This document shows positions 1 to 64,000 of a DNA stretch of 64,000 bases, piece by piece. The stretch is from Candidatus Moraniibacteriota bacterium. Lineage in GTDB: Bacteria > Patescibacteriota > Minisyncoccia > Moranbacterales > UBA1568. The position numbers were made by a program, and so were the translations under genes. Positions within the stretch are counted from its first letter, which is position 1, and the number at the start of each line of letters is the position of its first letter. Below the pieces are notes generated by a model. The model ran no database searches. It saw nothing but the letters and a program-made list of their open reading frames with translations, and had not been told where the DNA came from. The stretch lies in assembly GCA_016699875.1 (NCBI GenBank), contig CP064989.1:1013332-1077331 (forward strand). Direction: 5' to 3'.

Positions 1-296
1 CAGGAGGGCATAAACAGAAATTTGTCGGTGTTGTTATCGAGCCTTTTAGTGTGTGGGTAGATATCATCCGAAAGACCTATCCGGGTATCGGTATCGACGG
101 AAGAGATTTTCCTCTCTGGCCTCTTATCGAACTCGCAACCGGCAAAGACTGCCTCTTTCCTCGAGTGTCGCAAAGAAGGGTTCGCGCTGTACTCCCAAAG
201 ATTCGCGAATTCGTCGGTATTGTTACAATTCCGTTTCAAGTGCTGCAGGAGGTTCGCTATGATTACAAAACAATGCCCTCTGTTGCAAAGGGCTAA
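1..296 (+). CDS. hypothetical protein, 3' end of a CDS that enters the window from upstream (partial)
   Basis: Frame 3 is open from nt 3 with no stop (GGHKQKFVGVVIEPFSVWVDII...) through to the stop at 296. No recognisable motif. Confidence 0.25.
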   Translation, partial: GGHKQKFVGVVIEPFSVWVDIIRKTYPGIGIDGRDFPLWPLIELATGKDCLFPRVSQRRVRAVLPKIREFVGIVTIPFQVLQEVRYDYKTMPSVAKG

Positions 297-590
297 TCTT
301 CAGGGTGTTTGTGATTACCCGACCCTGCTTGAGAGATTTCCTGCTCGTATGCGGGAACATTGTGCTAACGATGGTCAATGCCTGCTTCGACAGGTGAAGG
401 TTCTTGGTTCGGATGATGAAGTAGATGGAGGCATTAATATCGTTCAAGGGCAGGAATTGACTCGGGAATACTCATACCGAGGCCAAGGAGTTTCCTCTCA
501 GCGCATGGGTACGAGTATATGGTGGCATATTCGCAGTTTCGCTATTCCATGATGGGATATTGGGATATGCGGAAACTATGAATAAACAAA

Positions 591-620
591 GGCTCGGCAA
601 TACCGCGGTATTGCCGAGCC
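591..620. terminator. bidirectional intrinsic terminator (perfect 30-nt palindrome)
   Basis: ggctcggcaataccgcggtattgccgagcc is its own reverse complement. It is followed by aattcttttg on the + strand and by tttgtttatt on the - strand. It lies 150 nt downstream of the miaA stop on the - strand. Confidence 0.55.
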
Positions 621-768
621 AATTCTTTTGACCCCCTCTCTTTGCGTGGAATTCACTCAAACGGGATATTGAGGACCACTCCAATGTTTGAATGCGATGC
701 TTTCAGAGAAAGCGAGGCTCCTTTCCCTATGGGTATGGAGAACGATGGGCGCCTATTCGTATACATTG

Positions 769-1731
769 TCAAACAGTGCGCTTCTCCTCGAGGTACGTGT
801 TGATTTTCTGGGCGGCTTCTGTTGCTGTCTTGACAACTGTGAGTGGCGCGCCGAGTCTTTTCCATCGGCGGATCCATGTCATTTGGCGTTTGGCATAGTG
901 AACACTGTCGAAGAAGAGGCGTTCTTTCATCCCCGCTTCGTCGACCATTCCTCGGAGGAATCGCGATATCCACCGGTATTCGAGTCCGAAACTGTCGAGA
1001 CGTTCCCATGAGACGCCATTTGTGTGGAGTGATTCGACTTCTGCAATCATGCCTTGACTGAATCGTGCCTCGAGCCGGGCGCGTATTCGCGCATCAAGGA
1101 TATCTTTCGGTGGGCAGAGAGCGATGGTATATGGTTGAATTGCTTTATGGTTGAATGGTCGGGCGTTTTTTGGAATTGGATCTTCTTTCTGATTCTTAAT
1201 GCTTGATTCTTGATTTTTGTCTTTCGCTATTTCTATGGCGCGGATCAATCGTCTGGGGTTTTTTCGGTCGATTGTCTCGGCGCGCGCCGAATCGAGTTCT
1301 TGAAGTATCTCGAAGAGTTCCTCGGGAGTTTTCCGCGAAAGTTCCATGCGCAGTGACGAGTTGGGCGGGGTATCGGGGAGCGCTTGATTTTCGATGAGCG
1401 CCTGAATCCAAAACCCCGTGCCGCCACAGACGATGGGGAGTTTGTCTCGACTTGCAATGTCTCCGATTGCCGTGCGCGCATCGCGGAGGAAATGCGAAAT
1501 ATTGTAGTCGTCATTTGGGTCGGCAACGTCAAGGAGGTGATGTGGAACGATCCGCTGCTCTTTCTTGGTAACCTTGCCACTTCCGATATCCATACCGCGA
1601 TACACTTGCCGACTGTCGGTGGAGATGACTTCGCCGTTCCATTGCTTTGCCGCATCAATCGCCAGCGCCGACTTTCCCGACGAAGTCGGCCCGAGGATGA
1701 CGACGAGCTTCGATGATTTTAATGTTGACAT
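769..1731 (-). CDS. miaA: tRNA dimethylallyltransferase (tRNA isopentenyltransferase)
   Basis: N-terminal P-loop VVILGPTSSGKS, then DSRQVYRGMDIGSGK; ~320 aa, the typical MiaA length and motif pattern. Confidence 0.9.
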   Translation of the reverse strand: MSTLKSSKLVVILGPTSSGKSALAIDAAKQWNGEVISTDSRQVYRGMDIGSGKVTKKEQRIVPHHLLDVADPNDDYNISHFLRDARTAIGDIASRDKLPIVCGGTGFWIQALIENQALPDTPPNSSLRMELSRKTPEELFEILQELDSARAETIDRKNPRRLIRAIEIAKDKNQESSIKNQKEDPIPKNARPFNHKAIQPYTIALCPPKDILDARIRARLEARFSQGMIAEVESLHTNGVSWERLDSFGLEYRWISRFLRGMVDEAGMKERLFFDSVHYAKRQMTWIRRWKRLGAPLTVVKTATEAAQKINTYLEEKRTV

Positions 1732-1756
1732 AAGAGCTTAATTCGTGTAGAAGAAA

Positions 1757-2284
1757 ATGGATGAGTTAGGTTTCTGTTCCTTAACCCTGTTGCTATTTGC
1801 AACATTACTTGGAGACTTCGAGATGACCCCAGATCAAGTGGCAAGAGAGAATCATGAATTTTACTATGTAGCAGTAGCGATGAGTCTTTGTTCGACGGCT
1901 TTTCCTGATTTCGGTCAGGCAGTTGTTCATAGTCTCTACGACGAGAGCGGACTTGCTCAGTTTGGTGTTGAATTTTCTCATTATTCTGGCTACATTCGCA
2001 TTGATACCTCACAAATTGGAGAATGTTTTCGCGAAGGACTGGCAAATGAAGTTTGGAGTGGAATCTTTGGTCGCATGGTGTGTGCAATACCATCCTCTGT
2101 TTCCGGTGAAATGAATACGGAAGTGGTCTTGAGAGAAGGTATTTATAGATTTACATTCAAGATCATTCAGTACGAGCGCGATGCAGAACATGGGTGGGAG
2201 ATTATCGATGATCCGCTTCCTTTGCCTGATGATGAGAAGCTTGGTCGCGTTGTGAATCTTTGCATTACTATTGATCATAGTTAA
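1757..2284 (+). CDS. hypothetical protein (start may be the internal Met at ~1823)
   Basis: 175-aa ORF in the 525-nt gap between miaA and the dnaE tail. No recognisable motif. Confidence 0.4.
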   Translation: MDELGFCSLTLLLFATLLGDFEMTPDQVARENHEFYYVAVAMSLCSTAFPDFGQAVVHSLYDESGLAQFGVEFSHYSGYIRIDTSQIGECFREGLANEVWSGIFGRMVCAIPSSVSGEMNTEVVLREGIYRFTFKIIQYERDAEHGWEIIDDPLPLPDDEKLGRVVNLCITIDHS

Positions 2285-2386
2285 TTAAGTACGTGTTGAG
2301 AACTCCTCTCCTCGTCGGAGTTTCTAAAGGGACTCTGACGAACAAAACCCTATCACATCCCGGGCAGTGCGCTGCTTGGGATTTTT

Positions 2387-2868
2387 CTATCTCGTTTCTA
2401 CTTTCGGGGTATTTTCTTTAAGAGTCTCAGTTGTTTTCGGTGTTGCATCAATAGAAAAATGGGTCTCTATCGTTTTTCCGCGGAGGCGGATGCAGACTTT
2501 TGTGTCTCCTGTGGGCAGTCGCTTTAGGGTGTCGGCGAGGTGTTCGAGAGTCTTTTCGGTGGCAGTGTCGTCGAGCGTTATGATGATGTTTTTGTTTTGA
2601 ATGGTTTGATTGTTGGATGGCTGAATGGCTGAATGGCGTGATGGTTGAGTGGTTTTTGTTTCCTCGCTGTCTGTTGTCAGTTGCTTGTTGTCAGTGGTTT
2701 GTTGCGGGTTGTGAGTTGCCTCTCGCTCTTTGTCTGATTCTTTATTTTGTATTCCTAATTCTCCTACCGGTTCTCTCGGTTGTCCGTATTTTTTCCTTGT
2801 GAGGATCGCACGTTGCCAGGTCTCTATCTCTTGCGGCGAGATGCGGTCGGCGCGCTCGACCAGGATTG
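2387..2868 (-). pseudogene. dnaE: dnaE 3'-terminal segment encoded in the +1 frame relative to the main dnaE ORF (frameshifted C-terminal tail)
   Basis: The alternate-frame translation reads ...ILVERADRISPQEIE... then IIITLDDTATEKTLEHLADTLKRLPTGDTKVCIRLRGKTIETHFSIDATPK. This resembles the conserved DnaE C-terminal tail. It is interrupted by a Q/T/N-rich low-complexity stretch (QQTTDNKQLTTDSEETKTTQ...PSNNQTIQNKN) encoded by TTG/TGG-rich tandem repeats at about 2618-2745. Confidence 0.45.
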
Positions 2869-5800
2869 TTGGTGAGCCTTCTCGGAGGAAATCTTGACAG
2901 TGACAGTGACCATCTGTTCGGCGACCCAAAGGTACTCGGTCTGCTCGGCAATGCGCGGGAAGACGACGGCTTCGATCCGTCCGGTCGTATCTTCGACGGT
3001 GGCGAAGTACATCGTCTTCTGGTCTTTGGTATAGGCTTTTCGGAGCGCGGAGATGACGCCGCCCACCTGCGCGATCGCGCCTTCGGAGAGCTTTTCGACT
3101 TCGTGCACGGGCGTTGCGATTTCCGCAAGATATTCTTGGTAGTCGCTTGCCGGATGATCGCTCACATAGAGTCCGAGGAGTTCTTTTTCCCACTGGAGTT
3201 TTTCGTGCTTGGTGGCGGGGGCAACCGGCGTGAGGCGGATAGCGCTCTTTTCGATCGGCATGTCGCGGAAGAGGCTCATCGAATGCGTCGCCTTAGTCTT
3301 CTCGCTGTTCTTTGAGTACAACAAAATGGTGTCGACGCTCTCAAGGAGGCTCTTGCGTTCGCCGAAGGCGTTGAGTCCGCCCACTTTCGCGAGCGCTTCG
3401 ATGGATTTTTTGTTGAGGTCTTTGGTGCGGACACGTTCGATGAAGTCGGTGAGGTCTTTGAATTTTCCGTTTTTCTTTCGCTCGCGAACGATTTCTTCGG
3501 TGACGGTCGCGCCCACATTTTTCACGGCATTGAGTCCGAATCGGACGCGCTCGACACCGTCGTCTCCGCGGATGACGGCGAATTCCTCGAAACTCTCATT
3601 GACCGATGGCGGCAAGACTTCGATACCCATGTCGCGCGTCTCGGCGACTTCGATCGAGACGCGGTCGGAGTTGCTCTGATCGCTTGTGAGCAGCGCCGCC
3701 ATAAATTCCGCCGGATAGTGCGCTTTGAGATAGGCGGTTTGGTAGCCGATGAGTCCGTAGCAGGCGGCGTGAGATCGGTTGAATCCGTAACCGGCAAAGG
3801 GCTCGATGAAGGCGAAGACTTTTTCAGCGATAGTCTTTGAGATGCCTTGCTTGACGCAACCGTCGATGAATTTGATTTTCTGTTCTTTAATGAGCTCCAA
3901 AATCTTTTTCCCCATCGCTTTGCGGAGTACATCCGCTTCGCCCAGAGTGAATCCGGCAAGATCTTGCGCGATGCGCATGACTTGTTCCTGATAGACGGCG
4001 ACGCCGTAGCTCGTGCCGAGTATGGGCTCGAGCTTTGGGTGAAGGTACTCGACGGTCTTGGTGCCGTGCTTCCCGGCGATGAAGTCCGGGATCCAGTCCA
4101 TGGGACCGGGGCGGTAGAGGGCGACCATGGCGATGATGTCTTCGAGGACGGTCGGCTTCAATTGTTTGAGGTAGCGCTTCATGCCGTTTGATTCGAGCTG
4201 GAAGACGCCGGTCGTGTGCGCTTTCTGGAGAAGAGCAAAGGTTGCTTCGTCGTCGAGCGGGAGCTTATCCATAATGTCGGCGGTCGAAACGGTGTCGGGA
4301 TTGAGTCCGAGTTTTTCGGCGAGGTGTTCGAGCTTGCCGAGCGCCTTCAAAATACGGATGGTGTCTTGAATGATGGTGAGGTTTTTGAGACCGAGGAAGT
4401 CCATTTTCAAGAGGCCGATTTTTTCGACGTAACTTGATTTGGTTGAAGAAGAGTATTGCGTCACGATGCCTTCTTTGGAACCGGAAATATTTTGAATCGG
4501 CGTGTATTCGGTGACCGGGTCTTTGGTGATGACGACGCCGCAGGCATGCATGGAGGCGTGCCGCGAGAGACCTTCTATCTTCTTGGCGACGTCGATGAGG
4601 CGTTTGGCGTCGGGGTCGCGATCGTAGAGCGCTTTGAAATCGGGCGCTTCTTGAAGTGCCTTTTCCATCGAGTGGAACTGTGGGATGAGCTTGGCGACGG
4701 TGTCGCAGAGGCTGTAGGAGAGTCCGAGGGCGCGGCCGGCGTCGCGAATCGCGGCGCGCGCCGCCATGGTTCCGAAGGTGATGATCTGTGCGACGTGGTC
4801 GTTGCCATAGCGTCGACGGACATAATTCAAGACATCGTCGCGGCGGTTGTCGGCGAAGTCCATGTCGACATCGGGCATAGAAATGCGCTCCGGATTGAGG
4901 AATCGCTCGAAGAGGAGATTGTATTTGATCGGATCCATGTTGGTGATGCCGGTCAAATAGGCGACGAAACTTCCGGCGGCGCTCCCTCTTCCGGGGCCTA
5001 CGACGATGCCTTCGTGCTTTGCCCAGTTGACGAAGTCTTGAACGATCAAGAAGTACGAGGCGAAGCCAGTTTTCTCGATCACACCGAGTTCGTACTCCAT
5101 GCGCTCGCGGTGCTGGTCGGTGATATCGGTACCGAAGCGCTTGGCAAGCCCCGCTTCGCAGAGTTCGCGCAGATAAGCTTCAGGAGTCTTGCCGTCGGGC
5201 ACGTCGAAATGCGGGAGCTGGGTTTCTCCGAGTTTGATGTGAACATCACAGCGGTCCGCGATTTTCCCGGCATTTTCGATGGCCTCCGGAATGTCCTTGA
5301 AGAATGCCTCCATGTCTTCGGGCGAACGGAGCGAGAGGTCGAGGTGTCGAAGCGAGAGTCGGTTTTCGTCGGAAACTTTTTTGTTGTCGCGGATACAAAG
5401 GAGGATATCTTGGAGATCGCTGTCTTCGGGGCGGACATAGTGCACATCGTTCGCCGCGACGAGCGGAATGCCGGTTTCTCGCGATATCTGGACAAGTCCG
5501 GTATTGGCAACAATTTGATTTTCGTAGTCGCCGTGCGGTTGGAGTTCGAGGAAGAAGTTGCCTTTGCCGAAAATGTCTTCGTATTCGAGGGCTGCTTCCC
5601 GCGCGCGCTCTTCGCTTCCGGCGATGACGAGCGACGGCACTTCGCCGGTCACCGATCCGGAAAGAGCAATGATGCCCTCATGGTATTTCCGCAAGAGTGC
5701 CTTGTCGACGCGCGCTTTGTAGTAGAAGCCCTCGATATGCGACTCGGAGATGATCTTCATGAGATTCTGGTAGCCAGCTTGTGTCTCGGCGAGAAGGACG

Positions 5801-6060
5801 AGATTGGAGCGGCGGCGGTCTTCGATCGAGACTCGGCTCCTCATATTTGCCGTCACGTAGATTTCCGCACCGATAATCGGCTTCATGTCTCGTTCTTTTG
5901 CTTTGATCGAGAGCTCGACGGCGCCATAAAGCGCGGTGTAGTCGGTGATGGCAAGTGCGGTCATGCCGAGCTCTTTGGCGCGGTCAAGGAGCGCGTCAAT
6001 GCGAGCAGGCGCGGTGAGAAGGCTATAGTGCGAGTGAACGTGGAGATGTGCAAAAGGCAT
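2824..6060 (-). CDS. dnaE: DNA polymerase III alpha subunit
   Basis: PHP domain start MPFAHLHVHSHYSLL; length 1078 aa; polymerase core and OB-fold region (MYFATVEDTTGRIEAVVFP). The ORF stops shortly after the OB fold and the tail continues in another frame (see the 2387-2868 feature). Confidence 0.93.
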   Translation of the reverse strand: MPFAHLHVHSHYSLLTAPARIDALLDRAKELGMTALAITDYTALYGAVELSIKAKERDMKPIIGAEIYVTANMRSRVSIEDRRRSNLVLLAETQAGYQNLMKIISESHIEGFYYKARVDKALLRKYHEGIIALSGSVTGEVPSLVIAGSEERAREAALEYEDIFGKGNFFLELQPHGDYENQIVANTGLVQISRETGIPLVAANDVHYVRPEDSDLQDILLCIRDNKKVSDENRLSLRHLDLSLRSPEDMEAFFKDIPEAIENAGKIADRCDVHIKLGETQLPHFDVPDGKTPEAYLRELCEAGLAKRFGTDITDQHRERMEYELGVIEKTGFASYFLIVQDFVNWAKHEGIVVGPGRGSAAGSFVAYLTGITNMDPIKYNLLFERFLNPERISMPDVDMDFADNRRDDVLNYVRRRYGNDHVAQIITFGTMAARAAIRDAGRALGLSYSLCDTVAKLIPQFHSMEKALQEAPDFKALYDRDPDAKRLIDVAKKIEGLSRHASMHACGVVITKDPVTEYTPIQNISGSKEGIVTQYSSSTKSSYVEKIGLLKMDFLGLKNLTIIQDTIRILKALGKLEHLAEKLGLNPDTVSTADIMDKLPLDDEATFALLQKAHTTGVFQLESNGMKRYLKQLKPTVLEDIIAMVALYRPGPMDWIPDFIAGKHGTKTVEYLHPKLEPILGTSYGVAVYQEQVMRIAQDLAGFTLGEADVLRKAMGKKILELIKEQKIKFIDGCVKQGISKTIAEKVFAFIEPFAGYGFNRSHAACYGLIGYQTAYLKAHYPAEFMAALLTSDQSNSDRVSIEVAETRDMGIEVLPPSVNESFEEFAVIRGDDGVERVRFGLNAVKNVGATVTEEIVRERKKNGKFKDLTDFIERVRTKDLNKKSIEALAKVGGLNAFGERKSLLESVDTILLYSKNSEKTKATHSMSLFRDMPIEKSAIRLTPVAPATKHEKLQWEKELLGLYVSDHPASDYQEYLAEIATPVHEVEKLSEGAIAQVGGVISALRKAYTKDQKTMYFATVEDTTGRIEAVVFPRIAEQTEYLWVAEQMVTVTVKISSEKAHQQSWSSAPTASRRKR

Positions 6061-6209
6061 GGAGGTCGTTAGTAAACGAAAACTCTGTGAAATTTTTACA
6101 ACGTGATAGACTAAAATTGGATAGCGAGGGAATTTCCCTCACATAAAATCTTACCGTACCGAGCAGCGAGAGGGAAGTCTTGACAAGATTTTTTCATCGG
6201 AGTGTTTTG

Positions 6210-6218
6210 TGGTATACT
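6210..6218 (+). promoter_or_regulatory. candidate extended -10 promoter (TGGTATACT) upstream of the 6331 gene
   Basis: TGn immediately precedes TATACT at 6213-6218. No good -35 at 17 nt spacing; the TTGACA at 6180 is too far. Divergent dnaE/6331 intergenic region. Confidence 0.3.
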
Positions 6219-6330
6219 CCTCCCAGTAGTTGTAGTAATTGAGAAATTATCGTTTTGCAACCGGAGGGAACTCTTTCTCGAAGGTTTGTCTCTGCGGAAA
6301 CGAATATATAATTTGTAAAACAAAAACGTC

Positions 6331-6864
6331 ATGTCGCTTCAGCTTCCTTCGAGATCGAACAAAGTGTTGTTCTGGTCTCTTGTTGTGCTTGCAATTGCAA
6401 TGGTGCTTGCTGTCGCCTTTGCTCTCCGAGGGTTCAATCGCGAAATGGGGAGAGAGGATATGTCTGTGAAGATTTCAGATTCCCCTCAGGGTGATGTGAC
6501 AACAGGACCTCTTTCCGAGGTTATGACCGAAGAAGTGTTGATGGATTGGAGGCGAGATGAGAAAAACCGCATTGTTATTACCGGAAAGGTTATAAATGTG
6601 CAGCCGATTCCTGAGCAGAAAGATGTGAAAGGTATGGAGCTTGAACTCCTTGTCTCTCCAACCATTGATCCGGCGATCTATGCCGCTCCGGACAAAGTCT
6701 ATCGGTTCTTTCTCTCCGAACGGGACACAGAAGGGTTCTTTGAGGGCATGAAGCGAGATGACGTACTTTCCATTACCGCACAATCAGCTCCTATGGACGA
6801 TGCATATGTGATTGCGGCAAAGATGGAGAAGAGGGAGGGTATGGAGGGGGAGGATTATCAATAG
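6331..6864 (+). CDS. hypothetical membrane-anchored protein (single N-terminal TM, acidic C-terminal part)
   Basis: N-terminal hydrophobic helix FWSLVVLAIAMVLAVAFAL; no known motif. Confidence 0.5.
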   Translation: MSLQLPSRSNKVLFWSLVVLAIAMVLAVAFALRGFNREMGREDMSVKISDSPQGDVTTGPLSEVMTEEVLMDWRRDEKNRIVITGKVINVQPIPEQKDVKGMELELLVSPTIDPAIYAAPDKVYRFFLSERDTEGFFEGMKRDDVLSITAQSAPMDDAYVIAAKMEKREGMEGEDYQ

Positions 6865-6916
6865 GGAGTTGGTTGTGAAGTATTGACACGAAGTCTTTAA
6901 CTCTATCAAAGCTGCT

Positions 6917-8662
6917 ATGAAGAAATTTTGTTCAAGTGCTACCTCTGTTTGGTTGAAGTGCTCTTATTTGAAGCGGGGAGGCATTGTTTTCATTTTTTCC
7001 CTCGGTTTTTTTTCTGCTGTGAATAGTGTACAAGCTCAGCCATACGGAAGTCTTGGTTGGTGTAGCGCCGCTCCTTGTAACGGGACACTTTCAGTGACTC
7101 GTCCCGGAAGGTCGTGTAGTCCTGGCTCTGGACCGGCCACTAATTGTCCCGCTGCGCTCGCTTGTAGACCGACTGACAGTATTTGGAGCAGTCCCTTTCC
7201 TTGTGGTCAGTGTGCGCCAGAATATTCAGGATCGGCAATATATGTTTGGGAAGGGAATGTGACGTGTGACTCTGGAGGGACTTCAGGTGGTAGTACTTCG
7301 GCTCGATGCGGACCGGCAGCAAAAAGCTATGCCTATACGGATACGGCGTACTCGGGTCTTCTCTGTGGAACAGGCTCGTCGCCTACTGTCGGGAATAATA
7401 ATGTTCCTTTCCCAGCACCAGGTGCAACAGTGACGTGGACGTGTTTTAATAGCTCATCTCCATCGGTAAATTGTTCTGCATCTCGAGCATCAGCTCCTAT
7501 CACCTGCGGGTCCGCCAATGGGGGCACATTCTCCTCCACATCTGGTCCTTCAGCAGCTAATCTTTGCAGTGACGGAAGTCGTCCAACGGTGTCTGCTCGC
7601 TATACTGGCAGTTACTGGACCGGTTGGTCATGGACTTGCGGAAGCAATACGTGCAGTGCAAATCTCTCGCCGGGTGTTTGTGGAAGCGCAAATGGCACGA
7701 ATCGGTCTTCTGCTCCTTCAACAGCAACAGAACTTTGCCAAGCTGGATCGCCAAGTAGTGTCTCTGGATCTGGTCCGTGGACTTGGAGTTGTACCGGGAC
7801 TTCGTGCCGCGCGGATAAAGCGGTGTCTTCCTGTACCCCAAACTGTCCAAGTCTGTCTGGATACTGCACGACTACTCCCGTTTACGATACAAACTGCGGA
7901 ACGTATTGCGGAAATGGGACGGTGAATTGTTCGGTGTCGCGCTTCATTGTTTGCCCTGCATCGGTGTCGCTTTCGCCCAGTGGACAACAGCAACTTAATG
8001 CCAAATACTGGTCGTCTCTTTCCTACGCTCCGTCATGTTCGACCACAGGGTATTCGACGGTAACCACAAGTGCTGCGTGGTCGTCATCCGACACTTCAAT
8101 AGCAACAGTGGATAACTCGACTTCGAAAGGATTGGTAACGGCCGGGAGTCCAAGTGTCACATCGACGGTCCCAATTCGTGCAATATACGGAACATCCTCA
8201 GCGACGAGCAATGTGACAGTGACAGCAGTATCTACGCCATCGGTGCCAACGCCTTCTTTGGTTGTTTGTCCGTCGAGTGCGTCGATTGCTTTGGGTCAAA
8301 CAAGGTCAGATTTTACAGCGTGGTATCGGGCGGATGGTGTGGATATCACGTGTAGCAATCAGACAGGTACGGATCAGAACGTGACAAGCTCTGCCAGCTG
8401 GTCGAGCGCTGATCCTTCAATGGTCGAGGTGGTCAGTAAGGGATCTCTGAGAGGTGTTGATGTCACGTCCGATGTAGCGGTAACGGCGGCGTATAATACC
8501 CGTAGCGCGACGACGCACGTAGAGGTCGTTTGTACGCCGGACTCGACATGCGGAGGTGTGCGAGCGAATACGTGTACTGATGATCAGTGTCTTGATTCCT
8601 GCGGCAATACATACGATGGTACTAAAGACTGTCGTGAGCATTGGCAGGAGGTGGCGCCGTAA
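6917..8662 (+). CDS. secreted Cys/Ser/Thr/Gly-rich protein with internal Cys-module repeats and two C-terminal bacterial Ig-like (Big_2-type) domains
   Basis: Signal-peptide-like N-terminus (FIFSLGFFSAVNSVQA). Repeated modules TWTC...CGSANG.../WSWTCGSNTC/WTWSCTGTSC. Two segments match the Big_2 pattern (TVTTSAAWSSSDTSIATVDNSTSKGLVTAGSPSVTSTV... and ...VTSSASWSSADPSMVEVVSKGSLRGVDVTSDVAVTAAY...). Confidence 0.7.
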   Translation: MKKFCSSATSVWLKCSYLKRGGIVFIFSLGFFSAVNSVQAQPYGSLGWCSAAPCNGTLSVTRPGRSCSPGSGPATNCPAALACRPTDSIWSSPFPCGQCAPEYSGSAIYVWEGNVTCDSGGTSGGSTSARCGPAAKSYAYTDTAYSGLLCGTGSSPTVGNNNVPFPAPGATVTWTCFNSSSPSVNCSASRASAPITCGSANGGTFSSTSGPSAANLCSDGSRPTVSARYTGSYWTGWSWTCGSNTCSANLSPGVCGSANGTNRSSAPSTATELCQAGSPSSVSGSGPWTWSCTGTSCRADKAVSSCTPNCPSLSGYCTTTPVYDTNCGTYCGNGTVNCSVSRFIVCPASVSLSPSGQQQLNAKYWSSLSYAPSCSTTGYSTVTTSAAWSSSDTSIATVDNSTSKGLVTAGSPSVTSTVPIRAIYGTSSATSNVTVTAVSTPSVPTPSLVVCPSSASIALGQTRSDFTAWYRADGVDITCSNQTGTDQNVTSSASWSSADPSMVEVVSKGSLRGVDVTSDVAVTAAYNTRSATTHVEVVCTPDSTCGGVRANTCTDDQCLDSCGNTYDGTKDCREHWQEVAP

Positions 8663-8703
8663 GTCATCAGTCGCGGGGAGGGTTCATCTCCGAAAGCAAC
8701 GAG

Positions 8704-8741
8704 CTGCTCCTTGTGATTGAGAGGAGCGGCTTTTGTTTATT
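8704..8741 (+). terminator. intrinsic terminator after the Cys-rich protein gene
   Basis: 9-bp stem gctgctcct/aggagcggc (one G-U pair) followed by ttttgtttatt. Confidence 0.45.
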
Positions 8742-8768
8742 CTGACGTTTTCGGATATGCTGTGAAAT

Positions 8769-9473
8769 ATGAAAAATAGCTACGCAGAGAAAACGCATCT
8801 TCCAACATTCGAATATGAACAGCTGGCGGCAGCGTCTCACCGTGATGCCGTCGGGGTGGACGAGGCGGGGCGAGGACCGCTTGCCGGACCGGTTGTTGCT
8901 GCGGCAGCGCGGTATCGATCGAGTCGGCTCGGGTTTCCTTGTGGAGAGAGTAGAGAATGGCGGCTGGTTCGAGATTCCAAGACGCTCTCAGGGCATCAAC
9001 GCGAAGAGGCATATCGGTGGATTCTTGCGAATTTCGAGGTTGGGGTTGGTGTGGTTGATGCGGAGACTATTGATCGGGTGAATATCCTTCAGGCAACATT
9101 CCTTGCTATGCGAATGGCTCTGGCGGATCTTTTGGAGAAGCGTATCGCGGGAAAACAAAACGGGATGCAAAATGTTCGTATATTGGTTGATGGCAATCGA
9201 GTGATCCCAAAAATCGAGTTTTCTCAAGAGGCAATCGTGCACGGAGACGCTCGATCGGTGTCTATTGCCGCAGCATCTATTGTGGCCAAGGTGACGCGTG
9301 ATCGGAGAATGCGGGATCTCGACATCCTCTATCCAGAGTATGGATTCTCGAAGCACAAGGGGTATGGTACGGCAGCGCACCTCTCGGCACTCCAGCGGTT
9401 TGGGCCGTGCCCGATTCATCGGCAGTCATTTGCGCCGGTTGTGCGAGCTTCCCGGGAATTTGCAAGAAATTAA
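8769..9473 (+). CDS. rnhB: ribonuclease HII
   Basis: GVDEAGRGPLAGPVVAAA catalytic motif and ~230 aa length. Confidence 0.9.
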   Translation: MKNSYAEKTHLPTFEYEQLAAASHRDAVGVDEAGRGPLAGPVVAAAARYRSSRLGFPCGESREWRLVRDSKTLSGHQREEAYRWILANFEVGVGVVDAETIDRVNILQATFLAMRMALADLLEKRIAGKQNGMQNVRILVDGNRVIPKIEFSQEAIVHGDARSVSIAAASIVAKVTRDRRMRDLDILYPEYGFSKHKGYGTAAHLSALQRFGPCPIHRQSFAPVVRASREFARN

Positions 9474-9520
9474 GAATTCTGATAGACTCTGAGTCAAGTG
9501 TTTTCCATTGAGAATATCCT

Positions 9521-9733
9521 ATGTCGGTACCGAAACAGCGGCATTCCAAAGCTCGGCAGGCTCGCGGGCGCGTTCGCTATGTAAAGTCCGTAAAGAATAG
9601 TGTGGCTTGCCCGAAATGTGGGGCGAGCATTTCGTCACACCGTGTGTGTCCGAAATGCGGCTTTTACAAGAATCGAGAATACGTAAATACGCTGAAAAAA
9701 GCGTCGGCATCGACAAAAAAAGAGCAGCAGTAA
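9521..9733 (+). CDS. rpmF: 50S ribosomal protein L32
   Basis: MSVPKQRHSKARQARGR... with the CPKCG...CPKCG zinc ribbon; 70 aa. Confidence 0.9.
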   Translation: MSVPKQRHSKARQARGRVRYVKSVKNSVACPKCGASISSHRVCPKCGFYKNREYVNTLKKASASTKKEQQ

Positions 9734-9782
9734 TTGCTCTCGAGCCTTAAAACAAGGGTCTCTTCTGATGGTTTCTTGAAAT

Positions 9783-10316
9783 ATGGCGAATCGGCATCTT
9801 CAACGATCGGTAGCAATGCAGGCGCTTTTCGAATGGGATTTTCGGAAGCGGAGCGATGCTGAGATGGCCGATATTGTGCGCCGGAATCTCGAGGAATTCG
9901 CCCCCGGGCTCGAAGACGCCTCATTTACGCGTGTTTTGGTTGAAGGGGCGTTAGCACATCGCAAGGTTATCGATCAACTCATTGAGAAGTGTGCGCCCGA
10001 GTGGCCCCTTGACCAGGTGACGGTGATCGACCGTAATGTGCTTCGACTCGGTATTTTTGAGTTGCTCTATGGTAATTACGACGAAGTGCCACCCAAGGTC
10101 GCGATTAACGAAGCTATCGAGTTGTCCAAGACATTTGGCAGTGACAGCTCCCCGCGGTTTATCAATGGCGTTTTAGGCACTATCTATCGTGAGATGGGGG
10201 AGCCAATGAAGGACGACTCAAGCGAAAAACGTCGTGCTGCGCTGAAACTCAAAGAATTGGAGGAACATCCGGGAGACATGAAAACCGAACCGATCGATTC
10301 GGATGACGCGGAGTGA
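9783..10316 (+). CDS. nusB: transcription antitermination factor NusB
   Basis: [13 protein letters not shown]... then ...[27 protein letters not shown], a typical NusB pattern. Confidence 0.85.
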
Positions 10317-10598
10317 AGTTGCGTGTTTGGCGGCGAGTACTTGAAAGTCGGAAGGGGTGGTAAACAGACTCTAGAAGTCATCAGCGTGTTAGCGTGTCGA
10401 GATCTCTTCGTGCTTCAGTTGGGACGATAGAGAATCAATCAGAGTGATAAGAAAATAGGGATGGCAGAACTTAGGGATAACAAAAGGATGTTGTGTTGTC
10501 ATGAGATAAAGATAAATTGTAATATTTTCCCGGCATGAGCTGGGCATTCTCTGGGGTTTTTCGAGAGTGTCGCGCTTTTCCTGGGAGATATCTTCGGT

Positions 10599-11291
10599 AT
10601 GAAAGAATTCGACAAGGTGGAAATTGCTCGTATGCTGGGCGCGGAGATTCGAAAGCCCGAATATTTTCAGACAGCGTTTACTCACCGCTCTTATATCAAT
10701 GAGCATCGGAATTACCCGCTTGATCACAATGAACGATTGGAGTTTTTGGGCGATGCGGTACTTGAACTTGTGGTGACCGAATATCTTTTTCACCAATATC
10801 CCAATCCCGAAGGGGAGCTCACGAGTTGGCGCGCCGCCCTGGTAAATGGCGAAATGCTTGCCCGTGTCGGCGCTGAGCTTGGCATTGAACCGTTTCTCAT
10901 GATGAGTCGGGGCGAATCGAAGGATACGGGACGGTCACGCCAGTATCTGGTTGCCAATGCTATGGAGGCTATTATCGGGGCGCTCTACCTCGATCAGGGC
11001 TACGATGCTGCCAAGAGCTTTATTCTTCGGGTTATCGTGAGTCACCTGCCGGAAGTTTTTGAACAGAGGCTGTACGCTGATCCGAAGAGCGAGTTTCAAG
11101 AACAAGCGCAGACGCGCCTCAGTATGACGCCGTCCTATCGGGTGCTTTCGGAATCGGGACCTGACCATGACAAATGTTTTACGGCCGGTGCCTATATCGG
11201 CGATGATTTGGTCGCCGAAGGGACGGGGAGTTCCAAGCAAGAGGCACAGCGCGAAGCGGCCAAGAACGCCCTCAAGAAAAAGAGTTGGTAA
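10599..11291 (+). CDS. rnc: ribonuclease III
   Basis: ERLEFLGDAVLELVVTEYLF RNase III signature plus a C-terminal dsRBD (GSSKQEAQREAAKNALKK). Confidence 0.92.
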   Translation: MKEFDKVEIARMLGAEIRKPEYFQTAFTHRSYINEHRNYPLDHNERLEFLGDAVLELVVTEYLFHQYPNPEGELTSWRAALVNGEMLARVGAELGIEPFLMMSRGESKDTGRSRQYLVANAMEAIIGALYLDQGYDAAKSFILRVIVSHLPEVFEQRLYADPKSEFQEQAQTRLSMTPSYRVLSESGPDHDKCFTAGAYIGDDLVAEGTGSSKQEAQREAAKNALKKKSW

Positions 11292-11381
11292 TACCGATCT
11301 TTCGGCGCGATGCGGTTTCTGATATACTGAAGATACGGGTGGAAAACTTGTTTGAGGGATTGCAATACCAATACCATCGTC

Positions 11382-11945
11382 ATGGAAACGGAAAAAAAAG
11401 AAAAGACTCAATCAAGATGGTTTTTCGGGGTCTTTTTCTTTTTGGTAACTCTTTCGATTTTTGCGACTTTCTATCGGGTGTTTATTGCGAAGGACTATTT
11501 GGTGGACATAGAGGTGTCGTGTTCTCCGGAGAGGGCGGCTTGTTTTGCTCGAGATATCTGCGATACCGACGATGAGTCGTGCGGAGAGGATGATATTCCG
11601 ATTGAAACGTCATATTACAAAATCGTTGAAAGGAAAGCCTACAATTTTCCGGAGACATGCGCCTCCGGAACCCTTGATTCGCCGGAGTGTGCTGATTTAT
11701 CCTGTCGTCTGGGAGAAATAGATTGTACGGAGACCTACTGTTCCGATGAAACAGTGCCGGAAGGTGAGACCTGTGTCGGCCCGGGATTTGTCCTGGAAGA
11801 CTCCGAAGGTGCAACACTACCGAATGATTCGATGGGAGAGGGTGGTGAAGATAGCGAAGATGGTGCCGCAGGCAGTGGCACTGGCAGTGAAATTTCTCCG
11901 GAAGCGGGAATGGATGAAGAGGGTGGAGCTGTACAGATGAACTAG
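11382..11945 (+). CDS. hypothetical membrane-anchored, acidic, Cys-rich protein
   Basis: N-terminal TM helix (WFFGVFFFLVTLSIFATFYRVFI) followed by a D/E/C-rich ectodomain; no known motif. Start chosen at METEKKEK. Confidence 0.5.
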   Translation: METEKKEKTQSRWFFGVFFFLVTLSIFATFYRVFIAKDYLVDIEVSCSPERAACFARDICDTDDESCGEDDIPIETSYYKIVERKAYNFPETCASGTLDSPECADLSCRLGEIDCTETYCSDETVPEGETCVGPGFVLEDSEGATLPNDSMGEGGEDSEDGAAGSGTGSEISPEAGMDEEGGAVQMN

Positions 11946-12237
11946 GTGGATTCGGATTGATTTGACAGAATTTCTGAAATGTTTTCTCTATGGTGAAGTG
12001 GAAATATTCGCTAAACAGAAGGGAACGGTTGGGATTTTCCCGAATATAAAGGCTTTTCAAATGGACATATTTGTCCATTTTTTTTGACTTTTATTATTGA
12101 CATAAACAAATATTTATTGTAAAAAGTAAAGTTTACGAGGAATTATCATGAAGAAATCAGGATGTTTTTCTGTGGTAGGTGAGATGATTTGAAGCGAACG
12201 AGAAAGAGAAAGGGGGATAAACCTTTGGACAAAAGAA

Positions 12238-12876
12238 GTGAGTAGTCGTGATTTCATGGCTTTCATGGGGGCATTAGCGGGAGTGATTTCTCTGCTTGCT
12301 TATATTCCTTATATTTCCTCGATTATTCGAAGGAAGACTGTCCCAAGTCGAACGTCATTTTGGATATTATTCTTCGTGGGGTTGGTTACATTATTAGCAT
12401 ATAAGGGGTCTGGCGCGTCCAATACCCTTTTTTTTCTTATCGGAGATTTGGTTGGATGTTTCTTGATTGCCCTCCTGAGTCTTCTTTATGGAAAGGATGG
12501 GACGCAGACTTTTGACAAGCTTTGTTTTTTTGGAGCCATTGTGAGTTTGGGATTGTGGTTTTTCTTCCAGGAATATCCTTCGGTGGCGCTTATATCGAGC
12601 TTGTCGGTTGAGTTTGTTGCCATGATTCCTATTTTGAAAAAAGCGTACTTAAATCCGTTTGAAGAAGATATAACAACATGGCTTCTTTCTTTTGTTGCGG
12701 CAGTCATGAATATTTATGCGATAGAGACGTGGAGCTTTCTTGTTGTTCTTCTTCCGTTTTATGAGTTTGCGATTGTTGGAATGATCGTTCTGTTTCTTTC
12801 GAGAAGAAGGAAAAGCAAGGTTCCTTTGAATGACATCGCACCGCATCTAAAAATGGTTCGACTGGTAAGATATTGA
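12238..12876 (+). CDS. hypothetical polytopic membrane protein (about 6 TM helices)
   Basis: Multiple hydrophobic helices; the stop overlaps the start of the next gene by 4 nt (translational coupling). A+T-rich relative to its flanks. Confidence 0.6.
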   Translation: MSSRDFMAFMGALAGVISLLAYIPYISSIIRRKTVPSRTSFWILFFVGLVTLLAYKGSGASNTLFFLIGDLVGCFLIALLSLLYGKDGTQTFDKLCFFGAIVSLGLWFFFQEYPSVALISSLSVEFVAMIPILKKAYLNPFEEDITTWLLSFVAAVMNIYAIETWSFLVVLLPFYEFAIVGMIVLFLSRRRKSKVPLNDIAPHLKMVRLVRY

Positions 12877-14249
12877 ATATGACTGATAATGACATTGATT
12901 TGAAGGAGAGTCTAAGGAAAGAAGTCCAGAAAATATATACTCCGTTGTCTGTTGCAAAGGAAGAAATTTGGAAAAGATGGGGAAATAAAGAGCTGCAAAA
13001 GAATGTGAGTGAGTTTTTGGGCATTAAAGCTGAACGATTTTTTAAAGAAAGTCCGGTCGCCTGTTTGGGGAGGAATATTGTGAGTCCTACTATGGAGTTT
13101 AGCTATTTCTTGGAATTAGCCAAAGAGATAGATCTTGAACCTCTGGTTATAGAACATGTTAAAGATAAGTTTGTTACAGAAAACCCGGATAAGTACTATT
13201 TAGCGAAATTGTATTTTTACAATAAGAACGGAAGGAAGAATGATAGGAACATTGACACTGATTTTATCAACGCCATTGATTTCAATAAATATCAAGGAGA
13301 AAAAATATGTAACATAAATACAATGTGGGGAGAGAATCTTGTTGATTTTCAACATAGAATTTCTCATGACTTATTTCCTAATCACTGGAGGAAAAGTATC
13401 GATATATCGGAAATACTGGATTTAAATCACAAGGGGTTGAGTCAGTGTTACGATAAATATCTAGCTCTTTTTATCTTCGGAGGCGTGTTGTTCGAAAACT
13501 TCTTGTTAAGTAAAAACATCAAGGACTTTACACATAGAGTTGTGGTCCCCGCATTTGCCAAACTTGAAAAACTTTTTGGCATTAAGCCTCTTATTGTTCC
13601 TTTATCTTCAATAGAGGATCAGGATGACTTGTATTGGTGGTGTTATCCAACTTTAATTAAAGATGATATTATGGAACATATAACAATTGGTGGAGCAAAG
13701 TACAGGAAGATACATCACGGAGAGTTTAAGAATGCTCTTATAAAGCTTAAACCATCAAGGATAGTACCAACTGGAGTGGGTGTTTTTGCTGTTAGAAACC
13801 TAAGCAAGGGAATTATAATTGGTGATGTAAGGTTTTTAAGCGAAGACTTTTTTCTTACTCGAAATGACTATGAAAAGGTAGACCAGGAATCAAGGGGTGT
13901 AATAAAAAACTTCTGCATCCCAACTCCTGACGGTTTCTTTGCTCCTAAAGATGTTAATTATCTCTCTATCCCTTGGTATATCAATCATTCTTGTGATGGC
14001 AATGTTGGGTATGATAAAAATGGAAATTTTGTTACCATAAAAAACATTAAAAAGGATGACGAGCTCTCCTACGATTATGGATTAGCTGTGTCGGATCCTG
14101 GTTTTAAATTATATTGTAAGTGTAGATCAAAAAAATGCAGGAAAGTCATTACCGGGAATGATTGGAAGAATGTTGAATATCGAAAGAAAAACTATTCGCA
14201 TATGACCCCAGAGCTCAAGGAACTCATAGAGAAAACATATAAAGATTAA
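12873..14249 (+). CDS. SET-domain protein (putative protein-lysine methyltransferase) with an unrecognised ~290-aa N-terminal domain
   Basis: C-terminal SET signatures: GVGVFAVRNLSKGIIIGDV (GxG region), INHSCDGN (the NHSCxPN motif), ELSYDYG (the ELxxDY motif) and post-SET cysteines CKCRSKKC. The N-terminal 290 aa is K/N/I-rich with no motif I recognise. Confidence 0.75.
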   Translation: MNMTDNDIDLKESLRKEVQKIYTPLSVAKEEIWKRWGNKELQKNVSEFLGIKAERFFKESPVACLGRNIVSPTMEFSYFLELAKEIDLEPLVIEHVKDKFVTENPDKYYLAKLYFYNKNGRKNDRNIDTDFINAIDFNKYQGEKICNINTMWGENLVDFQHRISHDLFPNHWRKSIDISEILDLNHKGLSQCYDKYLALFIFGGVLFENFLLSKNIKDFTHRVVVPAFAKLEKLFGIKPLIVPLSSIEDQDDLYWWCYPTLIKDDIMEHITIGGAKYRKIHHGEFKNALIKLKPSRIVPTGVGVFAVRNLSKGIIIGDVRFLSEDFFLTRNDYEKVDQESRGVIKNFCIPTPDGFFAPKDVNYLSIPWYINHSCDGNVGYDKNGNFVTIKNIKKDDELSYDYGLAVSDPGFKLYCKCRSKKCRKVITGNDWKNVEYRKKNYSHMTPELKELIEKTYKD

Positions 14250-14255
14250 AGTTAT

Positions 14256-15932
14256 ATGGCATACAATTTGGTGACAAATATAGAATCTTGTTATGTATAT
14301 ATAAAAGATGCTCCTTTCGGTTTGATCTATTACTCGCATATTCCAACAGGAATTGCAGCGTTGTCTATAGGATTGTTTGTCTTTTACAGCAACAGAAAGT
14401 TTTTACTGAACAAGCTACTCTTTCTTTTCTCCCTCACCTTTTTTTTCTGGTCATTTGCTGATCTCGTTACGTGGACGTATAGCTACAATAGCGTCTACAC
14501 GATGTTTGCGTGGTCGTTATTGGGCGTTACAAATGTTCTACTTTTTGTCGTGAGCCTATATTTCACGTATGTCTTTCTCGATAGGAGAGATGTAACATCT
14601 TCGTTAAAATTGATTTTTGGCGCATTATTGCTTCCAGCTATTGTAATTACACCTACCTATTTTAACCTGGGCGAATTTAGTAATATTGATTGCTCTCCAA
14701 TTGAGGGGGATTACTTTAATTACTACCAGTACTTCATTAATGGTTTAGTGGTTATATGGATTGTTTTCCTATCATTTAGGAGGTATAGATTAGCGGGAAA
14801 AGAGCTTAAGAAACAAATAATGCTTTTTTCCTTTGGCATGAATTTTTTCTTAATGCTGTTTCTTTTGGCAGGGGTTTTGGCTCCTTACCTGTATGGACTT
14901 GGTGTTGTAAATGATTACAGAATTGAGTCTATGGGCATGTTTGGAATGCCCATTTTTCTTGGCCTCCTTGCGTACCTCATCGTTCGATATCAGGCATTCA
15001 ATGTAAAAATTATTGCAACACAAGCATTAGTGGTGACACTGGCGATATTGATTGGCTCACAGCTTTTCTTTATCAGGTCGCAGATAAATTTCATACTTAC
15101 ATCAATTACATTTCTCCTGTCTGTTCTCTTTGGCATTCTCCTCATCCGTTCTGTGAAGAATGAAATTCGACGGAAGGAAGAGCTGCAGATTGTGACGGAC
15201 AAATTGGCGGCGGCGAATGTGGAGCTCAAGCGTCTTGATCAGTCGAAGCCGGAGTTCATTTCGATCGCGTCGCATCAGTTGCGGACGCCATTGACGGCAA
15301 TCAAGGGATTTGTCTCGCTTTTGCTTGAAGGATCGTACGGCAAGGTGCCGGCACCGATCACGGATGTACTCGATAAGATTTATACGGCAAATGATCGAAT
15401 CGTGCACTTGGTGGAAGATTTGCTCAACATTTCCCGTATGGAATCGGGGCGGCTCAAGTACGAGTATGCAGAGGTGAATATTCCGGAATTCTTGGATGAA
15501 CTTCGCGATACGTTTGCGATCGTTGCCAAGAAGAAGGGTTTGGAGTTGACATTTGAGACGGTGACAGACTCGATCAAGCCGGCATGGGTGGATCGACAGA
15601 AGGCCTTCGAAGTAGTCTCGAATCTTATCGACAATGCGCTCAAGTATACGGCTGCCGGGAGTGTCCGGGTTCGCACGGAGGATGCGAGCGGTTTCATCCG
15701 TATCTCCGTGACGGATACAGGCGTTGGCATTGATTCCGATATGATGTCCGCCTTGTTTCAGAAGTTCTCTCGCGGCAAGGAGAGCGGCAAGATGCACGTG
15801 AGCGGCACCGGTCTCGGACTCTATGTCGGGAAGTCCATGATCGAGGCGCAAGGCGGCCACATCGGCGTCACCTCCGAAGGCACCGGCAAAGGCTCGACCT
15901 TCTTCGTGGAATTACCGGTGAAGCAAGGGTAA
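14256..15932 (+). CDS. sensor histidine kinase with N-terminal multi-TM (7-8 helix) sensor region
   Basis: H-box FISIASHQLRTPLTAIKGF; N/G boxes (NLIDNALKYT, DTGVGI, GTGLGLYV). About 300 aa of consecutive TM helices precede the kinase core. No response regulator adjacent. Confidence 0.88.
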   Translation: MAYNLVTNIESCYVYIKDAPFGLIYYSHIPTGIAALSIGLFVFYSNRKFLLNKLLFLFSLTFFFWSFADLVTWTYSYNSVYTMFAWSLLGVTNVLLFVVSLYFTYVFLDRRDVTSSLKLIFGALLLPAIVITPTYFNLGEFSNIDCSPIEGDYFNYYQYFINGLVVIWIVFLSFRRYRLAGKELKKQIMLFSFGMNFFLMLFLLAGVLAPYLYGLGVVNDYRIESMGMFGMPIFLGLLAYLIVRYQAFNVKIIATQALVVTLAILIGSQLFFIRSQINFILTSITFLLSVLFGILLIRSVKNEIRRKEELQIVTDKLAAANVELKRLDQSKPEFISIASHQLRTPLTAIKGFVSLLLEGSYGKVPAPITDVLDKIYTANDRIVHLVEDLLNISRMESGRLKYEYAEVNIPEFLDELRDTFAIVAKKKGLELTFETVTDSIKPAWVDRQKAFEVVSNLIDNALKYTAAGSVRVRTEDASGFIRISVTDTGVGIDSDMMSALFQKFSRGKESGKMHVSGTGLGLYVGKSMIEAQGGHIGVTSEGTGKGSTFFVELPVKQG

Positions 15933-16198
15933 TTCTTTCAGATATCAAGAGTCGTAATATTGACAGAGAATCTCTTATATGATACCCTACCGAAGGTAGG
16001 AAGCAGGGGATAGATAAGCAGAAGTGAGACCTATGAATTCCAGATACTGCCAGATGAATACGTGGGGACATACCGGCGTGGATATACGCGGCGGCGTTTT
16101 TGCGTCGCCAATCGCCAGTTCTATTCTGTTAAGCCGTGATTATCGAAATTTCTCTTGTCCGTCACTCTTTCGATAAAATATATCCTCTTGGAAGGTTT

Positions 16199-16228
16199 CC
16201 CGGCTCAACAGAAGAGTCGGGTTTTTTG
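16199..16228 (+). terminator. orphan intrinsic terminator in the HK-MFS intergenic region
   Basis: cccggctc/gagtcggg stem (one G-U) followed by ttttttg. It lies 265 nt after the HK stop and 50 nt before the MFS start. Confidence 0.45.
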
Positions 16229-16280
16229 TTGAGAAGAAGTTCTTTAAAACATCAAGCTCACAGTAAGAGGAGGTGAGAGT

Positions 16281-17456
16281 ATGCGGAGTTTACGATCAAA
16301 TATTTGGAAACTCTATGCCATAAAAGGTTTGCGCAGCTGCATGTTTGAGATGCCGATTATCGTTCTCTTTTTCCGGGAGAATGGACTGTCGATGCAGGAC
16401 GTGTTTGTTTTACAGGCACTCTTTTCTCTAGTGACGATCGTGCTCGATGTACCGACAGGACACTTTTCGGATATGTTTAGTAGGAAGGTGTCGATCGTTA
16501 TTGGGGGAGGCGTTTCTGCGTTTGGTTTCGCGGTTTATTTCGTATCTTCCGGATTTTGGGAGTTTCTTATTGCGGAAACCATGCTTGGCGTTGGTATGAG
16601 TTTTGTGTCAGGAGCGGATTCAGCAATGCTTTATGACACGCTTCTTGTTTTGAATCGGGAAGGGGAATATCGTCGTCGAGAGGGGGCGAACAGCAGTACT
16701 GGTCTTTTGTTGGAAAGCGTAGCAAGTATTATCGGCGGATTTCTTGCAGTGGCAAGTCTTCGGCTGCCGATTCTCTGCGATGTGCTTGTCTCGATTTGCA
16801 TTATTCCTGTAGCGCTTATACTCGTTGAACCCCCGCTACACCGTGAGATATCTCAAAAGAGTAGTCTTGTAATCATGTGGGCAACGGTGCGATACGCACT
16901 CTATGCCCATGCGGAGATTAAGTGGCTCATTCTCTATTCATCCATTGTGAGCACGTCAACTCTCACTATGGTGTGGTTTATTCAGCCATATCTCGTAGTA
17001 ACCGGTGTTCCAATTGAGTGGTTTGGCATTGTTTGGTCCGTACTTATGGGAGTGGCAGCATTCTTCTCATGGTATGCACACTTTGTGGAACGAGTTATCG
17101 GACGGAAGCGGTCATTGATTCTCCTCGTTGCCTTGCCTGTATTTGGCTACGGGTTGATAGCTTCAGTGTGGCATGTTTGGTCTGCTATATTTCTCGTGTG
17201 TTTCTATATCACGCGCGGCATTCTGAATCCGGTGCTTTTGGACTATATCAATGGCCTGATTTCTTCCGATGTTCGAGCCACCATTCTGTCTGTGAAAAAC
17301 CTGGTTGGTCGGTGCGTATTTGTCATTGTTGGTCCTCTTGCCGGATGGGCAAGCGATGCCTATTCGCTCCAATTGGCACTTCTGTTGTCCGGAATCATCT
17401 TTCTGTTCTTTGGCGGAGTAATTCTTCTTGCTATGTGGAAGAAAAAAATCCTGTAA
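16281..17456 (+). CDS. MFS-family transporter
   Basis: About 12 predicted TM helices; MFS-like motif region (...GHFSDMFSRKVSIVIGG..). Confidence 0.75.
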   Translation: MRSLRSNIWKLYAIKGLRSCMFEMPIIVLFFRENGLSMQDVFVLQALFSLVTIVLDVPTGHFSDMFSRKVSIVIGGGVSAFGFAVYFVSSGFWEFLIAETMLGVGMSFVSGADSAMLYDTLLVLNREGEYRRREGANSSTGLLLESVASIIGGFLAVASLRLPILCDVLVSICIIPVALILVEPPLHREISQKSSLVIMWATVRYALYAHAEIKWLILYSSIVSTSTLTMVWFIQPYLVVTGVPIEWFGIVWSVLMGVAAFFSWYAHFVERVIGRKRSLILLVALPVFGYGLIASVWHVWSAIFLVCFYITRGILNPVLLDYINGLISSDVRATILSVKNLVGRCVFVIVGPLAGWASDAYSLQLALLLSGIIFLFFGGVILLAMWKKKIL

Positions 17457-17521
17457 AGAGAGGTGGGCACCTCAAAAAAGCGGCGAGGCATTTCAAAACA
17501 ATGCCAGCCGCTTTTTCCTTG

Positions 17522-17594
17522 TCTTTCTGTGTGTCCCTGGCAGGAATCGAACCTGCGGCCTTCTGGACCGGAACCAGACGCTCTATCCACTGAG
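17522..17594 (-). tRNA. tRNA-Arg (anticodon CCG)
   Basis: Reverse complement GTCTCTG-TA-GCTC-AGTGGATA-GAGC-G-TCTGG-TTCCGGT-CCAGA-AGGCC-GCAGG-TTCGATT-CCTGC-CAGGGAC-A gives a full cloverleaf, 73 nt. CCA is not encoded. Confidence 0.85.
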
Positions 17595-17749
17595 CTACAG
17601 AGACGGGAATGGATGATTGGTATGAGGGGTGGAGCGGATTGCGTTGCGATGTTCGAAACCCTCCGAACAGTATACTTTCTCCGGGGGGTATTGTACAATA
17701 GGGGCACGGAAAACAGATGATTCCCGGTCTTTTCCGGCACTGAGACGCT

Positions 17750-18538
17750 ATGGATGTAAGTATTATTTTGGTGAATTATCGAAGCCGAGAGAAAACTCGG
17801 AACTGTCTTTTTTCTTTGAAAAAAGCTGATCTGTCGGGGATTTCTCATGAAATCATCATAGTTGACAATAGTGAGGCGGACGATTTCGGCAAGGAATTTC
17901 GCCAGGAATTCCCGGAGGTGATCTTTGTGCGAAATGAGACAAACAGCGGCATGGGGAGCGGAAACAATCTGGGTGCTCGACAGGCGCGAGGGAGTTTCCT
18001 TCTTATCCTCAATCCGGACACAATCGTTCGTCCGGATGCGATTCGACAGCTCTTCGATATGATGAAGAATCACGAGGATATGGGTATTGCCGGGCCGAAG
18101 CTTCTCAATCCGGATGGCACGCTTCAGTATTCGTGTCTGCGTTTTCCGAAAGTGTGGACGCCGATTCTTCGGCGCACGATTCTTGGACGATTTGCGCCGC
18201 ATCACCTCGGAAGATATCTCATGACGGATTTCGATCACCAGCAGACGAGAGATGTCGATTGGATGATGGGATCGTGTCTTTTGATTCGTGCCGACCTCTA
18301 TCATTGTATCGGAGGGTTTGATGAGCGGTTCTTTATGTATTTTGAAGACATTGATCTGTGCCGGCGCGCTTGGCGGGAAGGTCTGCGCGTAGTGTATTGT
18401 CCTGATGCTATCGTGGTGCACGATCATGCTCGCGGGAGCGCCCGTTCTCGGTGGTTTATCGCACCTTTTACGAGTCGCTTAGCGCGTGAACATATCCGAT
18501 CATGGATAAAATACGCCGTTAAATGGCGATTCCAGTGA
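17750..18538 (+). CDS. family-2 glycosyltransferase
   Basis: IILVNYRSREKT...IIVDNSEADD... then ...LLILNPDTIV... and a DxD-like FEDIDL. GT2 architecture. Confidence 0.85.
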   Translation: MDVSIILVNYRSREKTRNCLFSLKKADLSGISHEIIIVDNSEADDFGKEFRQEFPEVIFVRNETNSGMGSGNNLGARQARGSFLLILNPDTIVRPDAIRQLFDMMKNHEDMGIAGPKLLNPDGTLQYSCLRFPKVWTPILRRTILGRFAPHHLGRYLMTDFDHQQTRDVDWMMGSCLLIRADLYHCIGGFDERFFMYFEDIDLCRRAWREGLRVVYCPDAIVVHDHARGSARSRWFIAPFTSRLAREHIRSWIKYAVKWRFQ

Positions 18539-18658
18539 AAATGTAGCTCACTATGTTTATGGTCGACAGCTTGCATGTTTCCTTATTGGGACCTAGAGTG
18601 AAAGGAATGTACCTGTGCGATAAGGCAAAGGGGCGATAGGATGTGTAGCCGTATATTT

Positions 18659-19102
18659 ATGGCACGAGTATTATTGGTTGAAGATGATCCGATGATCTCG
18701 GAGATTTATCAGCGGAAGTTCTCCGCTGCCGGGTTTGAAGTGCGCATTGCCGCTTCAGGGAAGGCTGTTTTGGATATTTTGCGGACAGAATCATTCGACC
18801 TGGTGCTACTCGATATTGTCTTACCGGAGATGAGCGGAATGGAGATTTTGGAAAAGCTTCGCAATCCGAAAAACGGCTACAATTCCGATATCAAGATCGT
18901 GATGTTTAGTAGTTTGAGCGAGAAGGATGACCGGGATCGGGCCGTAGCTCTTGGTGCGAGCGGCTTTATCTCGAAAACGGAAGTTTCTCCCTCCGAACTG
19001 ATTGTTGAGGTGACGCGATTTTTGCATCAGTTTGAAGCGCAAGCAAGCAGTACGGATCGGAAAGGGATATCCATCTCAAACGTCCCGAATATATCAGCGT
19101 GA
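18659..19102 (+). CDS. single-domain response-regulator receiver (CheY-like) protein
   Basis: VLLVEDDPMISEIY...LVLLDIVLPEMSGMEIL...KIVMFSS; no output domain. Confidence 0.8.
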   Translation: MARVLLVEDDPMISEIYQRKFSAAGFEVRIAASGKAVLDILRTESFDLVLLDIVLPEMSGMEILEKLRNPKNGYNSDIKIVMFSSLSEKDDRDRAVALGASGFISKTEVSPSELIVEVTRFLHQFEAQASSTDRKGISISNVPNISA

Positions 19103-19142
19103 GGCGCTTCGATGTTTGAAGGGGAGAATGTTTAATCAATAA

Positions 19143-20483
19143 ATGATCGGTATGGATATGGAACGAACACTTATCGCGGAAGCCCCGAAGCATATTGGTA
19201 AGAAAATCCAACTCAAAGGCTGGATCAATATGCGTCGCGATCACGGAAAAATCGTCTTCTTCGATATGCGCGATAGAAGTGGGACGGTGCAGCTGGTGGT
19301 GATTCCGGATCATGAAATGGCGTATGCCGCATCAAAAGAGTGTCGGAACGAATGTGTAATCGAAGTAACCGGTGTGGCGAAGCTCCGACCGGGCGGTGCG
19401 GAGCGGTCGACAACGTCAGGGAGCATAGAAGTGGAAGTTGAGACGCTGCGAGTGCTCTCTGTTCCCGAGAGTCCGCTGCCGTTTGAAGTTGCCGAAGGCG
19501 GTCTTGAGAATCTCCACCTTGATACACTGCTCAATAATCGCACCTTTTCTCTTCGGAATCGAAAGACACAGTCGATCTTTCGACTGTACGGTCTGCTTCT
19601 CTCATCGTATTCCGAAGCGCTGCGATCGAGAGGGTTTCTCGAAGTGAAGACGCCAAGGATTGTCAACGCGGCAACGGAAGGCGGAGCAAACTTTTTCAAG
19701 ATAAAATACTTCGACCGGGATGCGTTCTTGGCACAGAGTCCGCAATTTTACAAGCAGGCGGGCGCGAGCGTCTTCGAGCGAGTGTTTGAAATCGGTCCGG
19801 TATTTCGTGCGGAGCCTCATTTCACAACGCGGCATGTGAACGAATATATCAGTCTCGATGCTGAGATGGCGTTTATCGAGAATGTCAGTGACGTGATGGG
19901 CGAGCTTGAAAGCATTCTTTTTGAAGTCTGTGAGAAAATAGGTGAGAAGGGAAAAGAAGAGCTTGAACAATGGGGTGCGGCTGTTCCGGAGCGCGTGCCG
20001 ATTCCGCGCATGAAGCTGACGGAGGCGCTCCATATTCTTGAGAAGGAATACGGAAAAAAGATGGAAAATGGAGAAATTGACATCGATCCCGAGGGCGAGC
20101 GAATGATCTGCGAGTATGTGAAGAAGGAAACAGGCTCTGATTTTGTTTTCCTGACGCATTATCCGACGGCGATTCGTCCGTTCTATACCATGCCAAGTCA
20201 GGATCCGCAGTTTACCGAGAGTTTCGATCTGCTTTTCCGCGGACTTGAATTGGTGACAGGGGGACAGCGCATCCATGAGTATCAGAAGCTCGCTGATTCC
20301 ATCAGACGGCGCGGTATGAACCCGGATGATTTCTCAAATTACCTTGACACCTTTCGTTACGGGTGTCCTCCGCATGGCGGTTGGGGTTGGGGATCGGAGC
20401 GTACCATTCAACAGCTTTTGGGGCTTCCCACCATCAAACAAGCGGTTCTCTTCCCAAGAGACGTGAAGCGCCTCACTCCGTAG
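19143..20483 (+). CDS. aspS: aspartyl-tRNA synthetase, archaeal/eukaryal-type class IIb (could alternatively be AsnRS)
   Basis: Short (446 aa) class-II enzyme with an N-terminal OB fold. Motif 2 region FEIGPVFRAEPHFTTRH; motif 3 region GCPPHGGWGWGSERT. Confidence 0.8.
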   Translation: MIGMDMERTLIAEAPKHIGKKIQLKGWINMRRDHGKIVFFDMRDRSGTVQLVVIPDHEMAYAASKECRNECVIEVTGVAKLRPGGAERSTTSGSIEVEVETLRVLSVPESPLPFEVAEGGLENLHLDTLLNNRTFSLRNRKTQSIFRLYGLLLSSYSEALRSRGFLEVKTPRIVNAATEGGANFFKIKYFDRDAFLAQSPQFYKQAGASVFERVFEIGPVFRAEPHFTTRHVNEYISLDAEMAFIENVSDVMGELESILFEVCEKIGEKGKEELEQWGAAVPERVPIPRMKLTEALHILEKEYGKKMENGEIDIDPEGERMICEYVKKETGSDFVFLTHYPTAIRPFYTMPSQDPQFTESFDLLFRGLELVTGGQRIHEYQKLADSIRRRGMNPDDFSNYLDTFRYGCPPHGGWGWGSERTIQQLLGLPTIKQAVLFPRDVKRLTP

Positions 20484-20500
20484 GGATTGATATATTCTTT

Positions 20501-21304
20501 ATGTCTGATGTCGGAATAAGGAGGGAGGTTGAACGATATTTTCAGGATGTTCTCAGTGAACATTCTGAAGAGATCCGGTTTCTTCGGAACTATTTTGGTA
20601 TTAGTGAAAAGCAAATAAAATCGGCATGGGTGTATTGGGACACTGCTATCCGAGAGTATTCAAATGAAGTGTATAGTTCCGAATCCTTGCGATTTGCAAT
20701 GCATTTGCATAACTATCTACACGGGAGCTGGCATGAAAAACGCCAGGAGATTATCTGGAGGTATTTGCAAGACACTGATTTGAGTTCCGTTTGTGAAATT
20801 GGATTCGGTGTTCCTCAAAGATATGTTCGATATCTTCTACAGGGTAAGCAAACAAAAAGAATTGTACTGGCTGATTTTGAAGTTTCCAGTATTAAGTTTG
20901 CACAAGCGGTTCTTTCTTTCTGGGAAGAATTATGGAAAGAGAAGGTGAGCTTCTTACAATTTGATATGAATAATGATGATTTTCCTCATGAGCATGAAAC
21001 GTATATTCTCCAAGATTCCATTGAACATGCTTTTGACCCAACATCAACACTACGCCGATTCGTATCGTCAATTAATACTTCTTCAAATATACTTTTTTCC
21101 TTACCTATTGAAATTGAAAATCCTATCCCGGAACATCATATATATTGGAAAGATGAATCTCAGGTTATCGCATGGCTTGAGAGTTGCGGTCTGATGGTTT
21201 CTCGATACGAAGTAATAGCGATGGATCGGAAAGTGGATATCTTTGCACGTTCACTCCATCGTGATTTTCGAGAGATTGTCGTGCAGACGAAGAAGGGAAT
21301 ATAG
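20501..21304 (+). CDS. hypothetical protein, possible class-I SAM-dependent methyltransferase
   Basis: Motif-I-like VCEIGFGVP; acidic end of beta-2 IVLADFEVS; motif-IV-like LQDSIEHAF. A+T-rich relative to aspS and mreB. Start chosen at the first ATG after the aspS stop. Confidence 0.5.
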   Translation: MSDVGIRREVERYFQDVLSEHSEEIRFLRNYFGISEKQIKSAWVYWDTAIREYSNEVYSSESLRFAMHLHNYLHGSWHEKRQEIIWRYLQDTDLSSVCEIGFGVPQRYVRYLLQGKQTKRIVLADFEVSSIKFAQAVLSFWEELWKEKVSFLQFDMNNDDFPHEHETYILQDSIEHAFDPTSTLRRFVSSINTSSNILFSLPIEIENPIPEHHIYWKDESQVIAWLESCGLMVSRYEVIAMDRKVDIFARSLHRDFREIVVQTKKGI

Positions 21305-21428
21305 AGGAAGCTTGCAAGCGCGTGGTCGAGTTGTCCGGATTTTATAGATGTAGTCGCATCATCTTCTCCTTGTTCCTTTGGGGTATTTTTGATACGGTGA
21401 ATCAAGGACGTATTCGTCTGGGATTTTT

Positions 21429-22550
21429 TTGCGCAATGATATGGAATCGGGTGCGGCCAACTCTTTAAAGAATCGGTATCGGCGCCGCCGGAAGCAGGTG
21501 TCCGATATGGTATTCGGGCGGTTTTCGCAGGATATCGGTATTGATTTGGGGACCGCGAATACGCTGGTTTACGTGCGAGGGAAAGGGATTGTGATCAATG
21601 AACCGTCGGTTGTGGCAGTGAATCAGCGGACGGGGCAAATTCTTGCGATCGGGCGCGATGCCAAGCGCATGGTAGGAAAGACACCCGGGCATATTGTAGC
21701 AACGCGCCCCTTGGTCGACGGTGTGGTGAGTGATTTCGAAATCACGCAGCAAATGCTCCGATTTTTCATTAACAAGGTGCACGATAGCGGCTTCGCATTT
21801 CTTCGTCGGCCAAGAGTATTGGTGGGCGTGCCATCCGGAGTGACGGAGGTGGAACGGCGCGCGGTGATTGAAGCGACGATGAATGCGGGTGCTCGCGAAG
21901 CGTTTTTGATTGATGAGCCGATGGCGGCGGCGATTGGAGCGCGGTTACCGGTTATTGAAGCTTCGGGCAATATGGTGGTCGATATTGGTGGCGGGACGAC
22001 AGAGATCGCGGTGATTTCTTTGGGAGGTGTGGTAGTGTCTCGGAGTCTTCGTATTGCGGGCGATGAGATGAATGAGGATATTGTGCGATATGCGCGCGAC
22101 GCCTTCAATCTTCTGATCGGAGAGAAGACAGCCGAAGAGGCGAAGATCGCTATCGGAAGCGCCTACCCGCTTCGAGAGACGATGACCCACTCCATTCGCG
22201 GTCGCGATCTGGTGAGTGGCTTACCGAAGGAAATTATCGCAACCGACGAACAGATTCGCGAGGGCCTTTCGCATTCCATTCGGATTATTGTAAATAATAT
22301 CAAAACGATTATCGAAGAGACGCCGCCGGAATTATTGTCGGATATATTCCAGCGGGGGATCATTCTGGCCGGCGGTGGGAGTTTGATTCGAGGGCTTGAT
22401 CGCCTGCTTGCTAATCAGACCGGTATACCGGTGCGCATGATGGAGGATCCGCTGACGGCAGTAGTGCGTGGTACGGGGGTTGTGCTTGAGGATATGGAGC
22501 GCTTGCAAGAAGTGCTGGTTGAAGATCACCGAGGCACGCCGCTTCGATAA
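21429..22550 (+). CDS. mreB: rod-shape-determining actin homologue MreB (true start possibly the Met at 21504)
   Basis: IGIDLGTANTLVYV, ...VVDIGGGTTEIAVISLGGVV..., ...IILAGGGSLIRGLD. Confidence 0.92.
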   Translation: MRNDMESGAANSLKNRYRRRRKQVSDMVFGRFSQDIGIDLGTANTLVYVRGKGIVINEPSVVAVNQRTGQILAIGRDAKRMVGKTPGHIVATRPLVDGVVSDFEITQQMLRFFINKVHDSGFAFLRRPRVLVGVPSGVTEVERRAVIEATMNAGAREAFLIDEPMAAAIGARLPVIEASGNMVVDIGGGTTEIAVISLGGVVVSRSLRIAGDEMNEDIVRYARDAFNLLIGEKTAEEAKIAIGSAYPLRETMTHSIRGRDLVSGLPKEIIATDEQIREGLSHSIRIIVNNIKTIIEETPPELLSDIFQRGIILAGGGSLIRGLDRLLANQTGIPVRMMEDPLTAVVRGTGVVLEDMERLQEVLVEDHRGTPLR

Positions 22551-22659
22551 GAAACGGATCTGTTGCATGCGCGTATTGCTCTTCGTCCGGTCCGATCTTC
22601 TTTTTTCTATTTTCATTTTCCATCATTCTTTTTTTGTCTTCTATTTTTCTCTTCCTGCA

Positions 22660-23475
22660 ATGTTCCGCACTCTCTGGAGAAACAAGTTCGGGAAACTCGC
22701 GATTATTATTGTCGGGTGTCTCATGGTGTACCTCTGGAATTCTCCATTTATCGCATTCTCTGCGAGAACAGTATTCGGCGCGATTGCATTCCCGGCACAG
22801 AACGTGACGGCGTTTGTCGGATATCATGTGGGGCATCTCGCATCTTTCTTTGCATCTATCGGGACGCTCAAGAAAGAGAATGAACGTCTATCGGAAGAAA
22901 ATACGAATCTCAAAGCCGAAAATGTCGCGCTTGCCGATCAATCAAGAGAGAATGAAATGCTTCGGCAAGAGCTGCAGCTTGCGCCACGGAATACATTCAA
23001 TCTTCTTTCGGCGGAAGTGATCGGTCGGGACGATGTGTCGTCCGGTGGAGCTGTACTGATCAATAAGGGAACAGCTTCCGGAGTTGAGAAGGGTATGGCG
23101 GTTATTGTGGGCTCGGGGACGTTTATCGGGCGAGTGATAGAAATGACGCCGTTTTCTTCTCGCGTACTTCTGGTTTCTGATTCCGGAAGCGCCATAAATG
23201 CGGTGGCAGGGATGCATGAGGCGCGAGGCGTAGTGCGTGGTGAGTACGGATTGGGACTCGTATTGGATATGGTTTTGCAGTCGGATACGCTTGTTTCCGG
23301 AGACGAGGTGATCACCTCGGGTCTTGGCGGAGATATGCCGCGCGGATTGCTTATCGGATCAGTAACGTCGATCGAGCCGTCCGCCGACCGATTGTTTCAG
23401 CGCGCAACGCTTGCATCTCCGATTCGTCTCGATCGAATACGGTTTGTGTCCGTCATTGTGAATGCGAAGTCATGA
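22660..23475 (+). CDS. mreC: rod-shape-determining protein MreC
   Basis: N-terminal TM, coiled coil (ENERLSEENTNLKAENVALADQSRENEMLRQEL), then a beta-rich C-terminal domain. Sits between mreB and mreD. Confidence 0.8.
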   Translation: MFRTLWRNKFGKLAIIIVGCLMVYLWNSPFIAFSARTVFGAIAFPAQNVTAFVGYHVGHLASFFASIGTLKKENERLSEENTNLKAENVALADQSRENEMLRQELQLAPRNTFNLLSAEVIGRDDVSSGGAVLINKGTASGVEKGMAVIVGSGTFIGRVIEMTPFSSRVLLVSDSGSAINAVAGMHEARGVVRGEYGLGLVLDMVLQSDTLVSGDEVITSGLGGDMPRGLLIGSVTSIEPSADRLFQRATLASPIRLDRIRFVSVIVNAKS

Positions 23476-24020
23476 AACCGGCTCTTTTTCGTGCGGCATT
23501 TTTGTTTGCTGGCGCTTTGGTTCAAGTGTCTCTTTCGAATACAATTTTTCTTTCGCCGGTTGCCTCGCCCCCCATTCTCCTTGCCCTGGTTGTCTCGATC
23601 ACTCTTTTCCGAGGGTTTTCCGATTCGTGGAGGTGGGCGATTCTCTCCGGGCTCTTTCTCGACGCGCTTACTCTCGGGAGACTCGGTCATGCGTCGATAG
23701 AATTCGTTTTGTTTGCGGCTATTCTCAGTCTCACGTCGAAAGAGATTCTTTTTGAATACCATGCCGGTCGAATTTTGTTACTTGGTGCTTTGATGTGGCT
23801 TTTTGAAGGTGCGTATCGCCTTATTGAAGTTCTCGCTTTCCCTCTCGTTTTTGATCAAAGTGTCTCTCTTTCAGCGTTCTTCTCCGGTGTGCACTGGACG
23901 GAAATTCCGATATCGCTGCTCATTTCGATTGGCGTATGCGCTCTCGCATTACCGATCACCTTTTCTTTTGAACGGTATTTGGATCTTTTTGAACGCGCCA
24001 AGATTGGTCGCCGGCGATAG
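23472..24020 (+). CDS. mreD: rod-shape-determining protein MreD
   Basis: Small polytopic membrane protein immediately after mreC, overlapping by 4 nt. Confidence 0.65.
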   Translation: MKPALFRAAFLFAGALVQVSLSNTIFLSPVASPPILLALVVSITLFRGFSDSWRWAILSGLFLDALTLGRLGHASIEFVLFAAILSLTSKEILFEYHAGRILLLGALMWLFEGAYRLIEVLAFPLVFDQSVSLSAFFSGVHWTEIPISLLISIGVCALALPITFSFERYLDLFERAKIGRRR

Positions 24021-24069
24021 AGAGTCGACGGATATTTGTGTGTCGTGCCGTATGCGCTAAAATAGGATC

Positions 24070-25251
24070 ATGAAGATAGGTATAGATATTAGGAATATCG
24101 GCAGGCAAAGAACCGGGGACGAGGTAGTTTTTTTAAATTTGGTTCGGGAACTTTTGAAATTGGATACGAAGAACGAATACCTTCTCTTTCTGGACTATAG
24201 AACAGACGAAGAGCTTCGCGAGCTTCGGATGCGGCTCAGTGCGATTGACGGTCGGAAAGGGGTACGGTTCATCAGTCTTCCGGCAAGCAATAAGTTCGAC
24301 TGGAATGCATGGTGGTTGCCAAGGTATCTTCGCGCGCATGTGGTCGACGTGTACCACACGCAGTATATTGTGCCGTTCTTCGTTCCGCGTCGGACAAAAG
24401 TAATAACACATATACACGACGTGTCGTTTCGGGCATACCCGGAGTATATCGGTTGGTTTGATCGTTGGTTTTTGAGCCTGCTAATTCCTCGAAGCATTCG
24501 TCGTGCTGATATAATTGTGACTCCTTCGGAGTTTACGAAACGGGAAGTTGCAAAATATTACTCTGTGCCGGAAGAGAAGATGGTTGTGATACACAATGCC
24601 GTCGCACCGGGATTTTTTTTGGAAGAAATGGAAGTGATGGACAGAGGACGAGAGGATGCGGTGCGGGACAAATATCGCCTTCCACAGCAGTTCCTTCTCT
24701 ATGTCGGAACCTTGCAGCCGAGAAAAAATATCCCGCTGTTATTGGAAGCGTTCGATCATTTTCGAAAACGCTGTCAGTATGAAGATGTCAAGTTGGTGCT
24801 GGTGGGCAATCGAAATGGGCATCATTTCGATGTTCGAATTGATGAGACAATTTTGCAGTTGGGGATAGGACGCGAGGTATTATTTCCCGGATTTATCGAG
24901 CAGGAGGATCTCCCGATTGTGATGCGTCTTGCAATGCTTTTTGTTTTCCCATCGTACTACGAGGGCTTCGGCATCCCCATTCTTGAGGCGATGAGTCAGG
25001 GTGTTCCGGTTGTTGCCGCGGATATTCCCGCCCTTCGGGAAGCGGGGGGCGATGCGGCGTTGTTTGTGCCTCCGCAAGAGAGTGGACGTTTCGCTGACGC
25101 ACTTCAAGAGGCATGTCTCTCCGATTCGGTTCGGACGACGCTCCGAATGAAGGGATACGAGCAAGCGCAACGCTTCTCCTGGGAGCGAAGTGCTCGAGAC
25201 CTTCTTGCTGTCTACGAGAAAATATGTTTTCATAAAAGGATGGATCATTAG
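24070..25251 (+). CDS. family-1 (GT4-type) glycosyltransferase
   Basis: C-terminal EGFGIPILEAMSQGVPVVAADIPALREAGGDAALFV, the E-x7-E-type GT1 motif. Confidence 0.85.
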   Translation: MKIGIDIRNIGRQRTGDEVVFLNLVRELLKLDTKNEYLLFLDYRTDEELRELRMRLSAIDGRKGVRFISLPASNKFDWNAWWLPRYLRAHVVDVYHTQYIVPFFVPRRTKVITHIHDVSFRAYPEYIGWFDRWFLSLLIPRSIRRADIIVTPSEFTKREVAKYYSVPEEKMVVIHNAVAPGFFLEEMEVMDRGREDAVRDKYRLPQQFLLYVGTLQPRKNIPLLLEAFDHFRKRCQYEDVKLVLVGNRNGHHFDVRIDETILQLGIGREVLFPGFIEQEDLPIVMRLAMLFVFPSYYEGFGIPILEAMSQGVPVVAADIPALREAGGDAALFVPPQESGRFADALQEACLSDSVRTTLRMKGYEQAQRFSWERSARDLLAVYEKICFHKRMDH

Positions 25252-25272
25252 TTTCCAGTCTTTCTCTTCTTT

Positions 25273-26517
25273 TTGTATTCTTCATACACTATGAGCTCGA
25301 GTTCTTTTGGGACATCGTCAAGTTTTTCGTCGTCTCGACCGTCCGCATCCTCTCCTCGTCCGACAGGAGTGCCAAAAAAGAAGATGCGACGTTGGGTGAA
25401 GGTGTTGCTCTGGACAGTGGGTATCCTGTTGCTTCTCGGAGGTATAGCTTTGTGGAAAGCAAACTCGATTGTGAGTCGCATTGCTCCCAATGGAAGTATT
25501 CTCTCGAATATCGTAAATTCCCTGCCGGGTGTCGAGAAAAAACTCTCCGGTGAGGATGAAGGACGAATCAATATCGCGCTTCTTGGCATGCGTGGAAAGG
25601 GTGTTGAGGGCGGAGGTCTCCTCGCGGATACGATCATGGTTTTGTCTTTTCATCCGAAGAGCGGCGAGGGCGATACGGCGCGTGCCTCGCTCGTCTCAAT
25701 TCCGCGCGACCTCTATGTGACCGTTCCCGGCACCTCGGACAAACAAAAGATAAATGCGGTGCATGCCTACGGTGAAGAGAAGGGCGATGGCCAGGGTCTT
25801 GAAGCGATGAAGACGATTCTCTCTGAAGTGACCGGACAACCGATTCAGTATGCCGCCTCGGTGAATTTTAAGGGATTTGAAGAGGCGATTGATGCGGTCG
25901 GTGGCGTATCGGTTACGCTCGCCGAACCTTTTACCGAACCGATGCAGTTTCGGGAGCCGCATGTTTGCGATCCGCTTGTCTTCACGGTGCCGACCAGTCC
26001 ACAGCAATACGAGAACAAATACGTGACGACCGGGAGCGGCAGGCGGCGACTCGTGGCGTCGTATCCATTGTGTTACAACAAAGATGTCGAGTGCGGCGGT
26101 GTATTCAATCTGCCGGCGGGGACGAGTCTCTTGAATGGCGAGCAGGCACTCTGCTATTCGCGGGCACGCGTGACTTCGAATGACTTTGCGCGTGCGAAGC
26201 GTCAGCACTCGGTGATGCAGGCCTTTCAGGAGAAGGCATTGAGTCTTGGGACATTGTCAGACTTTACCAAGGTAAACGCATTGCTCAATAGTTTGGGCGA
26301 CAATGTGCAGACAACCTTTGAAGGATGGGAGTTGAAGCGCTTGTTCGACCTCTACCTGGAGAATAAGGACATGAAATTCGCGGAAGATGTCGTGGTGGAT
26401 AATTCCGAGAACGGACTGCTCTATGCGCCGGAGAACACCGGTGGCGCGGGATACATTTTGTTGCCGAAGGGAGATACTTACGACAAGATACACGCTTTGT
26501 TCGCATCGCTTCCGTAG
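25273..26517 (+). CDS. LytR-CpsA-Psr (LCP) family protein
   Basis: N-terminal TM; ...NIALLGMRGKG...ADTIMVLSFHP...ASLVSIPRDLYV... then ...AYGEEKGDGQGLEAMKTILSEVTGQPIQYAASVNFKGFEEAIDAVGGVSV. Confidence 0.85.
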   Translation: MYSSYTMSSSSFGTSSSFSSSRPSASSPRPTGVPKKKMRRWVKVLLWTVGILLLLGGIALWKANSIVSRIAPNGSILSNIVNSLPGVEKKLSGEDEGRINIALLGMRGKGVEGGGLLADTIMVLSFHPKSGEGDTARASLVSIPRDLYVTVPGTSDKQKINAVHAYGEEKGDGQGLEAMKTILSEVTGQPIQYAASVNFKGFEEAIDAVGGVSVTLAEPFTEPMQFREPHVCDPLVFTVPTSPQQYENKYVTTGSGRRRLVASYPLCYNKDVECGGVFNLPAGTSLLNGEQALCYSRARVTSNDFARAKRQHSVMQAFQEKALSLGTLSDFTKVNALLNSLGDNVQTTFEGWELKRLFDLYLENKDMKFAEDVVVDNSENGLLYAPENTGGAGYILLPKGDTYDKIHALFASLP

Positions 26518-26588
26518 AGATGGCAAAGCAGGTTGTCGTGGGAATTTACGAGATACTTTATTTTTAGAGAAATAGCACTTGTTCCGGT

Positions 26589-27860
26589 ATGGATGAAATG
26601 TCGTCGGAAGTTGAGAATAAGAGTGAGAGAAAGAAACGATCATCAGTCGCTCGGGTTTTTTTCATTGCTTTTTTGATGGCGGTTTCCTATGTTGTTGGGG
26701 TCGAGCGGGGACAGATGCGAGAAGTTTCGGACGAATCATCGACATTTTCGTTGCCGGCAACATCGATATTTTCTTCTGCTAAAAGTTCAGATCGTCCCGA
26801 TTTAAGTGTTTTCTGGAAAACCTGGGACTTGGTCCATGATCGATTTGTTGATCGCGATCACCTTGACTCAACGACGCTTCTCTATGGCGCGATCAAAGGA
26901 ATGCTCGCGGCGACCGATGATCCCTACACCACCTTTTTCGATCCGGAAGAGAACAAATCTTTCCAAGAAGATATCGCGGGGAGTTTTGAAGGAATCGGCG
27001 CCGAGATTGGGATGAAGAATAAAATTCTGACAATTGTTGCTCCGCTTGACGATAGTCCGGCACAGAAGGCTGGCATTCGATCGGGCGATATGATCGTCAA
27101 GATAGATGATGAAAGTACGGCGGAGATGGGTATAGAGGAGGCGGTGAAGAAAATGCGTGGACCAAAAGGAACAGATGTAAAGCTGACGGTTTTCCGCGAA
27201 GGAGAAAAGGAAACGCGCGATATTACAGTGCATCGAGGGACTATCACTATAAAAAGCGTGAAGCTGGAGTGGAAAGGGGATGATATCGCGATCGTGAAAA
27301 TCAATCAATTTGGAGAAGAGACGACGGATGAATTTACAGCGGCAGTGAGAGAAATTCGGTCGCGATCGACGCGTGGCATTGTCCTTGACCTTCGCGATGA
27401 TCCGGGCGGGCTTCTTGATGCGGCAGTGGATATCGGAAGCTTTATGATTCCTAAGGGAAAGCCGGTGGTACTCGAAGAAGATAGCGAGAAGAATCGTGAA
27501 ACGCTTTCAACGCGCGGTGGCGATGTTTTGAGCGGCATACCGACAGTTGTACTTATCAATGAGGGATCGGCGAGTGCAGCTGAAATTCTTTCGGCGGCGC
27601 TTCGTGAGAATCGCGACAATGTGACTCTTATCGGTGAGACGTCATTCGGCAAGGGCTCTGTTCAGGAATTACTCCCTGTTTCGAAAGACGCATCGCTCAA
27701 GGTGACGGTCGCGCGCTGGCTCACGCCCAATGGCGAACAGATTAACAAGATTGGCATCAAGCCGGATATCGAAGTTGAACGTACGAACGATGACTTCGAA
27801 GCCGATCGCGATCCTCAAATGGACAAAGCTCTCGAAGTAGTGAATGAAAAAGCGAAGTAG
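26589..27860 (+). CDS. ctpA: carboxyl-terminal processing protease (S41 family)
   Basis: PDZ region plus VVLINEGSASAAEILSAALRENRDNVTLIGETSFGKGSVQ, the S41 catalytic Ser/Lys region. Confidence 0.88.
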   Translation: MDEMSSEVENKSERKKRSSVARVFFIAFLMAVSYVVGVERGQMREVSDESSTFSLPATSIFSSAKSSDRPDLSVFWKTWDLVHDRFVDRDHLDSTTLLYGAIKGMLAATDDPYTTFFDPEENKSFQEDIAGSFEGIGAEIGMKNKILTIVAPLDDSPAQKAGIRSGDMIVKIDDESTAEMGIEEAVKKMRGPKGTDVKLTVFREGEKETRDITVHRGTITIKSVKLEWKGDDIAIVKINQFGEETTDEFTAAVREIRSRSTRGIVLDLRDDPGGLLDAAVDIGSFMIPKGKPVVLEEDSEKNRETLSTRGGDVLSGIPTVVLINEGSASAAEILSAALRENRDNVTLIGETSFGKGSVQELLPVSKDASLKVTVARWLTPNGEQINKIGIKPDIEVERTNDDFEADRDPQMDKALEVVNEKAK

Positions 27861-27997
27861 GCAATAGGTGGTGCCACAGAATGTTGAGTTTTAAAGATAT
27901 TCAATGGGTAGTCCCTGGCGCCGGGGGCTATCTATTTTTCTAAAGATGTCCTGCGAAGGGTTTTAGTGTATACTCTAAAAGGCTCTTTTGGGAGGGG

Positions 27998-28588
27998 TTG
28001 GTGTGGCTGGCATATATTCTGCGTATGCATGATGCGACAGTGATCGGACTCGTGGGGGAAGGTGGCTCCGGGAAGGATATGGTTGCCGGATACTTGGAGC
28101 GTCGTTACAGTGTGGTGCCGCTTCGCTTTTCCGATCCGATCAAGGAGCTTTTGCGGTTGTTCTTTGACCAGCCGAGCCGGGAGGATCAGTCGTGGGTGGG
28201 GAGCACGTTCAAGGAACGCTTTGGCCGCGATATATTCATACAGGCGGTTGATCGTCGTATACGCGCCGCCGGTACCGGCGTCTTTTCCATAAACGGCATT
28301 CGCTATGCGGAAGACGCCGATTTTGTCCGATCATTTGCAAGGCATGCCGTTATTTATGTGACAGCAGATCAGCGTCTTCGCTGGGAGCGCTCACGACGGC
28401 GCGGAGAGAAATCGGATGATATGATGGACCTTGAGACATTCCGCCGATTAGAGTCGACACTTGAAACAGAGAAAGATATCGGAGAGATCGGAAAGTGCGC
28501 CGACTATATCGTCCGCAATGAGGGAACATCCGATGAACTGTTTGTTGCTATTGATGGGATTGTGAATGAGATCTTAGCGCATGCATAG
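27998..28588 (+). CDS. P-loop nucleotide/nucleoside (mono)phosphate kinase-like protein
   Basis: Walker A GLVGEGGSGKDMVAGYL near the N-terminus; ~190 aa; sits at the head of the dNTP-metabolism cluster. Substrate not assignable. Confidence 0.55.
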   Translation: MVWLAYILRMHDATVIGLVGEGGSGKDMVAGYLERRYSVVPLRFSDPIKELLRLFFDQPSREDQSWVGSTFKERFGRDIFIQAVDRRIRAAGTGVFSINGIRYAEDADFVRSFARHAVIYVTADQRLRWERSRRRGEKSDDMMDLETFRRLESTLETEKDIGEIGKCADYIVRNEGTSDELFVAIDGIVNEILAHA

Positions 28589-28622
28589 AGCGTCTTCGTA
28601 GAAAAATTCAGAACAAAAACCT

Positions 28623-29300
28623 ATGGCGCATTTTGAAATAGAGATTAAGAGTCTCTTGGGGGAGAAAGAACATGCCGAGGATCTCAAGGAGAGGTTGAAA
28701 AAACTTCCTGAGCCGGCGCGTTTTGTTCGGAAAAGTTCGCAGTTGAATCACTACTTTCTGGTCGGGAATTGGGAGGAATTTCTTCAGAGTATTCAAGTGT
28801 ATTTGTCCGGAGAGCATTTTGACCATTTGCATCGGATTGTTCGGGAGGGAAAGAATCACTCGGTTCGGACACGGCAATCGGACGGGAAAATGCTTTTTGT
28901 GGTGAAGGCATCCCTTGATGATATGACGAGTTCTAACGGTGTTTCCCGTATGGAATTTGAAGAAGAAACACCGGATCTTTCACTTGAGAAATTGGATGCA
29001 TTGCTTCTCGAATCCGGATTCCAATACCAGGCAAAGTGGTCGCGTGATCGAGAAGAGTATAAAGCGGGAAATGTCTCCGTGTGCCTTGATCGGAATGCTG
29101 GATATGGATATGTGGCTGAGTTTGAAAAAATTGTACATGATGCGAACGAAGCAGACGGTGCGAAGAAAGAACTTCTGGAATTTATGGATGGACTTGGCGT
29201 CAAAGAACTTCCGCAGGATCGCCTTGAAAGGATGTTTGCCTACTACAATGAACACTGGCCTGAATATTATGGAACGGACAAAATATTTGTGATCGAATAA
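28623..29300 (+). CDS. CYTH-domain protein (triphosphate tunnel metalloenzyme, CyaB/ThTPase-like)
   Basis: N-terminal EIEIK signature (HFEIEIKSLLGEKE), the characteristic ExExK start of CYTH; ~225 aa. Confidence 0.6.
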   Translation: MAHFEIEIKSLLGEKEHAEDLKERLKKLPEPARFVRKSSQLNHYFLVGNWEEFLQSIQVYLSGEHFDHLHRIVREGKNHSVRTRQSDGKMLFVVKASLDDMTSSNGVSRMEFEEETPDLSLEKLDALLLESGFQYQAKWSRDREEYKAGNVSVCLDRNAGYGYVAEFEKIVHDANEADGAKKELLEFMDGLGVKELPQDRLERMFAYYNEHWPEYYGTDKIFVIE

Positions 29301-29338
29301 TTCCAGCAGTCTCTTTCAACCGATTTTCAGAAACGACT

Positions 29339-29926
29339 ATGTATCTCTCTGACAAAGACATTCTTGCGGCAGTAAAGAAGAAAGACATTACCTTGCGTGG
29401 ATTTGACGCGAATCGCTTGCAGCCGGCAAGTTATGATGTGATTCTGGATAATAAGTTTATCGTGACGGATGCGTATACTACGCTGGTCATTGATCCGGAA
29501 AAGAAAATCTTTCCGAAGACGAAAGAACATCATGTAAAAGAAGGCGAAGCGTTCTATCTCTATCCGGGCGAAACGGTGCTGGGGCGCGTTAGGGACTTTG
29601 TTGGGAGCAAAACCTATCTTATCCAGATTTCCGGAAAGTCGAGTCTCGCGCGTATCGGGCTCGTGGTGCACAATACCGCTGGGCTTATAAACCCGGGGCA
29701 TTACCTCAATATTACGCTGGAGCTTTCGAATATAAATCGTATGCCGATCGTGCTTCGTCCGGGTATGCAGATAGCGCAGCTGGTTTTTTCGCCGCTTTCG
29801 ACGCCGGTATCGCATGACTACAGCGAAACCGGTCGGTTTCATGAGAATAACTGGGAGAACTTCAAAGCGCCAAAAAGGGAAGCTGCAGCGGTAAAAACAA
29901 AACAAAGTAGAAAGAGGAATAAGTAA
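29339..29926 (+). CDS. dcd: dCTP deaminase
   Basis: MYLSDKDILAAVKKKDITLRGFD...LQPASYDVILDNKF..., typical dCTP deaminase/dUTPase-fold N-terminus; 195 aa. Confidence 0.85.
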   Translation: MYLSDKDILAAVKKKDITLRGFDANRLQPASYDVILDNKFIVTDAYTTLVIDPEKKIFPKTKEHHVKEGEAFYLYPGETVLGRVRDFVGSKTYLIQISGKSSLARIGLVVHNTAGLINPGHYLNITLELSNINRMPIVLRPGMQIAQLVFSPLSTPVSHDYSETGRFHENNWENFKAPKREAAAVKTKQSRKRNK

Positions 29927-29932
29927 TCGTCT

Positions 29933-30532
29933 ATGTTTTCAGAGCCCGAACAGGATATTATTGAGCGTTCGAAACAGTTTGTAAAGGATTCTTTCGTTGC
30001 ACATCCGCATTTTAGTTTTAACGACTGGAGTGTAATGTACAACCATAGCTGCACAGTCGCCTCTTTTGCTGGAATGATTGGAGCGAATGTTGTATGCGAT
30101 AAATTACTTGTGATACTTGGAGCTCTGTTGCACGACATTGGGAAAACATATGAAGCAGATGAGGAGACTTTGCATTTTGAACATGAATCCTTCAATCTCA
30201 TTGTTGCTGAGCCGTTTCTGGAAACATTAGGGTTATCTCCTGAACGATTGGAGAGACTGAAGCGACTTGTTTCTTATCAAGACAAAGAAGGTGTTGAGAT
30301 GAAAGTTATAAAAGATGCTGATGCTATTGCCTTGCCTGCAGACAAGCGGCTTTCTATGCTCTATATCGAATGGGCTGTTAAAGAAGGTTTGAGAAACTCT
30401 ATTGAAAGGAAAATCCGAAAATTCGACAAACTTCATTTTGAACTGAGTAAAGAAATTGGAAAACCACTGTTTAGTCGAATGAAGCAAGATTGGGATGAGT
30501 ATCGGAGAACAATTAATGCAAAATCATTATGA
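29933..30532 (+). CDS. HD-domain phosphohydrolase
   Basis: HD motif LGALLHDIGKTYE; ~199 aa. Between dcd and thyA, overlapping thyA by 4 nt. Confidence 0.7.
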   Translation: MFSEPEQDIIERSKQFVKDSFVAHPHFSFNDWSVMYNHSCTVASFAGMIGANVVCDKLLVILGALLHDIGKTYEADEETLHFEHESFNLIVAEPFLETLGLSPERLERLKRLVSYQDKEGVEMKVIKDADAIALPADKRLSMLYIEWAVKEGLRNSIERKIRKFDKLHFELSKEIGKPLFSRMKQDWDEYRRTINAKSL

Positions 30533-31524
30533 AAAAGCATCCTGAGTATCAATACCTCGATCTCCTGAAAGATATATTGAAGAACGGTGTATGGCAGGAA
30601 GATAAAGGGACTGGTGATCGCACCAAGAGTGTCTTTGGACGGCAGATTCGTTTTGATCTTTCGGAAGGATTCCCCCTTCTTACTACCAAAAAAACTTACT
30701 GGAAAGGAATCGTGTATGAACTTGCTTGGTTTTTGTCTGGGCAGGCGAATATTCGGTTTCTAGTCGAAAATGGTGTGCACATTTGGGATGACTATCCTTA
30801 TCGGCTGTATCGAGAACGGATGGAAAAAGAACATCTTCCCGAAATAACGAAAGAAGAATTTGTCGAGAAGATTAAAACTGATCTTTCTTTTTCAAAGAAG
30901 TTTGGAGAATTGCGGAATATTTATGGCGAGATGTGGCGGCGGTGGCCAGCGAAAGATGGTCGAACTATTGATCAGCTACGATGGGCGGTAGAAGAGATTA
31001 CTCGTGACTCGGATTGTCATAATGCAATTGTAACGTCATGGAATCCAGAATATCTCTACACTATGGCGAAACCGGAAGAGGCGCTTCGATTTCCGATTTG
31101 CCATAATATGTATCAGTTGAATGTAAAGAATCGTCGTGTCTCACTTCATTTGTATCAACGGTCGGCGGATATCTTTCTTGGTGTCCCGTTTAATATTGCG
31201 AGCTATGCGCTCTTGACGTTTCTTATCGCCAAGGCGACTGGGTATAAACCGGGAGAATTTGTTCATACTTTTGGCGATGCGCATATATATGAGGATCATA
31301 TGGATCAAGTGAAAGAGCAACTGCAACGGAAGCCGCTTCCGTTTCCGAAAGTGAGAATAAGCTCAACGTTTCGGGGCATAGATGATTTTCATCCAGAACA
31401 GGTAAAGTTGGTTGGGTATCAGTCACATTCTCCTCTTAAAGCGCGTATGGCTCTAGTTGGCGGGGTGAGTTCAAAATCATGGAAAGCCTATGCCAAAAAG
31501 TCAAAGAAGGAAAATAAGAGGTAA
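30529..31524 (+). CDS. thyA: thymidylate synthase (ThyA) with a small-domain insert and a Lys-rich C-terminal extension
   Basis: ICHNMYQLNV...LHLYQRSADIFLGVPFNIASYALLTFLIA...FGDAHIY active-site region. At 331 aa it is long: an insert lies near WDDYPY...NPEY, and a ~22-aa tail (VGGVSSKSWKAYAKKSKKENKR) follows the usual C-terminus. Confidence 0.9.
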   Translation: MKKHPEYQYLDLLKDILKNGVWQEDKGTGDRTKSVFGRQIRFDLSEGFPLLTTKKTYWKGIVYELAWFLSGQANIRFLVENGVHIWDDYPYRLYRERMEKEHLPEITKEEFVEKIKTDLSFSKKFGELRNIYGEMWRRWPAKDGRTIDQLRWAVEEITRDSDCHNAIVTSWNPEYLYTMAKPEEALRFPICHNMYQLNVKNRRVSLHLYQRSADIFLGVPFNIASYALLTFLIAKATGYKPGEFVHTFGDAHIYEDHMDQVKEQLQRKPLPFPKVRISSTFRGIDDFHPEQVKLVGYQSHSPLKARMALVGGVSSKSWKAYAKKSKKENKR

Positions 31525-31577
31525 ATGAAAACCTCCCCGGTGTTTTGGGAAGGTTTGGTTGGAGATGGATCTCCTGT

Positions 31578-31805
31578 TTACTGAGGATCTTTAGCTTCTT
31601 GTTCTTGAGTTATTAGAAAATCCTCAAGCAACATGAGGATAAGGAAAAAACCTAGGGCAGTAATTGCTAGGATAGCTATGAGAAGTTTCTCGAGCATAGG
31701 CGTGCTTTCGGTTGTTGGGGTAAACATTGTCATTCCCCCAAGAATCAGCACTGCGAAGAGATAGACTGTGGAAGCTCTCGATTGCCACTTTGTACTCATT
31801 GCCAT
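31578..31805 (-). CDS. small hypothetical membrane protein (2 TM)
   Basis: Two hydrophobic helices (VYLFAVLILGGMTMF, LLIAILAITALGFFLILMLL); convergent with thyA and folA. Confidence 0.35.
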   Translation of the reverse strand: MAMSTKWQSRASTVYLFAVLILGGMTMFTPTTESTPMLEKLLIAILAITALGFFLILMLLEDFLITQEQEAKDPQ

Positions 31806-31921
31806 TGTTTCTACCTTGCTTCGGATTATTGAATGACTGCTATAGTGACCCCTACTGCGACCACGCAATATCAATTTTGGTTATACTGTGTCAATCCTAC
31901 AAGGTATTTTCAAAACTCTAT

Positions 31922-32410
31922 ATGATCAGCATTATCGTTGCAATTGGCGAGGGGAATAGGGTGATCGGGGACAAGGGGAAATTGCCGTGGCATATTCCGG
32001 AAGATTTGAAGCGATTTAAGGCGCTCACAACAGGGCATCCGATCATCATGGGGCGGAATACGTTTCTTTCGATTGGGCGGGTGCTTCCGAATCGGACGAA
32101 TATCGTGCTCTCGGACATGGAATGGCTGGACGCGCCGGATGGTATCGTGATTGTGCGGTCTTTGGAAAATGCACTGGAAAAGGCGAAGAGTGCTCCGGGG
32201 AGTGAGGAGATATTTGTGATTGGCGGCGGCATGGTGTATGGGCAAGCGCTTTCGTGTGCCGACCGGCTCTATCTCACGCTTATTCATGGTGATTTCCATG
32301 GCGATGCGTTTTTTCCGGAGTATGAGAAAATATTTTCGAAAGTGATGAGCCGAGAAGCACGGGAATCAGAGGGCTTCCGGTATGAGTTCTTGGTGTTGGA
32401 GCGCGAGTAA
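31922..32410 (+). CDS. folA: dihydrofolate reductase
   Basis: MISIIVAIGEGNRVIGDKGKLPWHIPEDLKRFKALTTGHPIIMGRNTF, the canonical DHFR N-terminus; 162 aa. Confidence 0.9.
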   Translation: MISIIVAIGEGNRVIGDKGKLPWHIPEDLKRFKALTTGHPIIMGRNTFLSIGRVLPNRTNIVLSDMEWLDAPDGIVIVRSLENALEKAKSAPGSEEIFVIGGGMVYGQALSCADRLYLTLIHGDFHGDAFFPEYEKIFSKVMSREARESEGFRYEFLVLERE

Positions 32411-32454
32411 TTCTTCTATTCCGTGCTACAATGGAGGCATCATAAAGTATTGCT

Positions 32455-33618
32455 ATGCGTGTCGGTATCAATGCGTCGTTTGCGCGGAAACCGGATACTG
32501 GAATCGGGCAAGTGACGTTGAATTTCTTGCACAAGGTTTCGGAGAGTTCTCGTGTGGAATTTATTCTGTATCTTGAAGAAGAACTTCCAAACGGGATAAA
32601 CATTCCGAAACATTTTCAAACACGGGTGACGCTGCCATTTTGGAAGCGCGATGATCTGGTGCGAAAGTGGTGGTGGGAACGGTGTCTTGTGCCGAAGCAG
32701 GCGAAGCGCGACGGCTGCGATGTGTTTATCAGTCTCTATCAGTCGGCGACGGTGATGCCGAAGAGTATTCGGCATATCATGCTGGTGCACGATATTATTC
32801 CGAAACTTTTCCCTCAGTATCTCAACAATTGGCGGAAGCGATATTATTGGAAATCGGTCGAGCACGGCATTCGGCATGCAGATAAACTCTATGCAGTGTC
32901 GTCGCACACGGAGAAAGATTTGATACGGCATCTCGGCATCGCGCCGTCGTCCGTGTCGGTGAATCGTATCGATGTCGACCCGATATTCAAGCGAGCAGCA
33001 ACTTCGGAGCGAAGCGCAGAGGTAATGCGGAAGTACCGTCTCTCGCCGGGCTATCTCTATTTCGGCGGCGGACTCGAGTGGCGCAAGAATGCCGAGGGCG
33101 TGCTTCGTGCGTACCGCGCACTTCTTGATCGGGAAAAGTCCGATCATCTGGCCCCTCCGACGCCGCCCCTGGTTGTTTCCGGGAAGCTCATGCCGGAGCT
33201 CTCGCCGCTCGTGACGGATGTCGAGCGCCTGGTGAAGGATTTGGATCTTCTGCCGTATGTCCGCATTCTTGATTCGGTGCCGCAGCGTGATCTGCCGGCG
33301 CTCTATGTGGGAGCAAAGCTTTTCCTGTACCCATCGCTCTACGAAGGGTTTGGGCTGCCGGTCTTGGAGGCGATGAGTGTGGGGACGCCGGTTGTAACAT
33401 CGAAGAGCTCGTCGCTTCCCGAGGTGGGAAAAGATGCGGTACTCTATTGTCGTCCGGATGATGTGGAGGACATTGCATCGACAGTTCGAAATGCGCTCTC
33501 CCATCGGGAAATTCGAGAGATGCTCTCCAAACGTGGCAGGGAACGGTCCGCACTCTTCTCGTGGAATGAATTCTCCAGGAAGTTGCTTCGATCGGCTATC
33601 GGAGGCGTTGATACCTGA
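32455..33618 (+). CDS. family-1 (GT4-type) glycosyltransferase
   Basis: YEGFGLPVLEAMSVGTPVVTSKSSSLPEVGKDAVLY, the GT1 C-terminal motif. Confidence 0.85.
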   Translation: MRVGINASFARKPDTGIGQVTLNFLHKVSESSRVEFILYLEEELPNGINIPKHFQTRVTLPFWKRDDLVRKWWWERCLVPKQAKRDGCDVFISLYQSATVMPKSIRHIMLVHDIIPKLFPQYLNNWRKRYYWKSVEHGIRHADKLYAVSSHTEKDLIRHLGIAPSSVSVNRIDVDPIFKRAATSERSAEVMRKYRLSPGYLYFGGGLEWRKNAEGVLRAYRALLDREKSDHLAPPTPPLVVSGKLMPELSPLVTDVERLVKDLDLLPYVRILDSVPQRDLPALYVGAKLFLYPSLYEGFGLPVLEAMSVGTPVVTSKSSSLPEVGKDAVLYCRPDDVEDIASTVRNALSHREIREMLSKRGRERSALFSWNEFSRKLLRSAIGGVDT

Positions 33619-33620
33619 AC

Positions 33621-35282
33621 ATGCATGCAACAGGTTCTTCTCTCTCAAAACATATGTTTATGATTCGCATGACTGAGGGGGTGCTGTTGTTGGGCGCCTT
33701 TTTGGTTTCAATACTACTCTTTTTCTTTGGAAATTCCCAAGTCTTTCCTCTGGGTATAACGGACTTTATTTTCTTTTCCATCTTGGCATTTTTCTTTGCG
33801 CTCTACCGTCCTGGGTGGGCATTTTTGATATTTCTCGCACTCCTTCCATTTGAGATGGTTGATATTTCACCGGGGGTGTTGCCTCTTTCTCTCCGACCGT
33901 ACCAACTTCTTTCCGGTGTCATATTGCTCTCGATGGGCATTCGATTTGCGACGAAGCGACTTCCGTTTCCGATCATGCGTTTCCGATGGTTTGACACTCT
34001 ACCGATCATCTTCGGTATAGGAGGAGTTCTTTCTATAAGTTGTTCCGCTGATGTGCCGAGTGCCGCTAAGCAAGCAGTCGTCGTATTCTCTTTTGTAGCG
34101 ATATATTTCCTCTCGCGGCAATTCTTGGGAGGAGCGCGCGATGCGCGTCGCATAGTGCTCTTCCTGGTGCTTTCTTCGGTAGGTACGGCACTTTTTGCGT
34201 TGTGGCAGAGCGTTCGCTTCACTGCCGGACACGCCGCTTTTGAGGTAATGCCCGGGCGTCCGAATGCATTCTTCTCCGAGCCGGATTGGCTCGGTATGTT
34301 CTTTATTCTTTCGGGAACGATTGCGCTCGCATTGCTTTTTCTTGATCTCACTCGAAATAGGGTGACGGAAGGAGAGATGCTCTCGGGGCATCTGTTGAGT
34401 GACCGGTGTCGGAGAACTTTCAGGCAGTCTGCAGTGCTCCTCTTGTCGTTTGCTTTTCTGGCACTTTCTTGGACTGGAATCTTGCTGACCGTGGCTCGGA
34501 GTGCTTGGGTTGGATTTGCTCTGTCTTCATTTCTCTTTCCGATGCTCCTGCTTTGGGAAGACTCATGGCGTTTGCGTTCTTGGCAGTGGACGCGGATGGC
34601 GAAGGGATATGTCATTATCGCCCTGTCTTTTGTGGCGGCGATTTTGGTGATACGAGGGTTTCGACTGACGACCTTCGACCTTACGGATCGGGCTGGGAGT
34701 ACTGCGTCGGGGCAACAAGAAATTACGGTTTCCTGCGATACGTCTGGGGTATTGCCGAAGAGTATTGAGAGTGTTTCCGAGCTGGCCTCCTATGGCTGTC
34801 GATTTATCCGATTGGAAGATATGAACGCCGAACAGGCTGCGGGGAAATTCGTGACGACGGTATTCCGTCCCGACCCGAGTATTGAAGCTCGACGGGCTAT
34901 CTCACAGAAAACGACAGAGATACTTGTCTCGCACTGGCTCTTCGGTATCGGATGGGGTGGCATCGGGAATATTCTTGGAACGGATGACCGAGGCGCGTCG
35001 CTCAATGCGAGCAACGCCTTTCTCGAGGCGTGGCTCGGCGGCGGATTGATAAGTGCGCTTTCCTTCTTGATGCTGTGGACGCTGGTCCCGCTGTATGCTC
35101 TCCGGAGATTCTTTGTCAGTGCGCGAGAGTCCGATCAAGGTTCGTACCGCGCCATCGCAGTGTTTTTCCTTCTCTCATGGGTCGGTTTTACAGTGTTTAA
35201 TCTTTTCAATTCCGGCATATTGCTGGGTTTTGTGTGGGTGTGGTTGGGAGGTATCGGAATAATAGCGGTGCGGGAGAAATAG
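33621..35282 (+). CDS. O-antigen-ligase/Wzy-like polytopic membrane protein
   Basis: 10 or more TM helices with a large extracytoplasmic loop; Wzy_C-like region (...WLFGIGWGGIGN...NAFLEAWLGGGLISALSFLMLW). Confidence 0.65.
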   Translation: MHATGSSLSKHMFMIRMTEGVLLLGAFLVSILLFFFGNSQVFPLGITDFIFFSILAFFFALYRPGWAFLIFLALLPFEMVDISPGVLPLSLRPYQLLSGVILLSMGIRFATKRLPFPIMRFRWFDTLPIIFGIGGVLSISCSADVPSAAKQAVVVFSFVAIYFLSRQFLGGARDARRIVLFLVLSSVGTALFALWQSVRFTAGHAAFEVMPGRPNAFFSEPDWLGMFFILSGTIALALLFLDLTRNRVTEGEMLSGHLLSDRCRRTFRQSAVLLLSFAFLALSWTGILLTVARSAWVGFALSSFLFPMLLLWEDSWRLRSWQWTRMAKGYVIIALSFVAAILVIRGFRLTTFDLTDRAGSTASGQQEITVSCDTSGVLPKSIESVSELASYGCRFIRLEDMNAEQAAGKFVTTVFRPDPSIEARRAISQKTTEILVSHWLFGIGWGGIGNILGTDDRGASLNASNAFLEAWLGGGLISALSFLMLWTLVPLYALRRFFVSARESDQGSYRAIAVFFLLSWVGFTVFNLFNSGILLGFVWVWLGGIGIIAVREK

Positions 35283-35346
35283 GGTATAATGGAGTTCCTT
35301 GTTATATTCTATGAGTCTCTTTGGGAATTCTTCACGGTACCGCGGC

Positions 35347-37212
35347 ATGGAAATCGACGATGCGGTACTGACCATAACCGAGAAAGATGCGGCTCGGCTC
35401 GAAGCGCCGTTGCATCGCGGACTGGCGCGGTGGCTCCAAGTATTTTTTGCGAGCGTTCTTGTGTTGCTCGGAGCACGGGTCTTTTTCTTGAACGTAGTGA
35501 AGGGGGGATACTATCAAGATGTTGCCGTGCGGAACAGCGTGCGAAATGTGCTGCTCTCCGCACCGCGCGGGCTTATTTTCGATCGGTATGGAAAACAGCT
35601 TGTGCGCAATGTTCCGAGTATGGAACTTCTTGCGACGCCGGCGGATCTTCCGAAGACGGAAGGGGATCGTCGCGCTCTTGTCGAACGTCTGCGGAATATT
35701 ATCGCCTTTGATTCGGATGAGTGGTCGTCTGCGATTCAGTCGGCGGGCGGCACGTTTTCTCTGCCGATTGTGCTTAAGAGTTCGCTTACGCAGGACGAGG
35801 TGCTTCTCTTTTCGGCGCGAGCAGTGGAGTTTCCTGGCATATCGCTTGAGAGATCCGCTGTGCGCGAATACCAAGACGGATTGATCTTTTCGCATATCTT
35901 GGGATATGAGGGGAAGATCCGCAAGGAAGAACTTGATAAATATCCGGAATATCTGCCCATTGATTCCATTGGAAAGCAGGGCATTGAAAAGAGCTACGAA
36001 TCGGAACTTCGCGGGAAGCGCGGCGCTGATCGGGTCGAAGTGGATTCTCGCGGAGCAATCAAAAAGGCACTCGGCGTATTCGATCCGGAACCGGGAAATG
36101 ATCTTATTCTGAATATCGATGCCGATCTTCAGAAGAGACTCTTCGATAGTTTGAGTTCGGCGCTTGAAAAGGCGGACTTGCGGAAAGGCGCGGCCGTTGC
36201 GATTGACCCGCGTGACGGAAGTGTCTTGGCACTCGTGAGTCTTCCATCGTTCGACAATAATCTCTTTGCAGGAGGGATTGATTCGGTGAATTATACTGAG
36301 CTGATCGGCGATGATGCGCTCCCTTTGTTTAATCGGGCGCTTGCCGGTGAGTACCCGCCCGGATCGACGATTAAGCCATTTTTGGCGAGCGCGGCGCTTG
36401 CTGAGGGAGTAGTGACGCCAAGTACGCAGATAGAAAGCCGTGGCGGAATTACCGTGGCAGGATTCTCGTTTGGCGATTGGAAAGCTCACGGGTTTACCGA
36501 TGTCCGCCACGCAATCGCCGTATCAAGCGACGTGTATTTCTACAGCGTCGGCGGCGGGTATGGGAATATCCGCGGACTTGGCATGGAAAAAATGAATGAA
36601 TATGAAGAGCGATTCGGATTTGGATCGGAAACGGGGATTGATATTTCCGGGGAGAAAAGGGGGCTTCTGCCGACGGCTGCTTGGAAAGAAAACAAAATAG
36701 GTGAGCGGTGGTATATCGGCGACACCTACCATGCATCGATCGGACAGGGGTTTGTATTGGCAACGCCCATACAGTTGGCAAATGCGACAGCGGCCATTGC
36801 AAATGGCGGAACACTATGGAAGCCGAGAGTGGTCGGTCAAATCCGTTCTCGTGACGGAACTATGCAAGCGGTGGCGCCCGAAGCTCTTCGCCGAAACGTG
36901 ATCGACCCGTCGATTCTCAAGATAGTCCGTGAGGGCATGCGTATGACCGTGACGGAAAATGTTGGGACGGCGCAGTCGCTTGCGAGTTTGCCGGTTGCTG
37001 TTGCCGGGAAGACGGGAACAGCACAATTTGGCGCTGAGAAGAAAACTCATGGATGGTTCGAATCGTTTGCTCCTTATGACCATCCAACCATCGCCCTGGT
37101 TGTCTTGGTCGAGGGGCAGGAGAACGAAGGCTATTTCGCTGTCCCGGTAACGAAGGAGGTGTTTTCGTGGTACTTCACTGAAGGCAAGGGGAAAGAGGTG
37201 GAAAAAGAATGA
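35347..37212 (+). CDS. mrdA: penicillin-binding protein 2 (class B transpeptidase); ORF open from 35299, start uncertain
   Basis: SxxK GSTIKPF, SxN (AVSSD...), KTG (AGKTGTAQF). Located downstream of mreBCD-linked envelope genes. Confidence 0.88.
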   Translation: MEIDDAVLTITEKDAARLEAPLHRGLARWLQVFFASVLVLLGARVFFLNVVKGGYYQDVAVRNSVRNVLLSAPRGLIFDRYGKQLVRNVPSMELLATPADLPKTEGDRRALVERLRNIIAFDSDEWSSAIQSAGGTFSLPIVLKSSLTQDEVLLFSARAVEFPGISLERSAVREYQDGLIFSHILGYEGKIRKEELDKYPEYLPIDSIGKQGIEKSYESELRGKRGADRVEVDSRGAIKKALGVFDPEPGNDLILNIDADLQKRLFDSLSSALEKADLRKGAAVAIDPRDGSVLALVSLPSFDNNLFAGGIDSVNYTELIGDDALPLFNRALAGEYPPGSTIKPFLASAALAEGVVTPSTQIESRGGITVAGFSFGDWKAHGFTDVRHAIAVSSDVYFYSVGGGYGNIRGLGMEKMNEYEERFGFGSETGIDISGEKRGLLPTAAWKENKIGERWYIGDTYHASIGQGFVLATPIQLANATAAIANGGTLWKPRVVGQIRSRDGTMQAVAPEALRRNVIDPSILKIVREGMRMTVTENVGTAQSLASLPVAVAGKTGTAQFGAEKKTHGWFESFAPYDHPTIALVVLVEGQENEGYFAVPVTKEVFSWYFTEGKGKEVEKE

Positions 37213-37236
37213 CAATTTCTTTCGACAGAGCCGATA

Positions 37237-37264
37237 TTGACAATGCCGGGCGCTCTGCTATCAT
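37237..37264 (+). promoter_or_regulatory. sigma70-like promoter upstream of greA
   Basis: TTGACA, 16 nt spacer, TATCAT; about 65 nt upstream of the greA start. Confidence 0.45.
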
Positions 37265-37330
37265 TGGTGGCATTGCGCGTCTCTTTTGGCGCCCATAAAA
37301 CAAAATTAAGCGAATAATTCGAACAGATGT

Positions 37331-37789
37331 ATGGCGAAAATATTGACGAAAGACGGACTCAAAAAACTCCAAGAAGAACTCGAAGAACGCAAAGTAGTTG
37401 TGCGTCAGCGTATCGCGTCTGCTATCAAAGAAGCGAAAGAACAAGGCGATCTCTCTGAGAATGCCGAATACAGCGAAGCGAAACAAGAGCAGGCTGAGAA
37501 TGAAGCTCGGATTGCTGAGCTCGAAGCTTCACTCAAAGATGCGGTCGTCGCGCGTCACAATAGCCAGGCATCCGGTGTGCAGATCGGATCGGTCGTGAAG
37601 ACGCTTCTGCGCGGCAAAGAGATGGCATTCACTATTGTGGGATCGAATGAGGTGGATCCGTCCGCCGGAAAAATTTCCCACGAGTCTCCGCTTGGAAAAG
37701 CTTTCCTCAACAAAGAAAAAGGCGCTCGCGTTTCCGTTGAAACACCCGCCGGAAGCATGGAATACGAAATCTTGGAAATTGCGTCGTAG
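37331..37789 (+). CDS. greA: transcription elongation factor GreA
   Basis: MAKILTKDGLKKLQEELEERK...GDLSENAEYSEAKQEQAENEARIAELE; 152 aa. Confidence 0.92.
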   Translation: MAKILTKDGLKKLQEELEERKVVVRQRIASAIKEAKEQGDLSENAEYSEAKQEQAENEARIAELEASLKDAVVARHNSQASGVQIGSVVKTLLRGKEMAFTIVGSNEVDPSAGKISHESPLGKAFLNKEKGARVSVETPAGSMEYEILEIAS

Positions 37790-38112
37790 ATGTGTGTTTC
37801 TGTAGAGCTCGGGTTTACGTGAAGGAAGGGAGATAAAACATGATTTGGTTCATGTTCCCCGTCAGCAAGAATTTGCCTTGGCGGGTTCTCCGTTTTGTAT
37901 CTATTGCCGGGAATTTTAGCGGGAGCTCTCATTTCAATTCCGAAATTCTCAACATCTCCTCTGTCCAAACCGAGCAGGTTCGCAGAAGGTTCATTTCTCA
38001 ATTCGGTGGATTTTGCCTCTCGGAGAGTTCCTTGGTATACTTTTCTCTGTACTGGCGGGACTTTAAGGGGCATCCAGGGCTCGAGGTGTAAATAAATTTT
38101 TAATACATAAAT

Positions 38113-38667
38113 ATGGAGCAGACATTCAAAATGCTTTTGGTGGATGATGATGTGGATACGCGGAGCTTGTATGCGGAGGTGTTCCGTGCGGCGGGCTTTG
38201 AGGTGCGAGAGGCGAAGGATGGACTTGAGGGTCTTGAAATGGCAACAGCGGAACGACCGGATGTAGTGTTTACCGGTATTATCATGCCTCGCATGGACGG
38301 CTTTGCGTTGACGGAAGCTCTGCGAAGCAATGTGACTATGGCTTCGATTCCCATTGCATTCTCCTCGCACTTGGGGCGACAAGAAGATCAAAAGCGCGCA
38401 AAAGATCTTGGCGTTGATGATTTCATCGTGCGCGATGTAGTGACGCCCAATGAGGTAGTGGTGCGCATCCAATCTCTCGTTTCGCATAGCGAGTATATGC
38501 TTGCTTTCGATATCCGCGCACTTGATGCTCAGAAGTTGGCAGCGGATCTTCGCTTGAATGCAAACTTCGTTTGTTCGGAAAATGGCGGTCGGCAGTTTGC
38601 GCTCCGTCTCAAAGTGAAAAACGCTTCAACGCGAACATTTGAAGCTGAGCTAGTCTGTATCCCGTGA
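38113..38667 (+). CDS. response-regulator receiver protein with a short C-terminal extension (no recognisable output domain)
   Basis: MLLVDDDVDTRSLYAEV...DVVFTGIIMPRMDGFAL... Confidence 0.75.
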   Translation: MEQTFKMLLVDDDVDTRSLYAEVFRAAGFEVREAKDGLEGLEMATAERPDVVFTGIIMPRMDGFALTEALRSNVTMASIPIAFSSHLGRQEDQKRAKDLGVDDFIVRDVVTPNEVVVRIQSLVSHSEYMLAFDIRALDAQKLAADLRLNANFVCSENGGRQFALRLKVKNASTRTFEAELVCIP

Positions 38668-38704
38668 TTTCAGGAGTTTTGTTTGATTTTTTTCTCCTCT
38701 TCTC

Positions 38705-39496
38705 ATGGATACCAGCATTACTCAGGCACTTCTTCTCGGAGTAGTTCAGGGACTTTCCGAGTTTCTTCCCATATCGAGTTCGGGACATCTGGTGATTTTT
38801 CCGTGGCTTTTTGGGTTTTCGGATCCGGGGCTCTCGTTCGATGTGGCGCTTCATGCTGGAACACTTATCGCTGTTCTCGGATATTTCTGGAGGGACTGGT
38901 GCAATATCTTCCATCTTCGTGATGATATGCCGGAATATCGTGCTTTGCCGAAAGCGTTGCTTTTCCTGGTGATAGCGACGATTCCGGGTGCAATAGCAGG
39001 TGCTCTTTTGGAGAAGGAGGCGGAAACAGTGTTCCGCAACCCGCTTCTCATTGCGGCAACGCTGTTCATCTTTGGGGCGCTTCTCTTGATTACCGATCTC
39101 TTCGGGCGAAAGACGCGCACTTTGGAAACAGTGACGCTGAGAGATGCTCTTGCTATCGGATGTGCTCAGGCGCTTGCTATTGTGCCGGGCGTCTCGCGTT
39201 CGGGCATTACGATTACGGCGGCGCTTGCTCGTGGCATTGATCGAGCATCTGCTGCTCGCTTCTCGTTTCTTCTCTCGACCCCGATAATTTTTGCAGCGCT
39301 TCTTGCCAATATGTCGCCGCTTCTCTCGGCGGGCGTCACTTTGCCTTTTGCGGTTGGCGTGCTTTCCTCGGCGGTTTCCGGGTATCTTGCCATATTCTCG
39401 CTTATACGATTTGTCGAACGGGCGAGTTACCAGGTATTCTTCTGGTATCGCGTAGCAATCGCGCTCCTTATTGTATTTTTCTTCTTTTTCGTATGA
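38705..39496 (+). CDS. uppP: undecaprenyl-diphosphatase
   Basis: LGVVQGLSEFLPISSSGHLVI BacA/UppP signature; 8 TM helices. Confidence 0.9.
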   Translation: MDTSITQALLLGVVQGLSEFLPISSSGHLVIFPWLFGFSDPGLSFDVALHAGTLIAVLGYFWRDWCNIFHLRDDMPEYRALPKALLFLVIATIPGAIAGALLEKEAETVFRNPLLIAATLFIFGALLLITDLFGRKTRTLETVTLRDALAIGCAQALAIVPGVSRSGITITAALARGIDRASAARFSFLLSTPIIFAALLANMSPLLSAGVTLPFAVGVLSSAVSGYLAIFSLIRFVERASYQVFFWYRVAIALLIVFFFFFV

Positions 39497-40341
39497 AACT
39501 CATTGAAGGGAAACCAATAGCGGAAGATATTTTGAGTCGTTTGGAGAAAGAGGTAAAAGAAGAGCGTCTTCGGCCCGGACTCGGCGTGATCTTGGTCGGT
39601 GATGATGCTGCGTCACACCTTTATGTGACGCTCAAAGAGCGTGCTGCCGAACGTATCGGAATACGCGTCGAAAAGAAATTTTTCCTGGAAAATGCTGCGC
39701 AGTCGGATATCGAGCAGGCGATCGACGTGTTCAATGGAGATAGCTCTATCCACGGAATTCTCGTGCAGGTGCCACTCCCGGCACATCTTGATACCGAGGC
39801 GATTATCAATCGCATGAGTCTCGAGAAAGATGTTGACGGGTTTCATCCGGAAAATGAGCGGCGATTTCTCGCTGGGGAGCCGGCTTTGTTTCCTGTCTTT
39901 CCTCGAGCGATACTCGAGCTTATCCGCGCGGCGCACGAACCGATGGAAGGGAAGAATGCGGTAGTTATCGGAAACTCATACCGGTTTGGCAATATGATGT
40001 GTCGGGTACTCTCTCGTGAGAGTGTGCGGGCAAAGCATATCCCTTGTGTCGAGTGTTCGTCTGATCAAGGGCTCTCTGAACTGAAACAAGCGGATATCGT
40101 CGTCTCTGCCTGCGGGAAGAAACAAACGATCACCGGGAACATGCTGAAGGCTGGCGCTATCGTTATCGATGGCGGCATTGTAAAGAACGGTGCGTGTGTC
40201 TTTGGCGATGTCGATCGTGCCAGTGTCGAAGGGATTGAAGGATTTCTTTCGCCCGTCCCCGGAGGTGTCGGCCCGGTCACAATCGCCTGTCTCCTCAGTA
40301 ATGTTGTTGAGGCCGCGAAACGACAGGTTGAAAAAATATAG
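39493..40341 (+). CDS. folD: bifunctional methylenetetrahydrofolate dehydrogenase/cyclohydrolase
   Basis: Typical FolD N-terminus (MKLIEGKPIAEDIL...) plus ...VVIGNSYRFGNMMCRVL.. and GGVGPVTIACLLSNV. Confidence 0.88.
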   Translation: MKLIEGKPIAEDILSRLEKEVKEERLRPGLGVILVGDDAASHLYVTLKERAAERIGIRVEKKFFLENAAQSDIEQAIDVFNGDSSIHGILVQVPLPAHLDTEAIINRMSLEKDVDGFHPENERRFLAGEPALFPVFPRAILELIRAAHEPMEGKNAVVIGNSYRFGNMMCRVLSRESVRAKHIPCVECSSDQGLSELKQADIVVSACGKKQTITGNMLKAGAIVIDGGIVKNGACVFGDVDRASVEGIEGFLSPVPGGVGPVTIACLLSNVVEAAKRQVEKI

Positions 40342-40361
40342 AATGAATCGAGAATAAAAAG

Positions 40362-40383
40362 CACGGCACGCAAGTGTGCCGTG
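40362..40383. terminator. intrinsic terminator; the U-run is on the minus strand, so it most likely serves the 40399-40713 minus-strand ORF
   Basis: Perfect 8-bp stem cacggcac/gtgccgtg with a 6-nt loop. The minus-strand continuation is CTTTTTATTCTC; the plus-strand side has only an A-run upstream. Confidence 0.55.
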
Positions 40384-40398
40384 GTAGTGAAGCGCAGT

Positions 40399-40713
40399 TT
40401 ATTGCTGACAAAAGAGGCGGATTGCCTGAAAGATTTCTTCCGAGAAGACCTCTCTTGTAAAGGAAGTGAATACCGGGAGATTATTTCCATCGTTGATGTA
40501 TTCTCCCGTCTCTACAGTGAATCCGGCTGTCGGGTTGCGCGATATTCGAACGGTAACGCCCGATGGAAGTTGACGCTCTCCGATCCGTCGCTGTTCGTAG
40601 TCTTCGTACACCGCTTTTCTTCTTGCGAGTCCGGCATGGTATGCCGGGCATGTGTTATCACAAAGTATACCTCCGTATCCGAGGCAGGAATCTCCCCGTT
40701 GAGGAATACACAT
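40399..40713 (-). CDS. small hypothetical Cys-containing protein (~104 aa)
   Basis: ORF ends 15 nt before the minus-strand terminator. It contains MCIPQRGDSC...LCDNTCPAYH. Start uncertain. The overlapping plus-strand ORF 40381-40866 runs through the tRNA and is judged spurious. Confidence 0.35.
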   Translation of the reverse strand: MCIPQRGDSCLGYGGILCDNTCPAYHAGLARRKAVYEDYEQRRIGERQLPSGVTVRISRNPTAGFTVETGEYINDGNNLPVFTSFTREVFSEEIFQAIRLFCQQ

Positions 40714-40815
40714 GGTATCTCGAGCTTGCTTGAGAGCTTCTTGAAAATTCACAGGCAACACCTCCGAGGAAGTAGTATTTCTGTATTGGGAATGAACGTC
40801 TTTTGCCAATTCCGG

Positions 40816-40899
40816 TGCCGATGGCGGGAGTTGAACCCGCATGGGCTTGCGCCCACACGATTTTGAGTCGTGCGTGTCTGCCAGTTCCACCACATCGGC
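40816..40899 (-). tRNA. tRNA-Leu (anticodon CAA)
   Basis: Reverse complement GCCGATG-TG-GTG-GAACTGGCAGA-CAC-G-CACGA-CTCAAAA-TCGTG-long variable arm (TGGGCGCAAGCCCAT)-GCGGG-TTCAACT-CCCGC-CATCGGC-A; 84 nt. Confidence 0.85.
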
Positions 40900-41002
40900 A
40901 TTCAAAAACAACCGAAATCCCGGCATTGAAGCCCGGTCTTGAATGGAGTATACTGAAAAAGTCCTGATACTCCAAATTCGTCGTACACAACGCTTCTTTC
41001 TT

Positions 41003-41776
41003 ATGGCAAAAGTAGTCACGCTTGTCAATCAAAAAGGCGGGGTCGGCAAGACGACTTCGACCATCAATATCGCTCGGTATTTGGCAGATTCCGGGAAACG
41101 TGTGCTTCTTATCGATCTTGATCCGCAAGCAAATGCATCTTCCGGCATCGGCGTTGATTCGCGATCGCTCGAAAAGACACTCTACCACGCGCTTCTGCTT
41201 GGAGAACGATTGGAAAACGTTGTCTTGGCGACTCCGACCGAGAATCAGCATCTCCTCCCGTCTTCGCAGGATCTCGCGGGTGCCGAGGTAGAGATGATGA
41301 ATATTGAAGGTCGTGAGTATCTGCTTTCAAAGCTCGTCGCGCGTCTTCGCCCGTACTACGACTACATACTTATAGACAGTCCGCCGTCTCTGGGGCTTCT
41401 CACGGTGAACGGACTTACTGCGAGCGATGAGGTGATTATTCCGGTGCAGACTGAATACTATGCGCTCGAAGGTTTGAGTCAATTGCTCTCGACGGTGGAT
41501 CTTGTGCGCGAACGATTGCGTCCCGATCTCAAAATTATGGGCGCGCTTCTCACGCTCTATGACCGTCGGAATCGACTTGCGCGACAGGTAGTGCAGGAGG
41601 TGACGGATCATTTCCCCGGACCTGTTTTCAAGAGTGTTATCCCGCGTTCGATTCGACTTGCCGAAGCGCCGTCTTATGGCAAGTCCATCCTCGACTTCGA
41701 CGCTTTCTCGAAAGGAGCTCGCTCCTACAAGGCCGTCGTCCGAGAAATTCTCGAACGCGAACGTGAGGGGAAATAG
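41003..41776 (+). CDS. parA: ParA/Soj-family partition ATPase
   Basis: Deviant Walker A KVVTLVNQKGGVGKTTS, ...DLDPQANAS... and ...IDSPPSLGLLTVNGL. No parB follows. Confidence 0.88.
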   Translation: MAKVVTLVNQKGGVGKTTSTINIARYLADSGKRVLLIDLDPQANASSGIGVDSRSLEKTLYHALLLGERLENVVLATPTENQHLLPSSQDLAGAEVEMMNIEGREYLLSKLVARLRPYYDYILIDSPPSLGLLTVNGLTASDEVIIPVQTEYYALEGLSQLLSTVDLVRERLRPDLKIMGALLTLYDRRNRLARQVVQEVTDHFPGPVFKSVIPRSIRLAEAPSYGKSILDFDAFSKGARSYKAVVREILEREREGK

Positions 41777-41908
41777 ACTCATTTCAAACTTTTTCATTTT
41801 CAAGTATTTTTATTTGCGCCGGTTTTTGGGAGTTACTTGCAGAGATCTCCGCTTTGTTGAAGTGGCTATTGAATGAACGCAAAGGAGATGATAGATCGGT
41901 TCTAAAGA

Positions 41909-44224
41909 GTGTCTCGTATGTTTCTCAAACGGATCGAAATTTCGGGGTTTAAGTCGTTTGCACGGAAAACAGTGTTGGAGTTTTCCGGCGAGAAAGGGAG
42001 TTTCCCGCTTACGGCGATTGTCGGACCGAATGGTTCCGGAAAATCAAATGTTGCCGATGCGATACGTTGGACTATCGGCGAACAATCAGCGAAGCATCTG
42101 CGCGGCAAGAAGAGTGAAGATGTAATCTTTGCCGGGACAGGTACAAAAGCGCGGCTGGGGAGTGCGTCGGTTTCGTTGTTCTTTGACAATAGCGACAAAA
42201 AAATCCCGGTTGAATATGTGGAAGTTGTCGTAACGCGCCGGCTTTTTCGAGATGGCGAGAGCGAATATCTCATCAATGGCTCCCGGGTACGACTCTTGGA
42301 TGTGACGGATTTGTTGGCTCAAGCATCGATCGGAAAAGATAGCTATTCGGTTATCACCCAAGGCATGTCGGATGCGGTCTTGTCCGCATCGCCCCTCGAG
42401 CGGCGTATGATGCTGGAAGAAGCCGCGGGCGTGAAACAGTATCGTTTGGAGAAAGAGCGGTCGCTCCGGAAATTGGAATCGACACGGGAGAACCTCGTGC
42501 GGGTGGATGCGCTCCTTGTTGAGATCGAACCGCATCTCAAGAATCTGAAGAGGCAGGCCGAGAGGGCGTCGCGCGGCGCGGAGGTAGCAGCATCGCTTCG
42601 TGAGAAACAAGTTCGGCGGTTTGCGTTTTTATGGCACGCATTTGAAAAAGAGCGGAGAGAGTTTGAAGGAACATTTGAGGCAGACTCCCTTCGTCTTCGT
42701 GATATGGAACAGCAATCCGAAGCAGTCAATCGTGATCTTATCGAAGAATCGAAACGGATTGAAACGCCCAAGACAGAAACTCATGGTCGGGACATTCGCG
42801 TACTTCGCGAATCACTCTACGGCGTGGAGCGGGAGTTGTCGGTGGTTCTGGGAAAGTGCGAAGTGGAAGAAGAGCGCCGTAAGCCTCGCGAGGTGGTAGA
42901 AAGTGTCGCCGTTGATCGGGAATTTGTGCGGAAGCATCTCGCCGAGATCCGTTCGCATCAGGAGAAACTTATTGATCGGCTTTCGCATGTCGAATCGCTC
43001 GATGAGCTGCAGGAATTGCGCGAATTGGCACACGTCATTCAGACGCGTCTCTCGGAGCTTCACGGGCATGCCGGTGCCGGGACGGTGGTCACCAAACATA
43101 CCGTTGAACTTTCGGCGGAAGAGTTGCATAAAAGTGATGGACGGCTTGATGCACTCCGCCAAGAAGAATCTCGTCTTTCAGAGAAGAAAGCGACTCTTCA
43201 AGGAGAGATATCCGCAGAAGAAAAACGTTCTGAAGAAGCGATGAAGCGTCTCGAGGAAAGTCGTCGGAAATTCTTCGAACTTGAGCGAAAGGCGCGCGAT
43301 ATTCAAGCAGAGATGAACCGTCTGAAGGATGCTGAAAATGAACGCAAGGTGCGTCGTGCGCGCGTCGAAGTCCGTGAGGAAGATCTGACGAAAGAGATTC
43401 TCGAAGAACTTCATGTGAAGCCGGAAGAGCTGGTATGGGATGGCGAGGCGATCGATGCGGATAAGTTCGAACGCGACATTATCCGACTCAAGGTGGAGCT
43501 TGAGCATATCGGCGGTATCGATCCTCTGGTAGTTGAAGAATACGCAGAAACAGAGAAACGATTCTCATTTCTTACGACAGAATCAGCGGATCTCAAGAAA
43601 GCGGCTCAATCGCTCCGTCACGTGATTCGAGAAATGGATGACAGAATCCATGTCGCATTCGAATCGGCATGGAAAGAAGTTCATCGCGAGTTCGATCGCT
43701 ATTTCAAAATCATATTCGGCGGCGGCGAAGCGAAACTTCTGAAGGTTCCCATAGAACGTCGCGGAAGTGCGGGACCGGTCGATGGTATTTCGGAAGATGA
43801 TGCCTCTGATGTGTCCAATGATACCGATATCGAGCCTGAATACGGAAGACGAGAGACTGATATTGGCATTGATATTGCCGCCTCGCCACCGGGAAAGAAA
43901 ATAGCGAATCTCGCGATGCTCTCTGGCGGGGAGCGGTCGCTCACGGCGCTCGCGCTTCTTTTTGCAATTATTTCTCACAACCCGCCGCCTTTTTCCGTGC
44001 TCGACGAGGTGGAAGCGGCGCTCGATGAAGCGAATTCAAAACGCTTCAGCGATCTCTTGTCCGAGCTTTCGGAGCGGACCCAATTTATCGCCATCACGCA
44101 CAATCGCGAGACGATGCGTCGCGCATCCATTCTCTATGGTGTCACCATGGGAGATGACGGCATCTCCAAAATTCTCTCCGTCCGCCTCGATCAAATCGGC
44201 ATTGGCGGAAAGATACGGGAGTAG
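41909..44224 (+). CDS. SMC-family chromosome-segregation ATPase, unusually short (771 aa) with no recognisable hinge
   Basis: N-terminal RIEISGFKSFARKTVLEF...IVGPNGSGKSNVADAIRW (Walker A). C-terminal LSGGERSLTALALLFAI (signature) and VLDEVEAALD (Walker B). The middle is uninterrupted E/R/K-rich coiled coil. Confidence 0.8.
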   Translation: MSRMFLKRIEISGFKSFARKTVLEFSGEKGSFPLTAIVGPNGSGKSNVADAIRWTIGEQSAKHLRGKKSEDVIFAGTGTKARLGSASVSLFFDNSDKKIPVEYVEVVVTRRLFRDGESEYLINGSRVRLLDVTDLLAQASIGKDSYSVITQGMSDAVLSASPLERRMMLEEAAGVKQYRLEKERSLRKLESTRENLVRVDALLVEIEPHLKNLKRQAERASRGAEVAASLREKQVRRFAFLWHAFEKERREFEGTFEADSLRLRDMEQQSEAVNRDLIEESKRIETPKTETHGRDIRVLRESLYGVERELSVVLGKCEVEEERRKPREVVESVAVDREFVRKHLAEIRSHQEKLIDRLSHVESLDELQELRELAHVIQTRLSELHGHAGAGTVVTKHTVELSAEELHKSDGRLDALRQEESRLSEKKATLQGEISAEEKRSEEAMKRLEESRRKFFELERKARDIQAEMNRLKDAENERKVRRARVEVREEDLTKEILEELHVKPEELVWDGEAIDADKFERDIIRLKVELEHIGGIDPLVVEEYAETEKRFSFLTTESADLKKAAQSLRHVIREMDDRIHVAFESAWKEVHREFDRYFKIIFGGGEAKLLKVPIERRGSAGPVDGISEDDASDVSNDTDIEPEYGRRETDIGIDIAASPPGKKIANLAMLSGGERSLTALALLFAIISHNPPPFSVLDEVEAALDEANSKRFSDLLSELSERTQFIAITHNRETMRRASILYGVTMGDDGISKILSVRLDQIGIGGKIRE

Positions 44225-44300
44225 CGGTATTTTCTTGCCAGCGGGAGTGGAATTCGATAGAGTGGGGGCAGTGTTTATTAGGTTGATTGTTTCTGAAATT

Positions 44301-46199
44301 ATGCGCGAAGATATCGTGTTTGCTCGGAGGGAAAAATTGGATCGGGTGACATCGGAAGTTGGCGATGCGTTTCCGGAGGAGTCGCACCGGACACATACGA
44401 ATGTCGAAGCGCTTTCCGATTTTGAATCGCTCGCGGAAAAAGAAATACAAGTGTCGCTCGTTGGACGGGTCAGGTCTCTTCGAAGCATGGGAAAAATCGC
44501 TTTTGCGCATATCGAGGATGAAAGCGGCAAGATGCAGATCTTCATACGGAGGGGCGCGCTTTCAAACGAATTGTTCTCGCTGTTTGTCGATGGTGTCGAC
44601 GTGGGGGATTTTATCGAAGCGACGGGGACGCTTTTCACTACCAAGCAGAATGAGAAGACACTCGCGGTTTCGACATGGCGAATGCTTTCGAAATCTCTGC
44701 GTCCCATGCCGTCAGAGTTCTACGGACTCAAAGATGAAGAAGAATTGTTGCGGCGGCGCTATCTCGACCTCGCAATGAATCCGGAAACAAGAGAACTCTT
44801 TCGTAAGAAATCCATCTTCTGGCAGACCATTCGGAATTTCCTTGCCGAAGAAAACTTTCTCGAAGTGCAGACGCCGGTTCTGGAGCATGTGCCGGGCGGC
44901 GCTGAAGCTGAGCCGTTCGTGACACATCATAATGCGCTTGACCAGGATTTCTACCTGCGCATTTCGCTGGAGCTTCCTTTGAAGCGTCTCTTGGTCGGCG
45001 GATATGAGCGCGTGTTTGAAATCGGGCGCGTTTTCCGCAACGAAGGCATTGACCGCGAGCATTTGCAGGAGTTCGACCACATGGAATTTTATGCCGCCTA
45101 TGCGGATATGAAGACGGGCATGGAACTGGTGGAGCAGCTCTATCGACTTATCGTCGAGCGCGTGACGGGTAACGTAAAGACTGTTTGGAATGATGAAACA
45201 ATTGATTGGCAGAAGCCTTTCGAGAGAGTGGATTATTTCACCGCATTCAAAAAAGAAACCGGCATCGATCTTTCGGAAGATATAACCATTGAGACTTTGA
45301 AGCGGAAATCGGACGAACTGGGAATCAAGTATGAATCGTCATACGGGAAGGGGAGAATGATTGATACGATCTATAAAAAGACAGTGCGAAAGAAACTCAT
45401 TCAGCCGTGCTTTTTGGTGGGGCATCCGATCGAGGTGTCGCCCTTGGCAAAGCGCGATCCGAAGTCGCCAAACAAAACGCTTCGCTTCCAGCCGATTGCG
45501 TGCGCAAGCGAACTCGGGAACGGTTTTGCAGAGCTTAATGACCCAATAGATCAGCGATCACGCTTCGAGGAACAAATGAAGCTGCGTGAGAGTGGTGATG
45601 TCGAAGCGCAGCAGCTTGACGAAGATTTCCTCGAAGCACTTGAATATGGCATGCCCCCCGCTTGTGGCTTCGGCATGAGCGAGCGTTTCTTTGCTATCCT
45701 TATGAATCGCTCCGTGCGCGAGACAGTCATTTTTCCTCCGATGAGAGACAAAGAACTGGATAAAAAACAAGGAAAGAAAACATTGCAAATAGCGGTGGCT
45801 ATTATCAACACGGGAATTGGATTGAAACCCTGGCAAGAACTGAATACGATAGCACATCTGAATGCTGCATTTGGAGCGAGAATTGGAAAGAGTCTATTCT
45901 TTCAAGACGAGATTACAACGGAAGATAATCAAAAAATAAAGCTGAATATCCAACACGCTATCATTATTAAAACGGTTCCATCAAATAATGTAATGCAATT
46001 GCTTGTAAGAAATGCGAAGGAACAACACGTAGAAGTTTCCGAGTTTACCGCTGAAATGTTGGAAACGACGAATGATAAGAAGGTTATCGATCTTACCCAG
46101 AAGAAAGAGCTGAAAGATGTACAATATTTGGGGGCACTTTTATTTGGGGAAAAAGAACTCGTTGAGAAACTCACTCAAGGGTTTGACCTGCATGAATAG
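44301..46199 (+). CDS. lysS: lysyl-tRNA synthetase (class II) carrying a ~145-aa C-terminal extension
   Basis: OB-fold N-domain and class-II core (FLEVQTPVLE...; motif 2 EIGRVFRNEGIDREHLQEFDHMEFY; motif 3 GFGMSERFF). The canonical end (...VIFPPMRD) is followed by extra sequence through 46199. Confidence 0.88.
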   Translation: MREDIVFARREKLDRVTSEVGDAFPEESHRTHTNVEALSDFESLAEKEIQVSLVGRVRSLRSMGKIAFAHIEDESGKMQIFIRRGALSNELFSLFVDGVDVGDFIEATGTLFTTKQNEKTLAVSTWRMLSKSLRPMPSEFYGLKDEEELLRRRYLDLAMNPETRELFRKKSIFWQTIRNFLAEENFLEVQTPVLEHVPGGAEAEPFVTHHNALDQDFYLRISLELPLKRLLVGGYERVFEIGRVFRNEGIDREHLQEFDHMEFYAAYADMKTGMELVEQLYRLIVERVTGNVKTVWNDETIDWQKPFERVDYFTAFKKETGIDLSEDITIETLKRKSDELGIKYESSYGKGRMIDTIYKKTVRKKLIQPCFLVGHPIEVSPLAKRDPKSPNKTLRFQPIACASELGNGFAELNDPIDQRSRFEEQMKLRESGDVEAQQLDEDFLEALEYGMPPACGFGMSERFFAILMNRSVRETVIFPPMRDKELDKKQGKKTLQIAVAIINTGIGLKPWQELNTIAHLNAAFGARIGKSLFFQDEITTEDNQKIKLNIQHAIIIKTVPSNNVMQLLVRNAKEQHVEVSEFTAEMLETTNDKKVIDLTQKKELKDVQYLGALLFGEKELVEKLTQGFDLHE

Positions 46200-46255
46200 T
46201 TTTTAACTAATGGGGTTTTCTATTGATGCAATGAATATATTTTTGTTAGGATGAC

Positions 46256-46435
46256 ATGAATAAAGATCAAGAAAAAGAAATTCAAAAGAAGTTTGACGAG
46301 ATTTTGACGGAGGCGGAACGAAAAATTTCGGAGCTTGAAAAAAGTCGTGACGTGCTTGTCGCTGACATTGCTGAACAGGCACGGCTTGCTGCAGTTGAGC
46401 GGCTGAAGAAAGGTATTTCCGGACCAAGTAATTGA
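46256..46435 (+). CDS. small hypothetical helical protein (59 aa)
   Basis: ATG ORF MNKDQEKEIQKKFDEILTEAERKISELEKSRDVLVADIAEQARLAAVERLKKGISGPSN, below the ORF-track length cutoff. Lies in a low-GC stretch just upstream of the 838-aa gene. Confidence 0.3.
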   Translation: MNKDQEKEIQKKFDEILTEAERKISELEKSRDVLVADIAEQARLAAVERLKKGISGPSN

Positions 46436-46480
46436 AATTATCTCGATGGGCGGTGAAATGATGCTTTATAACGCTGACTT

Positions 46481-48997
46481 ATGACGGTGCCATTGATGCG
46501 CGCACTTGAGAGTGCGACTCTTGGAAAAAATACGGAGAGCATCTCCAAAGAAGGAGAAGGAAAAGAGGAGAAAGAAGAGATAGGAAATGATCGCAATGTA
46601 GAAGATAAACAAAGCGAGGAAAGATTTAAGGAAAGAGCCGTGGCGATTGATGATCGTACGGAAGAACTTTCCGTCGAGAGTGTAAAAAACAGAGTGCGTG
46701 CGTGTTCCTCGGGTGTGAGTGAATTGGATATGGAAAAAGCGCTCGCCGGAAAGACGAGCGAGGAGATAAAAAGAATTGAAAACGAGTCAAGGCAGGTAGC
46801 TTCCGGTGTTGTTACGGAGAGTCTGGGCTATTTAAAGGAGATGCTGAGCAATGTTCCCGGATCGGCGAAAAGAGTTGTTGAGGGGATCGGTTCTGCGGCG
46901 GCGCATCCTGTCCGGACGGTTCACGAAACTTTCGATCTTATTTTCACCGTTCTTTCTGGGAAGCTTGAAGGGATGTTGGGATACGAAAATCTCCCTGAGC
47001 AACAAGCGCTTGAGAAGATGCAATTGGACTTTGGGAAAACGCATGGATCAATTTCTGCGGAACTCGAGACTTTTAAAAAAGATCCTGTGGGGGAAGGGCT
47101 CGCTATTGCGAGTATCGTGACGGGAGGTGTGGGTATAGCTCGCAAGGCAGCTGGTTTTGCTGGGAAAATGGGGTCCGCTGGGAGGGTTGCGGAAATCGAG
47201 CAAGCGGGAGCGATTGTCCGTACGGGAGAAGGCGTGACAAAAGCGGAACAAGCGGTATCGAGGGGTGTCCCTGTCGAAGAAACGGCGAATACTGCCTTTT
47301 CTGCTGAAAAGATAATAGGGAAAGCCGGTGGCAAGGGGGAATTTCCGGGATCTGTTTCTCTCGAAGCGAAAGTCGCTACCCTTGGTGCGGAGGGGAAGAA
47401 TCTCAATCGTATCAGAGAGGTAGAAGAGGTTTTGCCGGACGCTGAGTTTCCAGTGGAAACAGCTGATGTTCCTGTAAGTATGAATGCTACGAAAGACATT
47501 TCGCGTATCGGCGCTATTGAAAAAGCGGGAGCTCTGGGCGGAGCGGTGAAGTCGGGAGAGATGAGCGGCCTAAGATCTGAAGAGGTGGAATCAAAGAAAG
47601 AAAAATTTTTAACGGGAGAAGAACGACAGGACATTCGATCTTTCAGCAAACGGTTCGCGCCTTTTCGGAGGGATGAGCTAGCTCAAAATATTCGCGACCA
47701 GCGAAGAACTGATCGTCAGGAAAGGGCAAAAGTAACTGAAGAAAACGAAGGTCGAGACAGAAAACGTGAGGAAATCTCGACTGATATCGAAGCACTGAAA
47801 ATTCGGCAGTCTGAACTTGAAAAGACCGTTAGTGAAATTGAGCTGTCGATCCGTTCCGATAAGTCACGATTATTCTCTCGAATCCAAGAGTTTTTCGGAA
47901 GAAAGAATCTTAAGAGAGAAAGGACGTTGGAAACAACCCAAGAACAATTGGATCAGGTTCAGAATGAAATCGAAGAAAAGAACAAGCTCTTGGGCGAAAT
48001 GCAAGATATTCTTTTTGAAGAAACGCATCTTGAAAAAGCAAAAAGTGCATTAGAAGAGTTTTATGGTCGTCAGAGAGACATCAAGACAATGTATGAGTCG
48101 GAGAGTGATATTCGGGATGTTGAGAGTATTTCAAGGAAGTATAATACACTCTTCGTGCACTCTATGCCGGAGAGCAGCGTGTTTCAGAAAGGTACAGGGG
48201 TAAATAATCCAGGGATAAACACTGGAGAGGATTTTGGTGCCAAGGAAAGAGTGAATTTAATTCGTGGTATTAAGCCGACCATTTCAACCTCGACATTGGA
48301 GAATTTAGATTATGAGACAAGTAAGCGCGACGAGATGTACCAAGCCGGCGTTATTATTGGAGGTGGTCGAGTCGTGAGTGCCTATCGAGGAGATGCTGCA
48401 ACTCTTACGCACAGTCTATTTTCAAAGAAAGCGAAATACGATAGAAATCCTTTTTTGAGTGACACGAGTATACAGAATGATATTGAGGGAAGAATAGACG
48501 ACGCTATAAATAAACGATTTCCCGAGTCACCAGCAGCTGGCAAGAGAGTCTTGTCTGAAGAGGCATTGGGAAGAAGTGGTAATCCTGTTAATATAGACGG
48601 GTCTGGATATGCATATGGATGGAACGAGCTGGTTGTTGAAGATCCAAAAATTTCCGGTTTATATATACGAGAGGGGTTTCACTTTGATCCATGGAAATAC
48701 GTTGATTTAAGCGAAAGGCTTAACATCCCCTTGTACTTTTTGGGAACGGGAGGAGAGATTCGAAAATGGGATGAGGAATGGTTGTTATCACAAGCCGGAT
48801 TTGAAAGTTGGGAATTTGAAGACCGCATGAGAAAATCATCTTTTGATGAGATTATGAATTCAACTCCAAATGTCACTCAAGAAGAGAGGCTAGATATAAT
48901 TGATGACCTTCTGAAAGGAAGTATTCTTCGCGGAGAGAAGTTTTCTCGAGAAGTTCAGAATATGAAACGTGCTTTTAAACAGCGAACGGTAAAGTAA
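46481..48997 (+). CDS. large (838 aa) acidic coiled-coil-rich hypothetical protein, no recognisable domains
   Basis: Long uninterrupted ORF, E/K-rich; the central region is predicted coiled coil; the C-terminal ~240 aa are globular (…GYAYGWNELVVEDPKISGLYIREGFHFDPWKYV...). No TM helix or signal peptide. Confidence 0.6.
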   Translation: MTVPLMRALESATLGKNTESISKEGEGKEEKEEIGNDRNVEDKQSEERFKERAVAIDDRTEELSVESVKNRVRACSSGVSELDMEKALAGKTSEEIKRIENESRQVASGVVTESLGYLKEMLSNVPGSAKRVVEGIGSAAAHPVRTVHETFDLIFTVLSGKLEGMLGYENLPEQQALEKMQLDFGKTHGSISAELETFKKDPVGEGLAIASIVTGGVGIARKAAGFAGKMGSAGRVAEIEQAGAIVRTGEGVTKAEQAVSRGVPVEETANTAFSAEKIIGKAGGKGEFPGSVSLEAKVATLGAEGKNLNRIREVEEVLPDAEFPVETADVPVSMNATKDISRIGAIEKAGALGGAVKSGEMSGLRSEEVESKKEKFLTGEERQDIRSFSKRFAPFRRDELAQNIRDQRRTDRQERAKVTEENEGRDRKREEISTDIEALKIRQSELEKTVSEIELSIRSDKSRLFSRIQEFFGRKNLKRERTLETTQEQLDQVQNEIEEKNKLLGEMQDILFEETHLEKAKSALEEFYGRQRDIKTMYESESDIRDVESISRKYNTLFVHSMPESSVFQKGTGVNNPGINTGEDFGAKERVNLIRGIKPTISTSTLENLDYETSKRDEMYQAGVIIGGGRVVSAYRGDAATLTHSLFSKKAKYDRNPFLSDTSIQNDIEGRIDDAINKRFPESPAAGKRVLSEEALGRSGNPVNIDGSGYAYGWNELVVEDPKISGLYIREGFHFDPWKYVDLSERLNIPLYFLGTGGEIRKWDEEWLLSQAGFESWEFEDRMRKSSFDEIMNSTPNVTQEERLDIIDDLLKGSILRGEKFSREVQNMKRAFKQRTVK

Positions 48998-49103
48998 TAT
49001 ATTCATGTGAGGTTTTTTGTATATATACGAAGTTTTATCCATATTGCTATTCTACTTGTGTCGCCCTCGCCATTCTCTATTCAATAACTCTCTTTTGCTC
49101 CCT

Positions 49104-49388
49104 ATGCTTGATATTCAATATATTCGTGAGAAGAAAGATGTGGTTGCGAAGGCGGCAGCTAACAAGGGATTGTCGCTTGATGTGGAGCGGCTCTTGGCTG
49201 TTGATGCGGAGCGCATTTTGCTTCTGCAAGACACTGAGGAACTCAAGTCTATCAAGAATGATCTGAATGATCTCATGGCAAAGGCGACGCCAAAAGAGCG
49301 GTCGGAAATTATCGCGCGGGGAACAACAGTGCTTGATCAATTGATCAAAATGAAGAATATGATCTTTCGGAAGAGCTTTCGCTTTTGA
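49104..49388 (+). pseudogene. diverged partial copy of the serS 5' end (N-terminal tRNA-binding arm only, 94 codons)
   Basis: MLDIQYIREKKDVVAKAAANKGLSLDVERLLAVDAERILLLQDTEELKSIKNDLNDLMAK... aligns with the first ~95 aa of the intact SerRS at 52656. About 40 nt around the ATG, including 5'-UTR bases, are near-identical to 52641-52680. Confidence 0.6.
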
Positions 49389-50986
49389 GGAAAAATTTTC
49401 AGGTGCGCGAGGGACAGACGGTCAAAGAACATTTCGAGGAAACATTCTTAAAGAGAATCGGTATAAAGGACATAGAGGGTGCTATGGCGTACATCGAGGA
49501 ACGGAAGCGTCAGACGGACACGCGCAATAGATCATCCGTGCTTGATGGTTCTGTGCTGATAATGTCAAGCGATCTCATCAAGGGGTTCGATTCTCGCTTC
49601 CTTGACAAACTGCTTGATCGCGGGTTCGTTTCGCCGGAATTTGTCGGTGCGGAGACGCACGATGCAAAAACAAAATTAAAGCAGGGCGATTCGACGCCGT
49701 GGGATACCGATCTTGAGCGAGTAAAAGGAACGAGTATTTCTGAAGCGCTTGAGAGATCTTCTCTGGCGGATGGCTATGGCGATGTTGTTGCCGTTATTCG
49801 AAATCGAGGGCAATTCAATGAGACAAAGATTGGCGAACCGGCGATTGATGACGGTCGGATGGAACTTTTTGAAAGTGGTGTTATCAGGTCCGATCATATG
49901 GGCATCCGGACCGGATTTGGATCCACTGAAATCGATGCTCTTATTGCGAAGGGAGAAGTATCTGAAAGGAGTATGGATGATATTCGCTTTTCGATTGCTA
50001 AAAAAGGCTTCTATATTCCCGTTGTTGACCGTTCCGGTCGCGTGATTTTTATGCCCGGAGAATTTGACGAATACCGAAAAATATTCCGAGGTCTTGACCG
50101 GTATCACGGAGATCCGATGAGCGTGAGTGAAGATTGGAGGCAATCGCCACATGTAAACGAGATAGAGTCCATCGCTCAAACGAAAGAAAATATCGCGTAC
50201 CTTGAGAGTGCTGGAGGCGCTCTTTGCGATGAGCTCAAAGGGCTCCTTGCGGAATCAGGCATAGCTTTGCGCGCGGAGAAATTTGATGATGGAGTTGCCG
50301 GCGCGGTCGTGATCGATACCGGATCGACCGGTCGTGGCGCCGCGCTTGATGGCAATATTGACTTTGATTTTGTGCTCAAGGTGAACGATAATGATTTTGA
50401 AAAAGCAAAAGTGGCGGTGGAAAAAATGAAAGACTGGTATCCATTGGATACCTCATACGAGGTAAACGGTATGCGAACGTACCGCTTCAAGGGTTTTGAA
50501 CGCGATGGCAAGCATATTGATCTGGACGTGAGCGTGGTGAGAAAATCTGATTCCGAAAGTATGGATGCGAACGAGGCGATATCGAGAAAATATGAATCGA
50601 TACGGAAAAACTTCGGAGAAGAAGTCCTGCTGGATGTTTTGAGCAATGTGCGGTTTGCAAAAAAGAAATTGAAAGAAGCTGGCTGTTACAAGAAAGGTAT
50701 TGATCGAAGTGCGGGACAAGAGGGTGGGCTTGGCGGTATTGGTGTCGAGACATGGATATTGAAACACGATGGAGATGCTGTGCGGGCATTTACGGATTTT
50801 TACGGAAATGCATATGAGAATGGAGGTCTTCTTTCTTTCGAAAACTTCAAGAAAAAGTATAAAGTTTTTGGCGCAGGCAAAAATATTCGCGGTGATACTC
50901 GTTCGGAAAATTTTGTTGAGAAAATGGATGAGGTAGGATATTTAAAAATGGCCGAAGTGGCAAAGTCGATAGTTGAAATGAAGTAA
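49385..50986 (+). CDS. hypothetical protein with a central Pol-beta-superfamily nucleotidyltransferase motif; N-terminal ~290 aa unrecognised
   Basis: VVIDTGSTGRGAALDGNIDFDFVLKV matches the G[SG]-x(9-13)-D-x-[DE] core and resembles the cGAS/DncV-type GS...GRG..(S)D[IV]D arrangement. A likely third acidic residue lies in HIDLDVSVV. The downstream helical region reads GGLGGIGVETWIL. The ORF-track start is a TTG; the real start is uncertain (GTG at 49403 or a later ATG). Confidence 0.55.
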   Translation: MRKNFQVREGQTVKEHFEETFLKRIGIKDIEGAMAYIEERKRQTDTRNRSSVLDGSVLIMSSDLIKGFDSRFLDKLLDRGFVSPEFVGAETHDAKTKLKQGDSTPWDTDLERVKGTSISEALERSSLADGYGDVVAVIRNRGQFNETKIGEPAIDDGRMELFESGVIRSDHMGIRTGFGSTEIDALIAKGEVSERSMDDIRFSIAKKGFYIPVVDRSGRVIFMPGEFDEYRKIFRGLDRYHGDPMSVSEDWRQSPHVNEIESIAQTKENIAYLESAGGALCDELKGLLAESGIALRAEKFDDGVAGAVVIDTGSTGRGAALDGNIDFDFVLKVNDNDFEKAKVAVEKMKDWYPLDTSYEVNGMRTYRFKGFERDGKHIDLDVSVVRKSDSESMDANEAISRKYESIRKNFGEEVLLDVLSNVRFAKKKLKEAGCYKKGIDRSAGQEGGLGGIGVETWILKHDGDAVRAFTDFYGNAYENGGLLSFENFKKKYKVFGAGKNIRGDTRSENFVEKMDEVGYLKMAEVAKSIVEMK

Positions 50987-51292
50987 CAAGTATACAGCGC
51001 TCGAAAAGAAGGAATTTAACACAGTGATTCATGAAAAAGGTGTTGGACATCATGTGAAGGGGGTTTCCGAGGGTGCTGATGAAATCATTGTATTTGAGCC
51101 GGAGGATGTATGGATTGTTCGAAAAGAATCGTTGGTGGACATAGTAATGGAGAAAAATTGAAAGGTTCAGATTGTTTTGGTGCACCCATGTGTTATAAGG
51201 GAACCTTCTATAAAAGACGAAATGGGCATTTCATTGGAACTTGTCCTTTAGATAGAAAAAGGAAGAATTGTGCTTTTGAGCAGAAAAACATA

Positions 51293-51317
51293 AAGTTCTC
51301 ATTGACAATGAGAACTT
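51293..51317. promoter_or_regulatory. perfect 25-nt palindrome (10-bp arms) with TTGACA in its loop, ~20 nt upstream of the AAA-ATPase gene; candidate operator or -35 region
   Basis: aagttctcat-tgaca-atgagaactt. The arm sequence atgagaac recurs at the start codon (atgaatgagaacc). Confidence 0.35.
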
Positions 51318-51336
51318 ATGGGTGTAACCTCTCAAT

Positions 51337-52626
51337 ATGAATGAGAACCTAAAAACCATTGAAAAACGGACGCTTGTTGAGATCGCGGTGGAACAGCGGA
51401 CGTTTCTTGAATCTCTCCCGCTGTCTATTTCGCGGGAGGAGCTTGTTCGCGTACAGGCGCATATGGCGATCCCGCATACGGTGGTCATTGCCGGTATTCG
51501 TCGGTCGGGAAAGTCAACGCTTTTGCGGCAAATCATGGCGCTTTCCAAAGAGCCGTGGTACTACTTTAATTTCGAAGACGAGCGGCTCATCGGGTTTTCC
51601 GCTAGAGATTTTAACCTTTTGTATGAAGCGCTTATCGAGACCTTCGGCGAGCGACGCGTGTTCTTCTTTGATGAAATACAAAATGTCGCCGGATGGGAGC
51701 GGTTTGTGCGCCGTCTCTCGGAGAGCGGGCGCAAATTTTATATCACCGGTTCGAACGCGTCACTTCTCTCGCGTGAATTGGGGACCAAACTGACGGGTCG
51801 GTATGTGTCGCATGATCTCTACCCTTTTTCGTTTCGGGAATACCTGCGTTTTCAGGGCGTCGCATATTCTCTTGGAGACATTCTCGAGACGACGAAGCGT
51901 GCCGCGCTCAAAAGTCGTTTCAATGACTACCTCCGAGAAGGGGGGATGCCGGAATATCTCACCTATCAGTCGCCGGAAACGCTCAAGAAAGTGTATGACG
52001 ATATTCTCTATCGAGATATTCTCGTGCGATATGATATCCGGGAAGATCAGGCGCTTCGCGAACTTTCTTTTTATCTCCTCTCCAACATATCTCAGTCATT
52101 CTCGTACAATGGTTTGAAGGGTCTGTTTCGGCTCGGGAGTATGAATACGGTTCGAAGTTATGTCGGATATTTGGAAAATAGTTTTCTCTTCTCTACGATC
52201 CGCGCCTATGCCGATTCACTCAAGAAGCAAATAGCGTCGCCCAAAAAAGTCTACGGCATTGATACGGGAATGGCACAGACGATCGGATTTCGGTTTTCCG
52301 AGAACCGCGGAGCGTTTCTGGAGAATGTGGTTTTTCTGGAGTTGAAGCGGCGCGGGAAAGAGCTCTATTACTATCGAGCTGCGGATGGATGCGAGGCTGA
52401 TTTTCTTGTGAGAGAAGACAACAAAGTTGCTTCGGTCCTGCAGGTATCATGGAGCATCACGGAAGAAAAAACGCGCGAACGAGAACTGCGTGGTCTTCAA
52501 AGCGCCCTCAAGGCGCATGGTCTTCAAAACGGATTGCTCCTTACCGATGACGAACGGGACATGATCCATTCCGAAGAAGGAACGATTGAAGTGAAACCCG
52601 TTTTTGAATGGCTTTTGGAGGAGTAA
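51337..52626 (+). CDS. AAA-family ATPase with C-terminal DUF4143-type domain
   Basis: Walker A VVIAGIRRSGKSTLL; Walker B VFFFDEIQNV; ~430 aa, an architecture typical of the widespread AAA+DUF4143 family. Confidence 0.7.
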   Translation: MNENLKTIEKRTLVEIAVEQRTFLESLPLSISREELVRVQAHMAIPHTVVIAGIRRSGKSTLLRQIMALSKEPWYYFNFEDERLIGFSARDFNLLYEALIETFGERRVFFFDEIQNVAGWERFVRRLSESGRKFYITGSNASLLSRELGTKLTGRYVSHDLYPFSFREYLRFQGVAYSLGDILETTKRAALKSRFNDYLREGGMPEYLTYQSPETLKKVYDDILYRDILVRYDIREDQALRELSFYLLSNISQSFSYNGLKGLFRLGSMNTVRSYVGYLENSFLFSTIRAYADSLKKQIASPKKVYGIDTGMAQTIGFRFSENRGAFLENVVFLELKRRGKELYYYRAADGCEADFLVREDNKVASVLQVSWSITEEKTRERELRGLQSALKAHGLQNGLLLTDDERDMIHSEEGTIEVKPVFEWLLEE

Positions 52627-52655
52627 GATTTTTATTTGAAATTATTTTTCTCCTT

Positions 52656-53963
52656 ATGCTTGACATTCAATATATTCGCGATCACAAAGATGAGGTATCA
52701 AAGGCGGCAGAGGCGAAGCATGTCTCGGTGGATATCGATCAGCTTTTGGAACTCGACGCGCGGCGCAAGGAACTGCTGCGAGAGATAGAAGAACTTCGCT
52801 CCATCAAAAACGATATCAATGATCTTATTCCGAAAGCAGCTCCGGATGAGCGGGCGGAGCTGGTGCTTCGAGGCAAAGAAGTGAAAGGAAAACTTGATGT
52901 GAAAGAGCCGGAACTCAAAGAAACAGAAGAGTCATTTCGAATGCTCATGTATCTGGTCCCGAATATTCCAAGCGAAGATACGCCTTCCGGCCCGGATGAA
53001 AGTGGGAATCAAGTGCTCCGGCACTGGGGTGAGAAGCCGTCTTTTGAATTCCAACCGAAAGAGCATTGGGAAATCGCCGAGGCGCTCGGACTGATGGATA
53101 CGGAACGTGCGACCAAAGTGAGCGGTGCGCGGTTTCTCTATCTGAAGGGCGACCTGGTGCTTTTGGAATGGGCGATGATGTCGCTCGCATTTCAGACACT
53201 TACCAATGAAGAAACGCTCCGGTCTATTGCCGCTGAAGCTTCGCTTGATGTTCCGACGACGCCGTTTGTGCCGGTACTGCCGCCGGTTATGATTCGCCCG
53301 GATATGCACCGTCGCATGGGGCGACTCGATCCGGAAGAGATGTATGCACTCGAGCGGGACAATCTGACGCTCATCGGGAGTGCGGAGCACACGCTTGGTT
53401 CGATGTATGCTGATGAAATTCTTGCCGAGAAAGAACTGCCTATCCGTCTTGTCGGGTTTTCGGCGGCATTCCGGCGCGAGGCGGGATCATATGGGAAAGA
53501 CATGAAAGGAATGCTTCGCTTGCATCAGTTCAATAAGCTTGAGATGGAGTCCTTTACGACGCCGGAAGCGTCTCTCGCGGAGCAGAATTTTTTTGTGGCG
53601 ATACAGGAGTATTTGCTTCGCCAGCTGAATCTCCCATATCAGGTGGTTGCTGTCTGTTCGGGAGATATGGGAAAGCCGGATATGCGGCAGATTGATATAG
53701 AGGCCTGGATGCCCGGGCAGGGGAAATACCGCGAGACAAACACGTCGGACCTTATTGGCGACTTCCAGGCGCGTCGGCTTGAGACGCGAGTGCGCCGCGA
53801 AAACGGATCGGTCGAATATGCGCACATGAATGATGCCACCGCCTTTTCCGAGCGGCCGCTCATTGCCATTCTCGAAAACTATCAACAAGCCGATGGCAGC
53901 GTCATTGTTCCGAAAGTTCTGCGCCCGTTTGTCGGGAAGGAGGTGATTGCAGTAAAAAAGTAG
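52656..53963 (+). CDS. serS: seryl-tRNA synthetase
   Basis: N-terminal coiled-coil arm (MLDIQYIRDHKDEV...), then a class-II core with motif 2 GFSAAFRREAGSYGKDMKGMLRLHQFNKLE and motif 3 near GDFQARRLE. Downstream of the first Met at 52608; start chosen at the conserved MLDI. Confidence 0.9.
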   Translation: MLDIQYIRDHKDEVSKAAEAKHVSVDIDQLLELDARRKELLREIEELRSIKNDINDLIPKAAPDERAELVLRGKEVKGKLDVKEPELKETEESFRMLMYLVPNIPSEDTPSGPDESGNQVLRHWGEKPSFEFQPKEHWEIAEALGLMDTERATKVSGARFLYLKGDLVLLEWAMMSLAFQTLTNEETLRSIAAEASLDVPTTPFVPVLPPVMIRPDMHRRMGRLDPEEMYALERDNLTLIGSAEHTLGSMYADEILAEKELPIRLVGFSAAFRREAGSYGKDMKGMLRLHQFNKLEMESFTTPEASLAEQNFFVAIQEYLLRQLNLPYQVVAVCSGDMGKPDMRQIDIEAWMPGQGKYRETNTSDLIGDFQARRLETRVRRENGSVEYAHMNDATAFSERPLIAILENYQQADGSVIVPKVLRPFVGKEVIAVKK

Positions 53964-53992
53964 GAGTTGTTCAAATCCTGTTCTTAAATGTA

Positions 53993-54298
53993 TTGGAGGA
54001 AAGAAGGATGGCTAAGAAGGTTGCGGTATCTGGTCGGCAATACGAGTCGGTTATTCAGTTGCCCAATAAGTTCTTTGAGATTGTCAGTGTGGTACATATA
54101 TCGAGGAAAGGGAAAAATGGAAAGAAGAAAAAGCGCGGAGGGCATTTCCTCGAGGGTTCAACATCTGAACCGCCGATGTATTTCCTTCGTGAAGAAGCTG
54201 AAAATGAACTAAAGCGCTTTCAATCGGAAAATCCGGACGATCAATTTGAAGTGCGTTGTCGAGGGGTTATCGTGAGAGGAAAAGCGTACTTTACGTAG
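53993..54298 (+). CDS. small hypothetical basic protein
   Basis: 101-aa ORF between serS and tRNA-Lys; no motif; low-complexity K-rich centre. Confidence 0.3.
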   Translation: MEERRMAKKVAVSGRQYESVIQLPNKFFEIVSVVHISRKGKNGKKKKRGGHFLEGSTSEPPMYFLREEAENELKRFQSENPDDQFEVRCRGVIVRGKAYFT

Positions 54299-54485
54299 GC
54301 TATCTCTTGAAGGGTGGATCTCTCGATTTCCGTTTCTCTTGTTTATACGGTTTTCCCATTTATTCTGGTGGCGCATGCTTACGATTCGTATGGCATGCGC
54401 ATTTTTTTATTGACTCTTCTCGTTGCCGTGCTACACTCTCAAACAGGGAATTCAGCCCTGTTTTTGCTTAGGAGGTGATGTCCCC

Positions 54486-54557
54486 GGGTCGGTAGCTCAG
54501 TGGTAGAGCAGCTCCCTTTTAAGGAGAATGTCGTGAGTTCGATCCTCACCCGACCCA
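54486..54557 (+). tRNA. tRNA-Lys (anticodon TTT)
   Basis: GGGTCGG-TA-GCTC-AGTGGTA-GAGC-A-GCTCC-CTTTTAA-GGAGA-ATGTC-GTGAG-TTCGATC-CTCAC-CCGACCC-A cloverleaf. One mismatch at the top of the anticodon stem. Confidence 0.8.
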
Positions 54558-54593
54558 CCTTTCAAAACTTCCAGCGGGCAGTAAATCACACCA

Positions 54594-55661
54594 TTGAAAC
54601 ACAAAGGCAATATGAGGAAATTTCTTCTTGCTATACCGTTTGTACTCGTCGTTCTCTCACTTTCAGGGTGTTCGTTTCCCGGGGCCAGCTCTTCCGGTGG
54701 AGGTTCGGCAATTCTACGGTCATCTGATGGCGGGAAAACCTACATGCCGAAGGTAACTATAGATGCCAAGAAGACTATTGCGTCGGCAGATATTCTGTCC
54801 CTTGCATTCGAAGCAAGCAACCCAAGCCGCCTTATCTTGGGTACGCGTGAAAACGGTATCTTTGTAAGTGACAATGGCGGCGATGTGTGGAGGCAGTTGG
54901 TTTTTCCGCCTACCAAGACCTATGGACTCGTCGCTGACTGGAGCAATCCGGCAGTGCTCTATGCGACAGGCGTGTGGCAAAATCGCGGGAAGATCTATCG
55001 GAGCGAAGACCGCGGCGCAAAGTGGGATGAAATCTATACCGAGCCGAACACCGGGACAGTGGTAACGCTTCTGGCGCAGGATCCCAAGCATCCGGAAACG
55101 CTCTATGCGGGAACAAGCGCGGGCATTATCTTTCGCACGACAGATAGCGGAAAAACATGGGGAAGTCTCCAGGGAATTGATGCTCCGGCGCTCGCACTTT
55201 CATTTGATGTGGCTGGCGATACTTTTTATGTGCTGTCATCCGGAAAGGGGTTGTTTCGGTCGCGGGACGGCGGCGCAACATTCGACGCTATTCCCGGAAA
55301 ATCGAAGTCGTCTGTGACGAAGACGCTGCCCGAGGCGACGTCGATCGCGACGGATCCGTCCCGGTCGGGTATGCTCTATGTGGGGACAAAGAGCGGACTT
55401 TTCCGAAGTAAGGACTTTGGTGACACGTGGGAGGAGGTTTCGGTGATAGAAAGTTCGAAGAAATTTCCAATCCGGTCAATAGCAATCAATCCTCGGAATT
55501 CGAACGAGTTACTCTATGGAGCGGCTCTTGCTGTCTATAAATCAACTGACAACGGAACAACATGGTCGACGTACCAGTTAAATGCGAGTCGTGCCGCGGG
55601 AACGATTCGATACAGCCCTTCGGATTCGAATAGTATCTATCTCGGACTCCGAACATTTTAA
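54594..55661 (+). CDS. BNR/Asp-box repeat lipoprotein (Ycf48/sialidase-like beta-propeller)
   Basis: Lipobox LSLSGC. Seven S-x-D-x-G-x-T-W-type repeats (SDGGKTY, SDNGGDVW, SEDRGAKW, TDSGKTW, SRDGGATF, SKDFGDTW, STDNGTTW). Confidence 0.8.
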   Translation: MKHKGNMRKFLLAIPFVLVVLSLSGCSFPGASSSGGGSAILRSSDGGKTYMPKVTIDAKKTIASADILSLAFEASNPSRLILGTRENGIFVSDNGGDVWRQLVFPPTKTYGLVADWSNPAVLYATGVWQNRGKIYRSEDRGAKWDEIYTEPNTGTVVTLLAQDPKHPETLYAGTSAGIIFRTTDSGKTWGSLQGIDAPALALSFDVAGDTFYVLSSGKGLFRSRDGGATFDAIPGKSKSSVTKTLPEATSIATDPSRSGMLYVGTKSGLFRSKDFGDTWEEVSVIESSKKFPIRSIAINPRNSNELLYGAALAVYKSTDNGTTWSTYQLNASRAAGTIRYSPSDSNSIYLGLRTF

Positions 55662-55696
55662 GAGCGTCTTCACTTTGAAATTTTGAAATTTTTGCT

Positions 55697-56254
55697 ATGT
55701 ACCAGTCGATTATTTCTGAACGAAAGGACTTCTTTGAAGAAGCTATCAATCATTTCTCCGAAGAAATGGCCAAGATTCGAACCGGTCGGGCGACTCCGGC
55801 ATTGGTTGAACATGTGCTCGTTGATTATTACGGTACTCGTTCTCCGCTCAAACAGATTGCGAGTATTTCTGCACCGGAAGCTCGACTTCTGACGATACAG
55901 CCTTGGGATCGCGGAGCATTGGTTGCCATAGAATCCGCCATTCGCGAATCGGATTTGGGGCTCAACCCTTCAAATGACGGACAGATTATCCGTCTCTCGA
56001 TCCCGCCTCTTACGGAGGAAAGGCGGCGAGATCTGGTGAAATCGCTTAATCGAGTTGCCGAAGAGGCTCGCATCGCTATTCGGACGATACGTGAGGATGC
56101 TTGGAAGGAGATTCAGGACGCGGAAAAATCGGGCAATATGGGCGAGGATGATAAGTTCCACGGCAAAGACGCCTTACAGGAAGCGGTGGAATCATACAAC
56201 GCGCGCATAGAAGAAATGCGAAAGAAAAAAGAAGGAGAAATCATGACAGTGTAG
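55697..56254 (+). CDS. frr: ribosome recycling factor
   Basis: ...MAKIRTGRATPALVEHVLVDYYG...LLTIQPWDRGALVAIESAI...LNPSNDGQIIRLSIPPLTEERRRDLVK. Confidence 0.92.
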   Translation: MYQSIISERKDFFEEAINHFSEEMAKIRTGRATPALVEHVLVDYYGTRSPLKQIASISAPEARLLTIQPWDRGALVAIESAIRESDLGLNPSNDGQIIRLSIPPLTEERRRDLVKSLNRVAEEARIAIRTIREDAWKEIQDAEKSGNMGEDDKFHGKDALQEAVESYNARIEEMRKKKEGEIMTV

Positions 56255-56378
56255 GTGAAATTCCAGGTTGTAAATGACAAGTTCCGGATAAATTTTCTTA
56301 CAGCATCCAAAGATTCACAATGAATCGAGCCCCCGTTCTTTTGCTGCTTATGTGTAATTCAGCGATTCCTTTACCTCT

Positions 56379-57530
56379 ATGTCTATAGTACTGGTCTTCA
56401 TCATTGTTCTCGGAGCACTTATTTTTGTTCATGAATTGGGGCACTTCCTCATGGCGCGCAGGAGTGGTATGAAGGTAGAAGAATTTGGATTTGGCTTTCC
56501 GCCACGACTTGGCGGGTTCGTATGGAATGAGGAGAAAGGGCGGCATGTTTTTGTTGCGGGGAATAAAGACGTGTCGTCACCATATACGATATATTCAATC
56601 AATTGGATTCCTTTTGGCGGATTCGTCCGGATTAAGGGAGAAAATGGCGAGGGTGCCCAGGAGGATGACAGTTTTGCCTCGAAAGGCGCCGCCGATCGTA
56701 TCAAGACGCTTTCAGCGGGTGTCGTGATGAATTTTCTCTTTGCCTGGCTGCTTATATCCATCGTGCTCATGATCGGTTTTCCGCGAGCGATTGATCCGGA
56801 TGAAAAGGTGGACCCATCGAAAATAGAAGTGCAGATAGCACAAGTTGCGCCCGGGACTCCGGCGGAAGATATGGGCGCCAAGATGGGCGATACGATCGTA
56901 TCCGTAAATGGAAAGAAGTTCTTGCGCGTTGAAGATGTGCAAAAAATCATTCAAGAGAACAAAGGGAGGGAGTTGGCGATCGAGGTAAATCGCGGGAAAG
57001 AAACACTTCTCCTCCATGGCGTGCCGCGCGTTGACTATCCCGAAGATCAGGGGGCGCTCGGTATTGCGCTCGGTGAAATTACTATCGCTCGGTACCCATT
57101 CTTTGAAGCGATCGTGCAGGGCGCAGTCAATACTTGGCAAAACACGGTGATGATGGTGACGGGAATCGGGATGCTTCTTGGGAGTCTCTTCACTTGGAAT
57201 AGTGCTGGGCTTTCCGATGTGTCGGGGCCATTGGGTATTGCGTATCTTACCAAGGAAGTGACCAGTCTTGGCTTCGTCTATCTCCTCTATTTCACAGCAA
57301 TTTTGAGTATCAATCTCGGCGTGTTGAACATACTCCCATTTCCCGCGCTCGATGGCGGGCGAGTGCTCTTTGTTCTTATTGAGAAAATAAAAGGTTCGCC
57401 AGTAAGTCAACGTGTGGAAGGCATATTCCATCAGGTTGGTTTTTTGTTGCTCATCCTCTTGATGGTTGCCGTGACTGTTCACGACTTTGCCAAGTTTAAT
57501 ATCGTAGGGAAGATTATGGGACTTTTCTGA
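56379..57530 (+). CDS. rseP: site-2 protease RseP (M50 zinc metalloprotease) with PDZ domain
   Basis: HELGHFLMA HExxH motif in TM1; PDZ region; C-terminal ...NLGVLNILPFPALDGGRVL... (LDG motif). Confidence 0.9.
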   Translation: MSIVLVFIIVLGALIFVHELGHFLMARRSGMKVEEFGFGFPPRLGGFVWNEEKGRHVFVAGNKDVSSPYTIYSINWIPFGGFVRIKGENGEGAQEDDSFASKGAADRIKTLSAGVVMNFLFAWLLISIVLMIGFPRAIDPDEKVDPSKIEVQIAQVAPGTPAEDMGAKMGDTIVSVNGKKFLRVEDVQKIIQENKGRELAIEVNRGKETLLLHGVPRVDYPEDQGALGIALGEITIARYPFFEAIVQGAVNTWQNTVMMVTGIGMLLGSLFTWNSAGLSDVSGPLGIAYLTKEVTSLGFVYLLYFTAILSINLGVLNILPFPALDGGRVLFVLIEKIKGSPVSQRVEGIFHQVGFLLLILLMVAVTVHDFAKFNIVGKIMGLF

Positions 57531-57595
57531 TTTCGCATCTTTTCCCGAGTGCAGACTCTCTGTGATATGGGAGGCATCTCAATGTGTATACTTTT

Positions 57596-57636
57596 ATATA
57601 AAAATGGCTTCTGTAAGCCATTTTTATATTTCTTAT
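57596..57636 (+). terminator. intrinsic terminator after rseP
   Basis: AT-rich 15-bp stem tatataaaaatggctt/aagccatttttatat with ctgt loop, followed by ttcttatctt. Confidence 0.5.
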
Positions 57637-57714
57637 CTTGACAAGAATTGATTTATGCTGTACGGTACTTTGTTGCTGTGTTGGGCGTGCATGTCCCGCA
57701 TAGTTTGCCCATAA

Positions 57715-58485
57715 ATGCTTTCTATGGCCTACGAATCAGTGTTCTCAATTGTACGTAAGAAATGGGGGAGTATTTTTCTCTCCGGACTTCTTGCGGGGTC
57801 GCTCGCTTTCTTTTCGCTCGTCTTTTTCTCGAAACACTTCAAAGTGACGACGGATTTTCTGGTGGTGCAAACCGGCGCCGGACAGTCGCAGGATTTCTAT
57901 TCGATGCTCAAGTCGTCCGAATATCTCGGGAAAGTTTTGGCTGAATCGGTGCAGAGTGAGAAATTTATCGGCGCTGTCGTGGAAACAGGCGGCGTTGATG
58001 GAAACTTCTTGCCCGGAAATCCCAAGGATCGTCTCGATGCCTGGGAGAAAATGGTGAGGGTGGCAAATAATCCCGATGTTGGCACCCTGCACATAGAGGT
58101 GTATGACAATAGTGATCGCAATGCGCTTCGTGTCGCACAGGCGGTGGGACAAGTCTTGACCGAGAAAAATTCGCTCTTCCGAAGCGGCGACGAAAAAAGC
58201 GTCGAGATCCGCACCCTCTCCGGCCCCATCGTCGAGAAGAACCCGGATGTGCGAACGCTTCCCCTTGTGTTTCTTAGTGGATTGATATTCGGGATGCTAC
58301 TCCGATTTTCATGGGTATTTGTTAAAGAGTCGAATGCGCTGAATGCGGTGGAAGAAGAGGCAAGGACTTCTCTTTCTGCGAAGAAGCTTGGTGAGCATGC
58401 AAAAAATTCTCCTCAGGGCACGCTAGCTTTACCAACTCCTCCAAGTGGACTTGGATCGGACAGAATTACGTTCAACGATTGGTGA
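57715..58485 (+). CDS. Wzz-like polysaccharide co-polymerase/chain-length determinant (N- and C-terminal TM, periplasmic middle)
   Basis: TM helix near each terminus (GSIFLSGLLAGSLAFFSLVFF; LPLVFLSGLIFGMLL) bracketing a ~170-aa soluble domain. Sits among glycan-assembly genes. Confidence 0.5.
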   Translation: MLSMAYESVFSIVRKKWGSIFLSGLLAGSLAFFSLVFFSKHFKVTTDFLVVQTGAGQSQDFYSMLKSSEYLGKVLAESVQSEKFIGAVVETGGVDGNFLPGNPKDRLDAWEKMVRVANNPDVGTLHIEVYDNSDRNALRVAQAVGQVLTEKNSLFRSGDEKSVEIRTLSGPIVEKNPDVRTLPLVFLSGLIFGMLLRFSWVFVKESNALNAVEEEARTSLSAKKLGEHAKNSPQGTLALPTPPSGLGSDRITFNDW

Positions 58486-58637
58486 AATTTTTCGAGAATC
58501 GGTGCTTTCCCCTGATTTCTTTCTTATTCTCGTATAGAGAGAATTGAAGAAATCGGGGAGGGAATCGAAAGATTTGGTTCCTTTACATTTGAAGTTGCAA
58601 TCCAATCTACCTGTCTGATCTGATGGAGGGTGTCGAA

Positions 58638-59519
58638 ATGAAATCAAGACAGATATGTGTTCTTGTACTTCTCTTTTTCGTTGCCGGATGCACGATGAGT
58701 CCGAATGTGCTTCAGCTTCGTCAGGATGACGGAGATGATATCTCAAGAATACTCTATCCGATCGATCCGTATACGACAGTCGGCGTTATGAAAAGCGCTG
58801 ATATCGATACGGGAAGATTTGTTGCCGTGCTCGGCACATTTCCGGATGGTCTTTTCGGAGAATGGGATCGTCTGCGTATCAGATACTCTGGCTACGCGGT
58901 CGATGCTGCCGGGAAAGAGTACCGAGTACAGTCGCTCTTTGCCGGATTCAAAGCGTGCAGTCTCCGTCTGATAGTGCTCGTAGAAGGGGCTGAGAAGGCG
59001 GAAGGTCTCGCGATTATTACGCTTTCTACGCTTACGGATCAAGCCTATGATCTGCAAGGGAAACCCATCAAGTTTGGCGAGCATGGTGCGAGATTCGTTG
59101 ACCTAAAGAAAGAAGAGAGAATTCGTATCGCAAGAACATTCGGGAGTCCGGTTGATTCCACTCCGGGAGTAGATGGATTTTCCGAAGCGTTGAAGATGTG
59201 GAATACCTTTGAAACGCCAGTTGGGAAAATACTGTCCCCGTTGGGCGAAGATGGGGTAAAAGCTATTGCGAAGCATAATCCGCAATATTCTTTTCTTGAA
59301 AAGGTTGTCGGGACGGGATCATTTTCCGTAAGTCCGGACTGGGTAAGCACCACGATGAATCTGGTTGTCGAGTCTCTTCTTGCAATACAGGCTCCGAGTC
59401 AGGGGTTTGATTTGAATTCCGTAATGCCGAGTCGGGATTATATGGGATATCAGATAGCTCAGCTGTACCGTCTTATACAGGCCGGTCAGCAAGAGTGTGC
59501 CATTCAACAACGACCCTAG
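58638..59519 (+). CDS. hypothetical lipoprotein
   Basis: MKSRQICVLVLLFFVAGC lipobox; no other motif. Confidence 0.5.
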   Translation: MKSRQICVLVLLFFVAGCTMSPNVLQLRQDDGDDISRILYPIDPYTTVGVMKSADIDTGRFVAVLGTFPDGLFGEWDRLRIRYSGYAVDAAGKEYRVQSLFAGFKACSLRLIVLVEGAEKAEGLAIITLSTLTDQAYDLQGKPIKFGEHGARFVDLKKEERIRIARTFGSPVDSTPGVDGFSEALKMWNTFETPVGKILSPLGEDGVKAIAKHNPQYSFLEKVVGTGSFSVSPDWVSTTMNLVVESLLAIQAPSQGFDLNSVMPSRDYMGYQIAQLYRLIQAGQQECAIQQRP

Positions 59520-59537
59520 TGGTCGGAGGAGAATATC

Positions 59538-61244
59538 ATGAAAGTTTTTCAGATCTGCGTTGTTCTGGTGTGTGCTTTTTTGGCAAACACTCTACAGGCT
59601 GCCGAACAGCAGTGTGTGACAGTGGAGCGGGGCGACACGCTGGAGAAGATTGTCATTAATGACTTCCATCTGGAGCGTTCGGATGTCGATGCCATTGCTA
59701 CGGAAAATGACATTGCAAATAGAGATCTCATATACGCTGGAGACAAAGTGTGCAATCGCACTGTGTCATCAGCGGTTGCTGTGAGTCAACCGAAACCCGT
59801 GAAAGCTCAGGAGGAGGAAAAGGTATCGCGGGTATCAGTCAATTTGCCAGTGAAACCGGCTTCGAATCCGGGTAAGGCGGAGAAGCTGTATGCTCACGTG
59901 ATTCATTCGCTGGGGCACGCTCCGTTTGCGACAGAGAAAAGGCCGGCGACGCTGTCGGAGAATATAGCGGCGCTCAATGCGCTGGGGTACTCCAAGGTTG
60001 ATGCGGAGGAAATACTGCGCAAGAAAGCCTCCGGAGAAGTGGAGATCGTGGAAGTTCCGTGCGGCTCGATTATCCCTGAGATGATTTTCCGCGGAGGGAA
60101 AAAGATCTCCGGCGGTATCCTCATGGATTTCTGTCACGGGAAAAAACCGGCGCAGTCCGAGTTTGCCATCAAAGCGTGTGCAAACTCCGGGCGATGCGTC
60201 TATCAGTTCTCGACGTGCCGGAACTATTTCCCATCGTTTACAGCTCCGGACATCAAAGAGGTGAAGGTTCTGCCTCAGGAAGTGTCAAAGGCCGTTCCTC
60301 CGCGCATTCGTGCGGAAGGGGAAACTTCGCCGGCGCTTCTTGAATACGAGGCGAATGCCGGCGGGTTCTGGTGGAGAAATGGACTTGCAAAAGGCAATGC
60401 TCTTTGGGGCGAAGCCTTGCTTTGGACGCCGGATGCCGGAAAAGGAATCTCTTTCGGTGCAGGCGGATATGCGAGCAGTGGCGATGGAAACTCGAAAGTC
60501 GCTGCATACTCGTGGCACGAGAGATCGTATGGTGCCCAGGTTGGTGTGAAGGGAAACTATCTCGGTTCTCCGGATGAGGAGGGACGGAGATATCCGCGCA
60601 ATTGGCAAGTAAAGGCCCGTCTCCTGAAAGATCAGGTGGAAGGGAGCAATCCCGAGTCCGGCTATGCCATGGAACAGAACGGTCCAAAACAATGCGTCTA
60701 TGGCGAGTACATCGCCCAGAAGGACGCCTGGTGGACGTATGGCATTACCGGAGAGGGATGTGTGGCGAATCATCAGTCGATAAACTCGACCTGGGAGGGG
60801 GACAAACCCCAGGATCGCGGGTCCGTTCAGCTCAATGTCTTTGCTGAGCGGAGAATCACCAATCAGACGGCGGTTCGCGGCATTCTCGGTGTTGCTCACC
60901 AAAATTGGGACGATCTTACTCTTGGTCGCGGAACGCTCGAGCTCCGATATCGAGATAAGAAAAACGGACTTCTCGTAGCTGCCGGACCAAGTGTCGCGGT
61001 TCCTATCGGAAAGCTCCCGAAGGAATATGCTGGAGTCGCCAGGAGCAAACTGGTAACGCCGGCCGCCCTCATTCGCGTAGAGCTTGGAGGGGTGATTCGG
61101 AAAAAGGATGCAGAGAAGCGTGCTGAGAGTGTGCATCTCGCCGGAAGTCATGTGTCGGCAGCAACGCACCAACAGGCACCTCGCTCGGCTTCGAAATCAA
61201 AACCGAAGAGCTCGTGGAACTCCTATGGGTTCAACAACAAGTAG
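59538..61244 (+). CDS. secreted protein with an N-terminal LysM-like domain and a large uncharacterised C-terminal region
   Basis: Signal peptide (VVLVCAFLANTLQA). VTVERGDTLEKIV...NRDLIYAGDKV matches the LysM consensus. The remaining ~450 aa have no motif. Confidence 0.55.
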   Translation: MKVFQICVVLVCAFLANTLQAAEQQCVTVERGDTLEKIVINDFHLERSDVDAIATENDIANRDLIYAGDKVCNRTVSSAVAVSQPKPVKAQEEEKVSRVSVNLPVKPASNPGKAEKLYAHVIHSLGHAPFATEKRPATLSENIAALNALGYSKVDAEEILRKKASGEVEIVEVPCGSIIPEMIFRGGKKISGGILMDFCHGKKPAQSEFAIKACANSGRCVYQFSTCRNYFPSFTAPDIKEVKVLPQEVSKAVPPRIRAEGETSPALLEYEANAGGFWWRNGLAKGNALWGEALLWTPDAGKGISFGAGGYASSGDGNSKVAAYSWHERSYGAQVGVKGNYLGSPDEEGRRYPRNWQVKARLLKDQVEGSNPESGYAMEQNGPKQCVYGEYIAQKDAWWTYGITGEGCVANHQSINSTWEGDKPQDRGSVQLNVFAERRITNQTAVRGILGVAHQNWDDLTLGRGTLELRYRDKKNGLLVAAGPSVAVPIGKLPKEYAGVARSKLVTPAALIRVELGGVIRKKDAEKRAESVHLAGSHVSAATHQQAPRSASKSKPKSSWNSYGFNNK

Positions 61245-61333
61245 CAAGGAGAAATCTTAAACCTGGCAGTTGAACCATTTCTTGCAACTTCAAAAAACTC
61301 GTCGATGCTTCCCTCGATACGCTCGGGTGGACA

Positions 61334-61362
61334 TTGACAAAAGATCTGGGCCTTGATATATC
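61334..61362 (+). promoter_or_regulatory. sigma70-like promoter upstream of the 61490 gene
   Basis: TTGACA, 17 nt spacer, TATATC. Confidence 0.35.
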
Positions 61363-61489
61363 ACCATTGGTGTATATCGGAGGCCCCCTTAACGAAGATT
61401 TCAAATGGGCGAAGCATATTTGAAGTCTTCCAGAGGTACTGGTATTGACAGGGATGTTCTTTCTTAATCAAGCAAGAGGTTGTCAAGAG

Positions 61490-61891
61490 ATGAAAAGGTA
61501 TCTGTTTTCGTTCTTTGTGTGTGCAATGGTTGCCTTCTGCAGTCAGCCGGTTTCGGCGGCTAGCTGCAGCGTGCGAGTGCCATTCTCCGGACCGTGCGAA
61601 CTCTACTTCGGGTATGGGAGCGGTATCCAGCAGGTGAACGCTCCGGCTACGATCACGCTCTCCGGTAGCCCGGACAATCCGGATAAACCGACGCATTTCA
61701 ATTGCCGGCCGGCTCCCGGGACGCAGGGCGTGCCAGTGACGCCCGGCGGATGGGTTCTGGTCAAGAACGGGCCATCGCGCAACGTCCCATCTATTCCGGG
61801 CGCCGTGACTATGCCGTCGGAAGAGTATGGCGGTCTGGCGTCCGATGGTGCAGCGCTTACGTGTCTTGCCATGCTCCCTAACGGGAACTGA
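61490..61891 (+). CDS. small secreted hypothetical protein
   Basis: Signal peptide MKRYLFSFFVCAMVAFCSQPVSAAS; P/G-rich mature part. Confidence 0.45.
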   Translation: MKRYLFSFFVCAMVAFCSQPVSAASCSVRVPFSGPCELYFGYGSGIQQVNAPATITLSGSPDNPDKPTHFNCRPAPGTQGVPVTPGGWVLVKNGPSRNVPSIPGAVTMPSEEYGGLASDGAALTCLAMLPNGN

Positions 61892-61998
61892 CACAGTCTG
61901 CTTTCTCATGCAAGCTCTGGAACCCAACGTGGTTTCAGGGCTTGATTTTTTATATAATATGTGCTATTGTATTCAGTTGGAAAGTAGCGTGAAGACGT

Positions 61999-63492
61999 AT
62001 GGTCAATACAGCTGATTCTTCAAGGATTCGCCTCTTGTCTCGCGAGACCGTTGCGGCGGTTCTTATTATTGGGGTGCTTTCCGCTTCTCTCCTTTTTGGG
62101 TTGGTGTTTGGATTTTCGGCAGCGATGTTTCTTGTATCCGGGCTGGTAGCGGGAGTTGTTTCGTTTCTGTTTCCGCGTTCGGGTATCTATGCGACACTCT
62201 TTCTTCTGCTTGTTTTCGAGCGTTTCTATACGCTCCAACCGCTTTTGGTTGGGAAGACTATTTACCATATTTACCCGCTTGATATTGTTGTGGGTGCTAT
62301 TTTCTTTCGGATGTTTCTCGAACTATTCAGCGGGAATATGCGACTCCGATTGACGGCGCCGATCGGGTTTCTATTGGCATTTTTTGCATACGCTTCGATT
62401 CGTTTCGGGGTCGATATCTTGAGTGTGGGTGATCGGAGTCTCTCGACCGCTTTTAGTACCTGGAAGAACTACGTGTTCTATGGGGGTATTTCCATTTTTG
62501 TCGCTATGCTCTTTCAGGAGAAAGAGCACCTTGTTCGATTTGCAAAATTCTTCTCGGCGGGTGTGCTGGCGATAGTGATTTTCCTTGTTATCGGAATTGT
62601 GCGGGGTGAGGGACTGTGGACCGAATACACGCCGCTCTCGACATCGGGACACCGGATACTCGCTTTTCCGCACGCGTTTTATTTTTCTGTGGCATTTCTT
62701 GCAAGTACAACGCTTTTCACATTTCTGATGCAATGCTTGAAAGGCGTGTGGAGGGGGATTTTTCTGGTAGTGTACCCCGTATTTTTGGTGGGCATATTCG
62801 GATCCCTCATGCGTCATCTCTGGTTGGGAATATTCGTATCGCTTGTATTGAGTTTCCTTCTCTTCCGGAAGAGGGTTTTCCGATCGATTGCGAATATCGT
62901 GAAGCAGTATGCACTTGTCGCTTTGCTTCTCGCATCGCTTTCATTCACGGTGTTGCTGACGGTTTCTTCGGTAACTCCATCAGCAGGTGCGAGCGGCGAA
63001 GTGTTCAGAGTTTTTGCCGAGCGCCTGGTGTCTTTGGGGAATGCGGAGGACACAAGTATAGCCTGGCGCGGCGTTGTTTGGAAAAGTGCGCTTGCCGAGT
63101 TTTCAAAGAATCCTCTTTTCGGTATTGGATTCGGCAATCGCGTCTCTGTTGAAATGGACGGGTATCGAGATTATGTCGAAATACGAAATATGCACAACTC
63201 ATGGTTTGCGCTTTTGGTGCAGACGGGCATTCTCGGATTCTCTCTCTTTTTGTTCTTTGCGGGCAGTCTTCTCTTTCAAGGCATGCAAGTGTTCCGCGGA
63301 TTGGCAGATACTGACCTCCTAAGATCGGCGAGTATGGCACTGATGATAGTTATCATATTCTGCTCGGCTATATTTCTCTCGCAACCATATCTTGAAACCA
63401 ATCTCTTATCTCTCGTATTTTGGCTGAGTGCCGGATTGCTTTTTGCGGTGGAGAGTATTTTTCGTAGAAATTCGAAGTCGGAAGGGCTATGA
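61999..63492 (+). CDS. O-antigen-ligase/Wzy-like polytopic membrane protein (second copy)
   Basis: About 11 TM helices; ...WRGVVWKSALAEFSKNPLFGIGFGN... and NMHNSWFALLVQTGILGF, typical Wzy_C. Confidence 0.7.
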   Translation: MVNTADSSRIRLLSRETVAAVLIIGVLSASLLFGLVFGFSAAMFLVSGLVAGVVSFLFPRSGIYATLFLLLVFERFYTLQPLLVGKTIYHIYPLDIVVGAIFFRMFLELFSGNMRLRLTAPIGFLLAFFAYASIRFGVDILSVGDRSLSTAFSTWKNYVFYGGISIFVAMLFQEKEHLVRFAKFFSAGVLAIVIFLVIGIVRGEGLWTEYTPLSTSGHRILAFPHAFYFSVAFLASTTLFTFLMQCLKGVWRGIFLVVYPVFLVGIFGSLMRHLWLGIFVSLVLSFLLFRKRVFRSIANIVKQYALVALLLASLSFTVLLTVSSVTPSAGASGEVFRVFAERLVSLGNAEDTSIAWRGVVWKSALAEFSKNPLFGIGFGNRVSVEMDGYRDYVEIRNMHNSWFALLVQTGILGFSLFLFFAGSLLFQGMQVFRGLADTDLLRSASMALMIVIIFCSAIFLSQPYLETNLLSLVFWLSAGLLFAVESIFRRNSKSEGL

Positions 63493-64000
63493 AAATCCTC
63501 GAAGTAAACAAATTCTTCTATCTGCGAAGAGGTGCTGAACGGCACTTTATCGACCTTGTTCACCTGCTTGAAGAACATGGCAATGAGGTGGCCGTTTTTG
63601 CTATGGCGCATCCGGAGAATATCGATTCTCCATACTCGAAGTTCTTTCCATCGTATGTCGGTTTTAATAAAAACGACTCCACGATTTTTGAGCGATTGAA
63701 GGGGATATTGCGTTTGTGGTCAATAGGAAATCAGAGAAAAATGGAATTGTTGCTTGAGAAATTTCACCCGGATGTGGTTCATATACATAATATCTACCAT
63801 CAGCTTTCCCCGTCGATTCTCGCCCCCATAAAGAAGCGAGGTATCTCGATCGTTATGACGGTGCATGATTATAATCTTGTTTCTCCGGACAAGGATCGCT
63901 CACTCCGCAATCTTCATGGGAGATGGCTTCGGTTTCTTTTTGACAGGAACTACGCGCTTCCAAAGCGCATACTGCTTCTTCTGAAATTTCTTATTGAGAA
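63489..64000 (+). CDS. family-1 glycosyltransferase, N-terminal part (runs off window end)
   Basis: MKILEVNKFFYLRRGAERHFIDLVHLLEEHGNEVAVF..., a GT4-type N-terminal domain. The start overlaps the upstream stop (ATGA). Confidence 0.7.
   Translation, partial: MKILEVNKFFYLRRGAERHFIDLVHLLEEHGNEVAVFAMAHPENIDSPYSKFFPSYVGFNKNDSTIFERLKGILRLWSIGNQRKMELLLEKFHPDVVHIHNIYHQLSPSILAPIKKRGISIVMTVHDYNLVSPDKDRSLRNLHGRWLRFLFDRNYALPKRILLLLKFLIE

Follow-up and report, generated by a model that had tools for sequence, protein, structure and literature searches.

The roles of SET proteins inside bacteria are poorly understood, and work has mostly concerned secreted effectors that mimic host histone methyltransferases. 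For instance, NUE/cpnSET of Chlamydia and RomA/LegAS4 of Legionella are secreted into eukaryotic hosts and methylate histones (PMC3980110). The protein analyzed here is encoded by a 64,000-nucleotide stretch of a Candidatus Moraniibacteriota genome (hereafter, the window). It has the SET catalytic domain in common with these effectors; however, no export signal was found, its gene lies in a kinase operon and the hosts of its lineage are probably prokaryotes. The SET domain is preceded by an unannotated domain, hereafter called the N domain.

CheR/CheB, which work with chemoreceptors, and PII/GlnD, which work with NtrB, provide another comparison. The window protein is likewise small, cytoplasmic and encoded beside a membrane sensor kinase, with which its gene is probably co-transcribed, and it is linked to a methyltransferase that would depend on SAM. 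However, it has no homology to CheR/CheB or PII/GlnD and the likeness is by analogy only. CheR is a Rossmann-fold glutamate O-methyltransferase and SET enzymes are N-methyltransferases.

The sensory half of the kinase also has described counterparts, since HisKA_7TM (PF16927) is counted among sensor domains (PMC5847659). The 7TM half of the window kinase is homologous to that of PF16927-bearing kinases from other N-domain loci, although the window kinase itself falls below PF16927 in a direct Pfam scan. The literature found on HisKA_7TM kinases mentions neither the ligand nor partner proteins. Furthermore, our literature search returned no paper joining SET with Patescibacteria and, among the matches listed, none linked SET or lysine methylation to a histidine-kinase module.

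The fusion gene and its surroundings

The features of the locus are as follows:

11352..11945, + strand: Cys-rich, N-terminally membrane-anchored protein of the family called here C4, a conserved upstream neighbour (HMM)
12059..12080, + strand: terminator-like hairpin 5' of the three-gene unit (9-bp stem plus T-run; pattern match only)
12238..12876, + strand: M212, a 212-aa multi-pass membrane protein (ORF, about 6 hydrophobic segments)
12879..14249, + strand: N-domain-SET fusion gene, 456 aa plus stop (ORF list, Pfam, relatives)
12879..13682, + strand: N domain, residues 1-268, alpha/beta (106-sequence alignment A1, AlphaFold2)
13683..13715, + strand: flexible inter-domain linker, residues 269-279 (pLDDT, full-length model)
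13773..14081, + strand: SET catalytic core, residues 299-401 (Pfam PF00856, MLL1 alignment, Foldseek)
13773-13793, + strand: GVGVFAV, residues 299-305 (motif position)
13983-14003, + strand: NHSCDGN, residues 369-375, within INHSCDGN 368-375 (motif position)
14061-14081, + strand: ELSYDYG, residues 395-401 (motif position)
14115..14138, + strand: post-SET cysteine cluster CKCRSKKC, residues 413-420 (aligned to MLL1 CNCGAKKC)
14139..14246, + strand: C-terminal helical tail with GNDWK motif, residues 421-456 (conservation, model)
14256..15932, + strand: histidine kinase (Pfam HisKA E 2.9e-17, HATPase_c E 1.2e-23)
14256-15215, + strand: 7TM sensor half of the kinase (seven hydrophobic segments)
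15216-15932, + strand: HisKA/HATPase_c catalytic half of the kinase (Pfam)
16199..16221, + strand: terminator-like hairpin 3' of the kinase gene (8-bp stem, 6 GC pairs, T-run; pattern match only)
18641..19102, + strand: receiver-only response regulator (Pfam Response_reg E 1.2e-24, no output domain)

M212, the N-domain-SET gene and the kinase gene form a tight three-gene unit between the two terminator-like hairpins. Their packing is operon-like, the M212 stop lying 2 nt before the start of the fusion gene and the kinase start 6 nt after the SET stop. The ORF was listed with a TTG start (12873..14249, + strand), two codons 5' of the ATG at 12879. Since the 456-aa product of this ATG is identical to the gene called on an independent contig (L001) and equal in length to P0001, the ATG is likely to be the start. 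The fusion is found in the window, in L001 (identical), in P0001 (98% identity) and in P0002 (68%), which excludes an assembly artefact.

A hydropathy scan of the protein revealed neither signal peptide nor TM segment. Its N-terminus is hydrophilic and the maximum 19-aa hydropathy is 1.42, bearing in mind that sequence alone may miss type III/IV secretion signals. These features are best explained by a soluble, cytoplasmic, two-domain protein. In the full-length AlphaFold2 model (pTM 0.59), pLDDT drops below 50 at residues 270-278 and the relative orientation of the N domain and SET is undefined.

The C4 ORF, which has no Pfam match, was recognized with E 4.9e-37 by an HMM built from 34 neighbour ORFs; its family is present in 48 sources, i.e. 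47 related loci and the window. M212 matches no Pfam or NCBIfam family and gives the impression of carrying putative PQ-loop-like repeats. It aligns with the N-terminal half of P0179 (36% identity across 176 aa, E 2e-24); this protein joins an M212 homolog to an N domain, and its gene precedes those of a kinase and a response regulator. Homology of M212 to C3 and C11, upstream membrane families that are more common, was rejected (hhalign probability below 1%). The receiver-only protein is likely the cognate partner of the kinase. Elsewhere (L002, L067, L088 and the context of P0389), REC or REC-REC genes were found 3' of the kinase.

The SET and post-SET half

The preliminary description had recognized SET hallmarks in the C-terminal part and proposed to check them by Pfam searches and structure prediction. 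These analyses bear it out: all the quoted motifs are present, and Pfam SET (PF00856) matches the C-terminal half over its full profile (1-105) with 39.2 bits for a cutoff of 22.4 (E 9.9e-10), while no family matches the N-terminal half. The best PDB-sequence match is the SET domain of MLL1/KMT2A (phmmer, E 7e-8). In this alignment, GVGVFAV, INHSCDGN and ELSYDYG face GRGLFC, FINHSCEPN and ELTYDY, so that GxG, NHSC, ELxYDY and the post-SET CxCxxxxC can be aligned residue for residue. With the AlphaFold2 model, Foldseek retrieved 126 PDB matches at E<=1e-3, every one a SET methyltransferase. The top one is MLL4 (E 1.7e-7, probability 1.0), with a target-normalised TM of only about 0.46; stretches 318-323 and 356-366 of the SET region are modelled with low confidence. 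The C-terminal half is a genuine SET domain followed by a post-SET; its catalytic motifs are intact, and methyltransferase activity is predicted from them. The CxCxxxxC cysteines, together with C372 of NHSC, constitute a predicted zinc site.

The closest solved SET structures are those of KMT2A/MLL1, KMT2D/MLL4, ASH1L and SETD2. Although MLL proteins are the best PDB matches, they are just 23-24% identical to the window protein, and this identity alone would not place it in the KMT2/SET1 (MLL) subfamily. At the Phe/Tyr-switch position, the window protein has a Tyr (ELSYDY) as MLL1 does; according to work on DIM-5 and MLL1, a Tyr at this position reportedly favours lower methylation states. Unlike the eukaryotic SET proteins, the window protein has neither their accessory domains nor WRAD-type partners, but ends in a conserved tail with a GNDWK motif and helices at 432-441 and 444-455 (pLDDT 85-92), and has a prokaryote-specific N domain fused to it. 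Given this fusion and the place of its gene in a two-component-system operon of a candidate-phyla-radiation (CPR) bacterium, histones are an implausible substrate.

The window SET belongs to a subtype, called here A, that is widespread as a free-standing bacterial protein; the earlier view of bacterial SET proteins as sporadic is therefore not supported for it. These free-standing proteins (about 170-195 aa; e.g. P0386-P0388 and entries from Moranbacteria, Magasanikbacteria and Desulfobaccales) are 62-63% identical to the window protein across the entire SET half. Those most similar are likewise encoded between an N-domain gene and a kinase gene. For instance, L089 has the split order N-domain, SET, kinase; the SET start overlaps the N-domain stop, and this SET (63% identity) is among the three closest relatives (62-63%). 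This indicates that the window gene arose by fusion of neighbouring genes: whereas the free-standing SETs are separate genes, the window has lost the stop codon between N domain and SET, giving one polypeptide.

The N-domain family and its genomic companions

The preliminary description had set apart about 290 unrecognised N-terminal residues. No curated family matches them indeed, but the domain is shorter, about 268 aa followed by the disordered linker, and it is no orphan. A profile search of 1.84 billion representatives delineated a family of 1,002 clusters at 50% identity, most of whose members are free-standing proteins of about 265 aa from Patescibacteria; P0001 matches the profile with E 3.4e-99. 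The alignment A1 comprises 106 sequences, headed by that of the window. The N domain has no match in Pfam, NCBIfam, PADLOC, PHROGs or PDB sequences, its profile has none in PDB sequences, and the 106 members searched singly against Pfam at E<=1 yielded no recurrent family. When the whole protein and a free-standing N-domain protein were searched against Pfam, NCBIfam, PADLOC and PHROGs, only SET was found. The N-domain model is confident (pLDDT 91.7, pTM 0.90), and Foldseek gave nothing significant against PDB and BFVD. A hidden N domain in SET proteins with an "unknown N-terminus" (P0096, P0097, the DUF4760- and FRG-SET fusions) was rejected.

The family motifs are IYTPLSVAKEEIWKRW (residues 19-34), DKFVxxNxDKY (96-106), GVLFENF (202-208) and KPLIVPL (236-242). 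Roughly 20 polar residues are near-invariant, several of them at the C-terminal ends of beta strands. The window protein retains Y20, T21, K27, E29, R33, W34, R65, E73, E92, D96, K97, N102, K105, T148, H159, D175, Y191, E206, N207, K236, P237 and Y256; the sole near-invariant residue altered is H158, replaced by Q.

We surveyed the neighbourhoods of 80 species-representative loci, of which 74 were evaluable. A kinase with a homologous 7TM half lies directly 3' of the N-domain gene in 56 of them (57/74 counting L067), some of these kinases carrying precomputed PF16927 HisKA_7TM matches, and the same order recurs in metagenomic contexts. Furthermore, similarity to the window N domain tracks similarity to the 7TM half of the window kinase (rho 0.54, p 1e-5) but not to its catalytic half (rho 0.14, p 0.31). 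SET is fused or adjacent to the N-domain gene in 17/74 loci. With no neighbouring SET for about 77% of N-domain genes, the N domain must also function independently of SET. The module-linked SETs represent at least three sequence subtypes. They all keep the post-SET cysteine cluster, and the tail with its DWK motif is kept in subtypes A and B. As SET-linked members are scattered over the N-domain tree, SET was recruited repeatedly. GNAT domains are also fused to N domains, in L062, P0128, P0137 and P0152. It was proposed earlier that the N-terminal domain defines the SET substrate. This is plausible and agrees with SET and GNAT having repeatedly and independently become fused or adjacent to N domains.

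Possible functions of the N-domain-SET protein

In Patescibacteria, these data are best explained if the N-domain family goes specifically with a membrane sensory module, in which a 7TM histidine kinase is combined with a small multi-pass membrane protein and with receiver-only response regulators. Hence, we tentatively favour, at somewhat below an even chance, the N-domain-SET protein being a cytoplasmic accessory subunit of this module that methylates an amine on one of its components. Through the N domain, the protein would dock to the cytoplasmic side of the membrane, at or next to the complex of kinase and membrane protein. SET, using S-adenosylmethionine, would then methylate a lysine of a module protein: kinase, regulator, membrane partner or its own N domain. 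This would add a methylation layer modulating signalling and thereby kinase output. However, the near-invariant polar residues of the N domain are more reminiscent of an enzyme or a ligand-binding pocket than of a passive adaptor, the kinase is missing from most loci outside CPR-labelled genomes (these make up 12 of the 17 kinase-less loci), and a large share of the synteny in Patescibacteria could in part stem from shared ancestry rather than selection. A more general version is possible but rather doubtful: across Patescibacteria, the family would be an integral partner of the 7TM kinase that repeatedly recruits amine-modifying enzymes (three SET subtypes, GNAT). Lysine methylation or acetylation would then be a covalent regulatory or adaptation layer on the two-component sensor, or the module would sense or handle amines of the polyamine type and SET would modify a non-protein amine.

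Some loci point instead to an amine or polyamine pathway. In 13/82 loci, the same strand carries an AdoMet decarboxylase (AdoMetDC) gene (PF02675, E 1.6e-23) about 1.4 kb upstream. Several kinase-less loci of genomes not labelled as CPR have polyamine-synthesis genes upstream and a membrane protein alongside, and the N-domain gene may directly follow the polyamine genes. Among such genomes, the gene orders are AdoMetDC, spermidine synthase (PF01564, E 2e-16), N-domain, N-domain in L044; AdoMetDC, N-domain in L047; AdoMetDC, C4, membrane protein, N-domain in L071; and, in L056, a saccharopine-dehydrogenase-type enzyme (E 7e-34; homospermidine synthase belongs to this family), then membrane protein and N-domain. 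The N domain, which has many invariant acidic, aromatic and basic residues at strand ends, would be an enzyme or ligand-binding domain for a primary amine, e.g. a polyamine or a molecule modified with one. SET (by N-methylation) or GNAT (by N-acetylation), the latter recurrently fused to it, would modify the same substrate, the membrane protein would transport or anchor, and the kinase, where present, would sense or regulate. Sub-threshold fold matches of the N domain converge, in two libraries, on HUP-class nucleotide-binding enzymes, but they are below significance (best E 0.026-0.12, TM about 0.3). Moreover, the linkage is confined to a minority of the loci and could in part be inherited synteny, no AdoMet decarboxylase gene is present in the 64-kb window, we know of no SET enzyme that methylates a small molecule, and the N-domain-kinase pairing found in 77% of loci is left unexplained. 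We consider this pathway unlikely as the function of the window protein.

The preliminary description had hinted at an effector-like protein. An episymbiont might export it to methylate host proteins, as Chlamydia and Legionella do, with the N domain serving for targeting, since CPR bacteria are typically host-attached, SET effectors are documented in bacteria (PMC3980110) and the best structural matches are eukaryotic histone methyltransferases. This framing fits poorly with a protein that has no signal peptide or TM segment and whose gene is closely packed with those of a membrane protein and a histidine kinase, and with an N-domain family that mostly occurs without SET and accompanies a 7TM histidine kinase. 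Furthermore, CPR bacteria probably live on prokaryotes, which lack histones, and the same SET subtype is common and free-standing in free-living lineages such as Desulfobaccales; export of such an effector is extremely improbable. A mobile immunity module, with SET as effector and the N domain as sensor, is hardly more credible and we regard it as very unlikely. By analogy, SETs of the window subtype occur as FRG+SET (P0103; PADLOC candidate PDC-S15, E 2.6e-53) and DUF4760+SET fusions, but the PDC-S15 match is confined to the FRG domain of P0103, a distant relative, and the genomic contexts of these relatives were uninformative. The GC content does dip to 0.34-0.41 for a window mean of 0.49, this low-GC patch covering M212, the N-domain-SET gene and only the 7TM half of the kinase, with a mosaic boundary inside the kinase gene. 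However, the neighbourhood is conserved housekeeping synteny, not a variable island. With PADLOC, the window protein matched no family at E<=1, and neither it nor a free-standing N-domain protein matched significantly (one weak match, E 0.027). N-domain relatives are absent from 2.9 million viral contigs, 50,697 phage records and 72,556 plasmids, and a phage, plasmid or viral origin was rejected on these searches.

Fusion, adjacency and repeated independent recruitment tie the window SET to an endogenous context, a membrane sensor-kinase module conserved across the reduced genomes of CPR bacteria. These bacteria retain few signalling systems, and those are probably important to a host-attached life. 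This work defines a large unannotated family (at least 1,000 clusters) whose predicted structure is confident and has no significant Foldseek match in PDB; two more unannotated membrane-protein families travel with it. It also provides a short list of directly testable candidate methylation substrates. If the kinase or its partners are the target of methylation, this would be a new type of covalent two-component control, and the N-domain module would be a SET-based counterpart of the CheR logic. Hence, the N-domain-SET fusion encoded beside a sensor kinase may represent methylation that tunes a bacterial signalling module.

The SET half of the fusion gene

The open reading frame 12873..14249 of the window (+ strand) is present, and its mechanically listed TTG start lies two codons 5' of ATG 12879. 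Since the 456-aa product of this ATG has a verbatim copy on an independent public contig (L001) and a relative that is 98% identical (P0001) is of equal length, the gene was taken as 12879-14249. Its fusion of an N-terminal domain of ~268 aa (N domain) with SET and post-SET regions was found in three distinct sequences (window/L001, P0001 and P0002) and is therefore not an assembly artefact. The gene is the middle one of three tightly packed genes:

11352-11945, Cys-rich membrane-anchored protein of neighbour family C4 (family HMM, E 4.9e-37), upstream of the trio
12059-12080 and 16199-16221, terminator-like hairpins bracketing the trio (pattern matches only)
12238-12876, 212-aa multi-pass membrane protein; stop 2 nt 5' of ATG 12879
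12879-14249, + strand, N-domain-SET protein
14256-15932, histidine kinase; start 6 nt 3' of the SET-gene stop

In the kinase, seven hydrophobic segments precede HisKA and HATPase_c. Genes for an MFS transporter, tRNA-Arg, a glycosyltransferase, a receiver-only response regulator (18641-19102) and AspRS lie 3' of the trio; this AspRS is 60-64% identical to named Candidatus Moranbacteria/Parcubacteria proteins and up to 91% identical to metagenomic ones, which assigns the window to a Patescibacteria (CPR) genome.

All SET motifs quoted in the preliminary description were found in the ORF product, confirming its observation of a SET domain. The product matches the whole Pfam SET profile (PF00856) with 39.2 bits, above the gathering score of 22.4 (E 9.9e-10). 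When PDB sequences were searched by phmmer, the top matches were MLL1/KMT2A, KMT2D, KMT2C and ASH1L (E 7e-8 and weaker), and the alignment with MLL1 pairs GVGVFA with GRGLFC, INHSCDGN with INHSCEPN, ELSYDY with ELTYDY and CKCRSKKCRK with CNCGAKKCRK (window/MLL1). Furthermore, every one of the 126 PDB chains that Foldseek matched to the whole-protein AlphaFold2 model (mean pLDDT 81.8) at E<=1e-3 is a SET methyltransferase, which argues against the possibility, raised beforehand, that the NHSC/ELxxDY region lacks a SET fold. TM-scores were modest (about 0.46 normalised to target) because two SET-region loops are of low confidence. Judging from the sequence-level defining features examined, all of which are present, the catalytic half belongs to the SET family and is predicted to work like a post-SET-containing lysine methyltransferase. 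In MLL1-type SET domains, a Tyr at the Phe/Tyr switch is linked to low methylation states. By analogy with MLL1, the Tyr found at this position suggests low methylation states for the window enzyme.

The N-domain family and its association with 7TM histidine kinases

The N-terminal part has no match in Pfam, NCBIfam or PADLOC, and only insignificant ones in PHROGs. No recurrent weak Pfam match was found among 106 N-domain members, and their profile had no match among PDB sequences. However, this part is no orphan and belongs to a large protein family; the preliminary interpretation is partly supported. A homology search returned 134 proteins, most of them free-standing (~255-290 aa) and covering query residues ~10-265 at 35-60% identity. 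From 1.84 billion representatives, the 106-member profile retrieved 1,002 clusters (50% identity) at E<=1e-3, of which 525 have E below 1e-30.

About 20 polar or aromatic residues are invariant or nearly so in the family (Y20, T21, K27, E29, R33, W34, R65, E73, E92, D96, K97, N102, K105, T148, H158, H159, D175, Y191, E206, N207, K236 and Y256), several of them at the C-terminal ends of predicted strands. Such conservation is typically seen where a crevice serves catalysis or ligand binding. Of these residues, the window protein lacks only H158, having Q instead. In the full-length model, the linker between N domain and SET is disordered (residues 270-278, pLDDT below 50), and a pTM of 0.59 leaves their mutual orientation undefined. 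Some relatives carry C-terminal extensions without Pfam match: ~130 aa with an HExxH-like motif, HEMLH, in L070 (5995-7170) and 175 Cys-rich aa with a CxxCxxxCC motif in P0153. Paired N-domain genes also occur within one locus (L008 5998-7559, L019 1026-2628, L044 1119-2651 and L065 4640-6771), back to back in L008, L019, L020, L024 and L044 and about 480 nt apart in L065.

A histidine kinase is encoded directly downstream in all four contexts first considered (window/L001, the fused P0005 and P0006, and the free-standing P0038). Two of these kinases carry a precomputed match to HisKA_7TM (PF16927), which the literature lists as a sensor domain, with no ligand given (PMC5847659). Relatives occur in 187 species genomes; 80 loci were taken from species-representative genomes, and their six-frame ORFs were scored by phmmer with parts of the window proteins as queries. 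At 74 loci, the downstream sequence was long enough for evaluation. In 56 of these, the N-domain gene is followed on its own strand by a kinase gene, either immediately or with a SET gene in between, and L067, outside the gap filter, is a 57th kinase-bearing locus. Directly adjacent N-domain and kinase genes are separated by between a few and a few tens of nucleotides. The 7TM half of the window kinase is homologous to that of these kinases (E 1e-30 to 1e-87).

Neighbour clustering and HMM searches revealed three families of upstream same-strand partners, none with a Pfam match: C3, a ~203-aa multi-pass membrane protein (49 loci); C4, of ~136 aa, membrane-anchored and Cys-rich (47 related loci and the window); and C11, a second membrane family (10 loci), which stands in for C3 where it occurs. 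C3 genes directly precede N-domain genes, and C4 genes directly precede the module. C3 members show the motifs D..(L/I)(Y/W)P and RHGRF (e.g. L077 5337-5945, L089 641-1174) and C4 members the motif KDY...CDP..E.CF (e.g. L059 5597-6004, L089 2-370). In the window, the C3 slot is filled by the 212-aa membrane protein, which has no detectable relatedness to C3 or C11 and shares 36% identity (E 2e-24) with the first 227 aa of P0179 (L088 348-1796). In P0179, this membrane region is fused to an N domain, with a kinase and then a REC-REC protein downstream. This Rosetta-stone fusion links membrane protein, N domain and kinase as one module and would place the N domain at the membrane. By eye, the 212-aa membrane protein seems to have two IP.I...(R/K)K..P-type repeats recalling PQ-loop proteins.

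The module's response regulators consist of receiver domains alone (receiver-only or REC-REC) and have no DNA-binding or other output domain (window 18641-19102, L088 3649-4452, L067 8498-9364). Therefore, the output of the module is not obviously transcriptional. By HMM, 15 loci have a NUDIX hydrolase gene downstream of the kinase (e.g. L080 9086-9580, L052 6230-6733, L090 603-1070); one also follows a free-standing SET gene of the window's subtype in a Moranbacteria genome.

Recruitment of SET genes and possible exchange of the sensor side

A SET gene is fused to or adjoins the N-domain gene at 17 of the 74 loci, most commonly exactly between the N-domain and kinase genes (L015, L038, L043, L046, L063, L068, L074) and also just upstream of the N-domain gene (L028, L031, L060, L075). 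At least three sequence subtypes, which differ in indels and tails, can be distinguished among these SETs: A (window, P0002), B (e.g. L068, L075) and C (e.g. L002/P0006, L073, P0005, P0010). Fused forms are present in A and C, and every subtype retains NHSC and the post-SET cysteines. In a short subtype-A variant (L012 1942-2379, L015 6828-7265, L046 6767-7213; motif E(E/F)TIDVE), TIDV replaces YDY and the catalytic tyrosine is missing; this variant may be inactive or non-canonical. In a neighbour-joining N-domain tree without support values, members with a fused SET, an adjacent SET or no SET are intermingled. The sister of the window clade is L006, which has no SET, and the subtype-C fusion P0005 is placed next to this clade. 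By these sequence comparisons, SET appears as a recurrent, independently recruited module member.

Searches with the SET half only showed that subtype A is mostly free-standing (~170-195 aa) across many lineages. Among the closest free-standing relatives, P0388 (63% identical) and P0389 (52%) are encoded between a 265-269-aa gene and the kinase gene. In L089, the genes are arranged as C4, C3, N-domain, SET and kinase, with the SET start codon overlapping the N-domain stop codon; the 7TM half of this kinase is 53% identical to that of the window, the highest value among full-length matches. Therefore, the window gene is a fusion of two adjacent genes. An N-terminal GNAT acetyltransferase is fused to the N domain in L062 (5455-6786), P0128, P0137 and P0152. 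Hence, enzymes acting on primary amines have become linked to the N domain repeatedly. Two subtype-A SETs without N domain (P0096, P0097) have hydrophobic, apparently membrane-anchored N-terminal regions, as judged by eye, so that other subtype-A SETs may also act at the membrane.

A low-GC patch spans ~11946-15215, its boundary near 15215 falling inside the kinase gene. GC3 is 0.41 in the membrane gene, 0.36 in the N-domain part, 0.33 in the SET part and 0.43 in the kinase 7TM half; it is 0.68 in the kinase catalytic half and 0.47-0.57 in flanking genes. Across 57 loci, with the window as single reference sequence and membrane regions carrying their own compositional bias, N-domain identity to the window correlates with that of the kinase 7TM half (Spearman 0.54, p 1e-5) and shows no correlation with that of the catalytic half (0.14, p 0.31). 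Together, the GC3 boundary and these correlations tentatively suggest a swap of the sensor side (membrane protein, N-domain-SET and 7TM region) as a cassette via recombination inside the kinase gene. Such an exchange is expected if sensor-side parts work together.

Possible roles of the N-domain-SET protein

Since it contains no hydrophobic segment and has a hydrophilic N-terminus, the N-domain-SET protein is predicted to be cytoplasmic. The likeliest reading, to which we give somewhat less than an even chance, is that of a cytoplasmic, membrane-proximal accessory subunit of the 7TM sensor-kinase module, whose SET domain would methylate an amine on a module component. The main rival, rather unlikely in our view, is that the N domain handles an amine or polyamine compound. 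The GNAT fusions, the enzyme-like N-domain conservation and the polyamine genes near N-domain genes all support it. At 13 of 82 loci, the same strand carries an AdoMet decarboxylase gene (AdoMetDC; PF02675, E 1.6e-23) some 1.4 kb upstream. Moreover, 12 of the 17 kinase-less loci are from genomes not labelled as Patescibacteria (CPR), i.e. Nitrospirae, Syntrophobacteraceae, Thermodesulfovibrionales, Desulfobulbaceae, Gastranaerophilales and others, and in four of these 12 the N-domain gene follows polyamine enzymes, in the order:

L044: AdoMetDC, spermidine synthase, N-domain, N-domain, C3
L047: AdoMetDC, N-domain, C3
L071: AdoMetDC, C4-like protein, D..LYP-type membrane protein, N-domain
L056: saccharopine-dehydrogenase-type enzyme (homospermidine synthase is in this family), D..LYP-type membrane protein, N-domain

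The membrane proteins of L071 and L056 were assigned by eye, the C3 HMM having missed both. However, AdoMetDC is absent from the 64-kb window, the polyamine linkage is a minority pattern that may partly be inherited synteny and every SET enzyme described, to our knowledge, methylates proteins. Polyamine genes adjoining N-domain genes, from lineages only distantly related, are located at L044 3-1109, L047 5439-5861, L071 329-676, L056 3899-5317 and L004 3933-4343. Some kinase-less loci from genomes not labelled as CPR also have, 5' of the N-domain gene, a divergent gene for a small protein of ~110-120 aa that by eye resembles XRE-type helix-turn-helix proteins (L017 5406-5762, L047 5008-5364, L062 4935-5267), which may be an alternative regulator.

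Two other readings were rejected. Reviews on bacterial SET proteins centre on effectors and also mention SET genes in free-living bacteria (PMC3980110). The window protein is not a member of the secreted-effector group: it has no export signal, its gene lies in a kinase operon and the N domain mostly occurs without SET. Some subtype-A SETs are joined to an FRG domain (PADLOC candidate PDC-S15) or a DUF4760 domain. A role in defence was discarded, as neither the window protein nor the N domain has a significant PADLOC match and the neighbourhood is conserved housekeeping synteny; no N-domain relative was found in viral contigs, phage genomes or plasmids.

Our literature search found no paper on SET together with Patescibacteria and, among the top-listed papers, none linking SET or lysine methylation with a histidine-kinase module. 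In the window gene, an enzyme fold already known occurs in an architecture and a system context that are new and recurrent, built on a new and sizeable protein family.

Follow-up and report, generated by a model that had tools for sequence, protein, structure and literature searches.

A DUF2000 domain with a PTH2-like fold fused to class II lysyl-tRNA synthetase in Candidatus Moraniibacteriota and in CPR and DPANN organisms

The lysS gene and its C-terminal extension

The window analysed here, a stretch of 64,000 nucleotides from the genome of an ultra-small Candidatus Moraniibacteriota bacterium, carries on its forward strand a long open frame that spans positions 43962–46199 without an internal stop. 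We place the start of the gene at the ATG at 44301, which yields a protein of 632 aa and is backed by an alignment with 23 homologues that open at MREDI...; the NCBI product for lysS is 681 aa long, its start lying further upstream and overlapping smc. Protein P0001 is 100% identical to the one encoded here. The features discussed below are as follows.

44301..46199, + strand: lysS-DUF2000, the whole gene (632 codons plus stop)
44301..45749, + strand: class II LysRS core, residues 1–483 (Pfam, and NF001756/TIGR00499 above their cutoffs)
44451–44684, + strand: OB anticodon-binding domain (PF01336, residues 51–128, 50.9 bits)
44733–45743, + strand: LysRS catalytic domain (PF00152, residues 145–481, model positions 1–307 of 308, 236 bits)
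45750..45785, + strand: Lys/Glu-rich flexible linker, residues 484–495, KELDKKQGKKTL (pLDDT <50 in both models)
45786..46196, + strand: DUF2000 domain (PF09391) of PTH2-like alpha/beta fold, residues 496–632, 137 residues (Pfam, AlphaFold, Foldseek, hhalign)
45831..45857, + strand: start of helix alpha1 with invariant W511, N515 and H519 (N515 and H519 family-wide in DUF2000)
46053..46082, + strand: invariant E585-M586-x-x-T589-T590-x-D592-x-K594 after strand beta4 (conservation of 97% or more among 69 fused proteins; region corresponding to the PTH2 DAGxT loop)
46173..46190, + strand: C-terminal motif L-T625-x-x-F-x-L630 (T625 and L630 family-wide; counterpart of PTH2 (V/I)TGxLKL)
46200..52607, no strand assigned: about 6.4 kb between lysS and serS, absent from the syntenic relative (synteny comparison)

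Both domains of class II LysS are present, an N-terminal OB domain and a class II (D/K/N) catalytic domain, and two LysRS models score above their cutoffs over residues 6–484 (NF001756, 551.3 bits with a cutoff of 468; TIGR00499, 505.3 bits with a cutoff of 427.6). Judged from its sequence, the ORF at 44301–46199 encodes the housekeeping copy of class II LysRS in this Candidatus Moraniibacteriota genome, since lysS holds a syntenic position shared with the complete genome CP064974.1, where the gene order is GreA-RR-BacA-FolD-ParA-SMC-lysS-serS and the lysS core is 86% identical. The 6.4-kb segment that separates lysS from serS in the window contains ORF838, a 5' fragment of serS, ORF533 and an AAA_14/DUF4143 ATPase; neither ORF838 nor ORF533 has matches in PHROGs or Pfam. 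The DUF2000-coding extension lies at the left edge of this indel. A scan for promoters and terminators around lysS gave counts not above those of shuffled sequence.

The LysRS core ends with ...RETVIFPPMRD, the final D being encoded at 45747–45749, and the frame continues for 149 further codons (45750–46196) up to the stop at 46197–46199. A first-pass annotation, made from the letters alone, had quoted this sequence exactly and put the continuation at about 145 aa; its residue range (486–632) fits the 632-aa numbering, but its start coordinate, 45757, lies 7 nt inside the linker. The linker has 12 residues here and 11–25 residues of variable sequence among 69 homologues. What follows it matches Pfam DUF2000 with 70.6 bits (E 1.6e-19, cutoff 25) over model positions 5–132 of 133, so that, of the families named in the first-pass annotation for comparison, the 'DUF2000-type' ones proved to be the right address. 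All residues kept throughout DUF2000 (N515, H519, F582, M586, G616, T625 and L630) are found in the extension, following the family-wide pattern of an Asn and a His on helix alpha1, an F-x-x-x-M motif, a Gly that ends the last strand and a C-terminal T-x-x-x-x-L. This Pfam score and the recurrence of the domain on LysRS in more than 100 genomes argue against a chance read-through. None of the known editing domains (PF04073 tRNA_edit/YbaK, PF07973 tRNA_SAD, PF03483 B3_4, CP1, DTD) was detected in the 632-aa protein at E≤1. The DUF2000-coding segment has a GC3 of 0.369 vs 0.584 for the LysRS core, and the fused domains are near neutral (mean net charge -0.4), whereas tRNA binders typically have a basic surface.

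Fold of the extension and its relation to PTH2

The AlphaFold model of the DUF2000 domain has a pLDDT of 86.7 and a pTM of 0.78; that of the full-length fusion has a pTM of 0.48, with a disordered linker. A Foldseek search of the PDB placed first 2GAX, the DUF2000 protein Atu0240 of Agrobacterium tumefaciens (E 4.6e-10; TM 0.69 for the query and 0.76 for the target), which is also the sole PDB sequence match of the extension, at ∼20% identity. The ranks after 2GAX were taken only by PTH2 structures, 2zv3, 3erj, 1rlk, 1q7s, 1xty and 1wn2 (E 2e-4 to 2e-3, probability 1.0, TM 0.67–0.71 by target length), and no other structure in the PDB fell below E 0.1. The first-pass annotation had likened the extension to archaeal/eukaryal-type peptidyl-tRNA hydrolase and had named structure prediction as a test. 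Because the AlphaFold model matches only 2GAX and then every solved PTH2, the resemblance is real at the level of the fold; membership in the PTH2 family, however, did not hold, as PF01981 matched neither the full protein nor its extension at E≤1 and the lysine of the PTH2 GKGK motif is absent.

The outcome of profile comparisons with hhalign varied with the alignment used. A 52-sequence DUF2000 profile aligned with PTH2 end to end over 114 columns (91% probability), whereas the match of a shallow alignment of 23 fused sequences was weak (4% probability, 59 columns). In the 52-sequence profile H519 pairs with the His of PTH2 AQxxHA, and T625 and L630 pair with the TGxLKL Thr and Leu, in agreement with the motif echoes noticed at the outset. 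The GKGK lysine falls on Q512, next to P510 and W511, and hence has no counterpart. The Asp of DAGxT (D83) aligns with T589 in the 52-sequence profile or with the invariant E585 in the fused-only profile, and the position of this catalytic Asp is not conserved among free-standing DUF2000 proteins. In the PTH2 of S. solfataricus, Lys18 of the GKGK loop is reportedly catalytic (Fromant et al. 2005). A 2026 paper treats the active site of human PTRH2 as unconfirmed.

The extension is thus a full-length DUF2000 member for which Atu0240 (2GAX) is the best match in both sequence and structure. Typical members are free-standing proteins of ∼140 aa, whereas the domain found here belongs to a distinct, highly conserved LysRS-fused subtype with additional invariant residues (W511, D542, N549, K557, E585, T589, T590, D592, K594 and K602). 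With PTH2/Bit1 proteins (1Q7S, 1XTY, 2ZV3, 1WN2, 3ERJ, 1RLK) it shares the alpha/beta fold, the His on helix alpha1 and a C-terminal T-x-x-(L/F)-x-L, but identity is only 10–16%, the GKGK lysine is missing, ExM-x-x-TT-x-D stands in for the DAGxT/PG motif, a beta-hairpin (∼536–548) takes the place of helix alpha2 and a further helix spans 592–600. The extension therefore has a PTH2-like fold but falls outside the PTH2 family, and DUF2000, a small family, probably shares a common ancestor with PTH2.

Distribution, conservation and partners of DUF2000

The fused DUF2000 gave at least 116 confirmed matches in species genomes, of which the best 80 were inspected. The domain is in one frame with class II LysRS in 78 of these best 80, and about 17 of the 80 bear archaeal labels, mostly DPANN. 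Altogether, the LysRS-DUF2000 fusion is found in more than 100 CPR and DPANN species as well as in many metagenome proteins; the first-pass annotation had raised the question of whether relatives share the extension, and they commonly do, though some close ones are without it. In a protein 81% identical to ours (P0002), the same fusion is directly followed by serS. Close relatives with 85–89% identical LysRS lack DUF2000, and one of these is fully syntenic, so the domain is accessory and dispensable for aminoacylation. Some proteins of ∼150 aa that are close to the fused subtype and look stand-alone (P0121, P0123 and others) were rejected as free genes and taken as fragments of fused genes, because they come from ∼1-kb contigs and their N-termini match the C-terminal ...MKP/MRP of LysRS.

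Over 69 full-length fusions, DUF2000 has a mean pairwise identity of 56%, compared with 46% in the catalytic and 42.5% in the OB domain, and in 1974 of the 2346 pairs DUF2000 is the better conserved. Conservation of at least 90% is seen at 37 of 136 DUF2000 positions and at 53 of 337 catalytic-domain positions. These figures indicate a stronger constraint on DUF2000 than on the synthetase, but its higher identity could also stem from later lateral spread of the module. Many of the conserved DUF2000 positions are polar residues at the ends of strands or the starts of helices (N503, W511, N515, H519, D542, N549, K557, E585, T589, T590, D592, K594, K602 and T625), a pattern that an active or ligand-binding site would be expected to show.

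DUF2000 is recurrently tied to LysRS and to aminoacyl-tRNA deacylases of the AlaX, YbaK and B3/4 types, either fused or adjacent. In P0194 a different DUF2000 subtype is linked to LysRS by way of a B3/4 editing domain of the PheRS type, which makes this an independent fusion. A LysRS-DUF2000-AlaXM-like architecture is seen in P0156 and L052, LysRS-DUF2000-HDIG proteins also exist, and P0246 joins DUF2000 to a fatty-acid desaturase. Free-standing DUF2000 genes were scanned at 80 loci, all of the Chlamydiota-type subgroup; they adjoin same-strand genes of YbaK-like deacylases at five loci and of AlaX-like proteins at three, the latter with a mutual identity of only 22–24%, and these deacylase-linked genes are mostly from Chlamydiota. 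Most neighbours of free-standing DUF2000 are not tRNA-related and include GntR regulators, MFS transporters, an NMN transporter, rhodanese, CYTH/M14 and PhzF-like proteins, with heterogeneous surroundings at the first five loci.

The first-pass annotation was aware of no description of such a fusion for LysRS, and our literature searches likewise yielded no account of LysRS-DUF2000; queries on DUF2000, PF09391, Atu0240, 2GAX, editing by CPR aminoacyl-tRNA synthetases and LysRS of DPANN or Patescibacteria returned nothing relevant to the fusion. On the related question of a separate pth gene, tblastn with human PTH2 and E. coli Pth (approximate query sequence) found none within the 64-kb window.

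Possible roles of the fused domain

That the gene encodes LysRS together with a PTH2-fold DUF2000 domain tied to aminoacyl-tRNA handling seems to us nearly certain. The fused DUF2000 may act in cis as an ester hydrolase on tRNA-Lys, to which we give a little less than an even chance. More tentatively, DUF2000 might represent a new structural class of aminoacyl-tRNA deacylase that serves the class II LysRS of CPR and DPANN members in cis proofreading or in recycling of peptidyl-tRNA-Lys. A short disordered tether joins DUF2000 to LysRS; in our proposal the domain grips tRNA-Lys by its acylated CCA end and cleaves off an ester that should not be there. It could presumably reach the acceptor end, because the disordered linker of 11–25 residues lies ∼25 residues past class II motif 3. 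The ester might be a non-cognate amino acid loaded by LysRS, which would amount to post-transfer editing, or else an N-blocked or peptidyl group, which would amount to recycling of the Pth kind; either way, tRNA-Lys would come free beside the synthetase active site, where it could be recharged. As candidates for catalysis or binding we propose W511, N515, H519, E585, T589/T590, D592, K594 and T625.

Class II LysRS is the textbook case of a synthetase without an editing domain, dependent on pre-transfer editing, and we know of no post-transfer editing domain in this enzyme. In E. coli pth(ts) mutants, tRNA-Lys is reportedly the limiting species (Heurgue-Hamard et al., EMBO J 1996). The predicted arrangement, a hydrolytic module directed at the tRNA 3' end and tethered to the synthetase, is that of other synthetase editing modules; the fold, however, is unrelated to those of ProRS INS/YbaK, AlaRS/ThrRS-AlaX, PheRS B3/4, LeuRS/IleRS/ValRS CP1 and the archaeal DTD-like domain of ThrRS.

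Several other readings of the fusion have to be weighed against hydrolysis in cis. The domain could have lost catalysis and serve as a platform that binds tRNA-Lys or its acceptor end, for example by raising tRNA affinity, handing Lys-tRNA-Lys over to EF-Tu or presenting the tRNA to editing enzymes that act in trans or are themselves fused. We consider this somewhat unlikely, although it would account for the absence of the PTH2 catalytic Lys, the failure of the Asp to be kept across the family and the ability of close relatives to manage without the domain. DUF2000 also accompanies genuine deacylases (B3/4, AlaX, YbaK) and does not replace them, and where a B3/4 or AlaX domain lies on the same chain there may be no need for another hydrolase, which would fit an accessory, non-catalytic role. 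Yet some 16 invariant polar residues (His, Glu, Asp, Asn, Thr) exceed the usual needs of binding, the charge of the domain is near neutral, not basic, and its conservation is above that of the synthetase catalytic domain. At the other extreme, an artefact, be it a mis-assembly, a missed stop or frameshift or a joined gene call, is effectively refuted: the lower GC3 of the DUF2000 segment and its position at the edge of the indel could be read in that way, but the frame is continuous, the same architecture with a comparable linker (11–25 residues) occurs in 78 of the best 80 loci and in many metagenome proteins, and P0002 has the same fusion followed by serS.

Two readings would assign the domain a chemistry other than hydrolysis of a tRNA ester. 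It might be a sensor of amino acids or nucleotides, or a small ester or amide hydrolase, that is unrelated to tRNA and modulates LysRS or carries out a metabolic side reaction. The desaturase fusion P0246 and the mixed neighbours of free-standing DUF2000 (NMN transporter, rhodanese, CYTH/M14, GntR, MFS, PhzF-like) would suit such a role, as would the fact that DUF2000 is without assigned function, literature searches having given nothing on the family. We regard it as improbable, though, because the fused subtype is almost exclusively on LysRS (78 of the best 80), LysRS acquired DUF2000 in two independent fusions, three unrelated families of aminoacyl-tRNA deacylases recur as partners or neighbours and the nearest fold of known function works on the tRNA 3' end. 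Even less probable is a transferase that consumes Lys-tRNA-Lys and passes the lysine not to water but to some other acceptor, for instance a lipid, a metabolite or a precursor of the cell wall. Its precedent is LysX, the mycobacterial MprF-LysRS, in which the product of a class II LysRS is used by the enzyme fused to it, much as a second domain is predicted here to act on the tRNA-Lys product; transfer is conceivable in principle for a fold that binds acyl-CCA, and the desaturase fusion hints at a lipid link. However, the partner in LysX is an N-terminal membrane lysyl-phosphatidylglycerol synthase, whereas the domain found here is soluble, C-terminal and of PTH2 fold, and the LysX model (NF002821) matches only the LysRS part of our protein, with 461 bits, below its cutoff of 742. 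Our protein contains neither a membrane segment nor a domain for binding an acceptor, the partners of DUF2000 are deacylases rather than Fem/MprF-type transferases, and we know of no transferase with a PTH2-like fold.

The fused DUF2000 domain may be an undescribed module for proofreading or recycling of tRNA-Lys. A hydrolase-fold domain on the LysRS of two lineages that are among the most reduced and least understood, conserved above the enzyme itself, points to a need for quality control or tRNA recycling, which would be specific to the host-dependent CPR and DPANN organisms. If hydrolysis in cis is indeed its role, this would be the first function for DUF2000, a family whose structure (2GAX, released 2006) was solved without literature that we could find. 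It would also add one more tRNA-ester hydrolase fold to those attached to synthetases, new as a synthetase editing domain, with an editing or recycling activity of a kind known in no LysRS. Even if the domain is non-catalytic, the fusion gives an essential enzyme an architecture that is widespread and marks lineages, although current annotation reads merely 'lysine--tRNA ligase'.

The lysS gene and the fold of its extension

The lysS gene lies in a single open frame on the + strand (43962–46199), the first 113 codons of which are overlapped by the 3′ end of smc (41909–44224). Alignment with 23 homologues that begin MREDI... places its start at ATG 44301, giving a product of 632 residues. The NCBI record of the identical protein (P0001, organism named as Candidatus Moraniibacteriota) has 681 aa and starts 49 codons upstream of this ATG, overlapping smc; the homologues favour the 632-aa product and the NCBI start is probably too early. 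Residues 6–483 form a genuine class II LysRS: both NF001756 (551 bits, cutoff 468) and TIGR00499 (505 bits, cutoff 427.6) are matched above cutoff, and two Pfam domains cover this part:

Residues 51–128, + strand: PF01336
Residues 145–481, + strand: PF00152

Past ...RETVIFPPMRD the frame stays open for 149 more codons (45750–46196), with exactly the sequence quoted in the first-pass annotation, which had taken it for a PTH2-like module that could act as an in-cis proofreading or recycling device. In Pfam, this extension belongs to DUF2000 (PF09391; 70.6 bits, E = 1.6e-19, cutoff 25, model positions 5–132 of 133), and PTH2 (PF01981) was not matched at E ≤ 1. Its sole sequence relative in the PDB is 2GAX ('hypothetical protein Atu0240'; E = 0.008 from the single sequence, 3.7e-5 from a profile). 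The structure predicted from a 23-sequence alignment is confident (pLDDT 86.7, pTM 0.78), with the first 9 residues disordered and the remainder forming a β-α-β(hairpin)-β-α-β-α-α-β-α domain. A Foldseek search of the PDB with this model ranked 2GAX at the top (E = 4.6e-10), followed by every solved PTH2 (MJ0051 2zv3, AF2095 3erj, Ta0108 1rlk, human Bit1 1q7s, S. solfataricus 1xty and PH1539 1wn2; probability 1.0, E = 2e-4 to 2e-3, TM 0.67–0.71 by target length), with only noise below. A 52-sequence profile of fused and free-standing DUF2000 domains matched PTH2 sequences drawn from a PDB sequence search over 114 columns with 91% probability, whereas the shallower fused-only profile gave a weak C-terminal match (4%), so that the sequence-level link between the two families depends on alignment depth. 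At the level of the predicted fold, the link is clear, and the motif echoes noted in the first-pass annotation hold up, H519 being matched to the AQxxHA histidine, T625 to the threonine of TGxLKL and L630 to its leucine.

The domain is not, however, a member of the PTH2 family: the lysine of GKGK aligns with Q512, the equivalent of the Asp of DAGxT shifts (T589 in one profile alignment, the invariant E585 in another, and one residue ahead of E585 when the preceding β-strands are laid in register) and that position is variable among free-standing DUF2000 proteins. The proposed resemblance thus holds for the fold and fails for the family. In Pth2 of S. solfataricus, active-site roles have reportedly been assigned to Lys18 and Asp86. 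The active site of human PTRH2 is itself unconfirmed (2026 paper). If the extension is a hydrolase at all, its catalytic constellation would differ from that of PTH2.

Distribution and history of the fusion

The precomputed architecture PF01336+PF00152+PF09391 is found in many of the closest LysRS relatives, from Moran-, Wolfe-, Doudna- and Parcubacteria. Searching GTDB with a single genome for each species recovered the fused-type DUF2000 domain in 116 genomes. Among the best 80 of these 116 matches, which were inspected for fusion, the domain shares one open frame with class II LysRS at 78 loci; of the other two, one is a truncated ORF and one comes from a Gracilibacteria genome, where an alternative genetic code is the probable cause. 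That the fusion is an artefact is vanishingly improbable, being excluded by this recurrence across genomes. The taxon labels of the same best 80 loci include many CPR phyla, and ∼17 are archaeal, mostly DPANN (Nanoarchaeia, Woesearchaeota, Aenigmarchaeum). A profile search retrieved only 263 sequences at E ≤ 1e-3 from 1.84 billion representative proteins, which makes this a small family.

The DPANN archaeal MAG loci encoding a bacterial-type class II LysRS–DUF2000 protein include L006, L008, L009, L012, L015, L019, L041, L063, L073, L076, L081 and others. Compared with the window protein, DPANN fusions are 34–47% identical in the core and 49–61% in the DUF2000 domain, a hint that the fused gene, or the module, has been transferred between domains of life.

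The gene order GreA-RR-BacA-FolD-ParA-SMC-lysS-serS is common to the window and the complete genome of a close relative (CP064974.1), whose LysRS is 86% identical to that of the window, has just 501 aa and ends ...FPPMRGK*. DNA homology between the two (77.6%) ends exactly at the relative's lysS stop (window 45755) and picks up again at serS (52654). Between these ends the window holds the DUF2000-coding extension, two ORFs with no Pfam or PHROG match, a serS fragment and an ATPase; intact serS and a tRNA gene follow:

46481–48997: ORF of 838 aa
49103–49323: duplicated serS 5′ fragment, in ORF 49017–49388, sharing 71% identity with the beginning of serS in CP064974.1
49385–50986: ORF of 533 aa
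51337–52626: AAA_14/DUF4143 ATPase
52608–53963: intact serS, ∼3.3 kb downstream of the fragment
54486–54559: tRNA-Lys(UUU), just downstream of serS, ∼8 kb from lysS

The serS fragment encodes a peptide resembling the N terminus of SerRS (MLDIQYIREKKD...) and appears to be a scar left by an insertion or rearrangement. The tRNA-Lys(UUU) gene has a syntenic, 92% identical copy in CP064974.1. The ∼6.4 kb between lysS and serS (46200–52607) are missing from that genome, and at ∼46–52 kb the window has a GC content (0.43–0.46) below and a GC skew (0.22–0.29) above those of the flanks.

The extension (45750–46196) has a GC3 of 0.369 versus 0.584 in the LysRS core (44301–45749), and a GC content of 0.378 versus 0.507. 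The GC3 gap of 0.215 is larger than in 71 of the 72 other fused genes (0.038 ± 0.077; one reaches 0.2), which suggests that, in this lineage, module and core differ in their history. An 81%-identical protein, P0002, carries the same fusion with serS as the next gene, and its DUF2000 DNA is ∼75% identical to that of the window, near the core level. Since P0002 has the domain and CP064974.1 does not, DUF2000 on LysRS is an accessory module that some close relatives have either gained or lost, and aminoacylation does not require it.

Conservation, other fusions and gene neighbours

Conservation among 69 full-length LysRS–DUF2000 fusions
DUF2000 domain: mean pairwise identity 56%; 37 of 136 positions at least 90% conserved
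LysRS catalytic domain: mean pairwise identity 46%; 53 of 337 positions at least 90% conserved
OB anticodon-binding domain: mean pairwise identity 42.5%

DUF2000 shows the higher conservation in 1974 of the 2346 pairs formed by these fusions; overall, this is a genuine and widespread fusion under strong constraint. The invariant residues of the domain (N503, W511, N515, T516, H519, D542, N549, K557, E585, T589, T590, D592, K594, T599, K602 and T625) are mostly polar and lie where strands end and helices begin, as is usual for an active or ligand-binding site, and may outline one here. The linker (11–25 residues) is variable in sequence and predicted to be disordered, and the full-length predicted model (pTM 0.48) has no docking of DUF2000 onto LysRS.

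P0194 (L093 4001–6721), encoded in a CPR-like context, is a LysRS–B3/4–DUF2000 protein with a PheRS-type editing domain as its B3/4 module; because its DUF2000 is of the free-standing subtype, it is a second, independent fusion. Triple fusions add to LysRS–DUF2000 either an AlaXM-like editing domain (P0156, L052) or, in some CPR and DPANN genes, an HDIG tail of ∼200 aa. HD/HDIG models match this tail in the four scanned (P0115, P0136, P0153, L005), and similar unscanned ∼200-aa tails (L011, L023, L069, L080) share a GLLHD(I/L)D motif; tRNA 3′-end repair or Ap4A hydrolysis are guesses at its role. P0246 joins DUF2000 to a fatty-acid desaturase.

Neighbours were surveyed at 80 metagenomic loci of one free-standing DUF2000 subgroup, mostly from environmental Chlamydiota and Verrucomicrobiota, plus L085, looked up separately. 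Aminoacyl-tRNA trans-editing genes adjoin DUF2000 at eight loci, on the same strand and 7–79 bp away, and mnmA does so in one case:

L085, L096, L101, L104, L155, same strand: YbaK-type deacylase (PF04073), in two arrangements
L103, L122, L124, same strand: AlaX-like editing protein, immediate neighbour
L140/L141, same strand: MnmA (tRNA 2-thiouridylase), one case

The three AlaX sequences are only 22–24% identical to one another. Because genomes hold few trans-editing genes, their adjacency to DUF2000 looks enriched by eye, some of the loci being related to each other. The majority of neighbours have no connection with tRNA (GntR, MFS, PhzF-like, NMN transporter).

Possible role of the fused module

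Its fold, two fusion events and three unrelated deacylase families link DUF2000 to LysRS and aminoacyl-tRNA quality control. We tentatively favour a tethered module that would capture the acylated 3′ end of tRNA-Lys, hydrolyse an unwanted ester (a mischarged amino acid or an N-blocked or peptidyl group) and hand the tRNA back to the adjacent synthetic site. LysRS would be a fitting partner, since we know of no post-transfer editing domain in class II LysRS, and Pth deficiency in E. coli is lethal through tRNA-Lys starvation. A platform that handles tRNA without catalysis is rather unlikely. The tRNA-unrelated neighbours, the desaturase fusion and the near-neutral charge of the domain count against the favoured reading. 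A small-molecule-binding or regulatory domain is improbable. Still more doubtful is a transferase that, by analogy with LysX, would consume the Lys-tRNA-Lys made by the attached LysRS.

Source annotations name the fusion protein 'lysine--tRNA ligase' only. The DUF2000 family and the domain architecture are already visible in Pfam-annotated databases, and a literature search found no paper on DUF2000, Atu0240 or the LysRS–DUF2000 fusion, in line with the first-pass annotation, which knew of no description of such a fusion for LysRS. In kind, this is a new form of something familiar, namely synthetases to which a tRNA-3′-end module is attached: to our knowledge, a PTH2-like fold has not been seen before in this capacity, and LysRS had been regarded as having no module of this sort. 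While its function is one that we infer, the anatomy and distribution of the fusion are solid and will surprise the specialist.

What the first reader, a model, noticed from the sequence alone, without database searches (positions are those of the whole stretch)
49385..50986. 533-aa protein with a cGAS/DncV-like nucleotidyltransferase core preceded by a large unknown domain
Residues ~295-320 read VVIDTGSTGRGAALDGNIDFDFVLKV. This is the Pol-beta NTase signature (GS, ~11 aa, D-x-D) in the arrangement GS.GRG....[SN].D.D typical of cGAS/DncV-like, OAS-like and minimal NTases. A probable third carboxylate lies in HIDLDVSVV. A helical region follows (…GGLGGIGVETWIL…), as in the substrate-binding lobes of such enzymes. 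The ~290-aa N-terminal domain is unrecognised. The protein sits inside the serS-flanked insertion next to an AAA ATPase. This could be a nucleotide-second-messenger or nucleotidylating enzyme of an uncharacterised, possibly defence-related, two-gene system. It might also be an antibiotic or protein nucleotidyltransferase.
Basis: partly seen in the sequence, partly recalled or inferred. Interest (0 to 1): 0.7.

Follow-up and report, generated by a model that had tools for sequence, protein, structure and literature searches.

The report
Beheaded two-enzyme tail of giant protein
The 533-aa protein is real and does contain a nucleotidyltransferase, but it is the cut-off C-terminal end (an ADP-ribosyltransferase-like domain plus a nucleotidyltransferase) of an unannotated family of giant proteins found in ultra-small bacteria, and a 3.5-kb insertion carried it into this genome, so it is not half of a two-gene defence system.

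The parts
49385..50986 (+). 533-aa ORF (TTG start). It is the 5'-truncated copy of the conserved C-terminal ART-fold + NTase module of a giant-protein family.
   Evidence: The profile of 24 full-length giants (1,457 positions) matches only at positions 913-1455. All 49 positions that are >=95% conserved in the family are retained.
49337..49384 (+). 16 in-frame codons upstream of the TTG that still show family homology (SIDQNEEYDLSEELSL). They are bounded upstream by an in-frame TGA at 49334-49336, which marks the truncation junction.
   Evidence: The profile alignment begins at nt 49337. Nucleotide homology to the 75%-identical full-length relative L093 begins at 49341. Similarity to serS drops to random after ~49340.
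49547..50119 (+). ADP-ribosyltransferase-fold domain (residues ~55-245). Conserved residues are D63, K66-G67, G80, E85, D102, T104, P105, D107, T108, D109, G132, E160, F162, H171, G173, R175, T176, G177, G208, Y210, P212.
50168..50983 (+). Bilobal class-I Pol-beta nucleotidyltransferase (residues ~262-533): leading helix, catalytic beta-sheet lobe and helical substrate lobe.
50306..50383 (+). Catalytic motif VVIDTGSTGRGAALDGNIDFDFVLKV, with G313-S314, R317, D326 and D328.
   Evidence: Position. These residues are 100% conserved in 180 members.
50513..50539 (+). Strand HIDLDVSVV carrying the third catalytic carboxylate, D381.
   Evidence: Position. D381 is 99% conserved.
50654..50761 (+). Helical-lobe signature FAKKKLKEAGCYKK...GGLGGIGVETWIL, with K426, Y435, K436, G448, G451, G453, E455 and W457.
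   Evidence: This corresponds to the PAP/OAS/CCA-type substrate-binding lobe (fold evidence; motif correspondence from my own knowledge of those families).
49104..49388 (+). serS' : a diverged copy of the first ~78 codons of serS (64.5% nt and 56% aa identity to the resident serS). The ORF then runs out of homology to a TGA that overlaps the module's TTG start (TTGA).
   Evidence: Pfam Seryl_tRNA_N E 6e-12. Alignments. Identity profile. Sequence.
49093..49126 (+). Left copy of the 34-nt direct repeat (TTTTGCTCCCTATGCTTGATATTCAATATATTCG) bounding the insertion.
52645..52678 (+). Right copy of the 34-nt direct repeat (TTTTTCTCCTTATGCTTGACATTCAATATATTCG). It spans the RBS and start of the intact serS (ATG at 52656).
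49127..52644 (+). Lineage-specific inserted DNA (3,552 bp from repeat to repeat). It holds the foreign-like serS codons ~9-78, the truncated module and the AAA gene. It is absent from close relatives, where the 838-aa gene is followed directly by serS.
   Evidence: L084 (92% nt identity) and L088 (79-89%) show lysS - 838-aa gene - serS contiguously.
51337..52626 (+). AAA_14 + DUF4143 ATPase. It is a fellow passenger in the insertion, not a conserved partner of the module.
   Evidence: Pfam AAA_14 1e-35 and DUF4143 8e-22. PADLOC PDC-S01 7e-115. Found near family members in only 1 of 83 loci.

Best explanation
SHOWN.
- The ORF is a 5'-decapitated copy of the conserved C-terminal module of a large, wholly unannotated family of giant proteins (median ~1,470 aa). 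The family occurs in Patescibacteria/CPR and in small-genome gut Firmicutes.
- The full module has three parts: a ~200-aa helical pre-domain (lost here), an ADP-ribosyltransferase-fold domain (residues ~55-245), and a bilobal class-I Pol-beta nucleotidyltransferase (residues ~262-533) with an invariant GS...DxD...D active site.
- Upstream of the module the family's N-terminal regions are hypervariable, charged, and lack signal peptides or TM segments.
- The window copy arrived inside a 3,552-bp insertion at the first codons of serS. That insertion also carries an unrelated AAA_14/DUF4143 gene and a foreign-like copy of the serS 5' end. It is bounded by a 34-nt direct repeat and is absent from close relatives.

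INFERRED, origin. A circularised fragment of a related genome, broken inside the giant gene, integrated by a single crossover in the conserved serS start region.

INFERRED, expression. The intact serS keeps only 11 nt of its native upstream sequence, so it must be transcribed through the insertion. The fragment is therefore probably transcribed, and could be translated from the TTG that overlaps the serS' stop codon (TTGA).

INFERRED, biochemistry (low confidence, ~0.3). The two domains carry out two nucleotide-group transfers on one substrate, most likely a nucleic-acid (RNA) end. One is an NAD+-dependent ADP-ribosyl-type transfer by the ART-like domain, whose pocket is non-canonical (K-G in place of H/R-G, and D-T-D in place of S-T-S or Y). 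The other is Mg2+-dependent NMP addition from NTPs by the NTase. In full-length proteins the hypervariable N-terminus would provide targeting.

Whether this truncated copy is active is open.
For: Fold and motifs:
- AF2 models, pLDDT 82.8 and 77.8.
- Catalytic residues are invariant in 180 members, and the window keeps 49 of 49 positions that are >=95% conserved.

Family:
- 1,292 cluster representatives, with the module at the extreme C-terminus of 1,000-3,300-aa proteins.
- 410 species, mostly CPR.
- Median host ORF 1,472 aa.
- The conserved core extends ~200 aa upstream of the window ORF, and the sequence beyond that is hypervariable.
- No Pfam domains in 9 giants, no source names, no TM segments, none in 2.9 M viral contigs.

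Truncation:
- The giants' profile matches the window only at positions 913-1455, which is nt 49337-50977.
- The missing pre-domain is nowhere in the window.
- The 75%-identical relative L093 has 902 in-frame codons upstream, including the pre-domain (E 2e-61), and nucleotide homology starts at 49341.

Insertion:
-.
- The same flanking-duplication signature occurs around full-length family genes: pgm' ... pgm in L093/L099, and 4 of 49 genome loci versus 0 of 98 mismatched controls.

No partner: AAA gene in 1 of 83 loci, 838-aa protein in 0 of 83, and no recurrent neighbour family.
Against: - The ART assignment rests on predicted structure alone. Foldseek has no hit at E<=0.001.
- hhalign against a KptA alignment scores no better than negative controls.
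- No ART Pfam family hits any of 32 members.
- The canonical ART triads (H-Y-E, R-S-E) and the Tpt1 HGT motif are not present, so the domain may bind rather than transfer, or may use another substrate.
- The substrate class (RNA end) is extrapolated only from the nearest structural neighbours of both domains.
- The integration mechanism is a model. No donor genome with the giant-AAA-serS order was found.
- Adjacency of contigs L093 and L099 is inferred.
- The promoter-like scan is not above chance.
Confidence: 0.65

Rival explanations
1. The protein is a cGAS/DncV-like (CD-NTase/OAS-like) second-messenger synthase that works with the adjacent AAA_14/DUF4143 ATPase as a two-gene defence system carried on an island.
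Against: No CBASS or SMODS model matches (1 of 32 members at E 0.0065). RNA-tailing NTases score higher. The AAA gene is near the family in 1 of 83 loci and no neighbour recurs. The ORF is a fragment of a ~1,400-aa gene. PDC-S01 is a single-gene candidate in its own right. The family is absent from viral contigs, and its neighbours are housekeeping genes.
Confidence: 0.05
2. The family's module is a host-directed toxin or effector warhead. An ART (DarT/OspC3/SopF/Rhs-toxin-like) and an NTase would modify host DNA, RNA or proteins after delivery by the ultra-small episymbiont. The hypervariable N-terminus would mediate host-specific delivery. The window copy is then a disarmed or orphan toxin fragment.
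For: The ART-domain neighbours include many toxins and effectors: DarT, OspC3, SopF, CteC, and the Rhs toxins TreX and TreTu. The proteins are giant, charged and hypervariable, and occur in organisms with parasitic or episymbiotic lifestyles. The genes appear mobile, with flanking duplications. One member carries a HEPN RNase-type hit in its variable region.
Against: No signal peptide or TM segment in 24 giants. No adjacent immunity or antitoxin gene, and no conserved neighbour. The conservation pattern is the reverse of polymorphic toxins, with a conserved C-terminus and a variable N-terminus (compare PMC3482391). No known trafficking domains.
Confidence: 0.2
3. In this genome the ORF is simply a dead remnant: a non-functional pseudogene fragment dragged in with the AAA gene, whatever the family does elsewhere.
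For: It has lost ~63% of the gene, including ~200 conserved residues of the module itself. It has a non-ATG start, created by accident at a recombination junction. Close relatives do without it.
Against: The frame is intact over 549 codons, and all 49 near-invariant family residues are kept. Naturally split or short versions beginning just upstream of the ART domain exist elsewhere (L001: 1018+503 aa; L003: 819+568 aa; P0009: 654 aa). It lies on the transcription path to essential serS, with a coupled TTGA start.
Confidence: 0.4
4. The module is a housekeeping RNA-repair or maturation enzyme: a Tpt1-like 2'-phosphotransferase fused to a CCA-adding or tailing enzyme that heals and rebuilds tRNA or RNA ends.
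Against: It lacks the CCA enzyme's body and tail tRNA-binding domains. It lacks Tpt1's RNA lobe, Arg-His-Arg-Arg tetrad and HGT motif. The distribution is patchy and looks mobile (410 of 185,579 species by the pattern scan). The giant hypervariable N-termini are atypical of housekeeping enzymes.
Confidence: 0.1

Closest known systems
Class I (archaeal) CCA-adding enzyme, e.g. A. fulgidus 4x4n
   Different: Only head and neck are present, and there are no body or tail tRNA-binding domains. Identity is 15%. There is no Pfam tRNA_NucTransf2 or NTP_transf_2 hit above threshold. The domain is fused to an ART-fold domain and normally sits at the end of a giant protein.
Non-canonical poly(A)/terminal uridylyl transferases (TUT7, Cid1, PAP, GLD-2)
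   Different: No RNA-binding accessory domains, bacterial origin, and no sequence-level family match.
CD-NTases / OAS / cGAS (CBASS cyclases CdnB/C/D/E/G, DncV, OAS1)
   Different: Lower structural scores than the RNA-tailing enzymes. No SMODS or CBASS HMM match. No effector gene or Cap2/Cap3 neighbours. Not in phage-defence or viral context.
Tpt1/KptA RNA 2'-phosphotransferase (NAD+ lobe)
   Different: No winged-helix RNA lobe. No Arg-His-Arg-Arg tetrad. HGT is replaced by K-G-[IF]. The Arg-bearing strand is replaced by an invariant acidic D-x-T-P-x-D-T-D. Profile-profile similarity is at control level.
DarT ssDNA thymidine ADP-ribosyltransferase
   Different: No DarG macrodomain partner, no DarT Pfam match, and different conserved residues.
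Polymorphic toxins / polyvalent proteins (PMC3482391)
   Same: Very large multi-domain proteins ending in nucleotide-modifying enzymatic domains (ARTs and NTases are common warheads), and apparent horizontal mobility.
   Different: The conservation pattern is reversed: the C-terminal enzymes are conserved across phyla while the N-termini are hypervariable. No trafficking domains, no immunity gene and no secretion-system linkage.

Membership tests
Pol-beta superfamily nucleotidyltransferase (class-I / PAP-OAS-CCA bilobal type) | G-[SG] ... [DE]-x-[DE] ... [DE] catalytic motifs on a mixed beta-sheet | tested here: met
Pol-beta superfamily nucleotidyltransferase (class-I / PAP-OAS-CCA bilobal type) | Second, all-helical substrate-binding lobe immediately C-terminal to the catalytic lobe | tested here: met
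   Helices 395-531 in the model. About 217-233 residues superpose on the two-lobe cores of CCA, TUT, PAP, OAS and CD-NTase enzymes.
CD-NTase (CBASS cyclase / SMODS) | Match to family sequence models (Pfam SMODS, PADLOC CBASS cyclase HMMs) | tested here: not met
   No hit for the window protein in Pfam or PADLOC. SMODS hits 1 of 32 members at E 0.0065.
CD-NTase (CBASS cyclase / SMODS) | Operon with a nucleotide-activated effector (Cap) gene | tested here: not met
   No recurrent neighbour family in 80 loci. AAA gene in 1 of 83 loci.
CD-NTase (CBASS cyclase / SMODS) | Closest structural neighbours are CD-NTases | tested here: not met
CD-NTase (CBASS cyclase / SMODS) | Synthesis of cyclic or linear oligonucleotide signals | not testable with these tools
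   Requires biochemistry.
Class I CCA-adding enzyme | Four-domain head-neck-body-tail architecture with tRNA acceptor-stem binding body and tail | tested here: not met
   The NTase region is ~272 residues and the protein ends after the helical lobe. Only 217 of 436 residues of 4x4n align. No tRNA_NucTransf2 hit.
Tpt1/KptA RNA 2'-phosphotransferase | ART-fold NAD+ lobe | tested here: met
Tpt1/KptA RNA 2'-phosphotransferase | [quoted passage not shown] | tested here: not met
   The region preceding the ART strand is two long helices. Only the NAD+ lobe aligns. No PF01885 hit.
Tpt1/KptA RNA 2'-phosphotransferase | HGT motif contacting the NAD+ ribose (PMC6333775) | tested here: not met
   The equivalent strand reads [IL]-K66-G67-[FI], with K 93% and G 88% conserved. 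The positional equivalence is inferred from collinearity, not from a superposition.
Tpt1/KptA RNA 2'-phosphotransferase | Detectable sequence-profile relationship | tested here: not met
   hhalign probability 0.06% with default settings. The permissive score of 18.0 compares with 15.9 and 16.4 for negative controls.
DarT (DarTG toxin-antitoxin) | DarT-family ART with adjacent DarG macrodomain antitoxin | tested here: not met
ADP-ribosyltransferase superfamily (catalytically active member) | H-Y-E or R-S-E type catalytic triad in the NAD+ pocket | tested here: inconclusive
   The fold is met. The conserved candidates by strand position are K66, T108 (flanked by D107 and D109) and E160. I could not superpose coordinates to verify this. 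The pattern is non-canonical.
Polymorphic toxin system | Conserved N-terminal trafficking region, variable C-terminal toxin, adjacent immunity gene | tested here: not met
   The pattern is reversed. No trafficking domains or signal peptide. No conserved neighbour.

The most novel reading that the evidence does not exclude
The ART-fold + class-I NTase module defines a new kind of bifunctional NAD+/NTP-using enzyme. It is carried at the tip of giant hypervariable proteins by ultra-small, host-dependent bacteria (CPR and reduced gut Firmicutes). It would write a composite mark, ADP-ribose plus nucleotide(s), on host or self nucleic acids or proteins. Its genes would spread as integrase-free cassettes that insert at the 5' ends of housekeeping genes, leaving diverged 5' gene duplicates.
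Probability: 0.15. Interest if true: 0.8.

Novelty: new variant of a known kind. Interest (0 to 1): 0.55.

Why it matters
Patescibacteria/CPR make up a large share of bacterial diversity, and most of their large proteins are functionally dark. This analysis links one window ORF to a family of more than 1,000 giant-protein clusters. That family has no Pfam, NCBIfam or PADLOC model, and I found no literature description of it.

The conserved business end pairs two nucleotide-transfer folds, ART and class-I NTase, that I could not find described together. If both are active, the family is a tractable entry point into how ultra-small symbionts modify nucleic acids or host targets. Both active sites are mutable, and the module expresses as ~550-750 aa.

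The analysis also corrects a tempting mis-annotation (CBASS-like cyclase plus AAA effector). It further documents a recurrent signature of gene insertion in these genomes, in which a diverged 5' copy of a housekeeping gene flanks the insert with no integrase present.

Tried and rejected
1. The 838-aa upstream ORF as the lost N-terminal half of the giant gene. The sizes add up (~1,500 codons), and I thought its C-terminus resembled the module's pre-domain. Rejected. There is no significant phmmer or profile match. Its own homologues are stand-alone 645-837-aa proteins. In relatives it is followed directly by serS.
2. The AAA_14/DUF4143 gene as a partner. Rejected.
3. A small coiled-coil ORF as a conserved partner. 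It is seen upstream of the giant in L093 and L005, and upstream of the 838-aa gene in the window. Rejected: 0 of 58 loci.
4. Sequence-level proof of the ART assignment by hhalign against a KptA alignment. Not significant relative to controls.
5. Weak HMM hits of the helical pre-domain to Legionella DotZ (E 0.02-0.06) and C3 ADP-ribosyltransferase (E 0.23). Treated as helical or compositional noise.
7. Phage origin. No relatives in viral contigs.
8. Promoter and terminator consensus scan around the ORF. Counts were not above shuffled expectation.
9. Search for a donor-like giant-AAA-serS arrangement. None was found in 83 + 8 loci.
10. Pfam G1_gp67_N hit (E 0.027) on the window protein. Below threshold and not recurrent.
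Full report
OBSERVATION.

The ORF 49385-50986 (+ strand, TTG start, 533 aa) is present as described. It is identical to a hypothetical protein of a Candidatus Moraniibacteriota MAG on a 1.09-Mb contig. The quoted motifs exist, with a small numbering offset: VVIDTGSTGRGAALDGNIDFDFVLKV is at residues 308-333, HIDLDVSVV at 377-385, and GGLGGIGVETWIL at 447-459. None of Pfam, NCBIfam or PADLOC recognises the protein.

THE TWO DOMAINS.

- TUT7 14.4, Cid1 14.2, poly(A) polymerases 13.6.
- CD-NTases (CdnG 13.3, CdnE 13.1) and OAS1 13.1.

- Archaeal KptA 8.9, and DarT 8.3 and 7.9.
- OspC3 8.2, then Rhs toxins, SopF, PARP15, LT, CteC, CARDS, and the diphtheria and pertussis toxins.

Foldseek gives the same kind of list (DarT1, Tpt1, DarT, ExoA, cholix). 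No hit there is better than E 0.03.

I fetched E. coli KptA and its homologues and ran hhalign against a 180-sequence family alignment. The default run found nothing. A permissive run placed the domain collinearly on exactly the NAD+ lobe of KptA: LYHGT..FL..I..QGL against hIKGI..YL..IL.NGS, RHG.PVhL against YG.hhhV, and AENGVWLT against IA.NGFYIP. Its score of 18.0 was no better than my negative controls at 15.9 and 16.4, so I do not count it as evidence.

[quoted passage not shown] None of these is present here. The conserved residues of the domain are non-canonical for an ART: K66-G67, an invariant acidic D102-x-T-P-x-D107-T-D109, E160, H171-x-G-x-R175-T-G, and G208-x-Y-x-P212.

THE FAMILY.

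The word-indexed search found only 12 homologues. An exhaustive profile search of 1.84 billion representatives found 1,292 clusters, 819 of them at E<=1e-30. The ~620-aa match lies almost always at the extreme C-terminus of proteins of 1,000-3,300 aa. Further findings:
- A scan of one genome per species found the family in 410 species. Most are Patescibacteria/CPR lineages, with a block of small-genome gut 'Bacilli/Clostridia' MAGs.
- The host ORF has a median stop-to-stop length of 1,472 aa.
- Nine giants, up to 3,317 aa, have no Pfam domain at all, and no database source names them.
- There are no TM segments or signal peptides in 24 of them, and their N-terminal parts are rich in E, K and D.
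- All-against-all comparison shows the conserved core extends ~200 aa upstream of where the window ORF begins. Beyond that the N-termini are hypervariable.
- Scanning 32 members individually gives only a weak recurrent NTP_transf_2 signal (7 of 32, best E 2.6e-4), one SMODS hit, and no ART family.
- No relatives occur in 2.9 million viral contigs.
- Full-text searches found no description of such an ART-NTase fusion or of this family.

NO PARTNER GENES.

Across 83 loci I looked for the window's neighbours. The 838-aa protein occurs in 0, the AAA_14/DUF4143 ATPase in 1, and serS in 2. Clustering all neighbouring ORFs of >=90 aa found no family recurring beside the giants. The best was an ABC-F-like ATPase in 9 of 80 loci, several kb away. 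A small coiled-coil ORF seen upstream in two relatives is not general either, at 0 of 58 loci. The two-gene-system idea is therefore not supported. The AAA gene on its own matches the PADLOC single-gene candidate PDC-S01 (7e-115).

THE WINDOW COPY IS DECAPITATED.

A profile of 24 full-length giants (1,457 positions) matches the window only at positions 913-1455, which corresponds to nt 49337-50977. The match starts 16 codons upstream of the TTG, immediately after an in-frame TGA at 49334-49336. The missing conserved pre-domain is nowhere in the 64-kb window in any frame.

A metagenomic relative at 75% aa and 78% nt identity (L093) has 902 further in-frame codons upstream, including the pre-domain (E 2e-61). 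Its nucleotide homology to the window begins at 49341. Despite the truncation, the remaining 549 codons are open, and all 49 positions that are >=95% conserved in 180 family members are retained. Naturally split or short versions starting near the same point exist elsewhere: L001 with 1018+503 aa, L003 with 819+568 aa, and P0009 with 654 aa. Whether this fragment is functional therefore remains open.

HOW IT GOT THERE.

Immediately upstream lies a copy of the first ~78 codons of serS (ATG at 49104). It matches the resident serS (ATG at 52656) at 22 of 23 nt initially and at only 61% thereafter. Similarity falls to random after ~49340. The 838-aa gene has a 92%-identical relative (L084) and a 79-89%-identical one (L088). 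In both, the order is lysS, 838-aa gene, intact serS, with nothing in between.

A four-way alignment shows the boundaries:
- The window's left copy follows the relative up to the 34-nt core TTTTGCTCCCTATGCTTGAyATTCAATATATTCG (49093-49126) and then diverges.
- The right copy (52645-52678) follows the relative from that same core onward.

So a 3,552-bp segment has been inserted at the very start of serS. It holds foreign-like serS codons ~9-78, the truncated module and the AAA gene.

The simplest model is an inference: a single-crossover integration of a circularised fragment from a related donor whose break-point fell inside the giant gene. Natural competence is documented in cultivated Saccharibacteria (PMC10187176 abstract). 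The intact serS retains only 11 nt of native upstream sequence, so it must be transcribed through the insertion. The module's TTG overlaps the stop of the serS' ORF (TTGA), which would permit translational coupling. The consensus promoter scan was uninformative.

THE SAME SIGNATURE ELSEWHERE.

In the close relative, a 58-codon diverged 5' copy of a phosphoglucomutase-type gene lies upstream of the full-length giant. It is 60% aa and 75% nt identical to the intact gene and includes ~90 nt of that gene's upstream region. The intact gene lies downstream. Adjacency of contigs L093 and L099 is inferred. Among 49 usable genome loci, 4 have direct repeats of 51-185 nt (84-96% identity) bracketing the giant gene, against 0 of 98 mismatched controls. 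In L005 the repeat is exactly the first 51 nt of the downstream gene. This suggests the family's genes move horizontally by an integrase-free route. I did not take this further.

MECHANISM.

Shown:
- An intact, invariant Pol-beta active site (GS, DxD, D) with a PAP/OAS/CCA-type helical lobe.
- An ART-fold domain with a conserved but non-canonical pocket.
- Obligatory fusion of the two across more than 1,000 clusters.

Inferred: the two domains act on one substrate. The nearest structural neighbours of both domains are nucleic-acid-end enzymes (CCA-adding enzyme, TUTases and PAP; Tpt1, KptA and DarT). I therefore consider NAD+-dependent ADP-ribosyl-type transfer plus NTP-dependent nucleotide addition on RNA or ssDNA ends the most likely chemistry (~0.3). 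A host-directed toxin or effector role for the giant proteins is the main alternative (~0.2). The CBASS-like reading is unlikely (~0.05).

COMPARISON AND VERDICT.

The protein works like a class-I template-independent NTase fused to a Tpt1/DarT-like ART. It fails the membership tests for CD-NTase, CCA-adding enzyme, Tpt1/KptA, DarT and polymorphic toxins (see table). The family is a new variant built from known folds. The window's copy is a truncated passenger in a lineage-specific insertion. I score interest at 0.55. It remains substantial, because the ORF exposes a large and completely unannotated enzyme family in microbial dark matter.

Noticed in passing
window 49093-52678: A 3,552-bp lineage-specific insertion at the first codons of serS. 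It is bounded by a 34-nt direct repeat and carries a foreign-like copy of serS codons ~9-78 (61% nt identity), with no integrase or transposase. Relatives L084 and L088 lack it.
   Followed up: yes
L093:18-275 and L099:393-650; L005:5948-5998/9629-9679; L034:5096-5279/9598-9782; L004:4300-4363/9797-9860; L035:3846-3954/9855-9962: Full-length family genes in other genomes are bracketed by the same kind of direct duplication, often the 5' end of the downstream housekeeping gene (for example pgm' ... giant ... pgm). The count is 4 of 49 loci against 0 of 98 mismatched controls, which suggests integrase-free mobility of these giant genes.
   Followed up: partly
window 51337-52626: The AAA_14 + DUF4143 ATPase matches PADLOC candidate defence system PDC-S01 at E 7e-115. 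It is a single-gene candidate that travelled in the same insertion as the truncated module.
   Followed up: partly
window 46481-48997: An 838-aa protein with no Pfam domain, an acidic low-complexity N-terminus, a central coiled coil and a globular C-terminal ~300 aa. Only 4 homologous clusters were found in 5.8 billion proteins, all 645-837 aa. It is conserved between lysS and serS in related strains. There is a weak PADLOC LmuB hit (E 3e-4) on the coiled coil.
   Followed up: partly
window 45741-46196: The lysyl-tRNA synthetase ORF carries a C-terminal DUF2000 domain (Pfam E 2e-19), giving a LysRS-DUF2000 fusion. The more distant relative L088 has a 497-aa LysRS without it, while the 92%-identical L084 aligns through it.
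   Followed up: partly
window ~46256-46435 and L093:306-473: A small coiled-coil ORF (~55-59 aa; 73.5% nt identity between the two) precedes the 838-aa gene in the window but precedes the full-length ART-NTase giant gene in the relative L093. It is not a general partner of the family (0 of 58 loci).
   Followed up: yes
L001:4936-9512; L003:639-4761: In two genomes the giant gene is split into two ORFs (1018+503 aa; 819+568 aa, overlapping). The split falls at nearly the same place, just upstream of the ART-fold domain. It could be frameshift errors, programmed frameshifting, or genuine two-chain versions.
   Followed up: no
alignment A4 (one of 32 family members): One family member gives a HEPN_RiboL-PSP hit (E 7.5e-5), presumably in its variable N-terminal region. 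This hints that some giants carry additional RNase-type domains.
   Followed up: no
window 12001-15000 and 30001-31000: Marked GC dips (0.35-0.38 and 0.41, against ~0.50 elsewhere) that could mark other acquired segments. GC skew is positive in every 1-kb window, and nearly all long ORFs in 30-64 kb are on the + strand.
   Followed up: no
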